A stretch of 32,190 nucleotides of DNA from Deltaproteobacteria bacterium (lineage in GTDB: Bacteria > Desulfobacterota_D > UBA1144 > Nemesobacterales > CSP1-2). The translations under genes and the position numbers were made by a program. Under the pieces are notes generated by a model. That model did not search any database and was not told where the DNA came from. It saw only the letters and a program-made list of their open reading frames with translations. Positions 1 to 32,190 of this stretch are shown here, one piece after another. Positions within the stretch are counted from its first letter, which is position 1. Every line of letters starts with the position of its first letter. The stretch lies in NCBI GenBank assembly GCA_016187835.1, contig JACPIY010000029.1, positions 1 through 32,190 of the forward strand, read 5' to 3'.

Positions 1-362
1 CTTCTGTCATCCTGAAACCAACAAGATTCCTCACATGCTCCCTCACATTCGTTCGGGACAGGGTTCGGAATGACAATGAAGACTGTGCTGCCTTGGCTTT
101 TTTTACCTGTCATTTCGACCCCGTGAGATAATTTCACCCCATGGGATGTTTACTATCCCACGGGGTCATATCTCATGGGGGAGAAATCTTAGCCTTCGAG
201 AAATGACACCTTTTGTCAGATTGCTTCGCTGAGTTTATTTCTTGGCTTTGCTAAGTACTGGCTGTGAGATATCGAAGCGCTAGGAGTGACAGCCTAGAGA
301 ATTTTGACAGAGGGTGAAAATAGTACTTACATCGTCCGACAGAATAAATCTTGATTATTACA
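1..362. repeat. Repeat family A, copy 1 (may extend beyond window start)
   Basis: ~85-90% identical to 5183..5577 in direct orientation. Shares the long 3' block tctcatgggggagaaatcttagccttcgagaaatgacaccttttgtcagattgcttc...agcgctaggagtgacagcctagagaattttgacagagggtgaaaatagtacttac...gtccgacagaataaatcttgattattac. Has internal CTGTCATTTCGAC short direct repeats and hairpins. No coding potential. Confidence 0.85.
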
Positions 363-393
363 AGTTGCTATAAATTGGATATTGTACCACTTT

Positions 394-1464
394 TTAATCA
401 CGTACCTTCGGCAACCGAAGTGGAGGCAGAATTTGTTCGATCTTAGCTCGACTGGGTTCCAACCACGACGGAAGCTGTAATTTCGTTCCCAGTTTCTCCG
501 GTGATTCATCTACTCCAAAGCCAGGCGGGTCAGTGGCAATTTCAAAGAGCACACCGCCCGGCTCCCGAAAGTAAATTGAGCGGAAATAATTACGATCCAA
601 CACAGGGGTAACATTTAATCCCAGCTTGACAATCTCCTGACGCAAGACCTTTTGTTCATCATCATTAGCTGCTCGCCAAGCAACATGGTGCACGGTGCCC
701 ACAGCTATCTTGCCCATGGTTCCATCAGGAAGGCACAGAACGTCAATTAAAGTTCCTGAACCTCCAGGGCCAACCTCGTACCTGAACCGGTTGCCGGCCT
801 CGCTGACGTAGCGGAAGCCGAGTCCTTCAGTGAGTATCGAAGCCGTTCGTTCATATCCTTCTACCGTGATAGTTAAGCTAACTCCAAGGAATGTAACGGC
901 ATTCAAAAGGAATGTTGCGTAAGGCCCCGCTGCAGCAACAACGAAACCGCCTAGTGCCGGACCGATTGCCCTCGACATGTTAAATCCTACGCTGTTAAGG
1001 GCTATTGCAGCTGGCAGTTCTTGAATAGGCACAAGTTCCGGCACAATCGCTTGCCATGCCGGTGCGTTCATTGCCGCGCCTAAGCCGAGCAAGAAAGTGA
1101 ATGTCAAAAGCACCCAGGGAGTGGTTATTCCAAGAAAAGTCAAAATACCAAGCCCTGCGGCAGCAACAAGCATCCATCCCTGTGTGACTATAAGTAAACG
1201 ACGGCGGTCAACTATATCTGCCAGCGCTCCTGCAGGTAGAGCAAGTAAAAACATTGGCATTGTTGTTGCTGTTTCCACCAACGCAACCATGATAGGCGGC
1301 GGCGCAAGCGAGGTCATGAGCCACGCCGCACCAACGTCTTGCATCCATGTTCCTATATTTGAGGCAACTGTGGCGATCCAGAGTGCTCGAAATAAAGGTT
1401 GATAAAAGGGACTCCACGCCGACCTGGTTGGCGGACTGTTACTGGACAAGAATAGTCTCTCCAA
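394..1464 (-). CDS. Chimeric protein: N-terminal ~195 aa of an MFS transporter (about 6 TM helices) fused to the C-terminal domain of a VOC/glyoxalase-family ring-cleaving dioxygenase; probably a gene remnant
   Basis: 356-aa ORF. The N-terminus has MFS-like hydrophobic helices (RALWIATVASNIGTWMQDVGAAWLM...). The C-terminal 150 aa read GFRYVSEAGNRFRYEV...VHHVAWRAANDDEQ...IYFREPGGVLFEIATDPPGF, typical of the second domain of two-domain VOC dioxygenases. GC content (~55%) is clearly higher than flanks (~38%). Confidence 0.6.
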   Translation of the reverse strand: MERLFLSSNSPPTRSAWSPFYQPLFRALWIATVASNIGTWMQDVGAAWLMTSLAPPPIMVALVETATTMPMFLLALPAGALADIVDRRRLLIVTQGWMLVAAAGLGILTFLGITTPWVLLTFTFLLGLGAAMNAPAWQAIVPELVPIQELPAAIALNSVGFNMSRAIGPALGGFVVAAAGPYATFLLNAVTFLGVSLTITVEGYERTASILTEGLGFRYVSEAGNRFRYEVGPGGSGTLIDVLCLPDGTMGKIAVGTVHHVAWRAANDDEQKVLRQEIVKLGLNVTPVLDRNYFRSIYFREPGGVLFEIATDPPGFGVDESPEKLGTKLQLPSWLEPSRAKIEQILPPLRLPKVRD

Positions 1465-1664
1465 TCAGTGACTCAGTTTGATGCAGAGAGAAATTTATGT
1501 CAATCAATGGTGTTCAATAATGTCCTGTTTTGTAGTGTTACAGTCATTTTATGCTAGTTTAGTGGCTTTCCAATGAAAGCAACCTAGTAAAAATTGACAT
1601 CAGGCTTCTTTTGCAAACAGGACAAACTTACCGATGTGACTGATATAAGCTACCAGCTAATCTC

Positions 1665-2444
1665 CTACTGTGCTGTCCATCCCTCATCTATCGCTATTGC
1701 GGCTCCTGTAATGTTACGAGCCGAATCGCTTGCTAAATATACAGCGAGGTCTGCCACCTCTTCGGGTTCTAACATCCTCTTCATTGGAGCCTCAGCTAGG
1801 ATTACTTTTTCAAGCACCTCTTCTCTAGGGATTCCATGGGCCTTTGCCTGGTCATCTATTTGTTTGTCAACGAGGGGGGTACGGACGAAAGTCGGACATA
1901 TAGCGTTTGCCGTAATACCATGCTCTGCCATCTCTAGAGCCGTAACCTTTGTAAGCCCTATTACACCGTGCTTTGCAGAAACATAAGCTGATTTAAATTT
2001 CGCGGCGATAAGCCCATGGATCGAAGACATGTTTATGATTCTTCCGCTTTTTTGCTGAATCATGTAGGGCAGGGCATATTTGGTACAAAGAAATGGTCCC
2101 GTAATCATAACTCCTATTAATAGATCCCACTTCTCTTCTGGAAATTCTGTGATTGGGGATACATATTGAAGTCCGGCGTTGTTTACAAGGATGTCAATTG
2201 TACCGAATTTCTTTACGGTCTCATCTATAAGCCTTTTACAGTCCTCTCGTTTTGTAACGTTGGTTTTAACAAAAAGGCCATCTCTGCCAAGTTCTTTAAT
2301 TTTCTCTACTGCTTTATTTCCACCTTCATCATCTAGATCGGCTACTGTTATGTTTGCCCCTTCTTTGGCGAATCCTTCTGCTATGGCTAGACCTATACCG
2401 CTAGCGGCACCAGTTACTATGCCAACTTTTCCATTAAGTTTCAT
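1665..2444 (-). CDS. Short-chain dehydrogenase/reductase, 3-hydroxybutyrate dehydrogenase-like
   Basis: GIVTGAASGIGLAIAEGF (TGxxxGIG Rossmann motif) and YVSAK catalytic motif (YxxxK). Start chosen at internal ATG (MKLNGKVGIV) preceded by AGGAG about 8 nt upstream; the track ORF extends to 2504. Confidence 0.8.
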   Translation of the reverse strand: MKLNGKVGIVTGAASGIGLAIAEGFAKEGANITVADLDDEGGNKAVEKIKELGRDGLFVKTNVTKREDCKRLIDETVKKFGTIDILVNNAGLQYVSPITEFPEEKWDLLIGVMITGPFLCTKYALPYMIQQKSGRIINMSSIHGLIAAKFKSAYVSAKHGVIGLTKVTALEMAEHGITANAICPTFVRTPLVDKQIDDQAKAHGIPREEVLEKVILAEAPMKRMLEPEEVADLAVYLASDSARNITGAAIAIDEGWTAQ

Positions 2445-2771
2445 CTTTAAGCTCTCCTTGTTTAAGTTTATTAGCTTGCAAATCATCGAGGTATATTCTC
2501 TCAAACTAGATTGCTAAACTGTCAGCCATGACTTTATTGAACCCCTACTAATATATATGGTTTTTATAGCTGATTAAAGGTTGTATGCGCTCTAAACGAA
2601 AGTCGGCTTTATATATAAAAAATTATCTTTACAAAGGGGAGGCATATAGTGTATAGTAGTGAAAAATATTTTAATTATATCAGATTGAAAGGTTAATAAG
2701 CCGGCAATAATAACCTTTATACGAAGCAGCAAATAACAAAATTCACATTATAAAACACTTAAAGGAGGTGT

Positions 2772-3047
2772 ATGATCATGTCAAGTTTTAAAAAGCTTTT
2801 CCTGACTTTATGTCTGGGAATATTTGTGATAGGATTCAGCGGATGCCCTGAACAACCGGAAAAACCTGCTGACACAGGAGAAAAGGTAGAAGAGCCAGCA
2901 GAACAACCGGCGGAGCAGCCAGCAGAAGAACCTGCAGAGCAGGGTGAGCAGATGAAAGAAGAGGGTGGAGAGATGATGCAAGAAGGGGGCGAGCATATGG
3001 AGGAACATGGCGGGGAAATGAAAGAAGAAGCTGCTCCTGCTCAATAA
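2772..3047 (+). CDS. Small acidic lipoprotein with PAEQ repeats and Met/His/Glu-rich tail
   Basis: Signal peptide with lipobox (FVIGFSGC). Repeats EQPAEQPAEEPAEQ and GEMMQEGGEHMEEHGGEM. Strong SD AAAGGAGGTG upstream. Followed by an intrinsic terminator. Confidence 0.75.
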   Translation: MIMSSFKKLFLTLCLGIFVIGFSGCPEQPEKPADTGEKVEEPAEQPAEQPAEEPAEQGEQMKEEGGEMMQEGGEHMEEHGGEMKEEAAPAQ

Positions 3048-3096
3048 ATAAAAAGCTCTCTTTCCTGACTTCTTAGTTAATAGCTTTGAATAAGAA

Positions 3097-3130
3097 CAAG
3101 GCTGGGTTAATTCCCGGCCTTGTATTTTTG
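3097..3130 (+). terminator. Rho-independent terminator
   Basis: 10-bp stem caaggctggg/cccggccttg (one G-U wobble), loop ttaatt, then tatttttg T-run, directly after the lipoprotein stop. Confidence 0.7.
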
Positions 3131-3460
3131 AATAAATCCTTAACAAGAATTCACTAGTGTTCTTGTTGTCATGAATGAAATCGCAATTTATTTCGTTTGT
3201 TTGTCCTATAGGTTAATCTAGGTTAGTCCACTAATTTGACGTCTGAAATCAAAACATTGAGTGGAAAGATAATAACTCCCTGTATCGGAGTTTGTTGTAT
3301 GGATAATGAAACGGGTTTTAGTGTAAGAGGTGCTATAGAACCTCAGAGGAAATTTCAAATTGGATTGATTATACGGAGGAAGAGAGGTTAGAAGTTCTTG
3401 AAAATCTTAAAAACAGGGAGCGAACTTTTGGTCAATCTTGGAAATCTGTTTATAGAAGCT

Positions 3461-3799
3461 TCACCCACGAGGGTAGGGTAAACCATGCTTTCTGCGGTGA
3501 TTCTGCATTTCTTTTTTCTGGTGGGTTTTGATACAAAGGTCGGAGCGTGGTTTTGCACTACAGATTAAAACAAAACCTCCTTCCTTATCTTCAGGATAAA
3601 AACGAACAGCTTCGGATTGATCCACTTCTCCATTAAGGAGTCGTGAAGCGCAGGTTAAGCAGAACCCCTGCAAACACATGGATGGAAGATTATAACCTGC
3701 GTTATAAGCGGCATCGAGGATATACTCATCCTCTCCTACTTCGAGGCAGGCTATATCTTCCGGAGTATGGAGTTTGACTTGGTAGCTCTTCATTAACAT
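3461..3799 (-). CDS. Plant-type [2Fe-2S] ferredoxin
   Basis: Cys motif CLQGFCLTC (C-x4-C-x2-C) plus distal C (LICSAKP). Length about 100 aa. Confidence 0.8.
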   Translation of the reverse strand: MLMKSYQVKLHTPEDIACLEVGEDEYILDAAYNAGYNLPSMCLQGFCLTCASRLLNGEVDQSEAVRFYPEDKEGGFVLICSAKPRSDLCIKTHQKKEMQNHRRKHGLPYPRG

Positions 3800-3858
3800 A
3801 CAAAGATAGACGGGACTAGAAAGTCCCGTCTATCTTTGCTTTTGATTGCAATTACGGA

Positions 3859-4455
3859 TTATAAAAGCCACGGTTTTTGCTGTATGGAGCATCTCCCGGC
3901 TCTCCACGACGGAAATGGCCCGATGGAGCTTAGTAGTTCTATAAACCAGGCTTCGTGTTCAACCTCTTCCTGAAGGATTCGAGAAGCCATATCATAGGTG
4001 CGCGGGTCCTTGCCAAACGTAAGGTCACATACCTCGCTCCAGGTTCTAATTGCGCATCTTTCAGCTTCAAGTAGAATTTCTAGTATGCCAGCCGCAGTAG
4101 GGTTTTGTGGCAGATATGCATCTGCGCAGGATGCTCTGTCTGCGAAATCTCTTATGTCTGTTGGTAGGCTTCCTCCAAGCTCATAAATTCTGGGAGTAAT
4201 AAGCTCAAAGTGAGCACGGTCCTCAAGACGTGCGTCTTCGCAGATCTCCTTGTAGTCTTCGTTTCCTGCGAGGTACATACGTAGAACTGTGTAATAGTAA
4301 TATGTAGTAAACTCAGCACCAGCCGCATCAATTAGTTTTTCACGTAGTTCTGTAACGTTAACACCGCGAGCTTCAAGTTGTTCAACTCCTACGCGCTGAG
4401 TTACGTCTCCTGGCTTTACCTTTCCTGTCATGTGCTTTTTAACCTTTGTCGCCAT
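3859..4455 (-). CDS. Ferritin-like diiron-carboxylate protein (Dps/bacterioferritin/rubrerythrin superfamily)
   Basis: Two ExxH motifs (LEDRAHFEL and [10 protein letters not shown]) about 100 aa apart, as in ferritin-like four-helix-bundle proteins. Divergent from the Fur-family gene. Confidence 0.6.
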
Positions 4456-4564
4456 ACGTTTATTCCTCCTTGTTTGATTTTACTGTTATATGGGTTTACA
4501 TTATATCTTATTGCAATTCAATATCAAGTAAAATATAATATCAAATGTAATTGACTATTGAATG

Positions 4565-4582
4565 GATAATAAATCTATTATG
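4565..4582. promoter_or_regulatory. Candidate Fur/PerR-family operator in divergent promoter region
   Basis: Near-perfect AT-rich palindrome gATAATAaatcTATTATg between the divergently transcribed ferritin-like gene and the fur-family gene. Resembles Fur/PerR box half-sites. Confidence 0.35.
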
Positions 4583-4629
4583 TTGGTTGTATGCTTTATA
4601 TAATAAATTAAAAAAGCGAGTTTTTTAGG

Positions 4630-5070
4630 ATGAATAAAGAAGAAAAACTCCAGAAGTTGGTTGACATATCACGTGAAAAAGGGTTAAAACTCACCCCTCA
4701 GCGGATGGCAATTTTTCGTATACTCTCCGAATCGGACAAACATTTAACTGCTGATGAAGTGTATCAAAAAGCTAGAAAGGATTATCCAATGCTTTCTGCA
4801 GCGACAGTATATCGTAATATGGAGCAGATGGTTAGTTCCGGTCTGCTTTCTAATCTGGGTCGCAGCGGGGCAGCAATGAAATACGATACTAACCTTGAGG
4901 AACATCATCATTTTATTTGTTCTCATTGTGGGAAGGTTTATGATGTTTACCTTAGTAAAGTCACTTACGAACTGGACATGGAAAAATCCCGATTGGGTGA
5001 CGCAAAAATAGATGTTTCAGAACTATACTTGTATGGTGTATGTGAAGATTGTTTGAATAATTACGGTTAG
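4630..5070 (+). CDS. Fur-family metalloregulator, likely PerR-like given context
   Basis: N-terminal winged helix (LKLTPQRMAIFRIL...SAATVYRNM). HHHFICSHCG and CEDC metal-binding motifs. Neighbours are ferritin-like, ferredoxin and MsrAB genes. Confidence 0.85.
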   Translation: MNKEEKLQKLVDISREKGLKLTPQRMAIFRILSESDKHLTADEVYQKARKDYPMLSAATVYRNMEQMVSSGLLSNLGRSGAAMKYDTNLEEHHHFICSHCGKVYDVYLSKVTYELDMEKSRLGDAKIDVSELYLYGVCEDCLNNYG

Positions 5071-5182
5071 AATCTAAGGAACAATTGATTTGTAATAATC
5101 TAAATTTGACCAAACAGGCAATGTGGAGCTAAATTTCACCTAGTTTAATAATTTCTATCAAGTAACTGTCATTCGACCGTTC

Positions 5183-5577
5183 CTCCTGTCATCCTGAAAA
5201 CCAAGAAGATTCCTCACAAGCTCCCTCACAGGAGTTTACCCTGAGCACTTCGATTCTCTCAGTGCAGGCTCCGCCGAAGGGTTCGGGACAGGGTTCGGAA
5301 TGACAAATGAGACTGTCGTTTTGACCGACCCTCTTGTCATTTCGACTATCCCTTCTGTCATTTCGACCCCATGAGATAATTTCATATCTCATGGGGGAGA
5401 AATCTTAGCCTTCGAGAAATGACACCTTTTGTCAGATTGCTTCCCGGAGCTTATTCCTTCGCTTTTCTCAGGACGGGCTCTGAGGTATAGAAGCGCTAGG
5501 AGTGACAGCCTAGAGAATTTTGACAGAGGGTAAAATAGTACTTACCTTGTCCGACAGAATAAATCTTGATTATTACC
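5183..5577. repeat. Repeat family A, copy 2
   Basis: Direct repeat of 1..362 with two small indels; contains palindrome cccatgagataatttcatatctcatggg. Confidence 0.85.
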
Positions 5578-5696
5578 ATTGACTCCACACCGGAACTTGC
5601 TTGTATCTTTTATATTCACTCCAAATTAAACTCTTTGTTGAAACTTTATTTCTTATTTATCATCTTAATTGTGTACTTTGACAAAAGGAGATAAAT

Positions 5697-6767
5697 ATGT
5701 CAGTGAATATTTTTAGAGTCTTATGTTCATTGTTTATCTTATTTTTAACACAGAATAGCCTCCATGCGGAAACAAAACTCGAAACAGCTACCTTTGCCGG
5801 AGGTTGCTTTTGGTGTATGGAGCCGCCTTTTGAGAAACTCGATGGGGTTATAGAAGTAATATCAGGTTATACGGGTGGACATAAAGTGAACCCAAAATAT
5901 GAGGAGGTATCGGCTGGGGTAACCGGTCATGTGGAAGCCGTTCAAATCACTTATGACCCGTTTAAAGTGACTTATTCGGAACTTCTTGAGGTTTTCTGGA
6001 GGCAAATAGACCCAACTGACCCTGGCGGGCAATTTGTTGACAGGGGCTCACAATACAGAAGTGTGATTTTTTATCATAATGACGAACAAGAAAGGTTTGC
6101 CGAGGAGTCAAAAGATGAGCTGGAAAAGTCAGGAAAATATGGGAAACCAATCGTAACCGAAATCGTCATGGCTTCAGAATTTTACAAGGCAGAGGAATAC
6201 CATCAAGATTACTATAAGAAGAATCCGATAAGATATAAGTTTTATCGCTATAACTCAGGCCGTGATCAATTCTTAAAAAAAATATGGGGTGATAAAATGC
6301 AAAGTAAGTCCATAAACTCAAATGAAAAGTATAAAAAATTAAGTAAAGAAGAGCTCCGAAAAAAATTAACTCCAATCCAGTACAAAGTTACGCAGGAAGA
6401 GGGGACCGAAAGACCATTTAGTAATGAATATTGGGATAATCACAGGGATGGGATCTATGTTGACATAGTTTCCGGAGAGCCTCTTTTTAGCTCCCTCGAC
6501 AAGTATGATTCCGGAACCGGATGGCCGAGCTTTACCAAATCGCTTGAGGCTGAAAATATTATAGAGAAAGAGGATAGAAGCTTTTTTACGGCAAGAACAG
6601 AGGTTAGAAGCAAGCATGCCGATTCTCATCTAGGGCATGTTTTCGATGACGGGCCTGAGCCAACCGGACTTCGTTACTGCATGAACTCTGCCGCTCTTCG
6701 TTTTATTCCAAAAGAGGATTTGGAAAAAGAAGGGTATGGTGAGTATAAAAAGCTTTTTGAGAAATAA
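5697..6767 (+). CDS. msrAB: Secreted bifunctional peptide methionine sulfoxide reductase MsrA-MsrB fusion
   Basis: Signal peptide. GGCFWCME (MsrA active site). C-terminal SelR/MsrB domain with RYCMNSAAL. Confidence 0.9.
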
Positions 6768-6825
6768 AGGAATTTCCCACCCATTGAACGTGAGGCTTAC
6801 ATAAATTTTCAAGAGCAAAATATAT

Positions 6826-6888
6826 CGGGTAGCCCACCAGTCTTGCTGGTGCGTGATGTCGCAACGAGCAAGACTCGTTGCCTACCCG
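6826..6888 (+). other. Y-shaped structured element (candidate terminator or small RNA) downstream of msrAB
   Basis: Outer 7-bp stem cgggtag/ctacccg enclosing two hairpins (caccag-tcttg-ctggtg and gcaacgag-caaga-ctcgttgc). No following U-run. Confidence 0.3.
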
Positions 6889-6916
6889 GTTCAGAACGCA
6901 ATTAGGGTTTTCTCTA

Positions 6917-7201
6917 AAGTTCTGTTTTCTTTACTGATAAACTTCTCAGATTTGCAAGAGATGAGTTTAAGCCTGTGAAAACTATAGAGGTATCGGTGTT
7001 TGATTTTTGCTGATAAGGACTTAATTCTGTCAAACACACTGCGTATAACAGTGTTTCGCTCTCTCGTATTCTCCACTCGAAAATCTAACCGAAAGGGTAT
7101 TGTCTGGAATCTAAAAAAGCACCAAAATTAATAAGTGTTGAAATCAGGCCGTCTTTTGTGATATAAATAGCTTATGCATAAGATCGGTTCAAAAATGACT
7201 G
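6917..7201. repeat. Repeat family B, copy 1
   Basis: ~85% identical to 8694..8984, direct orientation. Small ORFs across the copies differ by frame-breaking indels, so it is non-coding. Confidence 0.8.
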
Positions 7202-7469
7202 AAATATATACAATGCAAGCGCTAAAGATTTTGGCAGGATTAAAAGCCCTCCGGATAATTTGAAGAGGGGAAGAGGTGAGGAAAACAAAAAATAAGCCTG
7301 TCCAGCTTTGTCGAAGGATCGGTTTTAACTAGAGTAAGAAATTAATATACCAATTTGGAGGGGATAACCGCAGTAATGCAATTATTGGCCGTTATCTGCT
7401 CATTGCGGGCAGGAGAAAGGAGGATTAAAAAAATACAACCGTCTCTAAAAATTAAAAGGAGGTAGTATA

Positions 7470-8327
7470 ATGGATGAAAGAGATGTTTACATGGCTAAGG
7501 AGGCATTGCAGTCTGCAATGAAGAAAGGACGTATGAGGCTGGCAGTGATTATTGGAGCAATTCTAGTCGGTTTTCTGTTTTTACATCCATGGGTTCAGAT
7601 TGGGGCAGGTGAAAGAGGGGTTGTCCTTAATTTTGGCGCTGTTCAAAAGAATGTGCTTGGAGAAGGGCTGCACTTCAGGGTACCTATAATGCAGAGGGTT
7701 GCCATAATGGATGTCAAGGTTCAGAAGGCAGTGACTGATGCCGCATCTGCCTCGTCTGATCTTCAGGATGTGACATCATCGGTTGCGCTTAACTATCATG
7801 TCATACCTGATAAGGCAAATGTTGTCTATCAAACCATTGGGGTAGAATTCAAGGAGCGTGTTATAGACCCTGCAATACAAGAGGTAATGAAAGCTGTGTC
7901 AGCCAAGTATTCAGCAGAAGAGCTTATCACAAAGAGGCCAGCGGTAAGTGAGGCAATGAGAGCATCCCTTGCTGAAAGGCTCCTGGCGTACAACATAGCA
8001 GTTGATGCGGTTTCTATCGTCGGTTTCAGCTTCTCCAAGATATTTATGGAAGCCATTGAGTCAAAGCAGACAGCAGAACAGCTTGCACTAAAGGCAAAAA
8101 GAGACCTGGAGAGGATAAAGATAGAGGCAGAGCAGAAGATTACGGCGGCACAGGCAGAGGCAGAGTCCTTGAGGCTGCAGAGAGCAAATATTTCAACAGA
8201 TCTTATAGAGCTTAGAAAGATAGAGGCCAATCTCAAGGCTATAGAAAAATGGAATGGGATACTCCCCCAGGTTACAGGTGGCGGCGCAGTGCCATTTATT
8301 GGCGTAGGTGAGATACAGAAGAGATAA
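7470..8327 (+). CDS. SPFH/band-7 (prohibitin/HflKC-like) membrane protein
   Basis: N-terminal TM helix. SPFH core (RGVVLNFGAVQKNVLGEGLHFRVPIMQRVAIMDVKV). C-terminal coiled coil. SD AAGGAGG 8 nt upstream. Confidence 0.85.
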   Translation: MDERDVYMAKEALQSAMKKGRMRLAVIIGAILVGFLFLHPWVQIGAGERGVVLNFGAVQKNVLGEGLHFRVPIMQRVAIMDVKVQKAVTDAASASSDLQDVTSSVALNYHVIPDKANVVYQTIGVEFKERVIDPAIQEVMKAVSAKYSAEELITKRPAVSEAMRASLAERLLAYNIAVDAVSIVGFSFSKIFMEAIESKQTAEQLALKAKRDLERIKIEAEQKITAAQAEAESLRLQRANISTDLIELRKIEANLKAIEKWNGILPQVTGGGAVPFIGVGEIQKR

Positions 8328-8351
8328 CCGAGTAATCATTGGCGGTATCCA

Positions 8352-8636
8352 TTGGTTAGATATGTTATTCTGCTTACTATTGCAGGTATTGTGGGGAGCA
8401 TTATAGCTATAAGAAAAGGGCACAGCCCGATATGGTGGTTTATACTATGTGCCCTTTTCCCTTTGCTTATTATTGTTGTTGCATTGCTTCCACCTATGGT
8501 ATCTAAAGGGTATACCAAAAAGTGCCCTTACTGTGCAGAGATCATTAAAGAAGATGCAATAGTTTGCAAGCATTGTGACAGGGAGCAACCTATAGAGATG
8601 GTCAAGATAGAGAAGGATTCAGATCTTGAATCATGA
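8352..8636 (+). CDS. Small two-TM membrane protein with C-terminal zinc ribbon
   Basis: Two hydrophobic helices followed by CPYCAEII...CKHCD (CxxC...CxxC). TTG start assumed from the ORF track; start is uncertain. Confidence 0.55.
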   Translation: MVRYVILLTIAGIVGSIIAIRKGHSPIWWFILCALFPLLIIVVALLPPMVSKGYTKKCPYCAEIIKEDAIVCKHCDREQPIEMVKIEKDSDLES

Positions 8637-8693
8637 ATTTCTCTAATTGTTATTTTATCTCTCTTATATAAGGATTCTGAGAGACATATTCTC

Positions 8694-8984
8694 CTGAAGT
8701 TGCTGATAAACTTTTCAGATTTGCAAAAGATGAGTTTAAACCTGTGAAAACTATAGAGGTCCCTGTGTTTGATTTTGCTGAAAGGACTTAATTCCGTCAA
8801 AGACATAGTGTATAACAGTGTCTCGCGCTCTCGTATTTTTCAGCCTAAAATCTAGCCAAAATCGTATTGATTCTGCAATTTGGAAAAGTAGCCAAAATAC
8901 TTATAGAGAAATTGTTGCTGTTGTTGTTGAAATCAAACTGTCTTTTGTGATATTTTATGTATAAAATCGGTTCAAAAACGACAG
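8694..8984. repeat. Repeat family B, copy 2
   Basis: See copy 1. The pair brackets the SPFH and zinc-ribbon genes. Confidence 0.8.
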
Positions 8985-9353
8985 ACTGGCCTAAGAGAAA
9001 GATGCGCGCAATGAATTTTAAGAAGAAACTGTTGAAAGCTTGACTATTCAATTAAGAGAATAAAACAATGCAAAGGCGCCCGTTAAAGGAAGGCTGCAGT
9101 TCCTATGCGTCTAAAAACCGGGGAATGCAGAACATGAATTTATGACCACATACCCTAATACAATTTATGAGGAGGACTGCTTGATGATTTCCGCAAAGCA
9201 CTTAAGGATGAAATTGAAGTTGCTAAACGGAATTCTTCGTATAGTGCTATACCACTAAGCAATGGCCATAAAGTAGCTCAGCTCAGCTCCGCTTTCCAAT
9301 ATGCTTTCCTGATAGATACTGTTCTGAATGCTCCTGATGGCGCACCCGGTGAC

Positions 9354-12300
9354 TTGCTAGTGCCAGGTAAACCCCCGCTTGAGGTCACAATAGTTTCAAC
9401 CGAAGGACTCCGCCTAGTTGTAAGCGTTAATATTGATCTTGGTCAATACGTTCCAACTGCGCGACTACAGACTAATCTAACCATTCTCATGCGAAAATTA
9501 ATTGAACGTATCGAGAAAAATGCATCTGCTGCTAATCCTGCCGCCTCGCGAATGCTTGGTAATAGCCCTGTTTCTGGCGAATCCAAATCTATTCTAGAAA
9601 AAAATCTTAACGAGGACCAATTGAAAGCTCTTAACAGTGCACTTGGACGGAACCTCACTTTTATTTGGGGACCTCCCGGGACAGGCAAGACTCACACTAT
9701 TGGTACTATTGCTGAATACCTGTATCGTGATAAAAATACCGTTCTTATTGTGTCACACACAAATACGGCTGTCGACCAAGCCGTTAAACATGTTGCTACC
9801 GCCTTTAAGGAAAAACTAGGAATCGCCCTGTTACAGGGAGGTATCCTGCTTCGAATTGGCGATGTTCGTGATGAAGTACTCAAATCAGCATTTCCAGAGG
9901 TTCTAGTAAAGAATCAAGTTGAACGACAATTCAAGGAACTTGTCGAGAAAAGGGAGCAACTGGCTTCACAAAAGCAAGGCATGGAAGATGAACTGAATTC
10001 CCTTAACCGACAAATCACTATTATTGAATGGATTTCAGGTTCGGTTGGGGATATTCGTGCTTCCCAAAATCAAGTAAATGAACTTCATGAAAAGGAGCAT
10101 GCACTTTCAATATCGGAGCAAGAGCTTTCTGATCTCACGGACAAACAGACAGCACTCAGAAAGAAAGAACAATTGGCGACGAGGGTTCTCTCCTTAAAGA
10201 AGGAACTATCTGAAACAAAATCAAAAGAGGGTGAATTACAGCAAAAGCTTGATTCGCTTTCGTCTGAAATCAGTACAACAACATTGCAACTTCATCGCCA
10301 GAAGGAAATCTATGAGATTGCCAAACGAATAGAACCTTTACGTAAAGAATTGGCATCCTACACCTCAATTGACAAGCAAAAAGCCGCTATTGCCGAGATT
10401 TACTCCAAAATTTCCGAGCATTCAAGCCAAATTGCTGATCTCCAAACCGCCTTTAATAACGCTACGAAAATCCTAGAACAATCATGTAGCTCTGGTGCAA
10501 TGATGCGCCTTTGGAAACGACTTCCCAAACCTGAAGAACAGCAGATTGCTGTCAACACAGTAAAAACCCAACTTGATAGTGCCATCAATGAAAAGGCAAA
10601 TGTTCAAAAAACCTTTGAGACCTATGAAGACCTTCTCATACGAACAGAAAAGCTAGCTGCCGAGCTTTCCAAATACTCACATATCAGTGACTATGCCCAA
10701 GAAACGGCGAATTTGGAAAAGGCCAATGACTCGTTATCAGTGCTCAACCAAAAGTCAGCCGAGCTAAAAGATAGGGTTGCATCAGTTTTAAGAGCGATAG
10801 CTACGCTACAAGCTGAAATAGATAAAGGTATTACTGAACTCAGTGCTGACCCAAACGAAGTGTTGGCTGACGTTAGTAATCAGTTGAAATATTTCTCCGA
10901 TCTCAATGAAGTAGTCAAAAGCATTGGCTCAGATTGTAGGGTGATGCGCTCTCAATTGACATCCATCTTAACCCATATGCTAGAGTGTCTTACGGTCTGG
11001 GGGCTTGTTAATTCCAAGCCGACTGGCGTTGAGGGAATGCTTCTTCTAATTAAAGAGACCCATGCGGCAGTAGGTGCAAACTTTGCATCGTCCGACTTGT
11101 ATTCACTAAACAATAAGGCAGGTGAATTGCGAGTCGAGATATTCCGATTATCTTCTGAAATCTCAGAGATAGAGGACAACCTATCTCAGGTAGAAAAAAT
11201 CGTAATTGCCAAAGCTGCCATTATCGGTGCAACTCTAACAAAAATATATCTGAGTGACGACATTCAAGGCCGGAAATTCGATACGGTCATAATAGACGAA
11301 GCATCTATGGCACCGATTCCGGCTCTATGGGTAGCCGCCTTATTGGTAGAGAGAAACCTTGTGATTGTTGGAGATTTCATGCAGCTTCCGCCGATTGTTC
11401 TTTCAAATAATACGTTAATCCAGTCCTGGCTTGGTAGAGATATCTTCGAAGCATCAGGGGTCAGAGATCTTTGGGAGAAGGAGGAGCCACCAGAATATTT
11501 CATTCCACTTACAGAACAACGGCGTATGCTACCGCAAATAGCAGAAATCGCAAACTTGTTTTATAAAGGGAATCTCAAAACACGACCTGACCAAATAAAT
11601 CTAAACGATGACAATTTCCTATCGTGGTATAACAAAGATTGGCCATACGATAATCCTGTGCTTCTTGTGGACACGGGTTCTCTTAATGCATGGGTTACAA
11701 GCGTAGTCAAGAACGGGAATACAAGCAGACTTAATTTTCTTTCTGCAACAGTCTCAATAGACATTGCTGAACAACTTCTTCTGCCGGGCCGTCCCCGGAG
11801 GCAGGAAGGTGCTCCCAAGCGTATTTTAATCATTTCTCCTTATCGTGCTCATGCAAAATTGGTAAGTATTCTTCTCAAAGAAAACGATGCGATACAGGAT
11901 GATGTCATTTCTGGAACGGCACACAGCTTTCAAGGGTCTGAAGCCTATGTCGTTATTTTTGATATGGTAGCGGACGAACCACATTGGCGTGTCAACTTAT
12001 TTATGCCTGACTTGGATGACCAGCTCAAGAGTCTTCTAAACGTGGCTTTGACAAGGGCGAAAACACGACTGATTGTTTTAGGCGATTTTAATTATTGCCA
12101 ATCTCACGGGGAAAAGGCTTTTCTTGGAAAATCCTTACTACCTTTTCTATTAAAGAAATACCCGCGTGTAGATGCCTCACAAATCATACCTGAAGGTCTG
12201 GCTTCAAGAGCAGCAAAAACACAGATGCGCATGCTTGGTGGCTCTATCGAGCCAGATTCCGACCGTATTGTGGTGACTCAAGCAGATTTCTATCGTGTTC

Positions 12301-13106
12301 TTTCTACGGATTTCTCACGCGCTACGAATCGTATAGTTATCTATTCTCCTTTTATTACCCAAGACCGTGTAGCATTTTTACTGCCCCAAATGCAAGCGGC
12401 CGCTTCTCGTGGCATTACGATATTCATTCTGACAAAATCTCATTCAGAACGTTCTAAAACAGAACTCAACCTTTATAGAAAGTTGGAAAACCAGCTTTCA
12501 GAAATTGGAGCTGTTATTATCCACAAACTGCGAATGCATGAAAAGCTAGTCTTTATTGATGACAATATTACATGGTCTGGTTCTTTGAACCCATTGAGTT
12601 TCTCAAATACTCAAGAAATAATGGAACGTCGAAAAAGCTCTTCCGTCTTACAGGACTATTTTAAAATATTGCGGCTTGAGGAACTTCTATTAGTTCCTGG
12701 TAAGCCTGAATCGAAATGCCCCATCTGTGGTTCTGAAATGATAGCTGCAGAGGGTGCGGATGAACCGTATTATTGGCGGTGTGCTAATGATGACTGTTAT
12801 TCACGAAGCATTGACCAGCCCTATCCTATTGACGGAATGTTAACATGTGGTTCTTGTAATTCAACAGTAGAGTTTGGGTATTGGGGTGATTATCCTCATT
12901 GGCGTTGTTGTTCGAATACGAGACATCGGCAGAAAATCTTCAAGTCTCATTTGCGACTACCGAAGATGGCTGCCCTAGTGCCAAAATCAGAACGAAAGAA
13001 ATTATGTAGGCTGCTTTCCATTGATGATTTTGATTCATTCATTATTGGAGATACCCATCAGCGGAATGGCATTGTTCAAAGTAGTCTTTTCGGGGATGAT
13101 AATTGA
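9354..13106 (+). CDS. Large fusion protein: Upf1-like SF1 helicase (AAA_11/AAA_12 type) with ~430-aa coiled-coil insertion + single-HKD PLD-family nuclease + tandem topoisomerase-type zinc ribbons. True start probably upstream (frame is open from 9171)
   Basis: Walker A GPPGTGKT (nt ~9669). Q-like LNEDQLKAL. Motif II VIIDEASM (nt ~11296). Motif IV FIPLTEQRRM. Motif V/VI SFQGSEAYVVIF and ALTRAKTRLIVLGD. PLD HKD motif HEKLVFIDDNITWSGSLN (nt ~12535). Cys clusters CPICGSE...WRCANDDC and CGSCNS...WRCCSN. Confidence 0.85.
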   Translation: MLVPGKPPLEVTIVSTEGLRLVVSVNIDLGQYVPTARLQTNLTILMRKLIERIEKNASAANPAASRMLGNSPVSGESKSILEKNLNEDQLKALNSALGRNLTFIWGPPGTGKTHTIGTIAEYLYRDKNTVLIVSHTNTAVDQAVKHVATAFKEKLGIALLQGGILLRIGDVRDEVLKSAFPEVLVKNQVERQFKELVEKREQLASQKQGMEDELNSLNRQITIIEWISGSVGDIRASQNQVNELHEKEHALSISEQELSDLTDKQTALRKKEQLATRVLSLKKELSETKSKEGELQQKLDSLSSEISTTTLQLHRQKEIYEIAKRIEPLRKELASYTSIDKQKAAIAEIYSKISEHSSQIADLQTAFNNATKILEQSCSSGAMMRLWKRLPKPEEQQIAVNTVKTQLDSAINEKANVQKTFETYEDLLIRTEKLAAELSKYSHISDYAQETANLEKANDSLSVLNQKSAELKDRVASVLRAIATLQAEIDKGITELSADPNEVLADVSNQLKYFSDLNEVVKSIGSDCRVMRSQLTSILTHMLECLTVWGLVNSKPTGVEGMLLLIKETHAAVGANFASSDLYSLNNKAGELRVEIFRLSSEISEIEDNLSQVEKIVIAKAAIIGATLTKIYLSDDIQGRKFDTVIIDEASMAPIPALWVAALLVERNLVIVGDFMQLPPIVLSNNTLIQSWLGRDIFEASGVRDLWEKEEPPEYFIPLTEQRRMLPQIAEIANLFYKGNLKTRPDQINLNDDNFLSWYNKDWPYDNPVLLVDTGSLNAWVTSVVKNGNTSRLNFLSATVSIDIAEQLLLPGRPRRQEGAPKRILIISPYRAHAKLVSILLKENDAIQDDVISGTAHSFQGSEAYVVIFDMVADEPHWRVNLFMPDLDDQLKSLLNVALTRAKTRLIVLGDFNYCQSHGEKAFLGKSLLPFLLKKYPRVDASQIIPEGLASRAAKTQMRMLGGSIEPDSDRIVVTQADFYRVLSTDFSRATNRIVIYSPFITQDRVAFLLPQMQAAASRGITIFILTKSHSERSKTELNLYRKLENQLSEIGAVIIHKLRMHEKLVFIDDNITWSGSLNPLSFSNTQEIMERRKSSSVLQDYFKILRLEELLLVPGKPESKCPICGSEMIAAEGADEPYYWRCANDDCYSRSIDQPYPIDGMLTCGSCNSTVEFGYWGDYPHWRCCSNTRHRQKIFKSHLRLPKMAALVPKSERKKLCRLLSIDDFDSFIIGDTHQRNGIVQSSLFGDDN

Positions 13107-13467
13107 TACATCAGAGCAATTCACGAAACATCGTGTTTTGTACGTATTATAGAAACGGTCGCCGGGGAAAAAAGGAAGAGAATCGGTAAAAACGATATAA
13201 GAATTTCAAAGGCAGCGCGCGCAGGGGAAAAGGCCAGTCAAACAGACGCTAACAGTGGCATTACGTTCGCTTCGGACATACCTGCTCGACAAGGGGTAGC
13301 ACCTTCGATTCATGTAACTTCACTCAGTCACTCCGGGAGGTTTTTATAGGTGGCCACGTCGTAATGCCACAAGCGTTAGGCAAAATTGCCCCTTAGAAGA
13401 ATACGTGATAAGCATTTCAGTATTTACCAATTTCACTAATATCTTGCTGGTTTTGCCGGGTTGAAGT

Positions 13468-14139
13468 ATGGGGTATATCATGAGAAAAAGGACCTGGATA
13501 CCTACAAGACTACTATTTGTCATTATACTCTTCGCATTAGTCATAAGCGGAGAGGCTCTGTGGACTTTCAGTGGGGGAGATCCCAGAGGAGAGTGGGTCC
13601 TCGTAACGGAGGCAGTGGATGGCGATACTATCTCCGTAGGGCGCGGGTGGAGGTCTACCAAGGTGCGTCTTATCGGTGTTGATACTCCTGAAACAGTTCA
13701 CCCGGAAAAACCTATCGAATTTTTAGGTCCAGAGGCCTCGGAGTTTACCAAGAAGCAACTGGAAGGGAAAAAGGTGTATCTCGAATTTGAGCCTTCTAAT
13801 TATTATGATAACTACGGGCGTCTACTTGCCTATGTGGTTCTTCAGGACGGTACACTTTTCAATGTTGAACTAATCAAACAAGGGTATGCTCGTGTTGTTG
13901 CTCCTTCCCCGTTCCATCGCTATAAAGAGTTCCGTAGTTATGAACAAGAGGCACGGGTAAAGGGGTTGGGTCTTTGGGCTGCAAAGGATATTTGTAGAGA
14001 GATTATCGGTAACAGGTCGTCGAAGATATATCGTCTTCCTGGCGATGCTGGCTGTGGCCGGATTAAGGAAGAAAACCGGGTCTACTTTGATACGGAGGAG
14101 GGGGCAATAAAGGCAGGGTATAGACGAGCGAAGAGGTAA
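13468..14139 (+). CDS. Secreted/membrane-anchored thermonuclease (staphylococcal nuclease, SNase family)
   Basis: N-terminal hydrophobic signal/anchor. RLIGVDTPET matches the SNase catalytic motif. Possibly starts at ATG 13480 (MRKRTW). Confidence 0.85.
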   Translation: MGYIMRKRTWIPTRLLFVIILFALVISGEALWTFSGGDPRGEWVLVTEAVDGDTISVGRGWRSTKVRLIGVDTPETVHPEKPIEFLGPEASEFTKKQLEGKKVYLEFEPSNYYDNYGRLLAYVVLQDGTLFNVELIKQGYARVVAPSPFHRYKEFRSYEQEARVKGLGLWAAKDICREIIGNRSSKIYRLPGDAGCGRIKEENRVYFDTEEGAIKAGYRRAKR

Positions 14140-14485
14140 GGGGATGGACGAAGGAGTTAGGTTGGTCTAAAGATGCGAGGCGCTCTCGCCTAGCATGATG
14201 GAAAAGACTTCGTTTCACTTCGTCCGAGTTCGCTTACAGCGGACCTCTTTTACATCAGGAGCGTTGAGCGTCCTGTGAAGGTCATCAGCTTTGCATATCT
14301 GAAGGGAGCGCGCGTCCCATTCCATTTCCTTGAGAACCCAAGGGCTCTAATGTATATTTAACACCCGCAATTAGTTAGCCTTTAGTCGAATTCAGTTGAG
14401 AGTTGATAGTTAATAACTTTCAACAATTTACTATCCACTTTCGACTATTGACTAACGACTTTTTAAACGGAGGTTCTTTAGAAAG

Positions 14486-16054
14486 TTGGAATCACTGCTG
14501 AATGGCAATCTCACAATCATTACATTTTTCCCCTTAATTGGAATTCTTCTGATCGTTGTTTTGTCTCTACTATATAGGGACTCTGAAGAGCCCATGAAGA
14601 TTGGGGCGCTTGTTGTAAGCATCCTAGAGTTCATAATTTCAGTTCCGCTTTATACAAACTTTCTACTCGGATTTGCGGGTATGCAGTTTGAGGTTCGAGC
14701 TCCCTGGATAGAAAGCCTTGGGGTTAGCTATCACCTGGGAGTGGACGGCATAAGTCTTTTTCTCGTACTTCTTACAACGTTTATTATGCCAATAACTATT
14801 CTCAGCGCTTGGAATGCGATTCATAGAGGAATGAGGGAGTTCCTTGCTCTTATTCTCCTGCTTGAGACCGCCCTTATCGGAACCTTTTTGGCACTTGATA
14901 TGATTCTTTTCTTCATATTCTGGGAAGCTGTGTTAATACCGATGTATTTCTTAATCGGGATCTGGGGAACGGATCGCAGAATCTATGCTGCTGTGAAGTT
15001 TTTTATCTACACCGCTTTTGGCAGCGCCCTCATGCTCGTTGCGATTTTTTATCTCTATTTTGTCCACCTTGACCAATTCGGAACAGCTTCTATGGACATA
15101 CTCGACTTTTATAAGCTAAACATACCCTACTTTGGAATATTGAGTCCTCAGGGTCTCCTCTTCCTTGGGTTTTTCCTGGCATTTGCCATAAAAGTACCTA
15201 TGTTTCCATTCCATACATGGCTTCCAGATGCCCACGTCGAGGCTCCGACGGCTGGAAGCGTGATTCTCGCGGGGATTCTTCTTAAGATGGGAACTTACGG
15301 TTTCCTCCGCTTCTTGCTTCCATTGTTTCCCAATGCAACATTGGATTTACTCCCCGTCCTTAGCGTAATAGCAATTATAGGCATTATTTATGGAGCCATG
15401 GTTGCGTTTGCACAGCACGATCTGAAGAAGCTCGTTGCATATTCGAGCGTAAGCCACCTCGGACTTGTAATGCTTGGAATCTTTGTTCTCAACATCCAGG
15501 GTATACAGGGTGGTATATACCAGATGCTCAATCACGGCCTTTCTACCGGGGCACTATTCCTGATAGTTGGAATGATTTACGAAAGACGGCATACAAAACT
15601 TATCGCTGAGTTTGGCGGCATATCGAAAGTAATGCCCATTTTTGCAGCGTTTTTTTTGCTTTCAACCTTGTCTTCGATAGGTCTTCCGTTGCTTAACGGT
15701 TTCGTAGGGGAGTTTCTTATACTCCTTGGGGTTTTTAAGTGGAATTATATCTATTCTGCCTTGGGTGCGACAGGAATGATACTAGGCGCTGTGTATATGC
15801 TCTGGGCCTATCAGCGTGTGATGTTTGGACCGCTTGATAAACCTGAGAACAAGGTGCTAATAGACCTCAACCTTAGGGAGATCATGGTTCTTCTTCCTAT
15901 TGCAATAATGTTCTTTGTCATGGGGATTTATCCGAAACCCTTCCTCTCAAGGATGGAGCCGACTGTAAAGGAGCTTTTGAAAACGAAGTTTGAGGAGCGG
16001 ATTGCTGTTACAGAAATTAAGCAGCCAAGAATCGTCACGGATGAGCACGAATGA
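14486..16054 (+). CDS. NuoM/NdhD/MrpD-family proton-translocating membrane subunit (orphan, no other nuo genes nearby)
   Basis: 14 predicted TM helices. VDGISL, FFIFWEAVLIPMYFLIGIWG..RIYAAVKFFIYT and TWLPDAHVEAPTAGS motifs typical of NuoM. TTG start per track. Confidence 0.8.
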   Translation: MESLLNGNLTIITFFPLIGILLIVVLSLLYRDSEEPMKIGALVVSILEFIISVPLYTNFLLGFAGMQFEVRAPWIESLGVSYHLGVDGISLFLVLLTTFIMPITILSAWNAIHRGMREFLALILLLETALIGTFLALDMILFFIFWEAVLIPMYFLIGIWGTDRRIYAAVKFFIYTAFGSALMLVAIFYLYFVHLDQFGTASMDILDFYKLNIPYFGILSPQGLLFLGFFLAFAIKVPMFPFHTWLPDAHVEAPTAGSVILAGILLKMGTYGFLRFLLPLFPNATLDLLPVLSVIAIIGIIYGAMVAFAQHDLKKLVAYSSVSHLGLVMLGIFVLNIQGIQGGIYQMLNHGLSTGALFLIVGMIYERRHTKLIAEFGGISKVMPIFAAFFLLSTLSSIGLPLLNGFVGEFLILLGVFKWNYIYSALGATGMILGAVYMLWAYQRVMFGPLDKPENKVLIDLNLREIMVLLPIAIMFFVMGIYPKPFLSRMEPTVKELLKTKFEERIAVTEIKQPRIVTDEHE

Positions 16055-16097
16055 AGTTTGTTTCTTGGTCAATTATAGTTAAGAAAAGAAAAAGAGA

Positions 16098-16912
16098 ATG
16101 GCTGCCATGAAAGCCTTAAAAATCAGTGTATCGGTTTTTATGGTTTTGTTTTTGGTGGTTGGTGCCTGTTACGGCAAGAGCGATACCGATGAAACCTAAT
16201 ACAACGGCTTGAATTATGGCGCGCGGCACAAATTCAAAGAGGCAAAAGAAGAATTTGAAAAGGCTTTGAAGATTGACCCCTTCGATACGGCAGCAAAAGA
16301 GGCACTGAAGGTAATTGAAGCTGCGATCAGCAATAAAATAAAGAGCAAGACGGCTATTCATTTGTTTAAGGGTATAGAGCATGACAACAAAGACAAGCTG
16401 GATAAAGCAATCACCGAGTTTAACAAGGCTATAAAGATAGATCCAAGCTACGCTGAGGATTACTTTACCCGGGGTACTACCTATGACACCAAAGGTCAGT
16501 GTGACAATGCCATTTCCGACTTAAGCAAGGCAATAGAGTTAAACCCAGGTTATGCCGAGGCATACAACAATCGGGGGATTACCTATGTAAACAAAGGACA
16601 GTACGACCAAGCCATTTCTGACTTCACCAAGGCAATACAGATAAACCCGAAAGATGCTGAGGTTTACTACAACCGGGGGCTGTCTATTTAAACAAAGACC
16701 AATATGACCGGGCTATCTCTGACTTCAGCAAAGCCATACAGCTAAACTCAAAAGATGCTGGCTCCTACTACTTTCGAGTTGTTACCTATTATTACAAACG
16801 CAAATACAGCAAAGCCTGGGATGATGTGCGTAAATCAGAGAATTTAGGGTATCAGGTAAAACCGGAATTTCTTGGTGGGCTGCTTAGTAAAGCATCCGGG
16901 AGAGAAAAATAG
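16098..16912 (+). pseudogene. TPR-repeat lipoprotein disrupted by an in-frame TAA (16197..16199) and a -1 frameshift (~16685)
   Basis: ATG 16098 encodes a lipoprotein signal (LFLVVGAC), then TAA, then in the same frame YNGLNYGARHKFKEAKEEFEKALKIDP... TPR repeats. After NRGLSI* the TPR sequence continues in the -1 frame (KDQYDRAISDFSKAIQLN...) to the TAG at 16910. Confidence 0.65.
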
Positions 16913-16932
16913 ATCCGTATGGACGCTAGGAC

Positions 16933-17946
16933 TTAGACAGTTGCATCAATTTTGTCTACAATCTCACGGATAACATCCATCGGATTAATTCCCTCAGCCT
17001 GAGCGCGGAAGTTTAGAACGATTCTGTGCTTAAGAATAGAAGGTGCAATCGCCCTTACATCATCCGTGCTTGGCGTGAACCTGCCGTCAAGAATGGCTCT
17101 TGCTTTGCTTCCCATAATTAAGAACTGTGAGGCTCTGGGTCCTACACCCCAGGAAACACACTTATTTACAGATTCAGGAGTGCTCGAATCGTTTGGTCTT
17201 GTTGCCCTTGCAATTTTTACTGCATAAGCGGCAACATGCTCGGAGACGGGGACTCGATGAACCAGGTCTTGATATTCTAGAATTTTTGAACCATCAAGCA
17301 CCTTTCTAAGCTGGGGTTTGTAGGCACCTGTCGTGGTTCTTGCAATCTCTACCTCTTCATTGAGCGAGGGATAATCCACGTCAATCTGGAACATAAAACG
17401 ATCTAGCTCGGCTTCGGGCAGAGGATAAGTCCCCTCCTGTTCAATTGGGTTTTGAGTGGCAAAAACTAAAAAAGGCGGCTCTAATCTGTACGTTTCTCCA
17501 CCGACTGTGACTTTCCTCTCCTGCATTGCCTGAAGAAGCGCGGCTTGAGTTTTTGGAGATGACCTGTTTATTTCGTCAGCAAGAAGTATATTGCAGAAGA
17601 TTGGTCCCTTTATAAATTTAAAAAATCTATTTCCTGTGGTTACGTCATTTTCCAGAACTTCGGAGCCGGTAATATCTGAGGGCATGAGGTCTGGGGTGAA
17701 CTGAACTCTATTGAATTTCAGGTTTAGAATGTCGGCCAGTGTGCTTACGAGAAGGGTCTTTGCAAGCCCTGGGACTCCAACAAAAAGAGAATGTCCGGAG
17801 GACAGAAGAGAGATGAGCAAGAGCTCTATCACGCTTTTCTGTCCGACTATAATTTTCCTTATTTCTTCGAGAATCTCTTTTCTGACTCTAGAAACTTCTT
17901 CTACCTTTCCTACGTCGTCTTCGCTTCCGTATTCGTATTTGCTCAT
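16933..17946 (-). CDS. MoxR-family AAA+ ATPase
   Basis: Walker A GVPGLAKT, Walker B LLADEINR, and overall MoxR-like sequence. Confidence 0.9.
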   Translation of the reverse strand: MSKYEYGSEDDVGKVEEVSRVRKEILEEIRKIIVGQKSVIELLLISLLSSGHSLFVGVPGLAKTLLVSTLADILNLKFNRVQFTPDLMPSDITGSEVLENDVTTGNRFFKFIKGPIFCNILLADEINRSSPKTQAALLQAMQERKVTVGGETYRLEPPFLVFATQNPIEQEGTYPLPEAELDRFMFQIDVDYPSLNEEVEIARTTTGAYKPQLRKVLDGSKILEYQDLVHRVPVSEHVAAYAVKIARATRPNDSSTPESVNKCVSWGVGPRASQFLIMGSKARAILDGRFTPSTDDVRAIAPSILKHRIVLNFRAQAEGINPMDVIREIVDKIDATV

Positions 17947-17960
17947 TTTAAGTCCTCTAA

Positions 17961-18075
17961 ACTAGAAGTTCCAAATTACAAGCACCAAATTACAAATAAA
18001 TCACAAAGTCTGAGGCACCAAATCTCAAACAGATACCAAATAACAGATTCCTAATTTCCAAACGTTTGGAATTTG
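17961..18075. repeat. ACCAAAT-rich repeat family C, copy 1 (intergenic)
   Basis: Tandem caagcaccaaattacaaat / ggcaccaaatctcaaac units and a perfect 16-nt palindrome ttccaaacgtttggaa. Motifs caagcaccaaat and ccaaatctcaa recur at 25055..25226. Confidence 0.6.
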
Positions 18076-19695
18076 TCATTTGGTATTTGTGTTTTCATAC
18101 GGCTGAGTAACTACGTCGTCTTCGAGTAGTACATTTAAAACCTTTTTCTCAAATTCTTCTAAATCGGTTCTTCCAAGCTTTTTATATATTGAGATTAGAG
18201 CTATATGAATTTCGGGGTTAAAAGGGTTTATGGATATCGCTTGAGTATATGCTTCTTCTGCCTTATTTAAGTTTCCCTTTTCCAAGTAGATTTTCCCAAG
18301 ATTAGTGTAGGTTTCTATATATTCAGGATGTAACTCAAACAGAGGTGTTAGTCTTTCTTTTGCTTTATCGTATTCCCCATAAGCGCTTAGAGTTGAAGCC
18401 AGACGGTTTAGAATAATGGGCGATAGGGGGTCAAAGTGAAGCGCTTTTTCATATTCATAAGTTGCGGCTTTCAGCCTCCCCCTGGTTCTGAGCATGTCGC
18501 CGAGTCTTGTATAGTTTTTAGCCTGGGCATTGTCCAGTTCAACCAGGTCTTCGCTTTGGTCTTTGGACCCTGCTCTCTTTTCCTCAAATCTCAGTTCCTT
18601 TACTTTTACTTGGGGGGTTCTTTCTTTAAGGTTCCTCGATCTCAGGTCTCTTATCCATGTGTTGTAGAAGTCGGCAAAATTCTTTTTTGTAACCTCTTTT
18701 ATAGCCACCTTATAATCGTTTTTTTCTTTGATATTGTTAAGCAAATCCACAAGCGATTTATTCCCCCATTTTTTTACAAGAAAGTCCACAATCGTTCCGA
18801 CTTGCGCAAATGCAAGCTGGGCTTCATAGGCACTGCTTAGCTTTCCGAGGGATGGATGCATTTTCTCTATTGGAACGAGATTGTTTGCCTTAAGCGCCTT
18901 TGCAAGGAGGGTTTCGTAAAAAGGATTTATGACATTTCTCTTCTTTTCTTTCCATCTTTTTTCTTCAAATTTGGCAATACCTTCATGCAGCCACACAGGA
19001 ACGGTATTGCCGCTTTTAAGAAATATAAGATAATGGGTGTATTCATGTGCCAGTGTATCAAGCCACGTATAACCTTGAGGCAGAAGTCTTGGCGATAAGA
19101 TCATTATGCGGTTGAACTTGCAGATTCCTACTACCCCTGTGGTTTTTATATCATTTTCTGAAAGGGTAGAAGCGAGTGTAAAACTTTCAAGATTAGGATA
19201 TATCTCAACAACTACCGGCTCGCTGGGGTAGCTCTCTAAATCGAGCCCGATTTCATAGTAAACCCGTTCAAGCACGTCTTCTGCATAACTCACGAGAATT
19301 GAATCCTTTGAATGGGAGTATCTTATTATGAAATGCTCAGTTTTTACTTCTTCGAATCTTTCCCCATTCTTGGCGACCTTAATTATATAATCTAAAAAAC
19401 CACCGATTTCTTTATCCGCGGGAATTAGTGCATGCGACTTTTCTCCCAGCTCTCTCGCTTTAGTATAGTTGCTTTTATAAAACTCAACCTGAGACTTGAA
19501 AAAATAAGCAAGAGCTTTATCATCAGGACTTTCTGCGAGTTTTAAGATTCTATCCGCGGCTTGTGATGCTTCAGATACCTGCCCACTGAAAAGGTATTGT
19601 TTTCCGCTTTGTAGCTCTATTTCAAAGTCCGGTTCTTTAGCCAAAGCGTTTATACAGAGGGAGAAAAACGAAATTAGAAAGAGTAAACTTTTCAC
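18076..19695 (-). CDS. Secreted peptidase-MA-like (HExxH) domain protein with C-terminal TPR repeats
   Basis: Signal peptide MKSLLFLISFFSLCINALA. LAHEYTHYL...WLHEGIAKFEE gluzincin-like motif. C-terminal TPRs (AEEAYTQAISINPFNPEIH). In an operon with moxR. Confidence 0.7.
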   Translation of the reverse strand: MKSLLFLISFFSLCINALAKEPDFEIELQSGKQYLFSGQVSEASQAADRILKLAESPDDKALAYFFKSQVEFYKSNYTKARELGEKSHALIPADKEIGGFLDYIIKVAKNGERFEEVKTEHFIIRYSHSKDSILVSYAEDVLERVYYEIGLDLESYPSEPVVVEIYPNLESFTLASTLSENDIKTTGVVGICKFNRIMILSPRLLPQGYTWLDTLAHEYTHYLIFLKSGNTVPVWLHEGIAKFEEKRWKEKKRNVINPFYETLLAKALKANNLVPIEKMHPSLGKLSSAYEAQLAFAQVGTIVDFLVKKWGNKSLVDLLNNIKEKNDYKVAIKEVTKKNFADFYNTWIRDLRSRNLKERTPQVKVKELRFEEKRAGSKDQSEDLVELDNAQAKNYTRLGDMLRTRGRLKAATYEYEKALHFDPLSPIILNRLASTLSAYGEYDKAKERLTPLFELHPEYIETYTNLGKIYLEKGNLNKAEEAYTQAISINPFNPEIHIALISIYKKLGRTDLEEFEKKVLNVLLEDDVVTQPYENTNTK

Positions 19696-22600
19696 TTTAT
19701 TATCCTATCATAATATCTCTTATTAAGTTCGCTGTAGCCCTCGGGTGATCCCTCTTTTAAGGCTTTTAAAATACTCTCTTTAAATTCCTTTCCGATCTGT
19801 GATTCTTCAGGTGCCGGGATTTCTACGTAGCCTGTATCAACTCCCTGGGTGCCCTGTTGAAGTTGGTTGCCTAAAACTAGTGGAACAGGTAGTCCCGTTC
19901 CTTTTGCGCTAAGCTGGTATTTCTCGAGGAGTCCTTCGGTTTCTTCACGTGCCTTCTTGAGTGTTTTTATTGCCTCTTCCTGATTTGAGATCGCTTTAGA
20001 TATTTCGGTTTTTTTTAGATTGTCGTATGCGCCACGCATGAATCCCTTTGATTCACCCACTTTTTCTCCGATTTGGGGTATGAGTGAAGAATCGTCTTGA
20101 AATTCACCAATATCGTTCCCAAGTTGCGAGGTTTCTTTTTCAAGTTCATCCTGTCTTTTGGCAATCTGATATGATTGTCCATCTCTGGTTCCCCCTTGCA
20201 AAGCATTCTCAAGGTCTTGGCGAATCTCTCTGGCAAGTCCTTCGGATTTTCCTATCTCTCTATCCCCTTTTGCAATTTCCCAAAACAGTTTACTTAGGTT
20301 TTTAAGTCCTATGGTGTCTTCTTCAACCTCTTTTGCACGTTTCAGGGCTTCCTCAAACTCTAATGCTTGAAGCCAATGCTCCAGCTCATCGGTTTTGCGA
20401 AGTGCTCTGTCAATAAGAAAAGAGCCTTCTATGATTTCACTTTCAGGAATATCTGGAGAAACCTTTGCCTTGGTTTCCGAAAGCATGTTTTTTAATTGCT
20501 CGATTTTCTTTCTTTCTCTTTCTAGAAAATCAGACAGGTTTTCTTTTTTGGGCGGAGATTTGAGGAATGATTCTTTAAGATTTTCGGTTCTTCCTTTAAG
20601 GTTTGTCTGCTCCTTTTCAATGCTTCCAATTCTTGAGATTATCTCGTTTAATCTATTAATTTCCTTTGAAAGCGAAGCAGAGCTAAATGACTGAAAACCG
20701 CTTTCGAGTGAAGCGATCATACTTTGAAGACCCGTTTTAAGACTTGAAAGCAAATCTACGGCTTCGTCAATTTTTCCCCGCTCTGCAAGCTTCATAATTT
20801 CATCGAGCTTTCCCTGTAAGTCAATGGACTCAAATGCATCAGGATTTAAAAATCCGTCGTAGATGTCTCCGCTTATAGAACTTAGCTTCTCCGTTAACTC
20901 AGACATCAGGCTTCTTAGCTCTTCTATCTTTTTGGCTATTTCTTTTCTCGTTGTTTCATCTCCGTTTTGCTTTAGCTTCTCGAGTAGCTCTGAAAGCTCA
21001 TTGTATTTACTGAGCGTATCTTTTCCGTAAAGCAGAGATTCTCTCAGCTTTTCTCCTTTAAGCATTGAGTCCAAGAATAATATGTCATCCTCAAATTCAT
21101 TTATTTCTTTTGTTATAAGACTATCTAGTCTTGGTAAATCAGTTATCAAAAATGAAGGAATTAAATCATGACGTTCATCCAGCAAATCCTGAATCCTTAT
21201 CTTCATACCGGAAAGTTCCAGGAAATAGGTATAGTCTGAAAAATCGTCGTTTCTCATTTTCCCAACTATTTTGTCTAGGGAGCTTAGAGATCTTTCAATC
21301 TTACTCGTTAAATCTTCCTGTATGCTTTTTGTCATGCTGATATTTATCTTGCTGTAATCAGATTGATTCTCGCTTTGCCCAGGTGTCTGATCGCCATCCG
21401 AATTTTGATCTGAATTTAAAGGCCAATTTCCGAATCTTGCATTTTCGACTTCGTCCCCAAGTATATCCAAGAATTCATCTAAAAGCTTTTCTGCTATTAT
21501 TAATATGTCTTCATGTTTTTTTCTCGGGTTCTTGAACTTAACTTTAATTACGTTTGAAACCCCGATCTTAGGACCGGATACTGTATCGTTGTCATACGCC
21601 TTTATTCTTACCTCTAAAGTTTCACCCGGATCAGAGTCAACTGAACCAAGCTCCCATAGAAACTTACCTTCAAGAAATTTTAACTCTTCCTTTGTTTGCT
21701 TTATCAACCTGCTTGACTCGCCTTTCTTTGTATTCCAAGCAAGCATTAGTTTCGTAATTCCGAAATCGTCGTCCGCTCTGTAGTTAACCTCGAGTTTTTC
21801 TCCGCCATCAATTTCTATTACATCTCCACCGGGATGTTCAATATTTACTCTTGGATTTTTGTCTTCCTCCATAGTGATTTTAAAAACCCTTGACCTATAT
21901 TTTCCGCTCTTATCTTCAACAAAAAAACTCCCGCTCGAGAGTATTCTGAACTCCGCCTTAATTTTCCCTTTTTCAGAGTTTACAGGAATGACATGCCCTT
22001 TCTCAATGACGAGATTCCCTCTATCTAGAAGCTTCAGGGGAGTTGCTTCAAATGCAACATTGGTTCCCTTTATAGCTTTTATATCTCCTGTGCTTCCCTT
22101 TATTTCCTGAGGAGGAATCTCAGTGTAATCGGGGTAGTTGTAATTTACTTTAATATCCGCAAGTTCAAGGAGATAGGGCTCTGTTGGTGGGAAGATTTTA
22201 GTGCTGAATAAAAAACTATGGAACTCTCTTGGTGAAAATATCAAAGAGGTTAGGGATAAAACAAAAACGGCGGCGATCGCCTTCGAGTAACTCCTTATTT
22301 TCTCTTTAGGAACGGCCGGAGATAAATCAAGCGATTCAATCCTACTAGCAACTTTGTCTATATGCGCACTGACAAGGGGCTTCGAAACGCCTAGTTTTTT
22401 CACGCTTTGAGTCTCCGCCATAAGAAGGGCGGCGTTTAATGTGTCTTCTCCCAGACCCGGAGAAACTCTCTCAAGCTCCTTTGCCAGTTCCGTTTTTCTC
22501 TCCTTTTTTAATATGGGAGGAAGCAGGAACTTTACAAACCCGAAAAACAAAGCCGCTATAGCTAAGGTTTTTAGGATAGAGAAATAAAGATTATTTGAGT

Positions 22601-22778
22601 AAATATGGGCAAAAAGAGAGATTAATCCCAGAGATGCACATAGAACCAATAAAAATTCTATCGTGCCATTTGTTAAACAAACCCTTTTTCGTTTCTTTTC
22701 TAGGCTTCTTAGAACTTTATCTAGAATCGCTTCTGAACCGGTATTCATCAAATAAAATAGTACCGCAGAGTTAGGCAA
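19692..22778 (-). CDS. Large membrane-anchored coiled-coil protein (1028 aa), first gene of the MoxR operon; BatD/DUF4175-like is possible
   Basis: Three N-terminal TM helices, then a long charged coiled-coil region with K/E-rich heptads. 4-nt overlap with the downstream gene. Confidence 0.6.
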   Translation of the reverse strand: MPNSAVLFYLMNTGSEAILDKVLRSLEKKRKRVCLTNGTIEFLLVLCASLGLISLFAHIYSNNLYFSILKTLAIAALFFGFVKFLLPPILKKERKTELAKELERVSPGLGEDTLNAALLMAETQSVKKLGVSKPLVSAHIDKVASRIESLDLSPAVPKEKIRSYSKAIAAVFVLSLTSLIFSPREFHSFLFSTKIFPPTEPYLLELADIKVNYNYPDYTEIPPQEIKGSTGDIKAIKGTNVAFEATPLKLLDRGNLVIEKGHVIPVNSEKGKIKAEFRILSSGSFFVEDKSGKYRSRVFKITMEEDKNPRVNIEHPGGDVIEIDGGEKLEVNYRADDDFGITKLMLAWNTKKGESSRLIKQTKEELKFLEGKFLWELGSVDSDPGETLEVRIKAYDNDTVSGPKIGVSNVIKVKFKNPRKKHEDILIIAEKLLDEFLDILGDEVENARFGNWPLNSDQNSDGDQTPGQSENQSDYSKINISMTKSIQEDLTSKIERSLSSLDKIVGKMRNDDFSDYTYFLELSGMKIRIQDLLDERHDLIPSFLITDLPRLDSLITKEINEFEDDILFLDSMLKGEKLRESLLYGKDTLSKYNELSELLEKLKQNGDETTRKEIAKKIEELRSLMSELTEKLSSISGDIYDGFLNPDAFESIDLQGKLDEIMKLAERGKIDEAVDLLSSLKTGLQSMIASLESGFQSFSSASLSKEINRLNEIISRIGSIEKEQTNLKGRTENLKESFLKSPPKKENLSDFLERERKKIEQLKNMLSETKAKVSPDIPESEIIEGSFLIDRALRKTDELEHWLQALEFEEALKRAKEVEEDTIGLKNLSKLFWEIAKGDREIGKSEGLAREIRQDLENALQGGTRDGQSYQIAKRQDELEKETSQLGNDIGEFQDDSSLIPQIGEKVGESKGFMRGAYDNLKKTEISKAISNQEEAIKTLKKAREETEGLLEKYQLSAKGTGLPVPLVLGNQLQQGTQGVDTGYVEIPAPEESQIGKEFKESILKALKEGSPEGYSELNKRYYDRIIK

Positions 22779-22870
22779 AAAGGAAACAAATTCGTGACAT
22801 TTATTAACCTTATGCTATCATTATTGGTTAAAAAGAAGACTCTAGCTTTTCAAAAAAATGGGAAAAATCA

Positions 22871-23296
22871 ATGGCATATAAAATCCTTCTTACAAAAAGA
22901 GTTGATTTTGCCGCTTCTCATCGGTATTGGAACCAAGAATGGAGTGAAGCAGAAAACAAAGCAGTCTTTGGCAAATGCACAAGTCCTTACGGCCATGGGC
23001 ACAACTATATACTTGAAGTCACCCTTGAAGGGGAGGTTGACCCGGATACGGGTATGATAATAAACCTATACGATTTGAAACCAATATTAAGCGATGTCTT
23101 GAAGGATTTCGATCACAAGTACCTAAACGAAGACAATCCCGAATTTAAAGATTTAATTCCCACTACTGAAAATATCGCGAGGGTTTTGTGGGATTCCCTC
23201 GAGAAAAAACTTGGAGAGGATACAAACTGCAGGCTCTACAGAATAAGGCTTTATGAGACCCCGGATTTATATGTGGATTATTGGAGGGAGCGATGA
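22871..23296 (+). CDS. 6-pyruvoyl-tetrahydropterin synthase family protein (paralog 1)
   Basis: FGKCTSPYGHGHNY (C-x5-HGH active site) and a PTPS fold-length protein. Confidence 0.85.
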   Translation: MAYKILLTKRVDFAASHRYWNQEWSEAENKAVFGKCTSPYGHGHNYILEVTLEGEVDPDTGMIINLYDLKPILSDVLKDFDHKYLNEDNPEFKDLIPTTENIARVLWDSLEKKLGEDTNCRLYRIRLYETPDLYVDYWRER

Positions 23297-23715
23297 TAAA
23301 TGAGATATGCACCTTAACCAGAATTTATCATTTCTCTGCCGCTCACAGGCTGCATTCAGAGAAATATTCTGAGGAGGAAAATCAGCGAATTTTTGGTAAA
23401 TGTAATAATGCTAAAGGGCATGGACACGATTACTATATTGAGGTTAAGGTAACAGGAGATATTAACCCCGAAACGGGAATGGTGATAAACCTAAGTGAAC
23501 TGGATCAAATCATGAAAGATGTTATAGACGAGCTTGACCATACAAGACTTGATATTGAAATCCCATTTTTTAGAGAGTTTCAGCCTTCTGGCGAAAACAT
23601 AGTGAAATATATATGGCTAAAGCTTCAGCCCAAGATGAAGGTAGCAAGACTTTATCATCTAAAACTGTGGGAGACGCCGGATAACTATTTCGAGTATTTT
23701 GAGGAGGGAGAATAG
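23293..23715 (+). CDS. 6-pyruvoyl-tetrahydropterin synthase, eukaryote-like (paralog 2)
   Basis: [39 protein letters not shown] closely resembles animal PTPS (GKCNNPNGHGHNY...PATGMVMNLADL). Start ATG 23293 overlaps the upstream stop (ATGA) with GGAGGGAG SD; the track ORF starts at 23281. Confidence 0.85.
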
Positions 23716-23720
23716 GTAAC

Positions 23721-24272
23721 ATGAGCATCGAAAGTGCTGTAAGAGAAATTCTTTTTGAGATTGGAGAGAATCCGGATCGGCAGGGGCTCAAGGATACTCC
23801 CAACAGAATCTCAAGGATGTATAAGGAACTAACATCGGGCTATGGTGTATCGCCTAGGGAATTGGTTAATGGTGCGATTTTTGATGAAAAATACGATGAA
23901 ATGGTGATTGTTAGGGACATAGAGTTTTATAGTCTCTGTGAGCATCATCTGCTTCCTTTTTTCGGTAAATGTCATGTGGCATATATTCCAAACGGAAAGA
24001 TAATCGGGCTTAGCAAAATCCCAAGAATTGTTGAGGTGTTCTCCCGCAGGCTACAGGTTCAGGAGAGGATGACAGTTCAGGTCGCCGATTTTCTTGGCGA
24101 TATTCTAAATCCAGAAGGAGTAGCGGTTGTTGCCGAGGCGTATCACCTATGTATGGCAATGAGGGGGGTTAAAAAGGCAGAAGCTAACATGCTAACCAGT
24201 TCAATGCGGGGAGTTTTTAAAGACGACGAAAGAACAAGGGCGGAGTTTCTAAGACTCATAGGAAAACATTGA
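23721..24272 (+). CDS. folE: GTP cyclohydrolase I
   Basis: [18 protein letters not shown] and [16 protein letters not shown] conserved FolE motifs. Confidence 0.9.
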
Positions 24273-24349
24273 CAAAAAATGTAGGGGCGATCCCCCCGTG
24301 TTCGTCCTGCTTTGTATTCCCCCTGAGATCAGCTTTTAGGAAAGCACTG

Positions 24350-25054
24350 ATGAAAGGTGAAGTAGTCGTTATAACCGGAGCCGGAAAAGGAATGGGAAAA
24401 GAGATCGCTCTTGAGTTTGCTAAAGAAGGGGCTTTTATCGCAATCTGCGCCAGAACACCTGAAGGTATTAAACAAACTGAAAGGGAAGTAAAAGAACAAG
24501 GAGGAGAGACGTTAGCTGTAATCTGCGATGTCGGAGATGAAAGGGAGGTTGAGAGATTTATCCAAAACGCATCCGAAATAAGCGGAAAAATAAACGTCCT
24601 CGTTAATAACGCTGGGGTTGTCTTTGTGGGGCCTGTATCTCATTTTGATACTTCCAAATGGGAACAGACACTTAGAGTAAATCTTACCGGCGCTTTTCTC
24701 CTTACCAAGCACGCACTTAAATTTATGGATGAAGGAAGCCATATATTTAATATAGCCTCAAACGCCGCTAAGATTGGGTTTCCTAATTGGTCCGCGTATT
24801 GCGCATCAAAATTCGGGCTTCTCGGATTTACAAATTCGCTCAGAGAAGAGCTAAGGGGAAGAGGAATAAAGGTTACTGCTATAATCCCCGGTCCCACCGA
24901 TACGCCACTATGGGATGAAATTCCTGGAAATTGGGATAAAAAAAAGATGATAAAAGCCAGAGATATTGCTAGGATGGTAGTTAATGTATACAAACAACCT
25001 AAAGGAACCCTTACGGAAGAAGTTGTTATGATGCCGATAGGAGGAGCGTTATGA
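24350..25054 (+). CDS. Short-chain dehydrogenase (sepiapterin/pteridine reductase-like by context)
   Basis: VVITGAGKGMGKEIA Rossmann motif, YCASK catalytic YxxxK. Start taken at ATG 24350 (MKGEVVV); the track ORF extends to 24269. Confidence 0.75.
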   Translation: MKGEVVVITGAGKGMGKEIALEFAKEGAFIAICARTPEGIKQTEREVKEQGGETLAVICDVGDEREVERFIQNASEISGKINVLVNNAGVVFVGPVSHFDTSKWEQTLRVNLTGAFLLTKHALKFMDEGSHIFNIASNAAKIGFPNWSAYCASKFGLLGFTNSLREELRGRGIKVTAIIPGPTDTPLWDEIPGNWDKKKMIKARDIARMVVNVYKQPKGTLTEEVVMMPIGGAL

Positions 25055-25226
25055 AAAACAAACCCCAAATACCAAATCACAAATCTCAAATGAAAGGAAT
25101 TTGCCTTATTGTTGTTATTTGAAATTTGGTAATTGTGGTTTGCCATTATTGTTTGGGATTTGGTGCTTGAGATTTGGAGTTTGTAGTTCCATTTGTGGCT
25201 AGATATTAACAAAAAGGAAAAACAAA
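25055..25226. repeat. ACCAAAT-rich repeat family C, copy 2, arranged as a long imperfect inverted repeat
   Basis: Forward half aaccccaaataccaaatcacaaatctcaaatg; reverse-complement half atttggtgcttgagatttggagtttg (contains the RC of caagcaccaaat). Confidence 0.55.
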
Positions 25227-25871
25227 ATGAGCCAAGCAAACGGAAAGAAACAAATCGTAAGCCCAACGGTTACCCACTCAAGAAGAATTCCTCCGGGGCA
25301 GGTTACAACTCAGAAATTCCCGGTTTATGACATTGGCCCAAGAGCGATCTTTAACAAGGGAAAATGGCGCTTTGTGATCAGTGAAAAAGTTAGATAAGAA
25401 AGAATGCTTACCTGGGACGATTTTATGAATCTTCCACGAATAGAGGTAGTTGCGGATTTTCACTGTGTCACCAGGTGGTCAAAGCAAAATATGCTCTGGG
25501 AAGGGGTGAGGACAAAAACTATATATGATTTGGTTGAGCCCGATTCCTATGCAAAATACTTGATGATTCACTGTATGGAAGGATATACAACAAACGTTCC
25601 AATTGAGGATTTTTTAAAAGAAGACTGTCTTTTTGCTTGCAATCTTAACGGCAAACCGCTTGAACCTGAGCACGGGTTTCCTTTACGCCATGTTATACCA
25701 CAGCTTTACGCCTGGAAAAGTGCCAAGTATGTTTATGGAGTGGAGTTCATGCTCGAAGATGAACCAGGCTATTGGGAACTTAGAGGCTATCATATTCATG
25801 GCGATCCCTGGAAGGAAGAAAGATTTTGGGATGATGAAATGAAGGTCTGGGAGATAAGAAAAAAGAAATGA
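25227..25871 (+). pseudogene. Sulfite-oxidase-family molybdopterin-binding domain protein (YedY/MsrP-like small form) interrupted by in-frame TAA at 25395..25397
   Basis: ATG 25227 encodes ...FPVYDIGPRAIFNKGKWRFVISEKVR, then TAA, then in the same frame ERMLTWDDFMNLPRIEVVADFHCVTRWS (hallmark HCVTxWS motif). The two halves together form one canonical domain. Confidence 0.65.
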
Positions 25872-26062
25872 TGATGCAAATAGTCGTAGTTGGACTTAGC
25901 TATAAAAATACTCTGGTTGAAATAAGAGAGAAGTTTTCTTTTATTCAGCCAACTCTTGAAATTGGGTTTGCTGAGTTACACAAGAAAGGGAACATTGAAG
26001 TGTGCTTGCTTTCTACCTGCAACCGCAACAATCTATTTGTTTATAAAGGAATACAAACGTGA
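25868..26062 (+). pseudogene. hemA: Truncated glutamyl-tRNA reductase (hemA) N-terminal fragment
   Basis: MMMQIVVVGLSYKNTLVEIREKFSF...CLLSTCNRNNLF matches the HemA N-terminus (including the catalytic-Cys STCNR motif). It stops after 64 aa. The downstream ~700 nt has no ORFs. Confidence 0.6.
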
Positions 26063-26798
26063 ATGAGAAGGCAGAGCCAGACCTAAGGTTAGTCTCTTAA
26101 CTCCACCCAAAACGATATACCTAACACACATAGCACCAAACTAGCGAAGAAGGCTACCTATAATACCCTGTATCTATTTCAACGGTAAATATGCCGGGGT
26201 AGTCTTGGACGTACCTTCAAACAGACTACTTGCTGTTATTGTAATCTCCTAATGTGTATTACCAAAAGTTTGATCTTTTATCTCTCTTATCTTTCTTAGC
26301 ACAGGCATTATGTATTTTTTGAACGTCTCCTGATTCTCAAGTCGTAGGCAATCACCCTAAAATTTTGAGTTATGTCAGGGTTTTCTAATATGTATCTCCA
26401 TTGGTGATTATGGCAACCCGCGGTGTGCTGGCAAACTAGGGGAATGCCTTCATAGTTTTCTAAGAAGAAGACCTTATATTCTATACCTCCTACATCAACA
26501 TAACGTGACGGGCAGTGTTTCCCGTACTAATACCCAAGATGCGTCTTCTGATGCTAATTCATTAAGAGTTGCCATCTTTAAATTAATTTAGACCTGTTCT
26601 GAAAGGCACTAGAGAGAGAAGATGAAGTTCTCCAGTGCCTTTCAGCAAAAGGGTATCTAAAGTCCTCGCAGTGTATCTCAACTATCCGAAATACACCCTC
26701 AGATGGAGGAAGCTCAGGTATGGATGCTTCCAATGACTTACGTACTGATTCAGCATCTTTACCATCCCACTCACAGAAGACTTTGTACAGAATCCAGT

Positions 26799-27212
26799 TT
26801 AAATTTCATATTCTCCTTCCCAATCTATCCTAACCTCTGTAGGAGAAATCATATGTCCTTTTACTGTACCTTTACCTTTTATACCTTTGAATTTGCCATT
26901 TCCACCATCAAGTATCCATGTTCCCTCTACCTTGACCTGTCCACCTGAGTTAAATGTTTTACCCTCAATCCTACCCCAATCTCTATCTCCATCTTTATCT
27001 ATGTTGGTGTAGTATGCGTGGTATGTACTTTTATCTCCAATAATATCCGACATGTTCCAATAAGTGATAACAGCACCCTTCCATTTACCGTCTGAACAAT
27101 CCTGTATCCCTGATACCTCCGCCAGATTTAGCTCATGGTTAGCCATATGTGGCAAAGATACGTTAGTTTGCCAATTCACTTTTCCAGTGAATCCTCCGGA
27201 AAACTTAGTCAT
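26799..27212 (-). CDS. Hypothetical small protein (137 aa)
   Basis: ATG 27212 (MTKFSGGFTGKVNWQ...) has AAGGAGGG SD 8 nt upstream. No recognisable motif; Gly/Lys-rich C-terminal half. Confidence 0.5.
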   Translation of the reverse strand: MTKFSGGFTGKVNWQTNVSLPHMANHELNLAEVSGIQDCSDGKWKGAVITYWNMSDIIGDKSTYHAYYTNIDKDGDRDWGRIEGKTFNSGGQVKVEGTWILDGGNGKFKGIKGKGTVKGHMISPTEVRIDWEGEYEI

Positions 27213-27707
27213 TTTTAGTTCCCTCCTTTTTGATATGTTTGTACTTATCGCAAGCGTTGTGCCAAGATTGAAAAAAATTGAAGGATTTAGAGATGAGCTA
27301 AGATAAAATGTACCAAATACAGCCAATTAAACAGTTTTACAACAGGGATTTTGTATCCTTGGCGATGTCTGGTTTGAGTACCAATAGTGTAAACTATTGT
27401 TTACATATTTTTATCCTTAGAGTTGACTCTCGCTATAACTACCTAAAAACATTGGACTTCTGTTGTGTAAACAAAAGTTTCGGACTAAAAGACAAACCAT
27501 CAACTAAAGTTGACACTTTTCAATAACTAGAAATCTCTGATTGTTAATATCTCAATTGGTAACTATTCAGCTACTGATTAAAGGTTCGAAGGAATTTATA
27601 GATAATATATCTCGTGCTTGTTCTGCATCTTGCTTTAAGGAAATACATCTTTTAGCTGCCACGGACGGCAGCTATTTTCAATATTTATTTAGGTTTAATA
27701 ATGGCGA

Positions 27708-28844
27708 TTATCCCAAATCTCTTAGTACCTTCCTAGCCTTTTCGGGCTCGTGTAGTGTGCCCAGCTTTTCGAAGATGTGGAGAGCCTGGGTAGTATATTT
27801 CTTTGCCTTATCTTTTTCCCCTTTTTCTTTGTATAACCTTCCTAAGCTAATATAACTCTTAGCAAGCTCGTTTTTTGCTCCTATTTCTTTAAGGATTCTA
27901 ATGCTATCTTCAATATAATTTTTAGCCTTATTAAAATCATTTCCACCGTATATTTCCCCTAAGACTCTATAAGCCATTCCCTCCCAGTGTCTAAAGCCGC
28001 TCTCTTTACTGATCTCTAAAGCTCTTTTTATCGTTTCCAGAGCTTTATCCCTTTCACCAATGGATAAATAAGCCTCTCCTAAATAGATGCTGGTTACAAC
28101 TTCTTGAAGTTTCAGTCCAAACTGTTTGCCCTGTTGGATAGCTTTCTCCATACACTCTATTCCCTTCTTTAACTGACCGTCCTTATAATAAGCCGCGCCA
28201 AGAAATCCTGTAGCAAATGTAGCAAATATCGGTGGGGGAGACATTTCGAGACACCTTTCACAGTACTTAATCGCTATGTCCCATTCTCCTTTTTCTAAAT
28301 GGGGAAGAGCGGCAAACCAGCATGCCAATGCCATGAGGTTGTTGTCTGATATTTCTTCACTTTTTTTCAGAAGCTTTTGTATATAGTTTATGCTTTTATC
28401 CCAGTTACCCGTAAACCAATAATATGCTCCTATGGCTTCGAAAGCCCTACCAAGCCAATAATGCTCTCCCAGTCTCTCTAGAATTTTTACACCTTTTTGG
28501 ACGATGGGAATCACCTTCTTAAATTCACCCTTGTACAAATAGTTATATCCTTGCCTTACGGATGCTAATCCAATAATTCTTTCATTTTTTGTTAACTCAG
28601 CTAGTTCAATCGACTTCGTACAGTACCGAATTGCATATTCAAGGTCTCCCCTCACTGAATAATAAAATCCCATTTTAAAGTAGTATTCTGCCAGCCTGTC
28701 TTTATCCCCAAGCTCTTCTACTATTGGTAGATTCTTTTCTAAGGTTCTTATATGTTCTTTAAATCGATTCATAAGACGCATAACTCTTGCCTGCTTTATG
28801 AATATATCTACCCTCTTTTCTTTATTTGCCCTGGTATTAGGCAT
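27708..28844 (-). CDS. TPR-repeat fragment (C-terminal part of the disrupted cyclase/STAND/TPR gene)
   Basis: Consecutive TPR units. Its reading frame is open upstream through VGYYEEALKRLDKMPNT, overlapping the end of the 28880..30688 ORF in another frame (-1 frameshift near 28882). Confidence 0.7.
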   Translation of the reverse strand: MPNTRANKEKRVDIFIKQARVMRLMNRFKEHIRTLEKNLPIVEELGDKDRLAEYYFKMGFYYSVRGDLEYAIRYCTKSIELAELTKNERIIGLASVRQGYNYLYKGEFKKVIPIVQKGVKILERLGEHYWLGRAFEAIGAYYWFTGNWDKSINYIQKLLKKSEEISDNNLMALACWFAALPHLEKGEWDIAIKYCERCLEMSPPPIFATFATGFLGAAYYKDGQLKKGIECMEKAIQQGKQFGLKLQEVVTSIYLGEAYLSIGERDKALETIKRALEISKESGFRHWEGMAYRVLGEIYGGNDFNKAKNYIEDSIRILKEIGAKNELAKSYISLGRLYKEKGEKDKAKKYTTQALHIFEKLGTLHEPEKARKVLRDLG

Positions 28845-28879
28845 CTTATCCAGTCTCTTAAGAGCTTCTTCATAGTATC

Positions 28880-30688
28880 CTACGCATCCTCGGTAGAATA
28901 AATCTTTGCAGACTTATCCCCTGCTAAGGTCAAATAATCTACTGCCTTTTCATCCCTGGTGCTTCTCCTATAGTGATATGCTAATAGCTCATAATTCTCT
29001 TCCAGTTTATCCCCATATAAGTCCTCTAATATCTCTCCTATCTTTCCGTGTAATTCTTTTCTTCTTTTAATAAGGAGGCTATTATAAGCTACTTCCTGTG
29101 TAAGGCTGTGTTTGAATCGGTATTCTAAGTCTGGAAAGAGGCTTTTCTCATATATTAGCTCTAAACCTTTTAGCTGAGTAAGATAATCCTGAAGCTCTTC
29201 TTCTATCTCAATTATCTCTTTTAGCAATTTATAGCTAAATTCCCTACCAATAACAGAGGCATATTGAAGTGTCCTTTTAAGATTCTCTTCCAACCTGTCA
29301 ATCCTCGCCATTATAATGTCCTGTATAGTATCAGGTACATCCACCTCTGCTATACTCTTGCTAATACTGTAGCCATCTTCTCTTCTAACAATTATCTCTG
29401 ACTCAATGAAAGACTTAATAATCTCTTCTACATAAAAAGGAATTCCATCGGCTTTGTTTGTAACTAATTTAATTAGCTCTCCAGTTACTCTTTCACTATC
29501 TAAGATTGATTTTATCATCTCCTCTACTTCCTTATCTGACAGCCGACTTGGAGCAATTTGAATGTGATAGGATTTTTCACTCCATTTAGCCCTGTAACCG
29601 GGGCGACTTGTAAGAATTAGCATTATCTTACTGCTGGGTATATTATCTATAAGGAAGGTCAAAAACTCCTCAGATGCACCATCTATCCAGTGAAGATTCT
29701 CAACCGCTACAACAAGTGGTCTCAAGTTGCTATCGGCTAAAATTATATTCTTTAAGGTCTCAAGTGTCCTTTTCCTTTTATCTCTTAGGTCTAAGCTCTT
29801 AAGAAGAGCATCTGTCTCAATTGAAAGTATGTCGTAGAGGAAAGGAATACTCCCCTCTAAGTTTGGGTCTATATCTCTTATCCCTTTCTCTATATTCTTT
29901 CTTATCGTTCTTTCAGTATCTAGATTATCTATTCGAAACCTCTTTTTTATAATATCTGTAACAGGTAAATAAGAGATCGATTTTCCATATGAAATACATC
30001 TACCTTCTAAGTAAAGTATTTTTTCATCTTCTATGAGTTTCCTAAACTCGTAAAGAAGCCGAGATTTACCTATTCCTGCATCACCTATTATGGTTACAAC
30101 CTGTCCCGCCCCTTCCTTCACCTGCTCCCAGCATTCCAGCAAAAGCTCTACTTCCTTCTCTCTTCCCACAAGCGGAGTCAGCCCTTTAGTGATAGAAACA
30201 TCAAACCGGCTCCGAACACCACTCTCATGGAGCACACGATACACATCCAACGGAGTTGAAAATCCCTTTAACGTGTGCAGGCCGAGGTAATGGTACTCGA
30301 ATAATCCCTCAACCAGACGATATGTGGCAGAACTGATCACCACCGTATAAGGCTCTGCTACACTCAGCAGCCGAGCAGCAATGTTAGGTGTCCCACCCAC
30401 GATCTCTATAGGTTCCCGCGTATCTTTTACTTTCATTTCTCCTATTACCATAAGACCTGTATGTATTCCTACGCGCACCTGTAGTGGTAATTGTACTTGT
30501 GTGTTCTCTAGGGGCAGTTGACCAAACGCATCTACAATCTCCAACCCTGCGCATACTGCCCTTTTTGCATCATCTTCATGTGCCGACGGATAACCAAAGT
30601 AGACCAACAGCCCATCATCAAAGTATCTTGCTATGCGTCCCTCAAAGCGGCTGACCAACTTTGAGGAGACATCGAGATGGGTACGCAT
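28880..30688 (-). CDS. Class III adenylate/guanylate cyclase domain + STAND (AAA_16-type) NTPase fragment of a disrupted gene
   Basis: Cyclase motifs (RFEGRIARYFDDGLLVYFGYP, IGIHTGLMVIGE). Walker A VVTIIGDAGIGKSRL. The listed Met start is internal. The same frame upstream reads [17 protein letters not shown], and the first 15 cyclase residues ([14 protein letters not shown]) are in the sigma-54 activator frame. Confidence 0.7.
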   Translation of the reverse strand: MRTHLDVSSKLVSRFEGRIARYFDDGLLVYFGYPSAHEDDAKRAVCAGLEIVDAFGQLPLENTQVQLPLQVRVGIHTGLMVIGEMKVKDTREPIEIVGGTPNIAARLLSVAEPYTVVISSATYRLVEGLFEYHYLGLHTLKGFSTPLDVYRVLHESGVRSRFDVSITKGLTPLVGREKEVELLLECWEQVKEGAGQVVTIIGDAGIGKSRLLYEFRKLIEDEKILYLEGRCISYGKSISYLPVTDIIKKRFRIDNLDTERTIRKNIEKGIRDIDPNLEGSIPFLYDILSIETDALLKSLDLRDKRKRTLETLKNIILADSNLRPLVVAVENLHWIDGASEEFLTFLIDNIPSSKIMLILTSRPGYRAKWSEKSYHIQIAPSRLSDKEVEEMIKSILDSERVTGELIKLVTNKADGIPFYVEEIIKSFIESEIIVRREDGYSISKSIAEVDVPDTIQDIIMARIDRLEENLKRTLQYASVIGREFSYKLLKEIIEIEEELQDYLTQLKGLELIYEKSLFPDLEYRFKHSLTQEVAYNSLLIKRRKELHGKIGEILEDLYGDKLEENYELLAYHYRRSTRDEKAVDYLTLAGDKSAKIYSTEDA

Positions 30689-31929
30689 TACCTCCTGCAG
30701 GTCTTAAGGATCAATCTGTTCCGACATAGACGTAAAACCCCTACTAAATCACAAAACATAACCGTTAGATGGCGGCGCTCGGGCTGTCGTGAACCCTGAG
30801 CCGTGAGCCTAGTCGAACGGTCGAAGGGCCGAACTGTCTTTTTAGGTCTGATGTGCCTGCCCTTGTCTTTTTGATTGCCCGGCTCTTTATCTATGTCGGT
30901 AGATCTGGAGGTTAGAGCCTCATTATATTTCTTTAATTTTTTTATCAGCCCTTGCCTTGTAAGCCCCAGAATCTTGGAAGTCTTTTGCTTATTCCCCCTG
31001 TTTTTCTCCAGGACTTCTTTTATCAAACGAATCTCATATTCCTCTACCACCTCTTTAAGAGATTGGTTTTCTTCCTCAGTATGAGCGTATTGCAATATGT
31101 TCATACCCAATACAGGATTTTTTCGGGCCACACTTCTCACGTTTTCTGAGAGATCGCTTTCATCAATAACATCATTATCGGCCAAAATTGCCGCACGCTT
31201 TACCTCATTCTCTAACTCTCTTACATTTCCAGGCCAACTGTAGTTAACAAGGCAATCCATTGCCTCAGAAGAAAAATGCATAGAGCCCCTTCCTAATTTG
31301 TTTGCAAAGCTACTTAAGAAATACTGGGCGAGAAGGGGGATGTCCTCCTTCATTTCACGAAGCGGAGGCATATGAACAAGGACTACATTTAGCCGGTAAT
31401 ACAGGTCTTCACGGAAGCTCCCCTTCTTTATCTCATTCTTTAAGTCTTTATTTGTAGCCGCAAGAACCCTTACATCTACATTAATCGCACTTCTCCCTCC
31501 AACCCTCTCCATTTTTCTCTCCTGAAGCACACGAAGGAGTTTTGTCTGAGCAGGAAGGCTCATGTCTCCTATTTCATCCAGAAACAGCGTCCCACCGTTT
31601 GCCATCTCAATCTTTCCTACTCTCCTTTCTACCCCTGTAGCTACCCCCTTTTCAATGCCAAAAAGCTCACTCTCAAGTAGGCTCTCCGGCAGTGCCCCAC
31701 AGTTAATGTCTATGAAAGGTTTCCCAAAGCGTGAGCTATTGTAGTGGATTGTACGCGCCACAAGTTCCTTTCCCATCCCACTTTCTCCAGTAATAAGGAC
31801 GCTCAGAGGACTGTCGGAAATCTTTTCTATTAACCTTACTACCTCCTGTATTCTCGGACTTGTTCCTATAATGTTGTTTACAAAGAACCTGCCCTTGGCT
31901 TTTTCTCTACCTTCACTCTTAGGGTTCAT
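30688..31929 (-). CDS. Sigma-54-dependent transcriptional activator (AAA+ sigma-54 interaction domain + Fis-type HTH, no receiver domain), with an unusual 60-aa C-terminal tail running in frame into the cyclase start
   Basis: Walker [24 protein letters not shown] (GAFTGA-like loop), Walker [10 protein letters not shown]-finger region, C-terminal [22 protein letters not shown]. The tail ...[18 protein letters not shown] is a cyclase N-terminus. Confidence 0.8.
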
Positions 31930-32147
31930 AATAACGTTCCTTTATTTTATTAACCGATTATTAGGCATATTCTGCTCCTTGTCATGCCCGAATGCATCAA
32001 TCGAGCATCCATAAACGGCTAAATACTGGATTCCCGCTTAAGACATGCGGGAATGATAACATGAAAAAGTTGTGCACCTCTGGCGATAGATTTGATAAAC
32101 TATCGCTGGACCAAAAACCAAAATAGGAGGTGCACGATATGAAATAT

Positions 32148-32190
32148 ATAGGGATTGACAATCATAAGCAATATTTTGTAGCCTCAGTGG
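32148..32190 (+). CDS. 5' end of a putative IS110-family (DEDD) transposase, truncated by window end
   Basis: AGGAGG SD 7 nt upstream of ATG. N-terminus MKYIGIDNHKQYFVASV fits the M..IGIDxxK......V start of IS110-family transposases. Confidence 0.35.
   Translation, partial: MGIDNHKQYFVASV

Follow-up and report, generated by a model that had tools for sequence, protein, structure and literature searches.

The window analysed here, a stretch of 32,190 nucleotides from a Deltaproteobacteria bacterium, contains a gene that joins an Upf1-like helicase to a PLD nuclease in a single polypeptide. This raised the question whether the gene is a defence module of the Mokosh or Nhi kind, as an earlier note had proposed from the letters alone, or whether another role has to be assigned to it. 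We consider it fairly probable that the locus is a stand-alone, horizontally mobile helicase-nuclease of the defence type, belonging to a family of its own that is sister to type II Mokosh.

An uninterrupted frame on the + strand, to which all features below belong, spans positions 9171 to 13106 (1311 codons plus stop), and residues of the protein are numbered from the codon at 9171 (aa 1). The first start codon listed for this frame is TTG 9354, which gives the 1250-aa product of the earlier note. Position 9171, where the range given there begins, is no start codon and only the first codon past a TGA stop; from 9171 to 9354, no in-frame ATG, GTG or TTG is present. In the NCBI annotation, this copy is given as a 1205-aa product with an internal ATG start. 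The native start was identified at ATG 9142, where the first 12 codons, MTTYPNTIYEED (9142-9177), are out of frame with the remainder of the gene as assembled. In intact relatives and in the identical allele P0387, the N-terminus reads MTTYPNTIYEEEISLPPLLDDF. A pairwise DNA alignment with the 92%-identical locus L001 revealed that 16 nt (AAATATCTTTACCGCC) are absent at 9175/9176, which shifts the frame past codon 12; the gap is clean, with the same flanking bases as in L001. From the native start, the coding region comprises window positions 9142-13106 (+) and the protein 1326 aa. An intact 1326-aa allele was found in another, independent assembly and agrees with this copy in all of the other 1309 residues (100% identity). 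Because this otherwise identical allele exists, the gap most likely stems from misassembly or from a lesion of very recent date. No second lesion was found elsewhere in the open reading frame.

From the N- to the C-terminus, the protein consists of a family-specific N-terminal domain, an Upf1-like SF1B helicase with a coiled-coil insert in RecA1, a PLD nuclease and a pair of zinc ribbons, and it ends in a basic tail. Pfam matches were obtained to AAA_11 (5.8e-35, in two pieces at aa ~145-215 and 455-745), AAA_12 (8e-25), PLDc_2 (6e-9, aa 1047-1157) and, on the full protein, Zn_ribbon_recom. Conservation was scored on a family alignment of 48 sequences (A2). For the helicase, Walker A (motif I, GPPGTGKT, 9669-9692, with GPPGTGK at aa 167-173) is invariant, as is VSHTN.A.D of motif Ia (VSHTNTAVD, 9750-9776). 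The rest of the core (11214-12095) comprises motifs II (DEAS, 11295-11306, aa 709-712), III (GDFMQLPP), IV (EQRRM), V (TAHSFQGS) and VI (NVALTRAK), in which DEAS, GD..Q..P, Q783/R785, T.H.FQG and NV...R are invariant. The single-HKD PLD domain occupies 12258-12665, with the HKD motif HEKLVFIDDNITWSGSLN at 12537-12590 and the pattern H1123-E-K1125-x4-D1130-x7-S-L-N1140 invariant. Thus, every catalytic residue is conserved and the helicase motif set is complete, which agrees with the SF1B/Upf1-type set and the Nuc/Zucchini-type PLD nuclease described before. The predicted folds resemble Upf1, DNA2, IGHMBP2 and SETX as closest solved structures for the helicase, and NucT, Nuc and Zucchini for the PLD domain. 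The N-terminal domain (aa 1-113, 9171-9509) is conserved in the alignment and also present in PLD-less Bacillus relatives; tblastn matches to Bacillus-type helicases begin at query residues 3-25, and no Pfam family matches aa 1-113 at E<=10. This domain is left out of the AF2 structure model, and the pTM of the model (0.52) makes the arrangement of the domains relative to each other uncertain.

The large coiled-coil insert, also pointed out before, was recovered in the AF2 prediction, in which aa ~246-681 are all-helical. It forms an antiparallel hairpin of ~435 aa (9906-11213) within RecA1, between motifs Ia and II, with outgoing arm helices of 78, 71 and 41 aa and returning arm helices of 47, 50, 49, 18 and 39 aa (pLDDT ~80-86). 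Each arm has a length of ~195 residues; counting ~0.15 nm per residue, we estimate that a fully extended arm would reach ~29 nm. The geometry was shown to be that of a hairpin: the two arms vary in length together (r=0.98, n=54), deletions in natural length variants come in pairs, one on each side of the tip (58+77; 54+54), and the AF2 model is interrupted at the tip, where it has a short helix. The tip motif SGAMMRLWKRLPKPE (10491-10535) contains R446 and P452, which together with W287 are the only residues of the insert invariant in the 48 sequences. Similar mid-point motifs occur in 27-32%-identical relatives and in MkoC-type proteins.

Two zinc ribbons follow the PLD domain. They had been described as two Cys4 ribbons of the topoisomerase-I type, which is correct for their number and, as to the Cys4 ligands, for the first one (12717-12797, CPIC...x17...C-x4-C), in which C1183, C1204 and C1209 are invariant and C1186 is nearly so (at least 90%) in the 48 sequences, and which forms beta-strands in the model. 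The second ribbon, however, is CCCH (12846-12926, CGSC...x16...C-x5-H; C1226, C1229, C1246 and H1252 all invariant in the same alignment) and represents the best stretch for Zn_ribbon_recom. To this Pfam family, rather than to the topoisomerase type, both ribbons are assigned by Pfam: the isolated tail scores 33.7 bits, whereas zf-C4_Topoisom gave no match on the ribbons even at E<=10. The basic C-terminal tail (12927-13103) starts with a conserved part, RQKIFKSHLRLPKMAALVPKSERKKL, with H1260, L1261, L1263, M1266 and P1271 invariant in the alignment, and continues into a variable, low-confidence end, of which the last ~18 residues have a pLDDT <50.

Promoter-like and terminator-like signals were identified on the two sides of the gene. 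Downstream, a terminator-like hairpin followed by TTTTGT, by consensus match only, is located at 13122-13135. Upstream, the intergenic repeats reported before proved to be a ~270-nt direct repeat (copy 1, 6931-7202; copy 2, 8700-8985) which also carries a sigma-70-like promoter core, TTGAAA-N18-TATAAA with TG. Copy 2 stops exactly where the homology to L001 starts, and repeat copies flank the gene in L001 too. In blastn comparisons, the match of the window to L001 is confined to 8986-13152 (92% identity) and that to L014 to 9028-13140 (86.6% identity), with unrelated flanks in both cases. The sole DNA common to the closest relatives is a self-contained unit of upstream region, gene and terminator-like hairpin (8986-13152), and from these alignments the gene was shown to be a stand-alone, horizontally mobile unit of 4.2 kb.

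The description of the region as accessory-looking holds for the gene itself, but not for its neighbours in the window, which are ordinary metabolic and regulatory genes and rule out the window as a defence island. Conserved synteny in a core-genome context, named in the earlier note as an argument against defence, was not found in 13 family contexts, and none of these shares a conserved neighbour. Defence-type neighbours (RM, BREX, NACHT, SIR2, toxin-antitoxin) are present at about one third of the loci, a raw proportion and not an enrichment: type I RM and SIR2 at L006; MazE/PIN, an NTase pair and YhcG at L007; NACHT with an integrase and D5 primase at L083; and BrxA/BrxB at L084. For distant relatives, type I RM and PglX/PglZ were identified as neighbours. 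Housekeeping-type surroundings are found in the window and at L005, L008 and L082. The distribution is sporadic and spans bacteria and archaea, with archaeal relatives, including Methanoperedens, at 63-73% identity and other members in Zixibacteria, Hydrogenedentota, Lentisphaerae, anammox bacteria and Geobacteraceae. At E<=1e-30, the PLD-ribbon module was found in 143 clusters formed at 50% identity, nearly always C-terminal in proteins of 1200-1450 aa. Among 72,556 plasmids and 50,697 phage records, no close relatives were identified, only distant MkoC-type matches.

A function in defence is likely for the family, as judged from these comparisons. It is unlikely that the protein is a host enzyme of genome maintenance or RNA surveillance instead, with a task in R-loop or flap removal, processing of ssDNA gaps or clearance of aberrant transcripts (compare SETX, DNA2 and Upf1) and with a coiled coil that might be a Rad50/SbcC-like tether. 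The nearest solved folds, the housekeeping-type neighbours at the four loci named above, one locus adjoining RecQ and the weak coiled-coil similarity to Rad50, SMC and MukB would fit such an enzyme; however, the patchy spread with 63-73% identity between domains of life, the unrelated flanks at 86-92% DNA identity, the lack of a conserved partner or synteny in the 13 contexts, the RM, BREX, NACHT and toxin-antitoxin genes adjoining some loci, and the fact that Mokosh proteins are the sole profile-level relatives with a PLD fusion argue against it. A role mainly in excluding plasmids or in rivalry among mobile elements, with the gene carried as cargo by integrative elements and not serving antiphage defence of the host, is considered rather improbable. 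One locus is part of an island that also contains an integrase, a D5-type primase and an excisionase-like HTH, another has a Bro-N gene directly downstream, and the compact moving unit has its own promoter-like and terminator-like signals, but close relatives are absent from the plasmid and phage records searched, and at most loci no recognisable mobile-element genes are present within 8-10 kb.

The likeness to Nhi proposed earlier is very improbable, since only the general logic of a nuclease and an SF1 helicase in one polypeptide is shared. No Nhi model was among the PADLOC matches at E<=0.01, and the nuclease here is a C-terminal PLD, while Nhi-like proteins are placed with PD-(D/E)xK nucleases (preprint 10.1101/2025.07.10.664194); the identity as Nhi is contradicted by the domain content. 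A different matter is whether this particular copy is a decaying pseudogene, in which the 16-nt deletion is real and the product is N-terminally truncated or not made, a doubtful but possible reading which would be compatible with the family being defence genes. Defence genes are often lost. The clean gap with identical flanks, the missing start codons between 9171 and 9354, the loss of an N-terminal domain conserved family-wide, and an in-frame stop in the family member L084 are in line with decay. The remaining frame is lesion-free, however, and the intact allele identical over 1309 aa speaks for an event of very recent date or for a mistake in the assembly or consensus of the MAG.

For the preferred reading as a defence-type helicase-nuclease, we infer the mechanism below, both as to the substrate (DNA or RNA) and as to what the coiled coil and the zinc ribbons do. 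One HKD is half a PLD active site, so that cutting would require two PLD domains to meet. The helicase would load onto single-stranded nucleic acid of the invader, either ssDNA replication intermediates or RNA, and move 5'->3' on the strand, driven by ATP, while the zinc ribbons and the basic tail might grip the strand. The PLD domains could pair when the substrate brings two molecules together, or else when these dimerise through the coiled-coil tip. EcMokosh II is a monomer that cuts ssDNA alone in vitro, with activity only at 1 uM (preprint 10.1101/2025.07.10.664194); since it is monomeric in solution, the dimerisation step is here deduced from the chemistry of PLD enzymes.

Several known systems share parts of this architecture. 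In animal piRNA biogenesis, MOV10L1/Armitage and Zucchini/PLD6 are separate proteins without a coiled-coil hairpin or zinc ribbons, Zucchini being a membrane-anchored constitutive dimer, and no small-RNA pathway is implied for this locus. The solved Upf1-like SF1B helicases compared (DNA2, IGHMBP2, Upf1/Nam7, SETX/Sen1, Aquarius and ZNFX1) have small 1B/1C domains in place of the ~435-aa two-armed coiled coil, and the nuclease of DNA2 is an N-terminal PD-(D/E)xK domain; the protein described here differs further in being prokaryotic and mobile. Nuc and NucT, bacterial single-HKD endonucleases, are small stand-alone homodimers, whereas the PLD here is tethered to a motor, so that the pairing of two PLD domains is probably regulated. 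With Rad50/SbcC, SMC/MukB and Lamassu LmuB, the protein shares a nucleotide-binding domain split by a long antiparallel coiled-coil hairpin, arms that change length together and a conserved tip. However, their head is an ABC ATPase and not an SF1B helicase, the tip here lacks both a CxxC zinc hook and a hinge domain, and the weak coiled-coil-level matches to LmuB, Rad50, SMC1 and MukB are compositional, which leaves a shared origin unsupported.

The closest relation is that to Mokosh, of which types I and II were shown to protect E. coli, with the ATP site of the helicase and the PLD active site being required (preprint 10.1101/2022.05.11.491447). The MkoA, MkoC and MkoB models gave the only strong PADLOC matches. 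The best one, with 198 bits, is to the helicase region of MkoA (PDLC03920, model positions ~595-1081) and is not specific, because PLD-less Bacillus helicases score about equally (188 bits). The MkoC model gave 153 bits over positions 773-1118 of 1136 (~30% coverage), whereas a Vibrio YjhR-like protein reached 1414 bits over 5-1135, and probably no system call by PADLOC is to be expected at this locus. In type I, the likeness comprises the top-scoring helicase core and a PLD matching MkoB (8e-12), but two genes code for the MkoA helicase-kinase and the MkoB PLD, the serine/threonine kinase domain was not found here by Pfam, and no match covers the first ~590 positions of the MkoA model.

[quoted passage not shown] In both, a large insert separates Walker A from motif II at the same position and has a hydrophobic-LP(P) motif in its middle (WLSLFxxLPPV in MkoC-type proteins). 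In an hhalign comparison, the family profile matched the YjhR/MkoC-type profile with 99.8% probability (E 6e-28, 399 columns) from aa 692-1146 of the window protein against 686-1131 of MkoC, running from motif II via the linker to the HKD, and in BLASTP, the YjhR fragment of E. coli K-12 was matched along the helicase C-terminus, linker and HKD with E 2e-15. At the profile level, the family was thus shown to be homologous to MkoC across the helicase-linker-PLD junction, and this span suggests that the whole fusion, beyond its two domains, is common to both. Identity is only 24-26%, however. The insert, cited before as a difference from Mokosh, is only partly one: Walker A and motif II are 542 aa apart here and ~400 aa apart in MkoC-type proteins, which have a similar mid-point motif, and the insert outscores that of MkoC on a crude coiled-coil index. 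The two zinc ribbons and the basic tail are true differences, since YjhR and Vibrio MkoC stop ~20-40 aa past the HKD region, as is the N-terminal half, where an unrelated domain of ~113 aa stands in place of the first ~290 aa of MkoC. Because this half differs, the family is, on present alignments, a sister family of type II Mokosh rather than canonical MkoC.

For the helicase-PLD gene at 9142-13106 (+) of the window, the forward strand is open from 9171, from which residues are numbered here, to the stop codon at 13104-13106. Position 9171 is the codon directly after a TGA stop and not a start. The ORF from the first start codon, TTG 9354, comprises 1250 aa, the length given in the earlier note; the product annotated at NCBI (MBI2486338.1, labelled 'MAG: Deltaproteobacteria bacterium') begins at an internal ATG and comprises 1205 aa. 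Two homologues, P0002 (89% identity, 1326 aa) and P0003 (84%, 1330 aa), have the N-terminus MTTYPNTIYEEEISLPPLLDDF. The window DNA contains ATG 9142 followed by MTTYPNTIYEED, in a frame different from that of the main ORF, and alignment with the P0002 locus revealed a clean 16-nt gap between 9175 and 9176, where AAATATCTTTACCGCC is missing while both immediate flanks are identical. The 90%-identity cluster of MBI2486338.1 also contains a 1326-aa protein with an intact N-terminus from an independent assembly, which is 100% identical to the window protein across all 1309 remaining residues. Together, the intact homologues and this otherwise identical allele point to a native length of 1326 aa from ATG 9142, so that the 1250-aa ORF is present but is not the native form. 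Should the gap be real, the window copy may be a pseudogene; given the intact allele of identical sequence, however, an error of assembly or consensus or else a very recent lesion is favoured. A programmed frameshift at 9170-9180 was rejected, since the site exists only because 16 nt are missing in comparison with intact alleles of otherwise identical sequence, and thus is no evolved recoding site.

Pfam searches identified AAA_11 as a split match (5.8e-35) at aa ~145-215, the Walker-A part, and aa 455-745, AAA_12 at aa 770-972 (8e-25), PLDc_2 at aa 1047-1157 (6e-9) and, borderline on the whole protein, Zn_ribbon_recom in the ribbon tail. Across an alignment of the window protein and 47 homologues at 41-89% identity, the helicase motifs GPPGTGK, VSHTN.A.D, DEAS, GD..Q..P, Q783/R785, T.H.FQG and NV...R are invariant, as is the PLD signature H1123-E-K1125-x4-D1130-x7-S-L-N1140. 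Because every catalytic element is invariant, the motif set is, as judged from this alignment, real and far beyond chance. The complete Upf1-type motif set and the single-HKD PLD nuclease proposed in the earlier note were thereby confirmed, with the catalytic residues H1123, K1125 and D1130 present. The helicase part has motifs Q, I, Ia and II-VI, a two-RecA, Upf1-like SF1B fold with accessory inserts in RecA1 and an intact ATP site, and the PLD part has one HKD motif per chain and a Nuc-like/Zucchini fold. Among the zinc ligands of the first ribbon, C1183, C1204 and C1209 are invariant and C1186 is nearly so (at least 90%); those of the second, C1226, C1229, C1246 and H1252, are all invariant. 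Two Cys4 ribbons of the topoisomerase-I type had been suggested. Two ribbons are indeed present and the first is Cys4, but the second is CCCH, and the isolated 151-aa tail matches Zn_ribbon_recom (PF13408) in two stretches with 33.7 bits (cut-off 25.3). A topoisomerase-type zinc finger was rejected, as zf-C4_Topoisom (PF01396) gave no Pfam match on this tail even at E<=10. The first ~113 aa form a conserved domain without a Pfam family. Since PLD-less Bacillus helicases also possess this domain, it may belong to the helicase module.

An AF2 model of aa 114-1311, which was built from the 48-sequence alignment and excludes the N-terminal ~113 aa (pLDDT 82, pTM 0.52), predicts aa ~246-681, a large insert in RecA1, to be wholly helical, with outgoing helices of 78, 71 and 41 residues, a break at aa 441-453, and returning helices of 47, 50, 49, 18 and 39 residues. 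The break is the location of the motif SGAMMRLWKRLPKPE; R446 and P452, together with W287, are the sole invariant residues within the insert, and the tip motif WKRLPKPE is without CxxC or hinge domain. The hairpin geometry is based on predicted secondary structure and on indel analysis. Shorter members show paired deletions flanking the tip, of 58 + 77 aa in Methanoperedens-type proteins and of 54 + 54 aa in three others. Arm lengths were also determined independently of the alignment, with the tip proline as dividing point, the first arm being counted from the Walker-A lysine and the second up to the motif II aspartate. They fall into discrete classes, (274, 257), (216, 180) and (~220, 203), with (~172, ~121) in distant relatives, and correlate with r = 0.98 over 54 sequences, which are non-independent and comprise at least 4 separate length classes. 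Co-shortening of two arms characterises antiparallel hairpins such as those of SMC and Rad50. As both arms shorten together here, the prediction that the insert forms an antiparallel coiled-coil hairpin is supported, and the large coiled-coil insert claimed previously was borne out by the all-helical prediction and the co-varying arm lengths. An arm of ~195 residues would measure about 29 nm if extended, by our estimate. Tip-like motifs, for example GMGAIRRFFSGLDPERL and GMGFVLRLLHGLDPHKL, are also found at the mid-point of relatives at 27-32% identity.

The only strong PADLOC matches of the window protein, compared as raw HMM scores, are to MkoA (PDLC03920, E 5e-59, 198 bits; PDLC03921, E 3e-40, 136 bits), MkoC (PDLC03924, E 3e-45, 153 bits) and MkoB (PDLC03922, E 8e-12, 43 bits). 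The MkoA match is unspecific, because PDLC03920 also gives 188 bits for PLD-less Bacillus helicases. For MkoC, the match covers model positions 773-1118 of 1136, whereas a YjhR-like protein from a Vibrio plasmid (1172 aa), used as calibrator in place of full-length E. coli MkoC, scores 1414 bits over positions 5-1135. The three yjhR loci inspected in annotation, those of K-12 MG1655 and two other strains, are fragments or IS-disrupted pseudogenes; the 338-aa K-12 YjhR fragment is collinear with the window protein from the helicase C-terminus through the HKD motif (BLASTP, 26% identity, E 2e-15). When the 48-sequence alignment was compared by hhalign with an alignment of 32 MkoC-type proteins, a contiguous match of 399 columns was obtained (99.8% probability, E 6e-28), in which window aa 692-1146 correspond to MkoC 686-1131 and which runs through motif II, RecA2, linker and HKD. 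By this profile comparison, the helicase-linker-PLD junction is homologous to that of MkoC, and the contiguity across RecA2, linker and PLD suggests that the fusion itself is common to both. The N-terminal halves are not alignable, and a full-length match to the MkoC profile fails, PDLC03924 being covered in part and the hhalign match being confined to aa 692-1146. On these sequence grounds, the window protein belongs to a sister family of type II Mokosh that is distinct from canonical MkoC. The Mokosh II reading of the earlier note thus holds for the helicase-to-PLD order, the single gene and the homologous junction, but not for identity with MkoC, as the scores of 153 and 1414 bits show. A PADLOC call at this locus would be unlikely, since the best-scoring model is MkoA and not MkoC.

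Members of this family are numerous. In a word-indexed search, over 120 full-length proteins of ~1300 aa were related to the window protein and had its Pfam content; they stem from MAGs labelled Deltaproteobacteria, Methanoperedens and other archaea (63-73% identity), Zixibacteria, Hydrogenedentota, Lentisphaerae, anammox bacteria and Geobacteraceae. When the C-terminal 327 aa served as query in an exhaustive search, 143 clusters at 50% identity fell within E<=1e-30 and 520 within E<=1e-10, and almost every match lies at the C-terminus of a protein of 1200-1450 aa. A wider superfamily (~1000-1200 aa) was found in species-representative genomes of Planctomycetota, Bacillota, Hydrogenedentota and Actinomycetota; its members keep the order Walker A, DEAS, HKD, CxxC and their arms are shorter. 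A GTDB scan with the generic pattern WGPPGTGK gave, among the matches listed, distant relatives only (<=38% identity).

The gene appears to move as a single unit. DNA comparison showed that the P0002 locus (L001, 92% identity) matches the window solely at 8986-13152 and the P0003 locus (87%) solely at 9028-13140, with unrelated flanks in each case. The common unit carries upstream sigma-70-like hexamers and a terminator-like hairpin at 13122-13135, both identified as consensus matches only. A direct repeat of ~270 nt is present at 6931-7202 and 8700-8985, with the core TTGAAA-N18-TATAAA preceded by TG. The homology to L001 begins exactly at the end of this repeat, and copies flank the gene in L001 too (L001 92-141 and 5283-5392). 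Scans of the whole window with Rfam (gathering thresholds) and for tRNAs found nothing, so that the repeats are not a known RNA. Within the window, the repeat precedes both a Band7/SPFH gene and the helicase-PLD gene. The upstream region of L001 resembles repeat copy 1 and its unique 3' flank (window 7214-7264), which implies that Band7, a zinc-ribbon gene and copy 2 were inserted in the window or were lost from L001 by recombination between repeats. The Band7/SPFH and zinc-ribbon pair was rejected as a partner, being without PADLOC match and absent from relatives.

Other features of the contig were recorded. Further long direct repeats between genes (~370-400 nt, blocks at 81-97% identity) form a second family, which is located at 15-384, at the contig start by an MFS-like gene, and at 5198-5599, between a fur-like gene and msrAB, and has no Rfam match. 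CAAAT-rich inverted repeats with arms of 40-43 nt that are 77-80% complementary lie at 17960-18095 and 25060-25188, and the ~7 kb between them code for a TPR-peptidase, a DUF4175 protein, two PTPS proteins, GTP cyclohydrolase I and an SDR. The 356-aa ORF at 394-1464 (-) combines the first ~200 positions of the 524-position MFS_3 model with a glyoxalase/VOC domain; it looks like a truncation or fusion, perhaps a further indication that the contig has deletions or assembly problems. At 27708-30688 (-), a 602-aa nucleotide cyclase with AAA_16 (STAND-like) is followed by a 378-aa TPR protein, with only weak PycC similarities (40 bits), beside a receiver-less sigma-54 activator matching RtcR/PspF-type PADLOC models (366 bits).

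A conserved core-genome context with housekeeping neighbours across the lineage, which the earlier note would have counted against a defence role, was not found: 13 family contexts have no neighbouring gene in common, and the relatives at 86-92% share the gene unit only. Clear defence or mobile-element neighbours are present in 4 of the 13 loci, an uncontrolled raw count. They are type I RM and SIR2 in L006, MazE/PIN, a nucleotidyltransferase pair and YhcG in L007, a 1641-aa NACHT protein, an integrase, a D5-type primase and an excisionase-like HTH protein in L083, and HTH-BrxA-BrxB in L084. Suggestive neighbours elsewhere are HATPase_c_3 with a metallophosphatase, Bro-N and a PLD-like fragment, and a type I RM system and PglX/PglZ are among 75 neighbours of 11 distant relatives. 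Enrichment beside defence genes is suggestive. Several loci are plainly housekeeping, the window among them. Its neighbours, an MFS transporter, SDR, ferredoxin, Dps-like ferritin, Fur, MsrAB, Band7, SNase, an NdhD-like protein, MoxR, pterin-synthesis genes and a sigma-54 activator, gave no meaningful PADLOC match, and the description of these surroundings as accessory-looking was not upheld.

The product of the SNase gene (13468-14139) matches the PADLOC 'SNc+LTD' model (117 bits); because it starts with a membrane helix, it is likely a secreted or anchored thermonuclease. It was rejected as a partner because of this helix and because it is not kept beside homologues; three unrelated ORFs lie in between in L001. 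There, an SNase-like N-terminus (…FRVTRVLDGDTLVLD) was identified at 7172-7417, 2.5 kb downstream of the helicase gene, and the presence of SNase near the gene in both loci is probably coincidence or a remnant of shared context. Directly downstream of the L001 gene, a 99-aa ORF (4761-5060) ending in ...GTFHPKLYVF seems to be an N-terminal fragment of a further PLD-like (HxK) protein. The family member at L084 3456-7334, which adjoins HTH-BrxA-BrxB, is interrupted exactly at the helicase/PLD linker, where one in-frame TAA (...IDEE*YPVTD) is followed after two codons by a GTG. This split could be a nonsense mutation or incipient gene fission to a type I-like pair; it was not counted as a two-gene version, as the TAA is indistinguishable from a nonsense mutation.

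Homology to a validated defence fusion and strict conservation of both active sites, together with the patchy cross-domain distribution, the movement as a single-gene unit and the occasional defence or integrative-island settings, suggest that the gene likely codes for a stand-alone defence-type helicase-nuclease. That it is instead a housekeeping repair or RNA-surveillance enzyme agrees with its fold relatives and with some neighbourhoods, but is disfavoured by mobility and distribution and appears quite improbable. The gene might also serve the competition of mobile elements with one another, but this reading has no support from the plasmid and phage collections, in which no close relative and only distant MkoC-type matches at 24-31% identity were found. 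The Nhi-like nuclease-helicase, to which a resemblance had also been noted, is excluded by domain content, because Nhi has a non-PLD nuclease whereas the nuclease here is a PLD, and because PADLOC gave no match to Nhi models at E<=0.01.

For the defence-type enzyme, a mechanism can be proposed. Upf1-like helicases translocate 5'->3' on single strands, and by analogy to these and to E. coli Mokosh II the motor would engage single-stranded invader nucleic acid. As established for Nuc and Zucchini, a single HKD is half of a PLD active site, so that cleavage should need two PLD domains meeting. This encounter could be mediated or sensed by the conserved tip of the hairpin, and the zinc ribbons and basic tail are candidates for gripping the strand. 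It is a tentative and rather unlikely idea that the ~30-nm hairpin and its tip act as a licensing device, by which two helicase molecules, or one and a target-bound partner, would join via the tip only on invader single-stranded nucleic acid and thereby unite two half-site PLD domains to an active nuclease. If so, an SMC/Rad50-style arm would have been grafted onto a Upf1-like motor; to our knowledge, tip-licensed nuclease control has not been described for any defence system. Since MkoC seems to have a shorter insert with a tip motif, such licensing could explain Mokosh generally. The unusual combination of a co-varying-arm hairpin with a conserved tip in a Upf1-like motor, coupled to a half-site nuclease, offers a testable handle on the licensing of Mokosh-type systems, and the natural arm-length variants are useful for structure-function work. 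The sister family is a large, deeply diverged lineage of bacteria and archaea with at least ~140 clusters at 50% identity. Defence-finder models in current use probably fail to detect it, so that the frequency of Mokosh-like immunity in environmental and archaeal genomes may be underestimated.

Mokosh ranks among the more common anti-phage systems; it has been suggested to be the prokaryotic equivalent of MOV10L1 and Zucchini, the pair that acts in piRNA biogenesis. Mokosh type I consists of two genes, with a Ser/Thr kinase domain in the helicase gene; this identity was rejected, as the window gene is a single ORF, the Pfam search found no kinase family in its product and MkoA model positions 1-~590 are unmatched. 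SMC and Rad50 have a hairpin that splits an ABC-type ATPase head and a hinge or zinc hook at the tip. The hairpin is supported here too, but it belongs to an SF1B helicase head and has WKRLPKPE at its tip, so that an SMC/Rad50-like coiled-coil ATPase was likewise rejected. The active site of Nuc and Zucchini is formed by a dimer, and the window PLD has one HxK-x4-D motif per chain. E. coli Mokosh II was reported to be monomeric in solution, to cut ssDNA substrates only and to nick plasmid, with activity seen at 1 uM only and protection only against an ssDNA phage (preprint 10.1101/2025.07.10.664194). Defence by the E. coli Mokosh systems depends on both active sites (preprint 10.1101/2022.05.11.491447), and E. 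coli yjhR is named as a helicase-PLD fusion of the type II kind in a second preprint. In MkoC-type proteins, Walker A and motif II are ~400 aa apart, and the arms measure 208 and 192 residues on either side of a near-invariant WLSLFxxLPPV at the mid-point, so that the insert as such is probably ancestral; on a crude coiled-coil index the MkoC insert scores lower than that of the sister family. The sister family is set apart by its longer arm, by an N-terminal domain of its own and by the basic tail that accompanies its two zinc ribbons. Like MkoC, it is encoded by a single gene without obligatory partner, and common to both lineages are the fixed-site RecA1 insert, the mid-point hydrophobic-LP motif and a single HKD unable to form a site alone.

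Follow-up and report, generated by a model that had tools for sequence, protein, structure and literature searches.

Nonsense codons and frame breaks in three genes of a Dadabacteria-related contig are very probably genuine pseudogene lesions

The in-frame TAA codons and frame breaks that interrupt three genes of the window (here, the whole 32,190-bp contig of a GenBank MAG labeled "Deltaproteobacteria bacterium") are very probably real, independent, and apparently recently acquired loss-of-function mutations fixed in the population, which makes these genes ordinary pseudogenes. The nearest named relatives of the organism are Candidatus Dadabacteria, and the source habitat of the MAG is probably Californian groundwater; a scan of genome contigs returned only two distant Dadabacteria loci (58% identity). 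An earlier note on this DNA had reported TAA codons within three unrelated genes, at 16197, 25395, and 30704, together with at least three -1 frameshifts. All three codons were located in frame, and the breaks were found at 16684/16685, 28882/28883, and 30734 to 30741. The placement of the lesions in that note was correct, but its descriptions of homopolymer contexts and of an adjacent IS element, and the weight it gave to the stops being always TAA, found no or only weak support, as detailed below.

Gene A, a TPR lipoprotein pseudogene (16098 to 16912, plus strand), was recognized from its reading frames and from TPR Pfam hits on the reconstructed product. Its N terminus consists of a signal peptide and a lipobox Cys, and the internal TAA (16197 to 16199, plus strand) is in frame with this lipoprotein signal peptide and with the ATG at 16098; homologs carry Ser, Tyr, or Trp in that column. 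A 1-nt deletion lies between 16684 and 16685 (CTG TC_ TAT), and the spacing of the TPR units is 102 and then 101 nt (repeat family D5). The annotated remnant is a 160-amino-acid (aa) ORF at 16209 to 16691. Homologs of gene A are single full-length ORFs of 268 aa that align through both lesions at 55 to 58% identity, with no relative above 58%. The region is unchanged in contigs L001 and L003 to L005.

Gene B encodes a YedY/sulfite-oxidase-like molybdopterin oxidoreductase (25227 to 25871, plus strand; PF00174, E = 5.7e-38) and is likewise a pseudogene, with 214 codons and a TAA at codon 57 as its sole disabling lesion. Nucleotide alignment with the sister contig L012 (94% nucleotide identity), which has GAA at 25395, identified this lesion as a GAA-to-TAA (G to T) nonsense mutation (25395 to 25397, plus strand). 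Homologs of gene B are intact (214 to 223 aa, 71 to 89% identity; most members listed in the closest cluster have the full length of 214 aa). Since the closest relative has GAA and the others mostly have Glu at the stop column, the stop is not conserved. The TAA is present in contigs L006 to L010 and L019. At columns invariant in nine homologs, changes found in the window only are G53E, E65D, and L155H, and the sister sequence has five changes of its own. The dN/dS ratio was 0.25 for the recent branch (window versus L012) and 0.11 deeper; because 0.25 is still far from 1 and covers the sister branch as well, itself with odd substitutions, relaxed selection on gene B is only suggested. An ATG at 25404, two codons past the stop, could yield a 155-aa product.

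A 64-codon remnant of hemA, encoding glutamyl-tRNA reductase, occupies 25868 to 26062 on the plus strand, and homology with relatives stops at ~26025. The relatives' product is 444 aa; full hemA is found in L012 and in L021, where hemC lies downstream. The hemA breakpoint was seen in L006 to L008 and L019. A possible remnant of a degraded alpha/beta-hydrolase gene at ~26330 to 26530 (minus strand) was also considered and rejected, since stop-masked translations had no hits in Pfam scans.

Comparison with intact homologs identified gene C (27708 to 30792, minus strand) as an adenylate/guanylate cyclase, AAA_16 ATPase, and TPR pseudogene. Where these homologs are single ORFs of ~1,110 aa (65 to 73% identity overall), gene C is split into ORFs at 30688 to 31929 (tail), 28880 to 30688 (602 aa), and 27708 to 28844. 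The TAA in its cyclase domain (30704 to 30706, minus strand) is in frame with the 602-aa ORF and occupies the position of a Glu that every homolog carries in the motif DPE(E/D)L. One frame break is in the GGGGTTTT run (30734 to 30741, minus strand); since the V-G-S-T of homologs fits the V-G-F-T of the window, the run either has two extra bases or lacks one. At the other break, a single A has been lost between 28882 and 28883 (28880 to 28885, minus strand; GCG[A]TAGGA in gene sense), in a stretch that reads A-I-G-Y-Y in homologs: the window has GCG TAG GA in place of the expected GCG ATA GGA, and the resulting TAG terminates the 602-aa ORF. This lesion is unchanged in L006/L018 and L019. The part of gene C 3' of ~30100 is visibly much closer to homologs than the cyclase part, which has only 55 to 59% identity to the best full-length homologs, and the N-terminal double zinc ribbon of close homologs is missing. 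GC content rises at 30100, from values of 0.31 to 0.35 to ~0.50. As judged from the sequence, the 5' part of gene C (~30100 to 30792) is of different origin, which gives the gene a chimeric 5' end. A natural fusion of a sigma-54 activator with a cyclase was considered and discarded, because the best cyclase homologs with long N termini carry tandem cyclase domains and not sigma-54; the sigma-54 gene of the window shares only 53% identity with the GAF-sigma54 gene of relatives.

Disruption extends to other genes of the contig. A superfamily-1 helicase/PLD-nuclease gene (9142 to 13106, plus strand) lacks 16 bp (AAATATCTTTACCTCC) between 9175 and 9176 relative to its undeleted allele and is thereby disrupted. 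A possible -1 frameshift had been proposed at 9184 to 9260; a real lesion does exist, but it is this larger deletion. Sample SRR12113422 contains an intact 1326-aa allele and L001 is undeleted; the deletion is polymorphic, i.e., still segregating. Near the left end, an ORF at 394 to 1464 (minus strand), known from domain hits in the window sequence alone, joins the first 200 of 524 MFS_3 profile positions in frame to a glyoxalase/dioxygenase domain and is probably a deletion product. Genes A, B, and C and the helicase gene are disrupted relative to full-length homologs, with alignment on either side of the lesion, and pseudogenes number ~6 to 7 of the roughly 27 genes on the contig. The reported IS element was not recovered: none of the ORFs scanned with Pfam had a transposase domain, and the repeats in the window are dispersed, noncoding, and away from the disrupted genes. 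Scans of the window also found no tRNA gene and no Rfam match.

We compared the lesions with Logan assemblies of public sequencing runs, which are Illumina short-read contigs with each run assembled separately. Contigs from six runs (SRR12113390, -401, -422, -426, -428, and -429) match the window at 99.8 to 100% identity and are separate data, because SNPs differ elsewhere; the six runs apparently share one project and site and so represent one population rather than independent lineages. Four lesions (16197, 16685, 25395, and 28882) recur base for base in these contigs, each of them in contigs from two to five runs, and so does the hemA breakpoint. Contig L006/L018 stops at 30481, short of the lesions at 30704 and 30738. 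Exact-product look-ups with the ORFs at 28880 to 30688, 30688 to 31929, and 27708 to 28844 gave no independent contig spanning 30481 to 32190, and a look-up with MsrAB gave one 2.3-kb contig only.

These data bear on whether the organism itself has intact genes that are broken only in the sequence, through systematic sequencing or assembly artefact such as homopolymer deletions and motif-linked miscalls of the kind seen in uncorrected long-read or 454 data. The earlier note had raised this alternative, which we now regard as highly improbable. Because four lesions appear base for base in separately assembled contigs, artefact is ruled out for these four, to which the check was limited; the end of the Logan contig at 30481 leaves those at 30704 and 30738 without independent confirmation. 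The short homopolymer contexts invoked for the frame breaks apply to 30738 (G4T4) alone, since the break at 28882 involves a lone A and that at 16685 a run of at most 2 bases. No motif is common to the three TAA sites (CCTAATAC, GATAAGAA, and CCTTAAGAC), and the 16-bp deletion varies among samples in the manner of an allele. Frame breaks are also present in related contigs from other projects, some of them possibly errors (an SDR gene in L012; peptidase and DUF4175 genes in L020), which is a point in favor of artefact. An oxidative damage (G-to-T) signature was looked for and rejected: of the 69 polarized substitutions along the lineage of the window, just 7 are C>A, and no bias of this type is seen. 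It is also very unlikely that the contig is chimeric, with high-GC ends (1 to 2000 and 30100 to 32190) mis-assembled from another organism, so that assembly would account for the lesions at 30704 and 30738 as well as for the missing gene C 5' end. The change in GC from ~0.33 to ~0.50 at 30100, the value of 0.47 at the left end, the position of the step at a conserved P-loop region, from which point on close homologs are similar, and the end of the independent contig at 30481 would all fit a chimera. Nevertheless, L006/L018 continues 380 bp past the 30100 junction with zero mismatches, and the TAA and frame break are within the high-GC segment itself and would be lesions of its genome even in a chimera.

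A different explanation would keep the genes functional through recoding, with TAA decoded as Glu by a suppressor tRNA and/or programmed ribosomal frameshifts at the breaks. In its favor, all three stops are TAA, two of the three sit exactly at the homologs' Glu, and all three frame breaks require a shift in the same direction. However, TAA is in normal use as a terminator. Among 16 intact genes, 8 end in TGA, 5 in TAA, and 3 in TAG, and their 5,945 codons include no in-frame TAA; the MoxR gene ends in TAA at 337 aa, the length found in most relatives. The statement in the earlier note that intact genes end in both TAA and TGA was therefore accurate, with TAG in use as well, and its judgment that reassignment is unlikely is upheld. 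Its emphasis on the stops being "always TAA" fits the count of three out of three, but the pattern is statistically weak: given an expected TAA share of 0.35 to 0.42 among new nonsense mutations, P is about 0.04 to 0.08. Replacement of Glu at two of three stops is mildly unexpected, with GAA to TAA making up 11 to 15% of expected nonsense paths. Stops shared with relatives, named in the earlier note as a sign of recoding, are absent: sense codons stand there instead (for gene B, GAA in L012 and mostly Glu elsewhere). Similarly, the frame breaks are not conserved, as homologs of the disrupted genes are single ORFs, and none of the three breaks has a slippery heptamer X XXY YYZ in its upstream frame (GGG CTG TCT ATT TAA, GAT GCG TAG, and GTA GGG GTT TTA). 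The lack of a tRNA gene in the window and the fact that known bacterial stop reassignments all concern UGA (PMC8629427) also argue against recoding, which we consider extremely unlikely. We attach equally little credence to the narrower idea that TAA is leakily read as glutamate via a suppressor derived from Glu-tRNA, such that the gene B and gene C stops are tolerated; if true, UAA recoding would thereby be seen in a bacterium for the first time.

Taken together, these results describe gene decay of an ordinary kind that is unusually dense locally. The earlier note's proposal of genuine decay is supported by the co-occurrence of lesions within genes, the intact relatives, the polymorphic deletion, and the truncations and fusions nearby. 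As a whole, its interpretation was sound on decay and on the absence of reassignment, but not on the IS element, the homopolymers, or the meaning of TAA. The six point lesions are confined to three genes that make up ~4.5 of ~27 kb of coding sequence, and a rough estimate of the probability of the three extra hits is P ~ 0.005. Two or three of the lesions are base substitutions to stop, two of them from Glu and one of these directly visible as GAA to TAA, and the frame breaks are small indels, each shifting the frame like a one-base loss. We propose that the three genes are no longer under effective selection, and further lesions would then pile up neutrally; two of the three genes carry several lesions, which would be because dead genes gather more in this way. 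Larger events on the contig are of the same kind: the segregating 16-bp helicase deletion, the truncated hemA, the replaced cyclase 5' end, and the MFS/glyoxalase fusion. While the lesions themselves, the recurrence of four of them, their absence in relatives, and normal termination at TAA were observed directly, loss of function, neutrality, and a lineage-wide or island-wide decay behind the density are what we infer from sequence. That this is a free-living groundwater lineage in early genome decay, with about a fifth to a quarter of genes disrupted and some lesions segregating, is a tentative idea that we regard as possible but rather unlikely. If the rest of the genome is alike, the groundwater population sampled here, a relative of Dadabacteria, would offer a natural example of gene loss in progress without a host; the local density of dead genes, the polymorphic deletion, and the loss of hemA at this locus make up that lead. 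The results are chiefly of practical use: the split ORFs should be recorded as pseudogenes rather than as separate proteins, the GenBank proteins MBI2486341.1 (160 aa) and MBI2486350.1 (602 aa) being fragments. There is no need to regard the contig as error-ridden, and it gives no support for a new genetic code.

Several known systems resemble parts of this pattern. As in the reassignment of UGA to Trp or Gly (tables 4 and 25; PMC8629427), stops fall at conserved positions of recognizable genes; in the window, however, the codon is TAA, for which no bacterial reassignment is known and which is still a terminator, and the in-frame stop is missing from intact conserved genes and unshared by relatives. 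Homopolymer errors in long-read or pyrosequencing data likewise produce single-base breaks that cut conserved genes into adjacent ORFs, whereas here the data are of Illumina type, lesions recur across libraries (28882 and 16685 among the frame breaks), and just one of three frame breaks lies in a run of at least 4 bases. Disruption by IS elements is recognized by a transposase ORF and terminal inverted repeats by the gene, and the ORFs scanned contained no transposase. Textbook bacterial pseudogenes with nonsense mutations and small deletions are those of Mycobacterium leprae, Sodalis glossinidius, Shigella, and Salmonella Typhi, and bacteria have a general deletional bias. Unlike in these cases, the organism here is apparently a free-living groundwater bacterium (represented by a MAG only) and no known host-restricted pathogen or symbiont, and no IS expansion is visible within the window. 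In other respects the window is like them: premature stops and frameshifts occur where the orthologs of close relatives are intact, dead genes carry several lesions each, small and larger deletions prevail, and truncated or fused remnants lie nearby.

All three in-frame TAA codons and all three frame breaks listed in the earlier note were located, and they fall in three genes. Gene A, at 16098-16912 on the plus strand, encodes a TPR lipoprotein. A TAA at 16197-16199 is reached from a signal peptide and lipobox, with the same frame resuming beyond it; the frame then slips by one base at 16684/16685, after the codons CTG TC, and stays open to a TAG at 16910. Spacing of the internal TPR units falls from 102 to 101 nt, direct evidence that one base is missing. 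Homologs (268 aa, 55 to 58% identity) align from signal peptide to C terminus across both lesions, and the TAA column is poorly conserved (Ser, Tyr, or Trp).

Gene B encodes a YedY/sulfite oxidase-like molybdopterin oxidoreductase (25227-25871), in which the TAA at 25395 is codon 57. All 13 homologs (52 to 89% identity) are intact, with Glu at the stop position in 11, and, at 94% nucleotide identity, the sister contig L012 (SRR33174183) has AGA GAA GAA opposite AGA TAA GAA in the window. The stop is therefore not shared with relatives; shared stops are what the earlier note would have taken to mean recoding. The gene B dN/dS is modestly raised (0.25 versus 0.11); however, the evidence for relaxation is weak, because private changes at invariant columns number five in the sister lineage and three in the window. 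An ATG lies at 25404, two codons past the TAA, and this Met is kept in most relatives; a 155-aa N-terminally truncated product, annotated by gene callers, would be formally possible.

Gene C (cyclase/AAA_16/TPR, minus strand) is split into ORFs 27708-28844 and 28880-30688 plus the tail end of ORF 30688-31929. The window copy is missing the double zinc ribbon at its N terminus, and each homolog is one ORF of about 1110 aa. The TAA (30706-30704) stands in place of the Glu of DPE(E/D)L, invariant in the homologs examined. The break noted at 30738 lies inside GGGGTTTT (30734-30741), and at 28882/28883 the A of an Ile codon has been lost (A-I-G-Y-Y in homologs versus GCG TAG GA in the window). For the cyclase domain (upstream of about 30100), the best full-length homologs match at just 55 to 59%, and the rest of the gene aligns far better, to homologs 65 to 73% identical overall. 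GC content shifts from ~0.33 to 0.50 at about 30100, coinciding with this change in similarity, and an independent contig spans the junction. The sigma-54 activator ORF (30688-31929, minus strand) runs on into the cyclase fragment, an architecture found in none of the homologs examined. This ORF begins right at the AAA+ domain without any sensor domain, and a stop lies 8 codons ahead of it in the adjoining 31929-32190. Its own stop codon has been lost, and it continues for 75 codons beyond the HTH into the cyclase fragment; it may be either a PspF-like intact regulator or a further truncated gene.

Lesions of this kind could reflect genuine decay or a sequencing artefact, the two explanations offered by the earlier note. 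As independent data we used short-read contigs assembled separately from six public runs (Logan) and found by exact-product look-up. These match the window at 99.8 to 100%, and their few SNPs (e.g., at 16228, 14809, and 24698) show that they were not copied from the MAG. Unchanged in them are the TAA at 16197 (four contigs), the 16685 break (five), the TAA at 25395 (six), the 28882 break (two), and the hemA breakpoint (four). Independent coverage ends at 30481, which places 30481-32190, with the lesions at 30704 and 30738, outside the tested set. Runs of at least four identical bases occur at one of the three frame breaks, so the proposed homopolymer context applies to that break and not to the other two, and no flanking motif is common to the three TAA sites. 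Given this recurrence, the single break in a run, and the lack of a common motif, artefact was rejected for lesions 16197, 16685, 25395, and 28882, and decay is upheld.

Reassignment of TAA, which the earlier note judged unlikely, is contradicted by the 16 intact genes: they end in TGA (8), TAA (5), or TAG (3, a stop the note had not listed), and none of their 5,945 codons is an in-frame TAA. MoxR is TAA-terminated at 337 aa, the length it has in most relatives. There are no tRNA genes in the window, and the known bacterial stop reassignments are all of UGA (PMC8629427). At all three breaks the upstream frame lacks a slippery heptamer, and homologs are unbroken there. The point lesions, six confined to three genes, are as predicted by neutral accumulation, in which dead genes would gather further lesions. 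From window codon usage and a substitution spectrum polarised by two outgroups, the expected TAA share of new nonsense mutations is 0.35 to 0.42 (P of about 0.04 to 0.08 for three of three), with GAA to TAA making up 11 to 15% of expected nonsense paths. The lineage has no excess of G:C-to-T:A changes (7 of 69). The exclusive use of TAA is within the yield of AT-rich, Glu-rich coding sequence.

The possible frameshift at 9184-9260 proved to be a real lesion of another type: 16 bp (AAATATCTTTACCTCC) are deleted between 9175 and 9176 in a helicase gene (start 9142), beside a GGAGG...CCTCC inverted repeat. One contig, L001 (SRR12113422), carries an undeleted 1326-aa allele; the deletion is therefore a segregating polymorphism. 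In addition, hemA is reduced to 64 codons, its homology stopping at about 26025 (444 aa in relatives; the related contig L021 also has hemC downstream), and in ORF 394-1464 the N-terminal portion of an MFS transporter is fused with a glyoxalase domain. All events counted, disruption affects about 6 to 7 of some 27 gene-sized loci. The IS element said to be adjacent was not borne out, as the ORFs scanned in the window contain no transposase.

Several repeats were also observed. A non-coding direct repeat (15-384 and 5198-5599; about 380 bp, 84% mean identity) encloses a 5.2-kb block, with GC raised (0.47) in its left part. The copies contain internal hairpins (e.g., 5360-5378/5385-5403) and recurring TGTCATTTCGAC/GGAATGACA motifs, have no Rfam or Pfam match, and could represent a dispersed element of the MITE/REP type; Logan contigs often end there. 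A second direct non-coding pair (6931-7202 and 8700-8985; about 270 bp, 82 to 91% identity) lies on either side of an SPFH/Band-7 gene and a small zinc-ribbon ORF. Four imperfect, purine-rich (GAG/GAA/GGT) tandem units of 21 to 24 nt occupy 2937-3033, an unannotated stretch without a Pfam match where ORFs overlap on both strands. Inverted low-complexity CAAAT-rich intergenic stretches (17960-18095 and 25060-25188) border a 7-kb peptidase-to-SDR block, and the right-hand stretch differs in length from L012 by gaps of 10 to 19 nt. The L012 SDR gene has +1 and -1 indels 200 nt apart, at about 6677 and 6877 (window 24737 and 24938), one within an A8 run, which cut the called product to 133 aa and represent either a sister-lineage pseudogene or an assembly error. 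In L020 (2980-7621), a JGI metagenome contig from a more distant relative, frame changes in peptidase_MA/TPR (one) and DUF4175 (two) reflect either clade-wide operon decay or assembly indel errors.

GenBank MBI2486350.1 and MBI2486341.1, both listed as "MAG: Deltaproteobacteria bacterium," are identical to the 602-aa ORF 28880-30688 and the 160-aa ORF 16209-16691, respectively. Querying with the DUF4175 protein returned two Candidatus Dadabacteria MAGs (58% amino acid identity) as the sole named genomes. Near-identical contigs came from runs SRR12113390 to SRR12113429; SRR12113421, within this range, sampled groundwater at Modesto, California (PMC11549363), and we infer that the remaining runs belong to the same project. 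We conclude that the lesions are ordinary pseudogenes, real where checkable, in a Dadabacteria-related groundwater population. They are a kind of feature already known, and only two aspects are mildly interesting: how densely dead genes lie here, and that one deletion is still polymorphic.

Follow-up and report, generated by a model that had tools for sequence, protein, structure and literature searches.

Part of the reverse strand of the 32,190-nucleotide stretch analysed here (the window) is read as the recently broken remnant of a single signalling gene of about 1400 codons, a native fusion whose rear half comes from a paralogue; the probability of this reading is put at roughly 0.78. The hybrid pseudogene (27708..31929, minus strand) now consists of three open reading frames on that strand. 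ORF 1 (30688..31929; 413 aa) carries the Pfam domains Sigma54_activat, AAA_lid_14 and HTH_8. ORF 2 (28880..30688; 602 aa) carries Guanylate_cyc, matched over only positions 61-172 of the 183 in the profile, and AAA_16. ORF 3 (27708..28844; 378 aa) is the C-terminal fragment, a TPR sensor array (Pfam TPR). The sequence-only reading had proposed that these are pieces of one gene, and this is borne out: repair of three lesions yields a single frame of 1406 codons. Every 50-aa segment of the repaired frame, end to end, is 70-100% identical to homologues, which is far beyond chance. The other genes in the window have end-to-end Pfam matches, i.e. the breakage is local.

Intact proteins of the same order (sigma-54 AAA+, Fis-type HTH, variable linker, cyclase, AAA_16, TPR) and 1431-1448 aa in length are found on at least five independent contigs from different samples. 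The intact genes encode P0044 (L001 and L002; 1436 aa), P0042 (L003; 1431 aa), the clusters P0035 and P0043 (1448 aa) and a 1444-codon open frame on L013. The intact fusion proteins are 64-75% identical to the window over the HTH-cyclase junction alignment, and the HTH-linker-cyclase junction is in frame in all six aligned sequences. Synteny is kept at the intact loci, where queA is followed by the fusion gene, a 128-aa gene and a hydrolase. Judged from these alignments, the sigma-54/cyclase fusion is native, not damage; the fusion-family architecture is a rare, undescribed activator design. Because the intact relatives carry the whole fused order, the gene size is about 1400 codons, as in the repaired frame, and not the ~1000 aa first estimated.

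In the 413-aa ORF, the HTH is followed by 62 codons with no stop and no in-frame ATG, GTG or TTG; a 14-residue cyclase start lies at aa 384-397, and 16 out-of-frame residues then run to the end. The sequence-only reading saw correctly that the sigma-54 frame stays open past the HTH into the cyclase N-terminus, and took this to mean that a boundary with an upstream regulator had been lost. Joining of a separate regulator to a cyclase/STAND/TPR gene, through loss of stop and start during decay, would fit the absence of both codons between HTH and cyclase; the nearest relatives of the C-terminal half are also stand-alone genes with zinc-ribbon N-termini of their own. However, at least five intact genes, all from other samples, read straight through from HTH via linker to cyclase, at the identity given above, and the cyclase joined to the HTH here belongs to the fusion family rather than the zinc-ribbon family. 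No boundary ever existed. Genuine sigma-54-AAA/cyclase fusion homologues had been named beforehand as an observation that would speak against a lost boundary, and alignment to intact homologues shows exactly this architecture; the merger of two genes is refuted by it and has only a minute probability.

The sigma-54 activator half begins with a sigma-54-interaction AAA+ domain (31375..31872, minus strand; PF00158, E 2e-67, profile 1-167 of 168), in which Walker A reads GESGMGKE (aa 48-55) and Walker B reads TLFLDEIG. It is followed by the AAA+ lid domain (31120..31359, minus strand; PF25601) and, after the AAA+, by a Fis-type HTH (HTH_8; 30925..31047, minus strand; PF02954, E 5e-12; aa 295-335). 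Two changes in the AAA+ domain are private to the window: T52M, which falls in Walker A, and A78G. The L1 loop is GVATGV (31630-31647), not the canonical GAFTGA, the Phe being replaced. Because GVATGV is common to the window, all fusion relatives and the nearest GAF-EBP clade, and is documented in DVUA0100 of D. vulgaris, an EBP predicted to be sigma-54-active (PMC4641369), it is taken to be a clade-wide variant rather than decay. Among the features that define sigma-54 activators, the AAA+, the Fis HTH and a nearby -24/-12 promoter with palindrome are thus present, and the GAFTGA loop is not. The window contains no rpoN gene.

Between HTH and cyclase lies a variable, GC-rich interdomain linker (30781..30924, minus strand), through which every intact relative reads in frame; here the dispersed repeat CCCTTCGAC..CTCAGG has a copy inside it, at about 30795-30828. 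The class III nucleotidyl cyclase domain (30263..30780, minus strand; PF00211) has CyaB (3r5g) as its closest solved structure. All sequences in the family alignment keep the two metal-binding Asp residues (the D of FCDLVG and the D of (G/D)DG). The transition-state Asn-x3-Arg motif is more variable: NIAAR in the window, NIASR in P0135, NIAAG in P0042 and NVATQ in P0035, P0043 and P0044. The transition-state Arg is absent from four of six aligned sequences (three of five intact members, counting L013) and, on this alignment, is not conserved across the fusion clade.

All three lesions suggested by the sequence-only reading are confirmed against relatives. The first, near 30738, was described as a -1 shift. 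Compared with L001, L003 and L006, the window has GGGG in place of GG (30738..30741, minus strand), so that its G run is 2 nt too long, with a net -1 effect on the frame; its codons are GTA GGG GTT TTA, vs GTA GGT TTT ACG in L001 and L006 and GTA GGA TTT ACG in L003. The second is an in-frame TAA (30704..30706, minus strand) where Glu was expected in a DP-E-DL context, and L001, L003 and L006 all read GAA there. Both sit inside the cyclase domain, so its coding sequence is interrupted. The third, a -1 shift at about 28882, is due to a single A deleted between 28882 and 28883 (minus strand), where relatives read GCG ATA GGA: the window has GAT GCG TAG GAT AC, vs GAT GCG/GCT ATA GG in L004 and both L005 paralogues. 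This site is not in a homopolymer. The lesion splits the STAND NTPase from the TPR array, which are continuous in relatives.

Programmed recoding, in which frameshifting at GGGGTTTT and stop read-through would still give a full-length protein, draws on the position of lesion 1 in a G4T4 run, which has a superficial likeness to a slippery site. However, the 0-frame phasing GTA GGG GTT TTA gives no X XXY YYZ heptamer, and three events would be required, including passage of the TAA and of a non-slippery single-base deletion. The relatives use one plain frame, and TAA is the normal stop of this same gene (27708-27710). Recoding therefore has a negligible probability.

The rear of the gene has a different origin from its front. 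Codons 1 to about 607 are fusion-family sequence; the part that starts with the STAND P-loop falls within a paralogous zinc-ribbon-cyclase-STAND-TPR family, and windowed identity changes family at about residue 600. The recombination junction (30092..30107, minus strand) is resolved at base level: GGGACAGGT is followed by TGTAACC and, in the peptide, ..EGAGQVV by TIIGDAGIGKS, with fusion-family sequence 5' and zinc-ribbon-family sequence 3', joined in frame at a homologous position through microhomology of ~9-12 nt. By blastn, window positions 30056-32038 match L003 (82%) and 27715-30121 match L012/L011 (86%). GC content is 0.459 in the 5' half vs 0.373 in the 3' half, each fitting its own parent family. 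The replaced segment comprises the 3' ~2.4 kb, starting at the P-loop and ending roughly 25 nt beyond the stop codon; the ~170 nt after it resemble neither family. On either side, the flanking sequence is that of a fusion-gene locus: positions 25871-26502 match L002/L003, 24478-25865 match L007, and the downstream intergenic region aligns with L003, L001 and L007. By these matches the gene is shown to be a recombinant of two paralogous families, with its 3' part replaced in frame. The description of a broken cyclase/STAND/TPR gene thus stands as regards its lesions; that the gene is a hybrid had been overlooked.

The STAND NTPase (AAA_16; 29615..30175, minus strand; PF13191, profile 1-167 of 167) has its P-loop, GDAGIGKS, at 30062-30085, and the TPR array matches TPR_12 (E 6e-33). 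Both domains of the STAND/TPR class are present in the window, but not in one chain, due to lesion 3. A second copy of the hybrid was found neither among 5.8 billion proteins nor in the metagenome collection.

Since the source is a metagenome-assembled genome and the family has many similar paralogues which could mislead an assembler, the gene might be intact in the organism, with the frameshifts, the stop and/or the junction being errors or a chimeric join of paralogues. Lesion 1 has a homopolymer context, and lesions 1 and 2 lie 220-260 nt past the end of L093 and are supported by the original assembly only. However, contigs from another assembler on other runs (Logan) agree base for base: L093 (SRR12113422) is 100% identical, without gaps, to window positions 17973-30481, and L094 (SRR12113428) is 100% identical to 25149-29463. 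The junction is reproduced in L093, lesion 3 in L093 and L094, and the deletions in the downstream hydrolase gene in L093-L096. These contigs come from one run series (SRR121134xx) and are independent of the assembler, not of sequencing platform or site. Because assemblies of other runs are 100% identical there, the junction, lesion 3 and the hydrolase decay are taken as real. At the junction the relatives have only ~9-12 nt in common, which is not enough for a mis-join in a k-mer graph; synteny with fusion-gene loci holds on both sides, the remaining genes of the contig are intact, and the lesions are of three kinds, one outside any homopolymer. An artefact is accordingly considered highly improbable.

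The break in the gene is likely to be young. dN/dS is 0.15-0.20 between the window and its relatives and 0.14-0.20 among intact relatives, and an invariant-site test found no excess of private changes in the window. Since neither test shows long drift, inactivation is regarded as recent.

Downstream of the pseudogene is a perfect 18-bp palindrome, TGTAAAC-N4-GTTTACA (27388..27405), which may serve the HTH as an enhancer (UAS). The window has a single copy of it, and L001-L003 and L007 have equivalents at the matching place between genes. A sigma-54 promoter core, TGGCACAACGCTTGC (27250..27264, minus strand), with -24 GG and -12 GC, lies about 125 nt beyond it; TGGCAC-N5-TTGC occurs once in the window vs 0.01 expected by chance, and L001-L003 and L007-L009 have a promoter at the corresponding position. 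Next come an RBS, AAAGGAGG, and an intact 137-aa gene (26799..27212, minus strand), whose product is predicted to be an eight-stranded beta-barrel; this gene is the presumptive regulatory target of the fusion activator. Four run-level assemblies agree completely over the palindrome, promoter, RBS and 137-aa gene. This putative cis-regulatory module is shown by its alignments to be conserved and intact. The small gene behind the promoter, the downstream target, differs by lineage (137 aa, 128 aa, 91 aa), so conservation does not extend to the regulon. An alpha/beta-hydrolase remnant (26270..26502, minus strand) corresponds to the gene after the fusion gene in intact loci, and has a deletion of ~11 nt near its start and a 590-bp out-of-frame internal deletion between 26339 and 26338. 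The lesions in the earlier description of the locus hold, but the decayed hydrolase, the sigma-54 promoter and the palindrome were overlooked.

The front half resembles PspF-type EBPs, which lack an N-terminal sensor: in both, no more than ~20 residues precede the AAA+, a lid and a Fis-type HTH come after it, and the adjacent TGGCAC-N5-TTGC target promoter with upstream palindrome is similar. The closest solved AAA+ cores are ZraR (1ojl), FleQ and NtrC1. In contrast to the PspF type, the fusion gene has ~1050 residues (cyclase, STAND NTPase, TPR) after the HTH; any regulatory module is thus in cis and C-terminal, not at the N-terminus and not a separate protein acting in trans, such as PspA. 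The GVATGV loop in place of GAFTGA is another difference. DVUA0100 and the GAF-AAA+-HTH clade share the sigma-54-contact loop of the window but carry their GAF sensor in the classical N-terminal place and have nothing after the HTH; P0124 and the other nearest non-fused relatives are GAF-type EBPs with GVATGV, 74-76% identical over AAA+/HTH.

In the intact family, the HTH would bind the palindrome, and ligand sensing by the TPR array would flip the STAND nucleotide switch and lead to oligomerisation; the AAA+ modules would thereby come together as a ring, which would remodel the sigma-54 holoenzyme at the promoter nearby. The cyclase may be a dimerisation hub and/or a second output. In the window the full-length protein presumably cannot be made, and at most the 413-aa product survives, with AAA+ and HTH complete and the sensor absent. 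A tentative possibility is that the intact relatives form an undescribed class of sigma-54 activator, in which AAA+ and HTH occupy an exchangeable output slot at the N-terminus of an NLR-like cyclase-STAND-TPR chassis and the ring is assembled by ligand-triggered oligomerisation of the STAND part, not by phosphorylation or a sensor at the N-terminus. If so, the window records two birth-and-death steps, an in-frame domain swap at the P-loop and a sensor-shedding frameshift, possibly leaving a constitutive stand-alone activator before its conserved promoter.

Functional fission goes further: the frameshift at the linker/cyclase would have freed a sensor-less, PspF-like 413-aa activator which is expressed and constitutively drives the downstream sigma-54 promoter, and only the cyclase-STAND-TPR part would be a pseudogene. 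NCBI annotates the 413-aa ORF as a regulator; AAA+, lid and HTH are complete in it, with full-length Pfam matches, and the cis-regulatory module is intact. Every lesion is on the 3' side of the HTH, but random placement gives this pattern about one third of the time and it is not significant. The private T52M in Walker A and A78G also count against fission, and the similar split in L006 occurs on an old contig prone to homopolymer errors. Fission is thus unlikely.

The cyclase-STAND-TPR part has several known counterparts. That of P0044 aligns to 269-1266 of the 1267 positions of TIGR03903 (NCBIfam 'TOMM system kinase/cyclase fusion protein'), with 693.9 bits; AAA+/HTH replaces the N-terminal Ser/Thr kinase of that model. 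Membership was rejected, as the score is below the cut-off of 705.75 and the kinase part is absent; there are no TOMM biosynthesis genes near the intact fusion loci. MalT-type STAND transcription factors combine a STAND NTPase, a TPR-like sensor and a DNA-binding domain in one polypeptide. Similarly, M. tuberculosis Rv0386, Rv1358 and Rv2488c (cyclase-ATPase-TPR-LuxR) have, like the fusion, cyclase and/or STAND with a TPR-like sensor and a DNA-binding domain in one chain. Unlike the fusion, with its N-terminal AAA+ motor and Fis HTH of the sigma-54 class, the Rv0386 group and MalT have a C-terminal LuxR/GerE HTH and work with sigma-70.

Models of anti-phage STAND (Avs and similar) and Pycsar systems gave no specific match; the defence-model search returned generic domain-level matches only (RtcR-type AAA+/HTH, the PycC cyclase fold, and Avs1b at E 4e-4 for P0001). 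The zinc-ribbon (DZR)-cyclase-AAA_16-TPR paralogues (P0001-P0019), from Desulfobacterota, Thermodesulfobacteriota and Dadabacteria MAGs, are the donor type of the 3' half of the window. From P-loop to stop they are 76-100% identical to it per 50-aa segment and 84-87% identical at the DNA level; they differ in their double zinc ribbon N-terminus and in a cyclase only ~30% identical to that of the window. Sister proteins carry a kinase, TIR, SAM or zinc ribbon in the same N-terminal slot.

The window copy is classified as a recent recombinant pseudogene of a rare architecture for which a full-text literature search gave no description. Three consecutive ORFs of 413, 602 and 378 aa lie on the minus strand. 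The first (30688..31929) matches the Pfam families Sigma54_activat (E 2e-67), AAA_lid_14 and HTH_8; the second (28880..30688) contains positions 61-172 only of the Guanylate_cyc profile together with a complete AAA_16; the third (27708..28844) consists of TPR repeats. The 413-aa ORF runs for 62 codons past its HTH without a stop or potential start codon, and its tail includes a 14-residue stretch in frame before the frame is lost.

Alignment to orthologous DNA fixes the positions of three lesions, all read on the minus strand. At 30738-30741, the window has GTA GGG GTT TTA against GTA GGT/GGA TTT ACG, a 2-nt excess in a G run. At 30704-30706, TAA replaces GAA. Between 28883 and 28882, GCG TAG GA stands against GCG ATA GGA; one A is missing, outside any homopolymer. 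Repair of the three sites gives a single frame of 1406 codons. The ORFs, Pfam matches and orthologous DNA bear out the sequence-only reading of three ORFs and three lesions in all details; the net frame effect that it gave for the first shift also holds, but the change is a two-base insertion and not a one-base loss. In the NCBI record, the ORFs are labelled MBI2486351.1 ('sigma-54-dependent Fis family transcriptional regulator') and MBI2486350.1 ('AAA family ATPase'). The public record thus shows two ordinary intact proteins where a single recombinant gene lies in broken pieces. Scans of the window for tRNA and Rfam families gave no match, and look-ups of the exact 413- and 602-aa products gave no entry.

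The sequence-only reading had also proposed that the boundary with the upstream regulator was lost. When the repaired cyclase-STAND-TPR part was used as a query, it retrieved proteins of 1431-1448 aa (P0035, P0042, P0043 with 10 members and P0044 with 9) that carry Sigma54_activat, AAA_lid_14, HTH_8, Guanylate_cyc, AAA_16 and TPR in a single chain; we refer to these as the fusion family. Unbroken fusion genes are found on contigs of different samples, namely two JGI metagenomes (L001, L002) and an ENA assembly (L003), which share the gene order queA (minus strand), fusion gene, 128-aa gene, alpha/beta-hydrolase and 64-aa ORF. At the end of the L003 contig (7687-7833), a second fusion-type paralogue begins, about 2 kb downstream of the first. 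A scan of ~185,000 species-representative genomes found one further intact copy (L013), a 1444-codon open frame with all motifs. HTH, linker and cyclase are in frame in six aligned family members; the domains on either side of the linker are conserved, while the linker itself differs in length and sequence. Since intact fused genes occur in different samples and are in frame across this region, the HTH-to-cyclase fusion is native and no gene boundary has been lost; homologues of this kind are what the sequence-only reading had itself specified as counter-evidence.

The HTH-to-cyclase linker is GC-rich and holds a short dispersed repeat, CCCTTCGAC-NNG-CTCAGG (translated ..RPFD..AQ..). Copies are found at ~30795-30828 on the minus strand of the window, at 2242 in L003, at 1583 in the fusion-family locus L006 and at many other loci. 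Across the fetched loci (0.97 Mb, several phyla), 22 copies are present against ~2 estimated by chance; they are often intergenic and at times in inverted pairs. The presence of this repeat within the linker suggests that the linker was formerly intergenic DNA.

The cyclase-STAND-TPR chassis of P0044 aligns to positions 269-1266 of 1267 in NCBIfam TIGR03903 (TOMM kinase/cyclase fusion; 694 bits); it matches the whole of this family except the kinase domain. In sister proteins, the same N-terminal slot is occupied by double zinc ribbons (L014, L015, L025, L047), SAM-like domains (L039, L086), TIR (P0046) or AAA+-HTH plus a zinc ribbon (P0145). P0145 (L010) has the order AAA+-HTH-zinc ribbon-cyclase-AAA_16; it is possibly an intermediate between the fusion family and a paralogous family of zinc-ribbon-cyclase-STAND-TPR proteins (P0001-P0019).

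This zinc-ribbon family contributed the 3' half of the window gene. Identity was scored in 50-aa windows along the repaired protein, and family affinity flips sharply near residue 600. Up to residue 600, the protein shares 70-100% identity with the fusion family and ~30% with the zinc-ribbon family; for residues 601-1406, the values are 76-100% with zinc-ribbon proteins (P0001-P0004) and 12-50% with the fusion family. In DNA alignments, 30056-32038 matches L003 at 82%, and 27715-30121 matches L012/L011 at 86-87%. The GC content supports the two-family origin: the 5' half has 45.9%, compared to 46% in fusion-family 5' halves, while the 3' half has 37.3%, compared to 37-39% in the zinc-ribbon family and 50-51% in the fusion family.

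Base-level alignment places the junction at 30107-30092 (minus strand), within GGGACAGGT followed by TGTAACC. This is the conserved ..GQVV motif directly ahead of the STAND P-loop. The two sequences meet at homologous positions without a change of frame; the relatives have just ~9-12 nt in common there. The swap is a clean natural case of in-frame domain shuffling between paralogous STAND genes via microhomology recombination. A chimeric contig end at the junction was ruled out, as the window regains fusion-locus synteny downstream. The downstream intergenic region aligns with L003, L001 and the fusion locus L007; 25871-26502 aligns with the part of L002/L003 that holds the hydrolase and the 64-aa ORF; and 24478-25865 matches the SDR and molybdopterin-oxidoreductase genes located 3' of the fusion gene in L007. 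Because the flanks match the fusion locus, the swapped tract extends from ~30100 to ~27685, ~25 nt beyond the stop codon, and is followed by ~170 nt without a match to either family. Among proteins, the homologue search gave no further copy of the hybrid, with nothing above 73% identity besides the window's own ORF. In the metagenome collection, neither a second hybrid (degenerate back-translation of the hybrid junction peptide) nor an intact allele (lesion-2 flank, G or T) was found.

The window spans an entire MAG contig at NCBI; four Logan assemblies of other runs were reached through the identical protein of its 137-aa gene. L093 (SRR12113422, 12.5 kb) is identical to 17973-30481 at 100% without gaps; L094 (SRR12113428) and L096 are 100% identical to 25149-29463 and 26265-27406, respectively; L095 differs by a single SNP, at 26289. 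Due to these matches, the junction, the 1-nt deletion, the hydrolase deletions described below and the promoter module all recur in assemblies made from separate runs with a different assembler. The G-run excess and the nonsense codon lie 220-260 nt outside the end of L093 and are covered by the deposited contig only. A general indel error on the contig was ruled out because other genes give end-to-end profile matches (GTP cyclohydrolase I at 1-178/179, two PTPS genes, Fur, ferritin and SNase); ORFs of 1250 and 1028 aa are also intact.

The alpha/beta-hydrolase that comes after the fusion gene in intact loci is reduced to a remnant in the window (26270-26502, minus strand). It has lost ~11 nt close to its start and, out of frame, an internal 590 bp at a TGAG microhomology (between 26339 and 26338); read errors do not yield losses of this kind. 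The SNP seen in L095 is a population SNP inside this remnant.

Between the repaired gene and its relatives, pairwise dN/dS amounts to 0.15-0.20 for either half, against 0.14-0.20 among intact relatives. At sites that are otherwise invariant, the two halves carry 14 and 13 private substitutions, and intact relatives 8-17 and 2-26; a few changes of the window gene affect motifs, namely T52M in the AAA+ Walker A and G437D, adjoining the second metal-binding Asp. Neither test detected relaxed constraint, and a long pseudogene history was rejected on this basis. Both halves were therefore under purifying selection for essentially the whole divergence. As dN/dS and private changes are in the range of intact relatives, the substitution pattern indicates that inactivation was recent; the swap is possibly also recent.

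Other fusion genes are broken too. L007, L008 and L009 (8001-12310; three records of identical DNA) lack 1 nt directly past the STAND P-loop and carry more frameshifts, and L010 (8001-12467) has a lone in-frame TAG at 10071. The shifts in L006 (467-3255) are in homopolymers of an old contig and may be read errors. L004 and L005 carry tandem paralogue arrays; together with the recurrent breakage, this looks like birth-and-death evolution of the family.

A promoter module directly 3' of the fusion gene is conserved in the window, L001-L003 and L007. It begins with an 18-bp inverted repeat, TGTAAAC-N4-GTTTACA, a candidate enhancer that in the window (27388-27405) is perfect and present as a single copy; 0.15 are expected there at up to 2 mismatches. 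About 125 nt beyond it lies a predicted sigma-54 promoter (27250-27264, minus strand), TGGCACAAYGCTTGC, that is TGGCACAACGCTTGC; it is the sole exact TGGCAC-N5-TTGC in 32 kb, with 0.01 expected. An AAGGAGG ribosome-binding site and the ATG of a small gene come next. From its sequence, the module has the classical sigma-54 regulon layout of enhancer plus promoter. In the window, the small gene is the intact 137-aa HYW01_05210 (26799-27212, minus strand). Its protein has no Pfam, NCBIfam or PADLOC match; the structure model (pLDDT 96) predicts an eight-stranded beta-barrel of the DUF3224 / allene-oxide-cyclase (AOC) / dirigent class (TM ~0.6). In other lineages, the equivalent promoter precedes unrelated small genes of 128 aa (L001-L003) or 91 aa (L007). 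The 175/137-aa ORF was tested as a diverged copy of the 128-aa gene of intact loci and as a companion of zinc-ribbon paralogues, and both were rejected.

The L1 loop of the family is GVATGV, not GAFTGA; this is clade-wide and includes non-fused GAF-type relatives from Acidobacteria and Nitrospinae. D. vulgaris DVUA0100 also has GVATGV, and its predicted regulon is still one of sigma-54 promoters (PMC4641369). In the cyclase, the two metal-binding Asp residues are retained, as is the Asn; the transition-state Arg is gone in four of six aligned sequences, and for this reason the domain may be mainly a dimerisation element. Variants with Gln or Gly in place of this Arg are predicted to lack cAMP/cGMP synthesis. 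In the intact protein, the HTH would bind the TGTAAAC-N4-GTTTACA palindrome, and the TPR/STAND module would act as a ligand-gated oligomerisation switch that assembles the AAA+ ring. Ligand-gated oligomerisation is established for STAND proteins such as MalT.

To judge from its reading frames, the window could not give a full-length protein. Programmed frameshifting or read-through was rejected: three independent events would be required, the codons at GGGGTTTT are not in phase for a slippery heptamer, and the gene itself terminates with TAA. Gene fission is unlikely; here the 413-aa product, in which AAA+, lid and HTH are all complete, would in principle serve as a sensor-less activator of the downstream promoter, which is intact. 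The 602-aa ORF is without the cyclase's first metal-binding Asp and has a GGAGG merely 2 nt from its ATG; the 378-aa ORF has no ribosome-binding site.

A pseudogene is ordinary in itself; the value of this one is the rare architecture to which it points, where the regulatory module of a sigma-54 activator (cyclase, STAND NTPase and TPR) sits C-terminal to the DNA-binding domain. Its nearest counterparts among known systems are PspF-type enhancer-binding proteins (AAA+ at the N-terminus, no N-terminal sensor), the GVATGV-loop GAF-EBP clade, TIGR03903 kinase/cyclase fusions, mycobacterial Rv0386-type proteins (cyclase-ATPase-TPR-LuxR) and MalT; none of them joins sigma-54 AAA+/HTH to a C-terminal cyclase-STAND-TPR. 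Automatic annotations of the fused architecture exist, e.g. 'NtrC family response regulator/class 3 adenylate cyclase'. Affiliation to a defence system was rejected, as PADLOC gave generic domain matches only. With its binding site, promoter and reporter defined, the system would allow a direct test of whether the assembly of an enhancer-binding AAA+ ring can be gated by a STAND switch.

Several other features of the contig were observed. In the 356-aa ORF at 394-1464 (minus strand), the N-terminal ~200 residues of an MFS_3 transporter (profile 2-201 of 524, six TM helices) continue in frame into the C-terminal half of a glyoxalase/ring-cleaving-dioxygenase-type protein. It is a second truncated-and-fused gene on the contig; GC around it is 0.47, compared to ~0.40. 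The 64-aa ORF at 25868-26062 (plus strand) corresponds to the N-terminal part of glutamyl-tRNA reductase only (GlutR_N, HemA) and adjoins the stop of the molybdopterin-oxidoreductase gene. Its conservation in L002/L003 makes it either an old relic or a small domain protein; in L007, a full-length hemA lies upstream of the fusion gene.

In the 1250-aa ORF (9354-13106, plus strand), a superfamily-1 helicase (AAA_11/AAA_12) is combined with a PLD-like nuclease domain and, at the C-terminus, a zinc ribbon; an SNase-domain protein (13468-14139) follows. The pair looks nuclease/helicase-like and is possibly defence-related. A compact pterin-type cluster (22871-25054, plus strand) comprises GTP cyclohydrolase I, a short-chain dehydrogenase and a tandem pair of 6-pyruvoyl-tetrahydropterin synthase genes; every gene is intact, and the cluster, an ordinary one, is syntenic with L093 and partly with L007.
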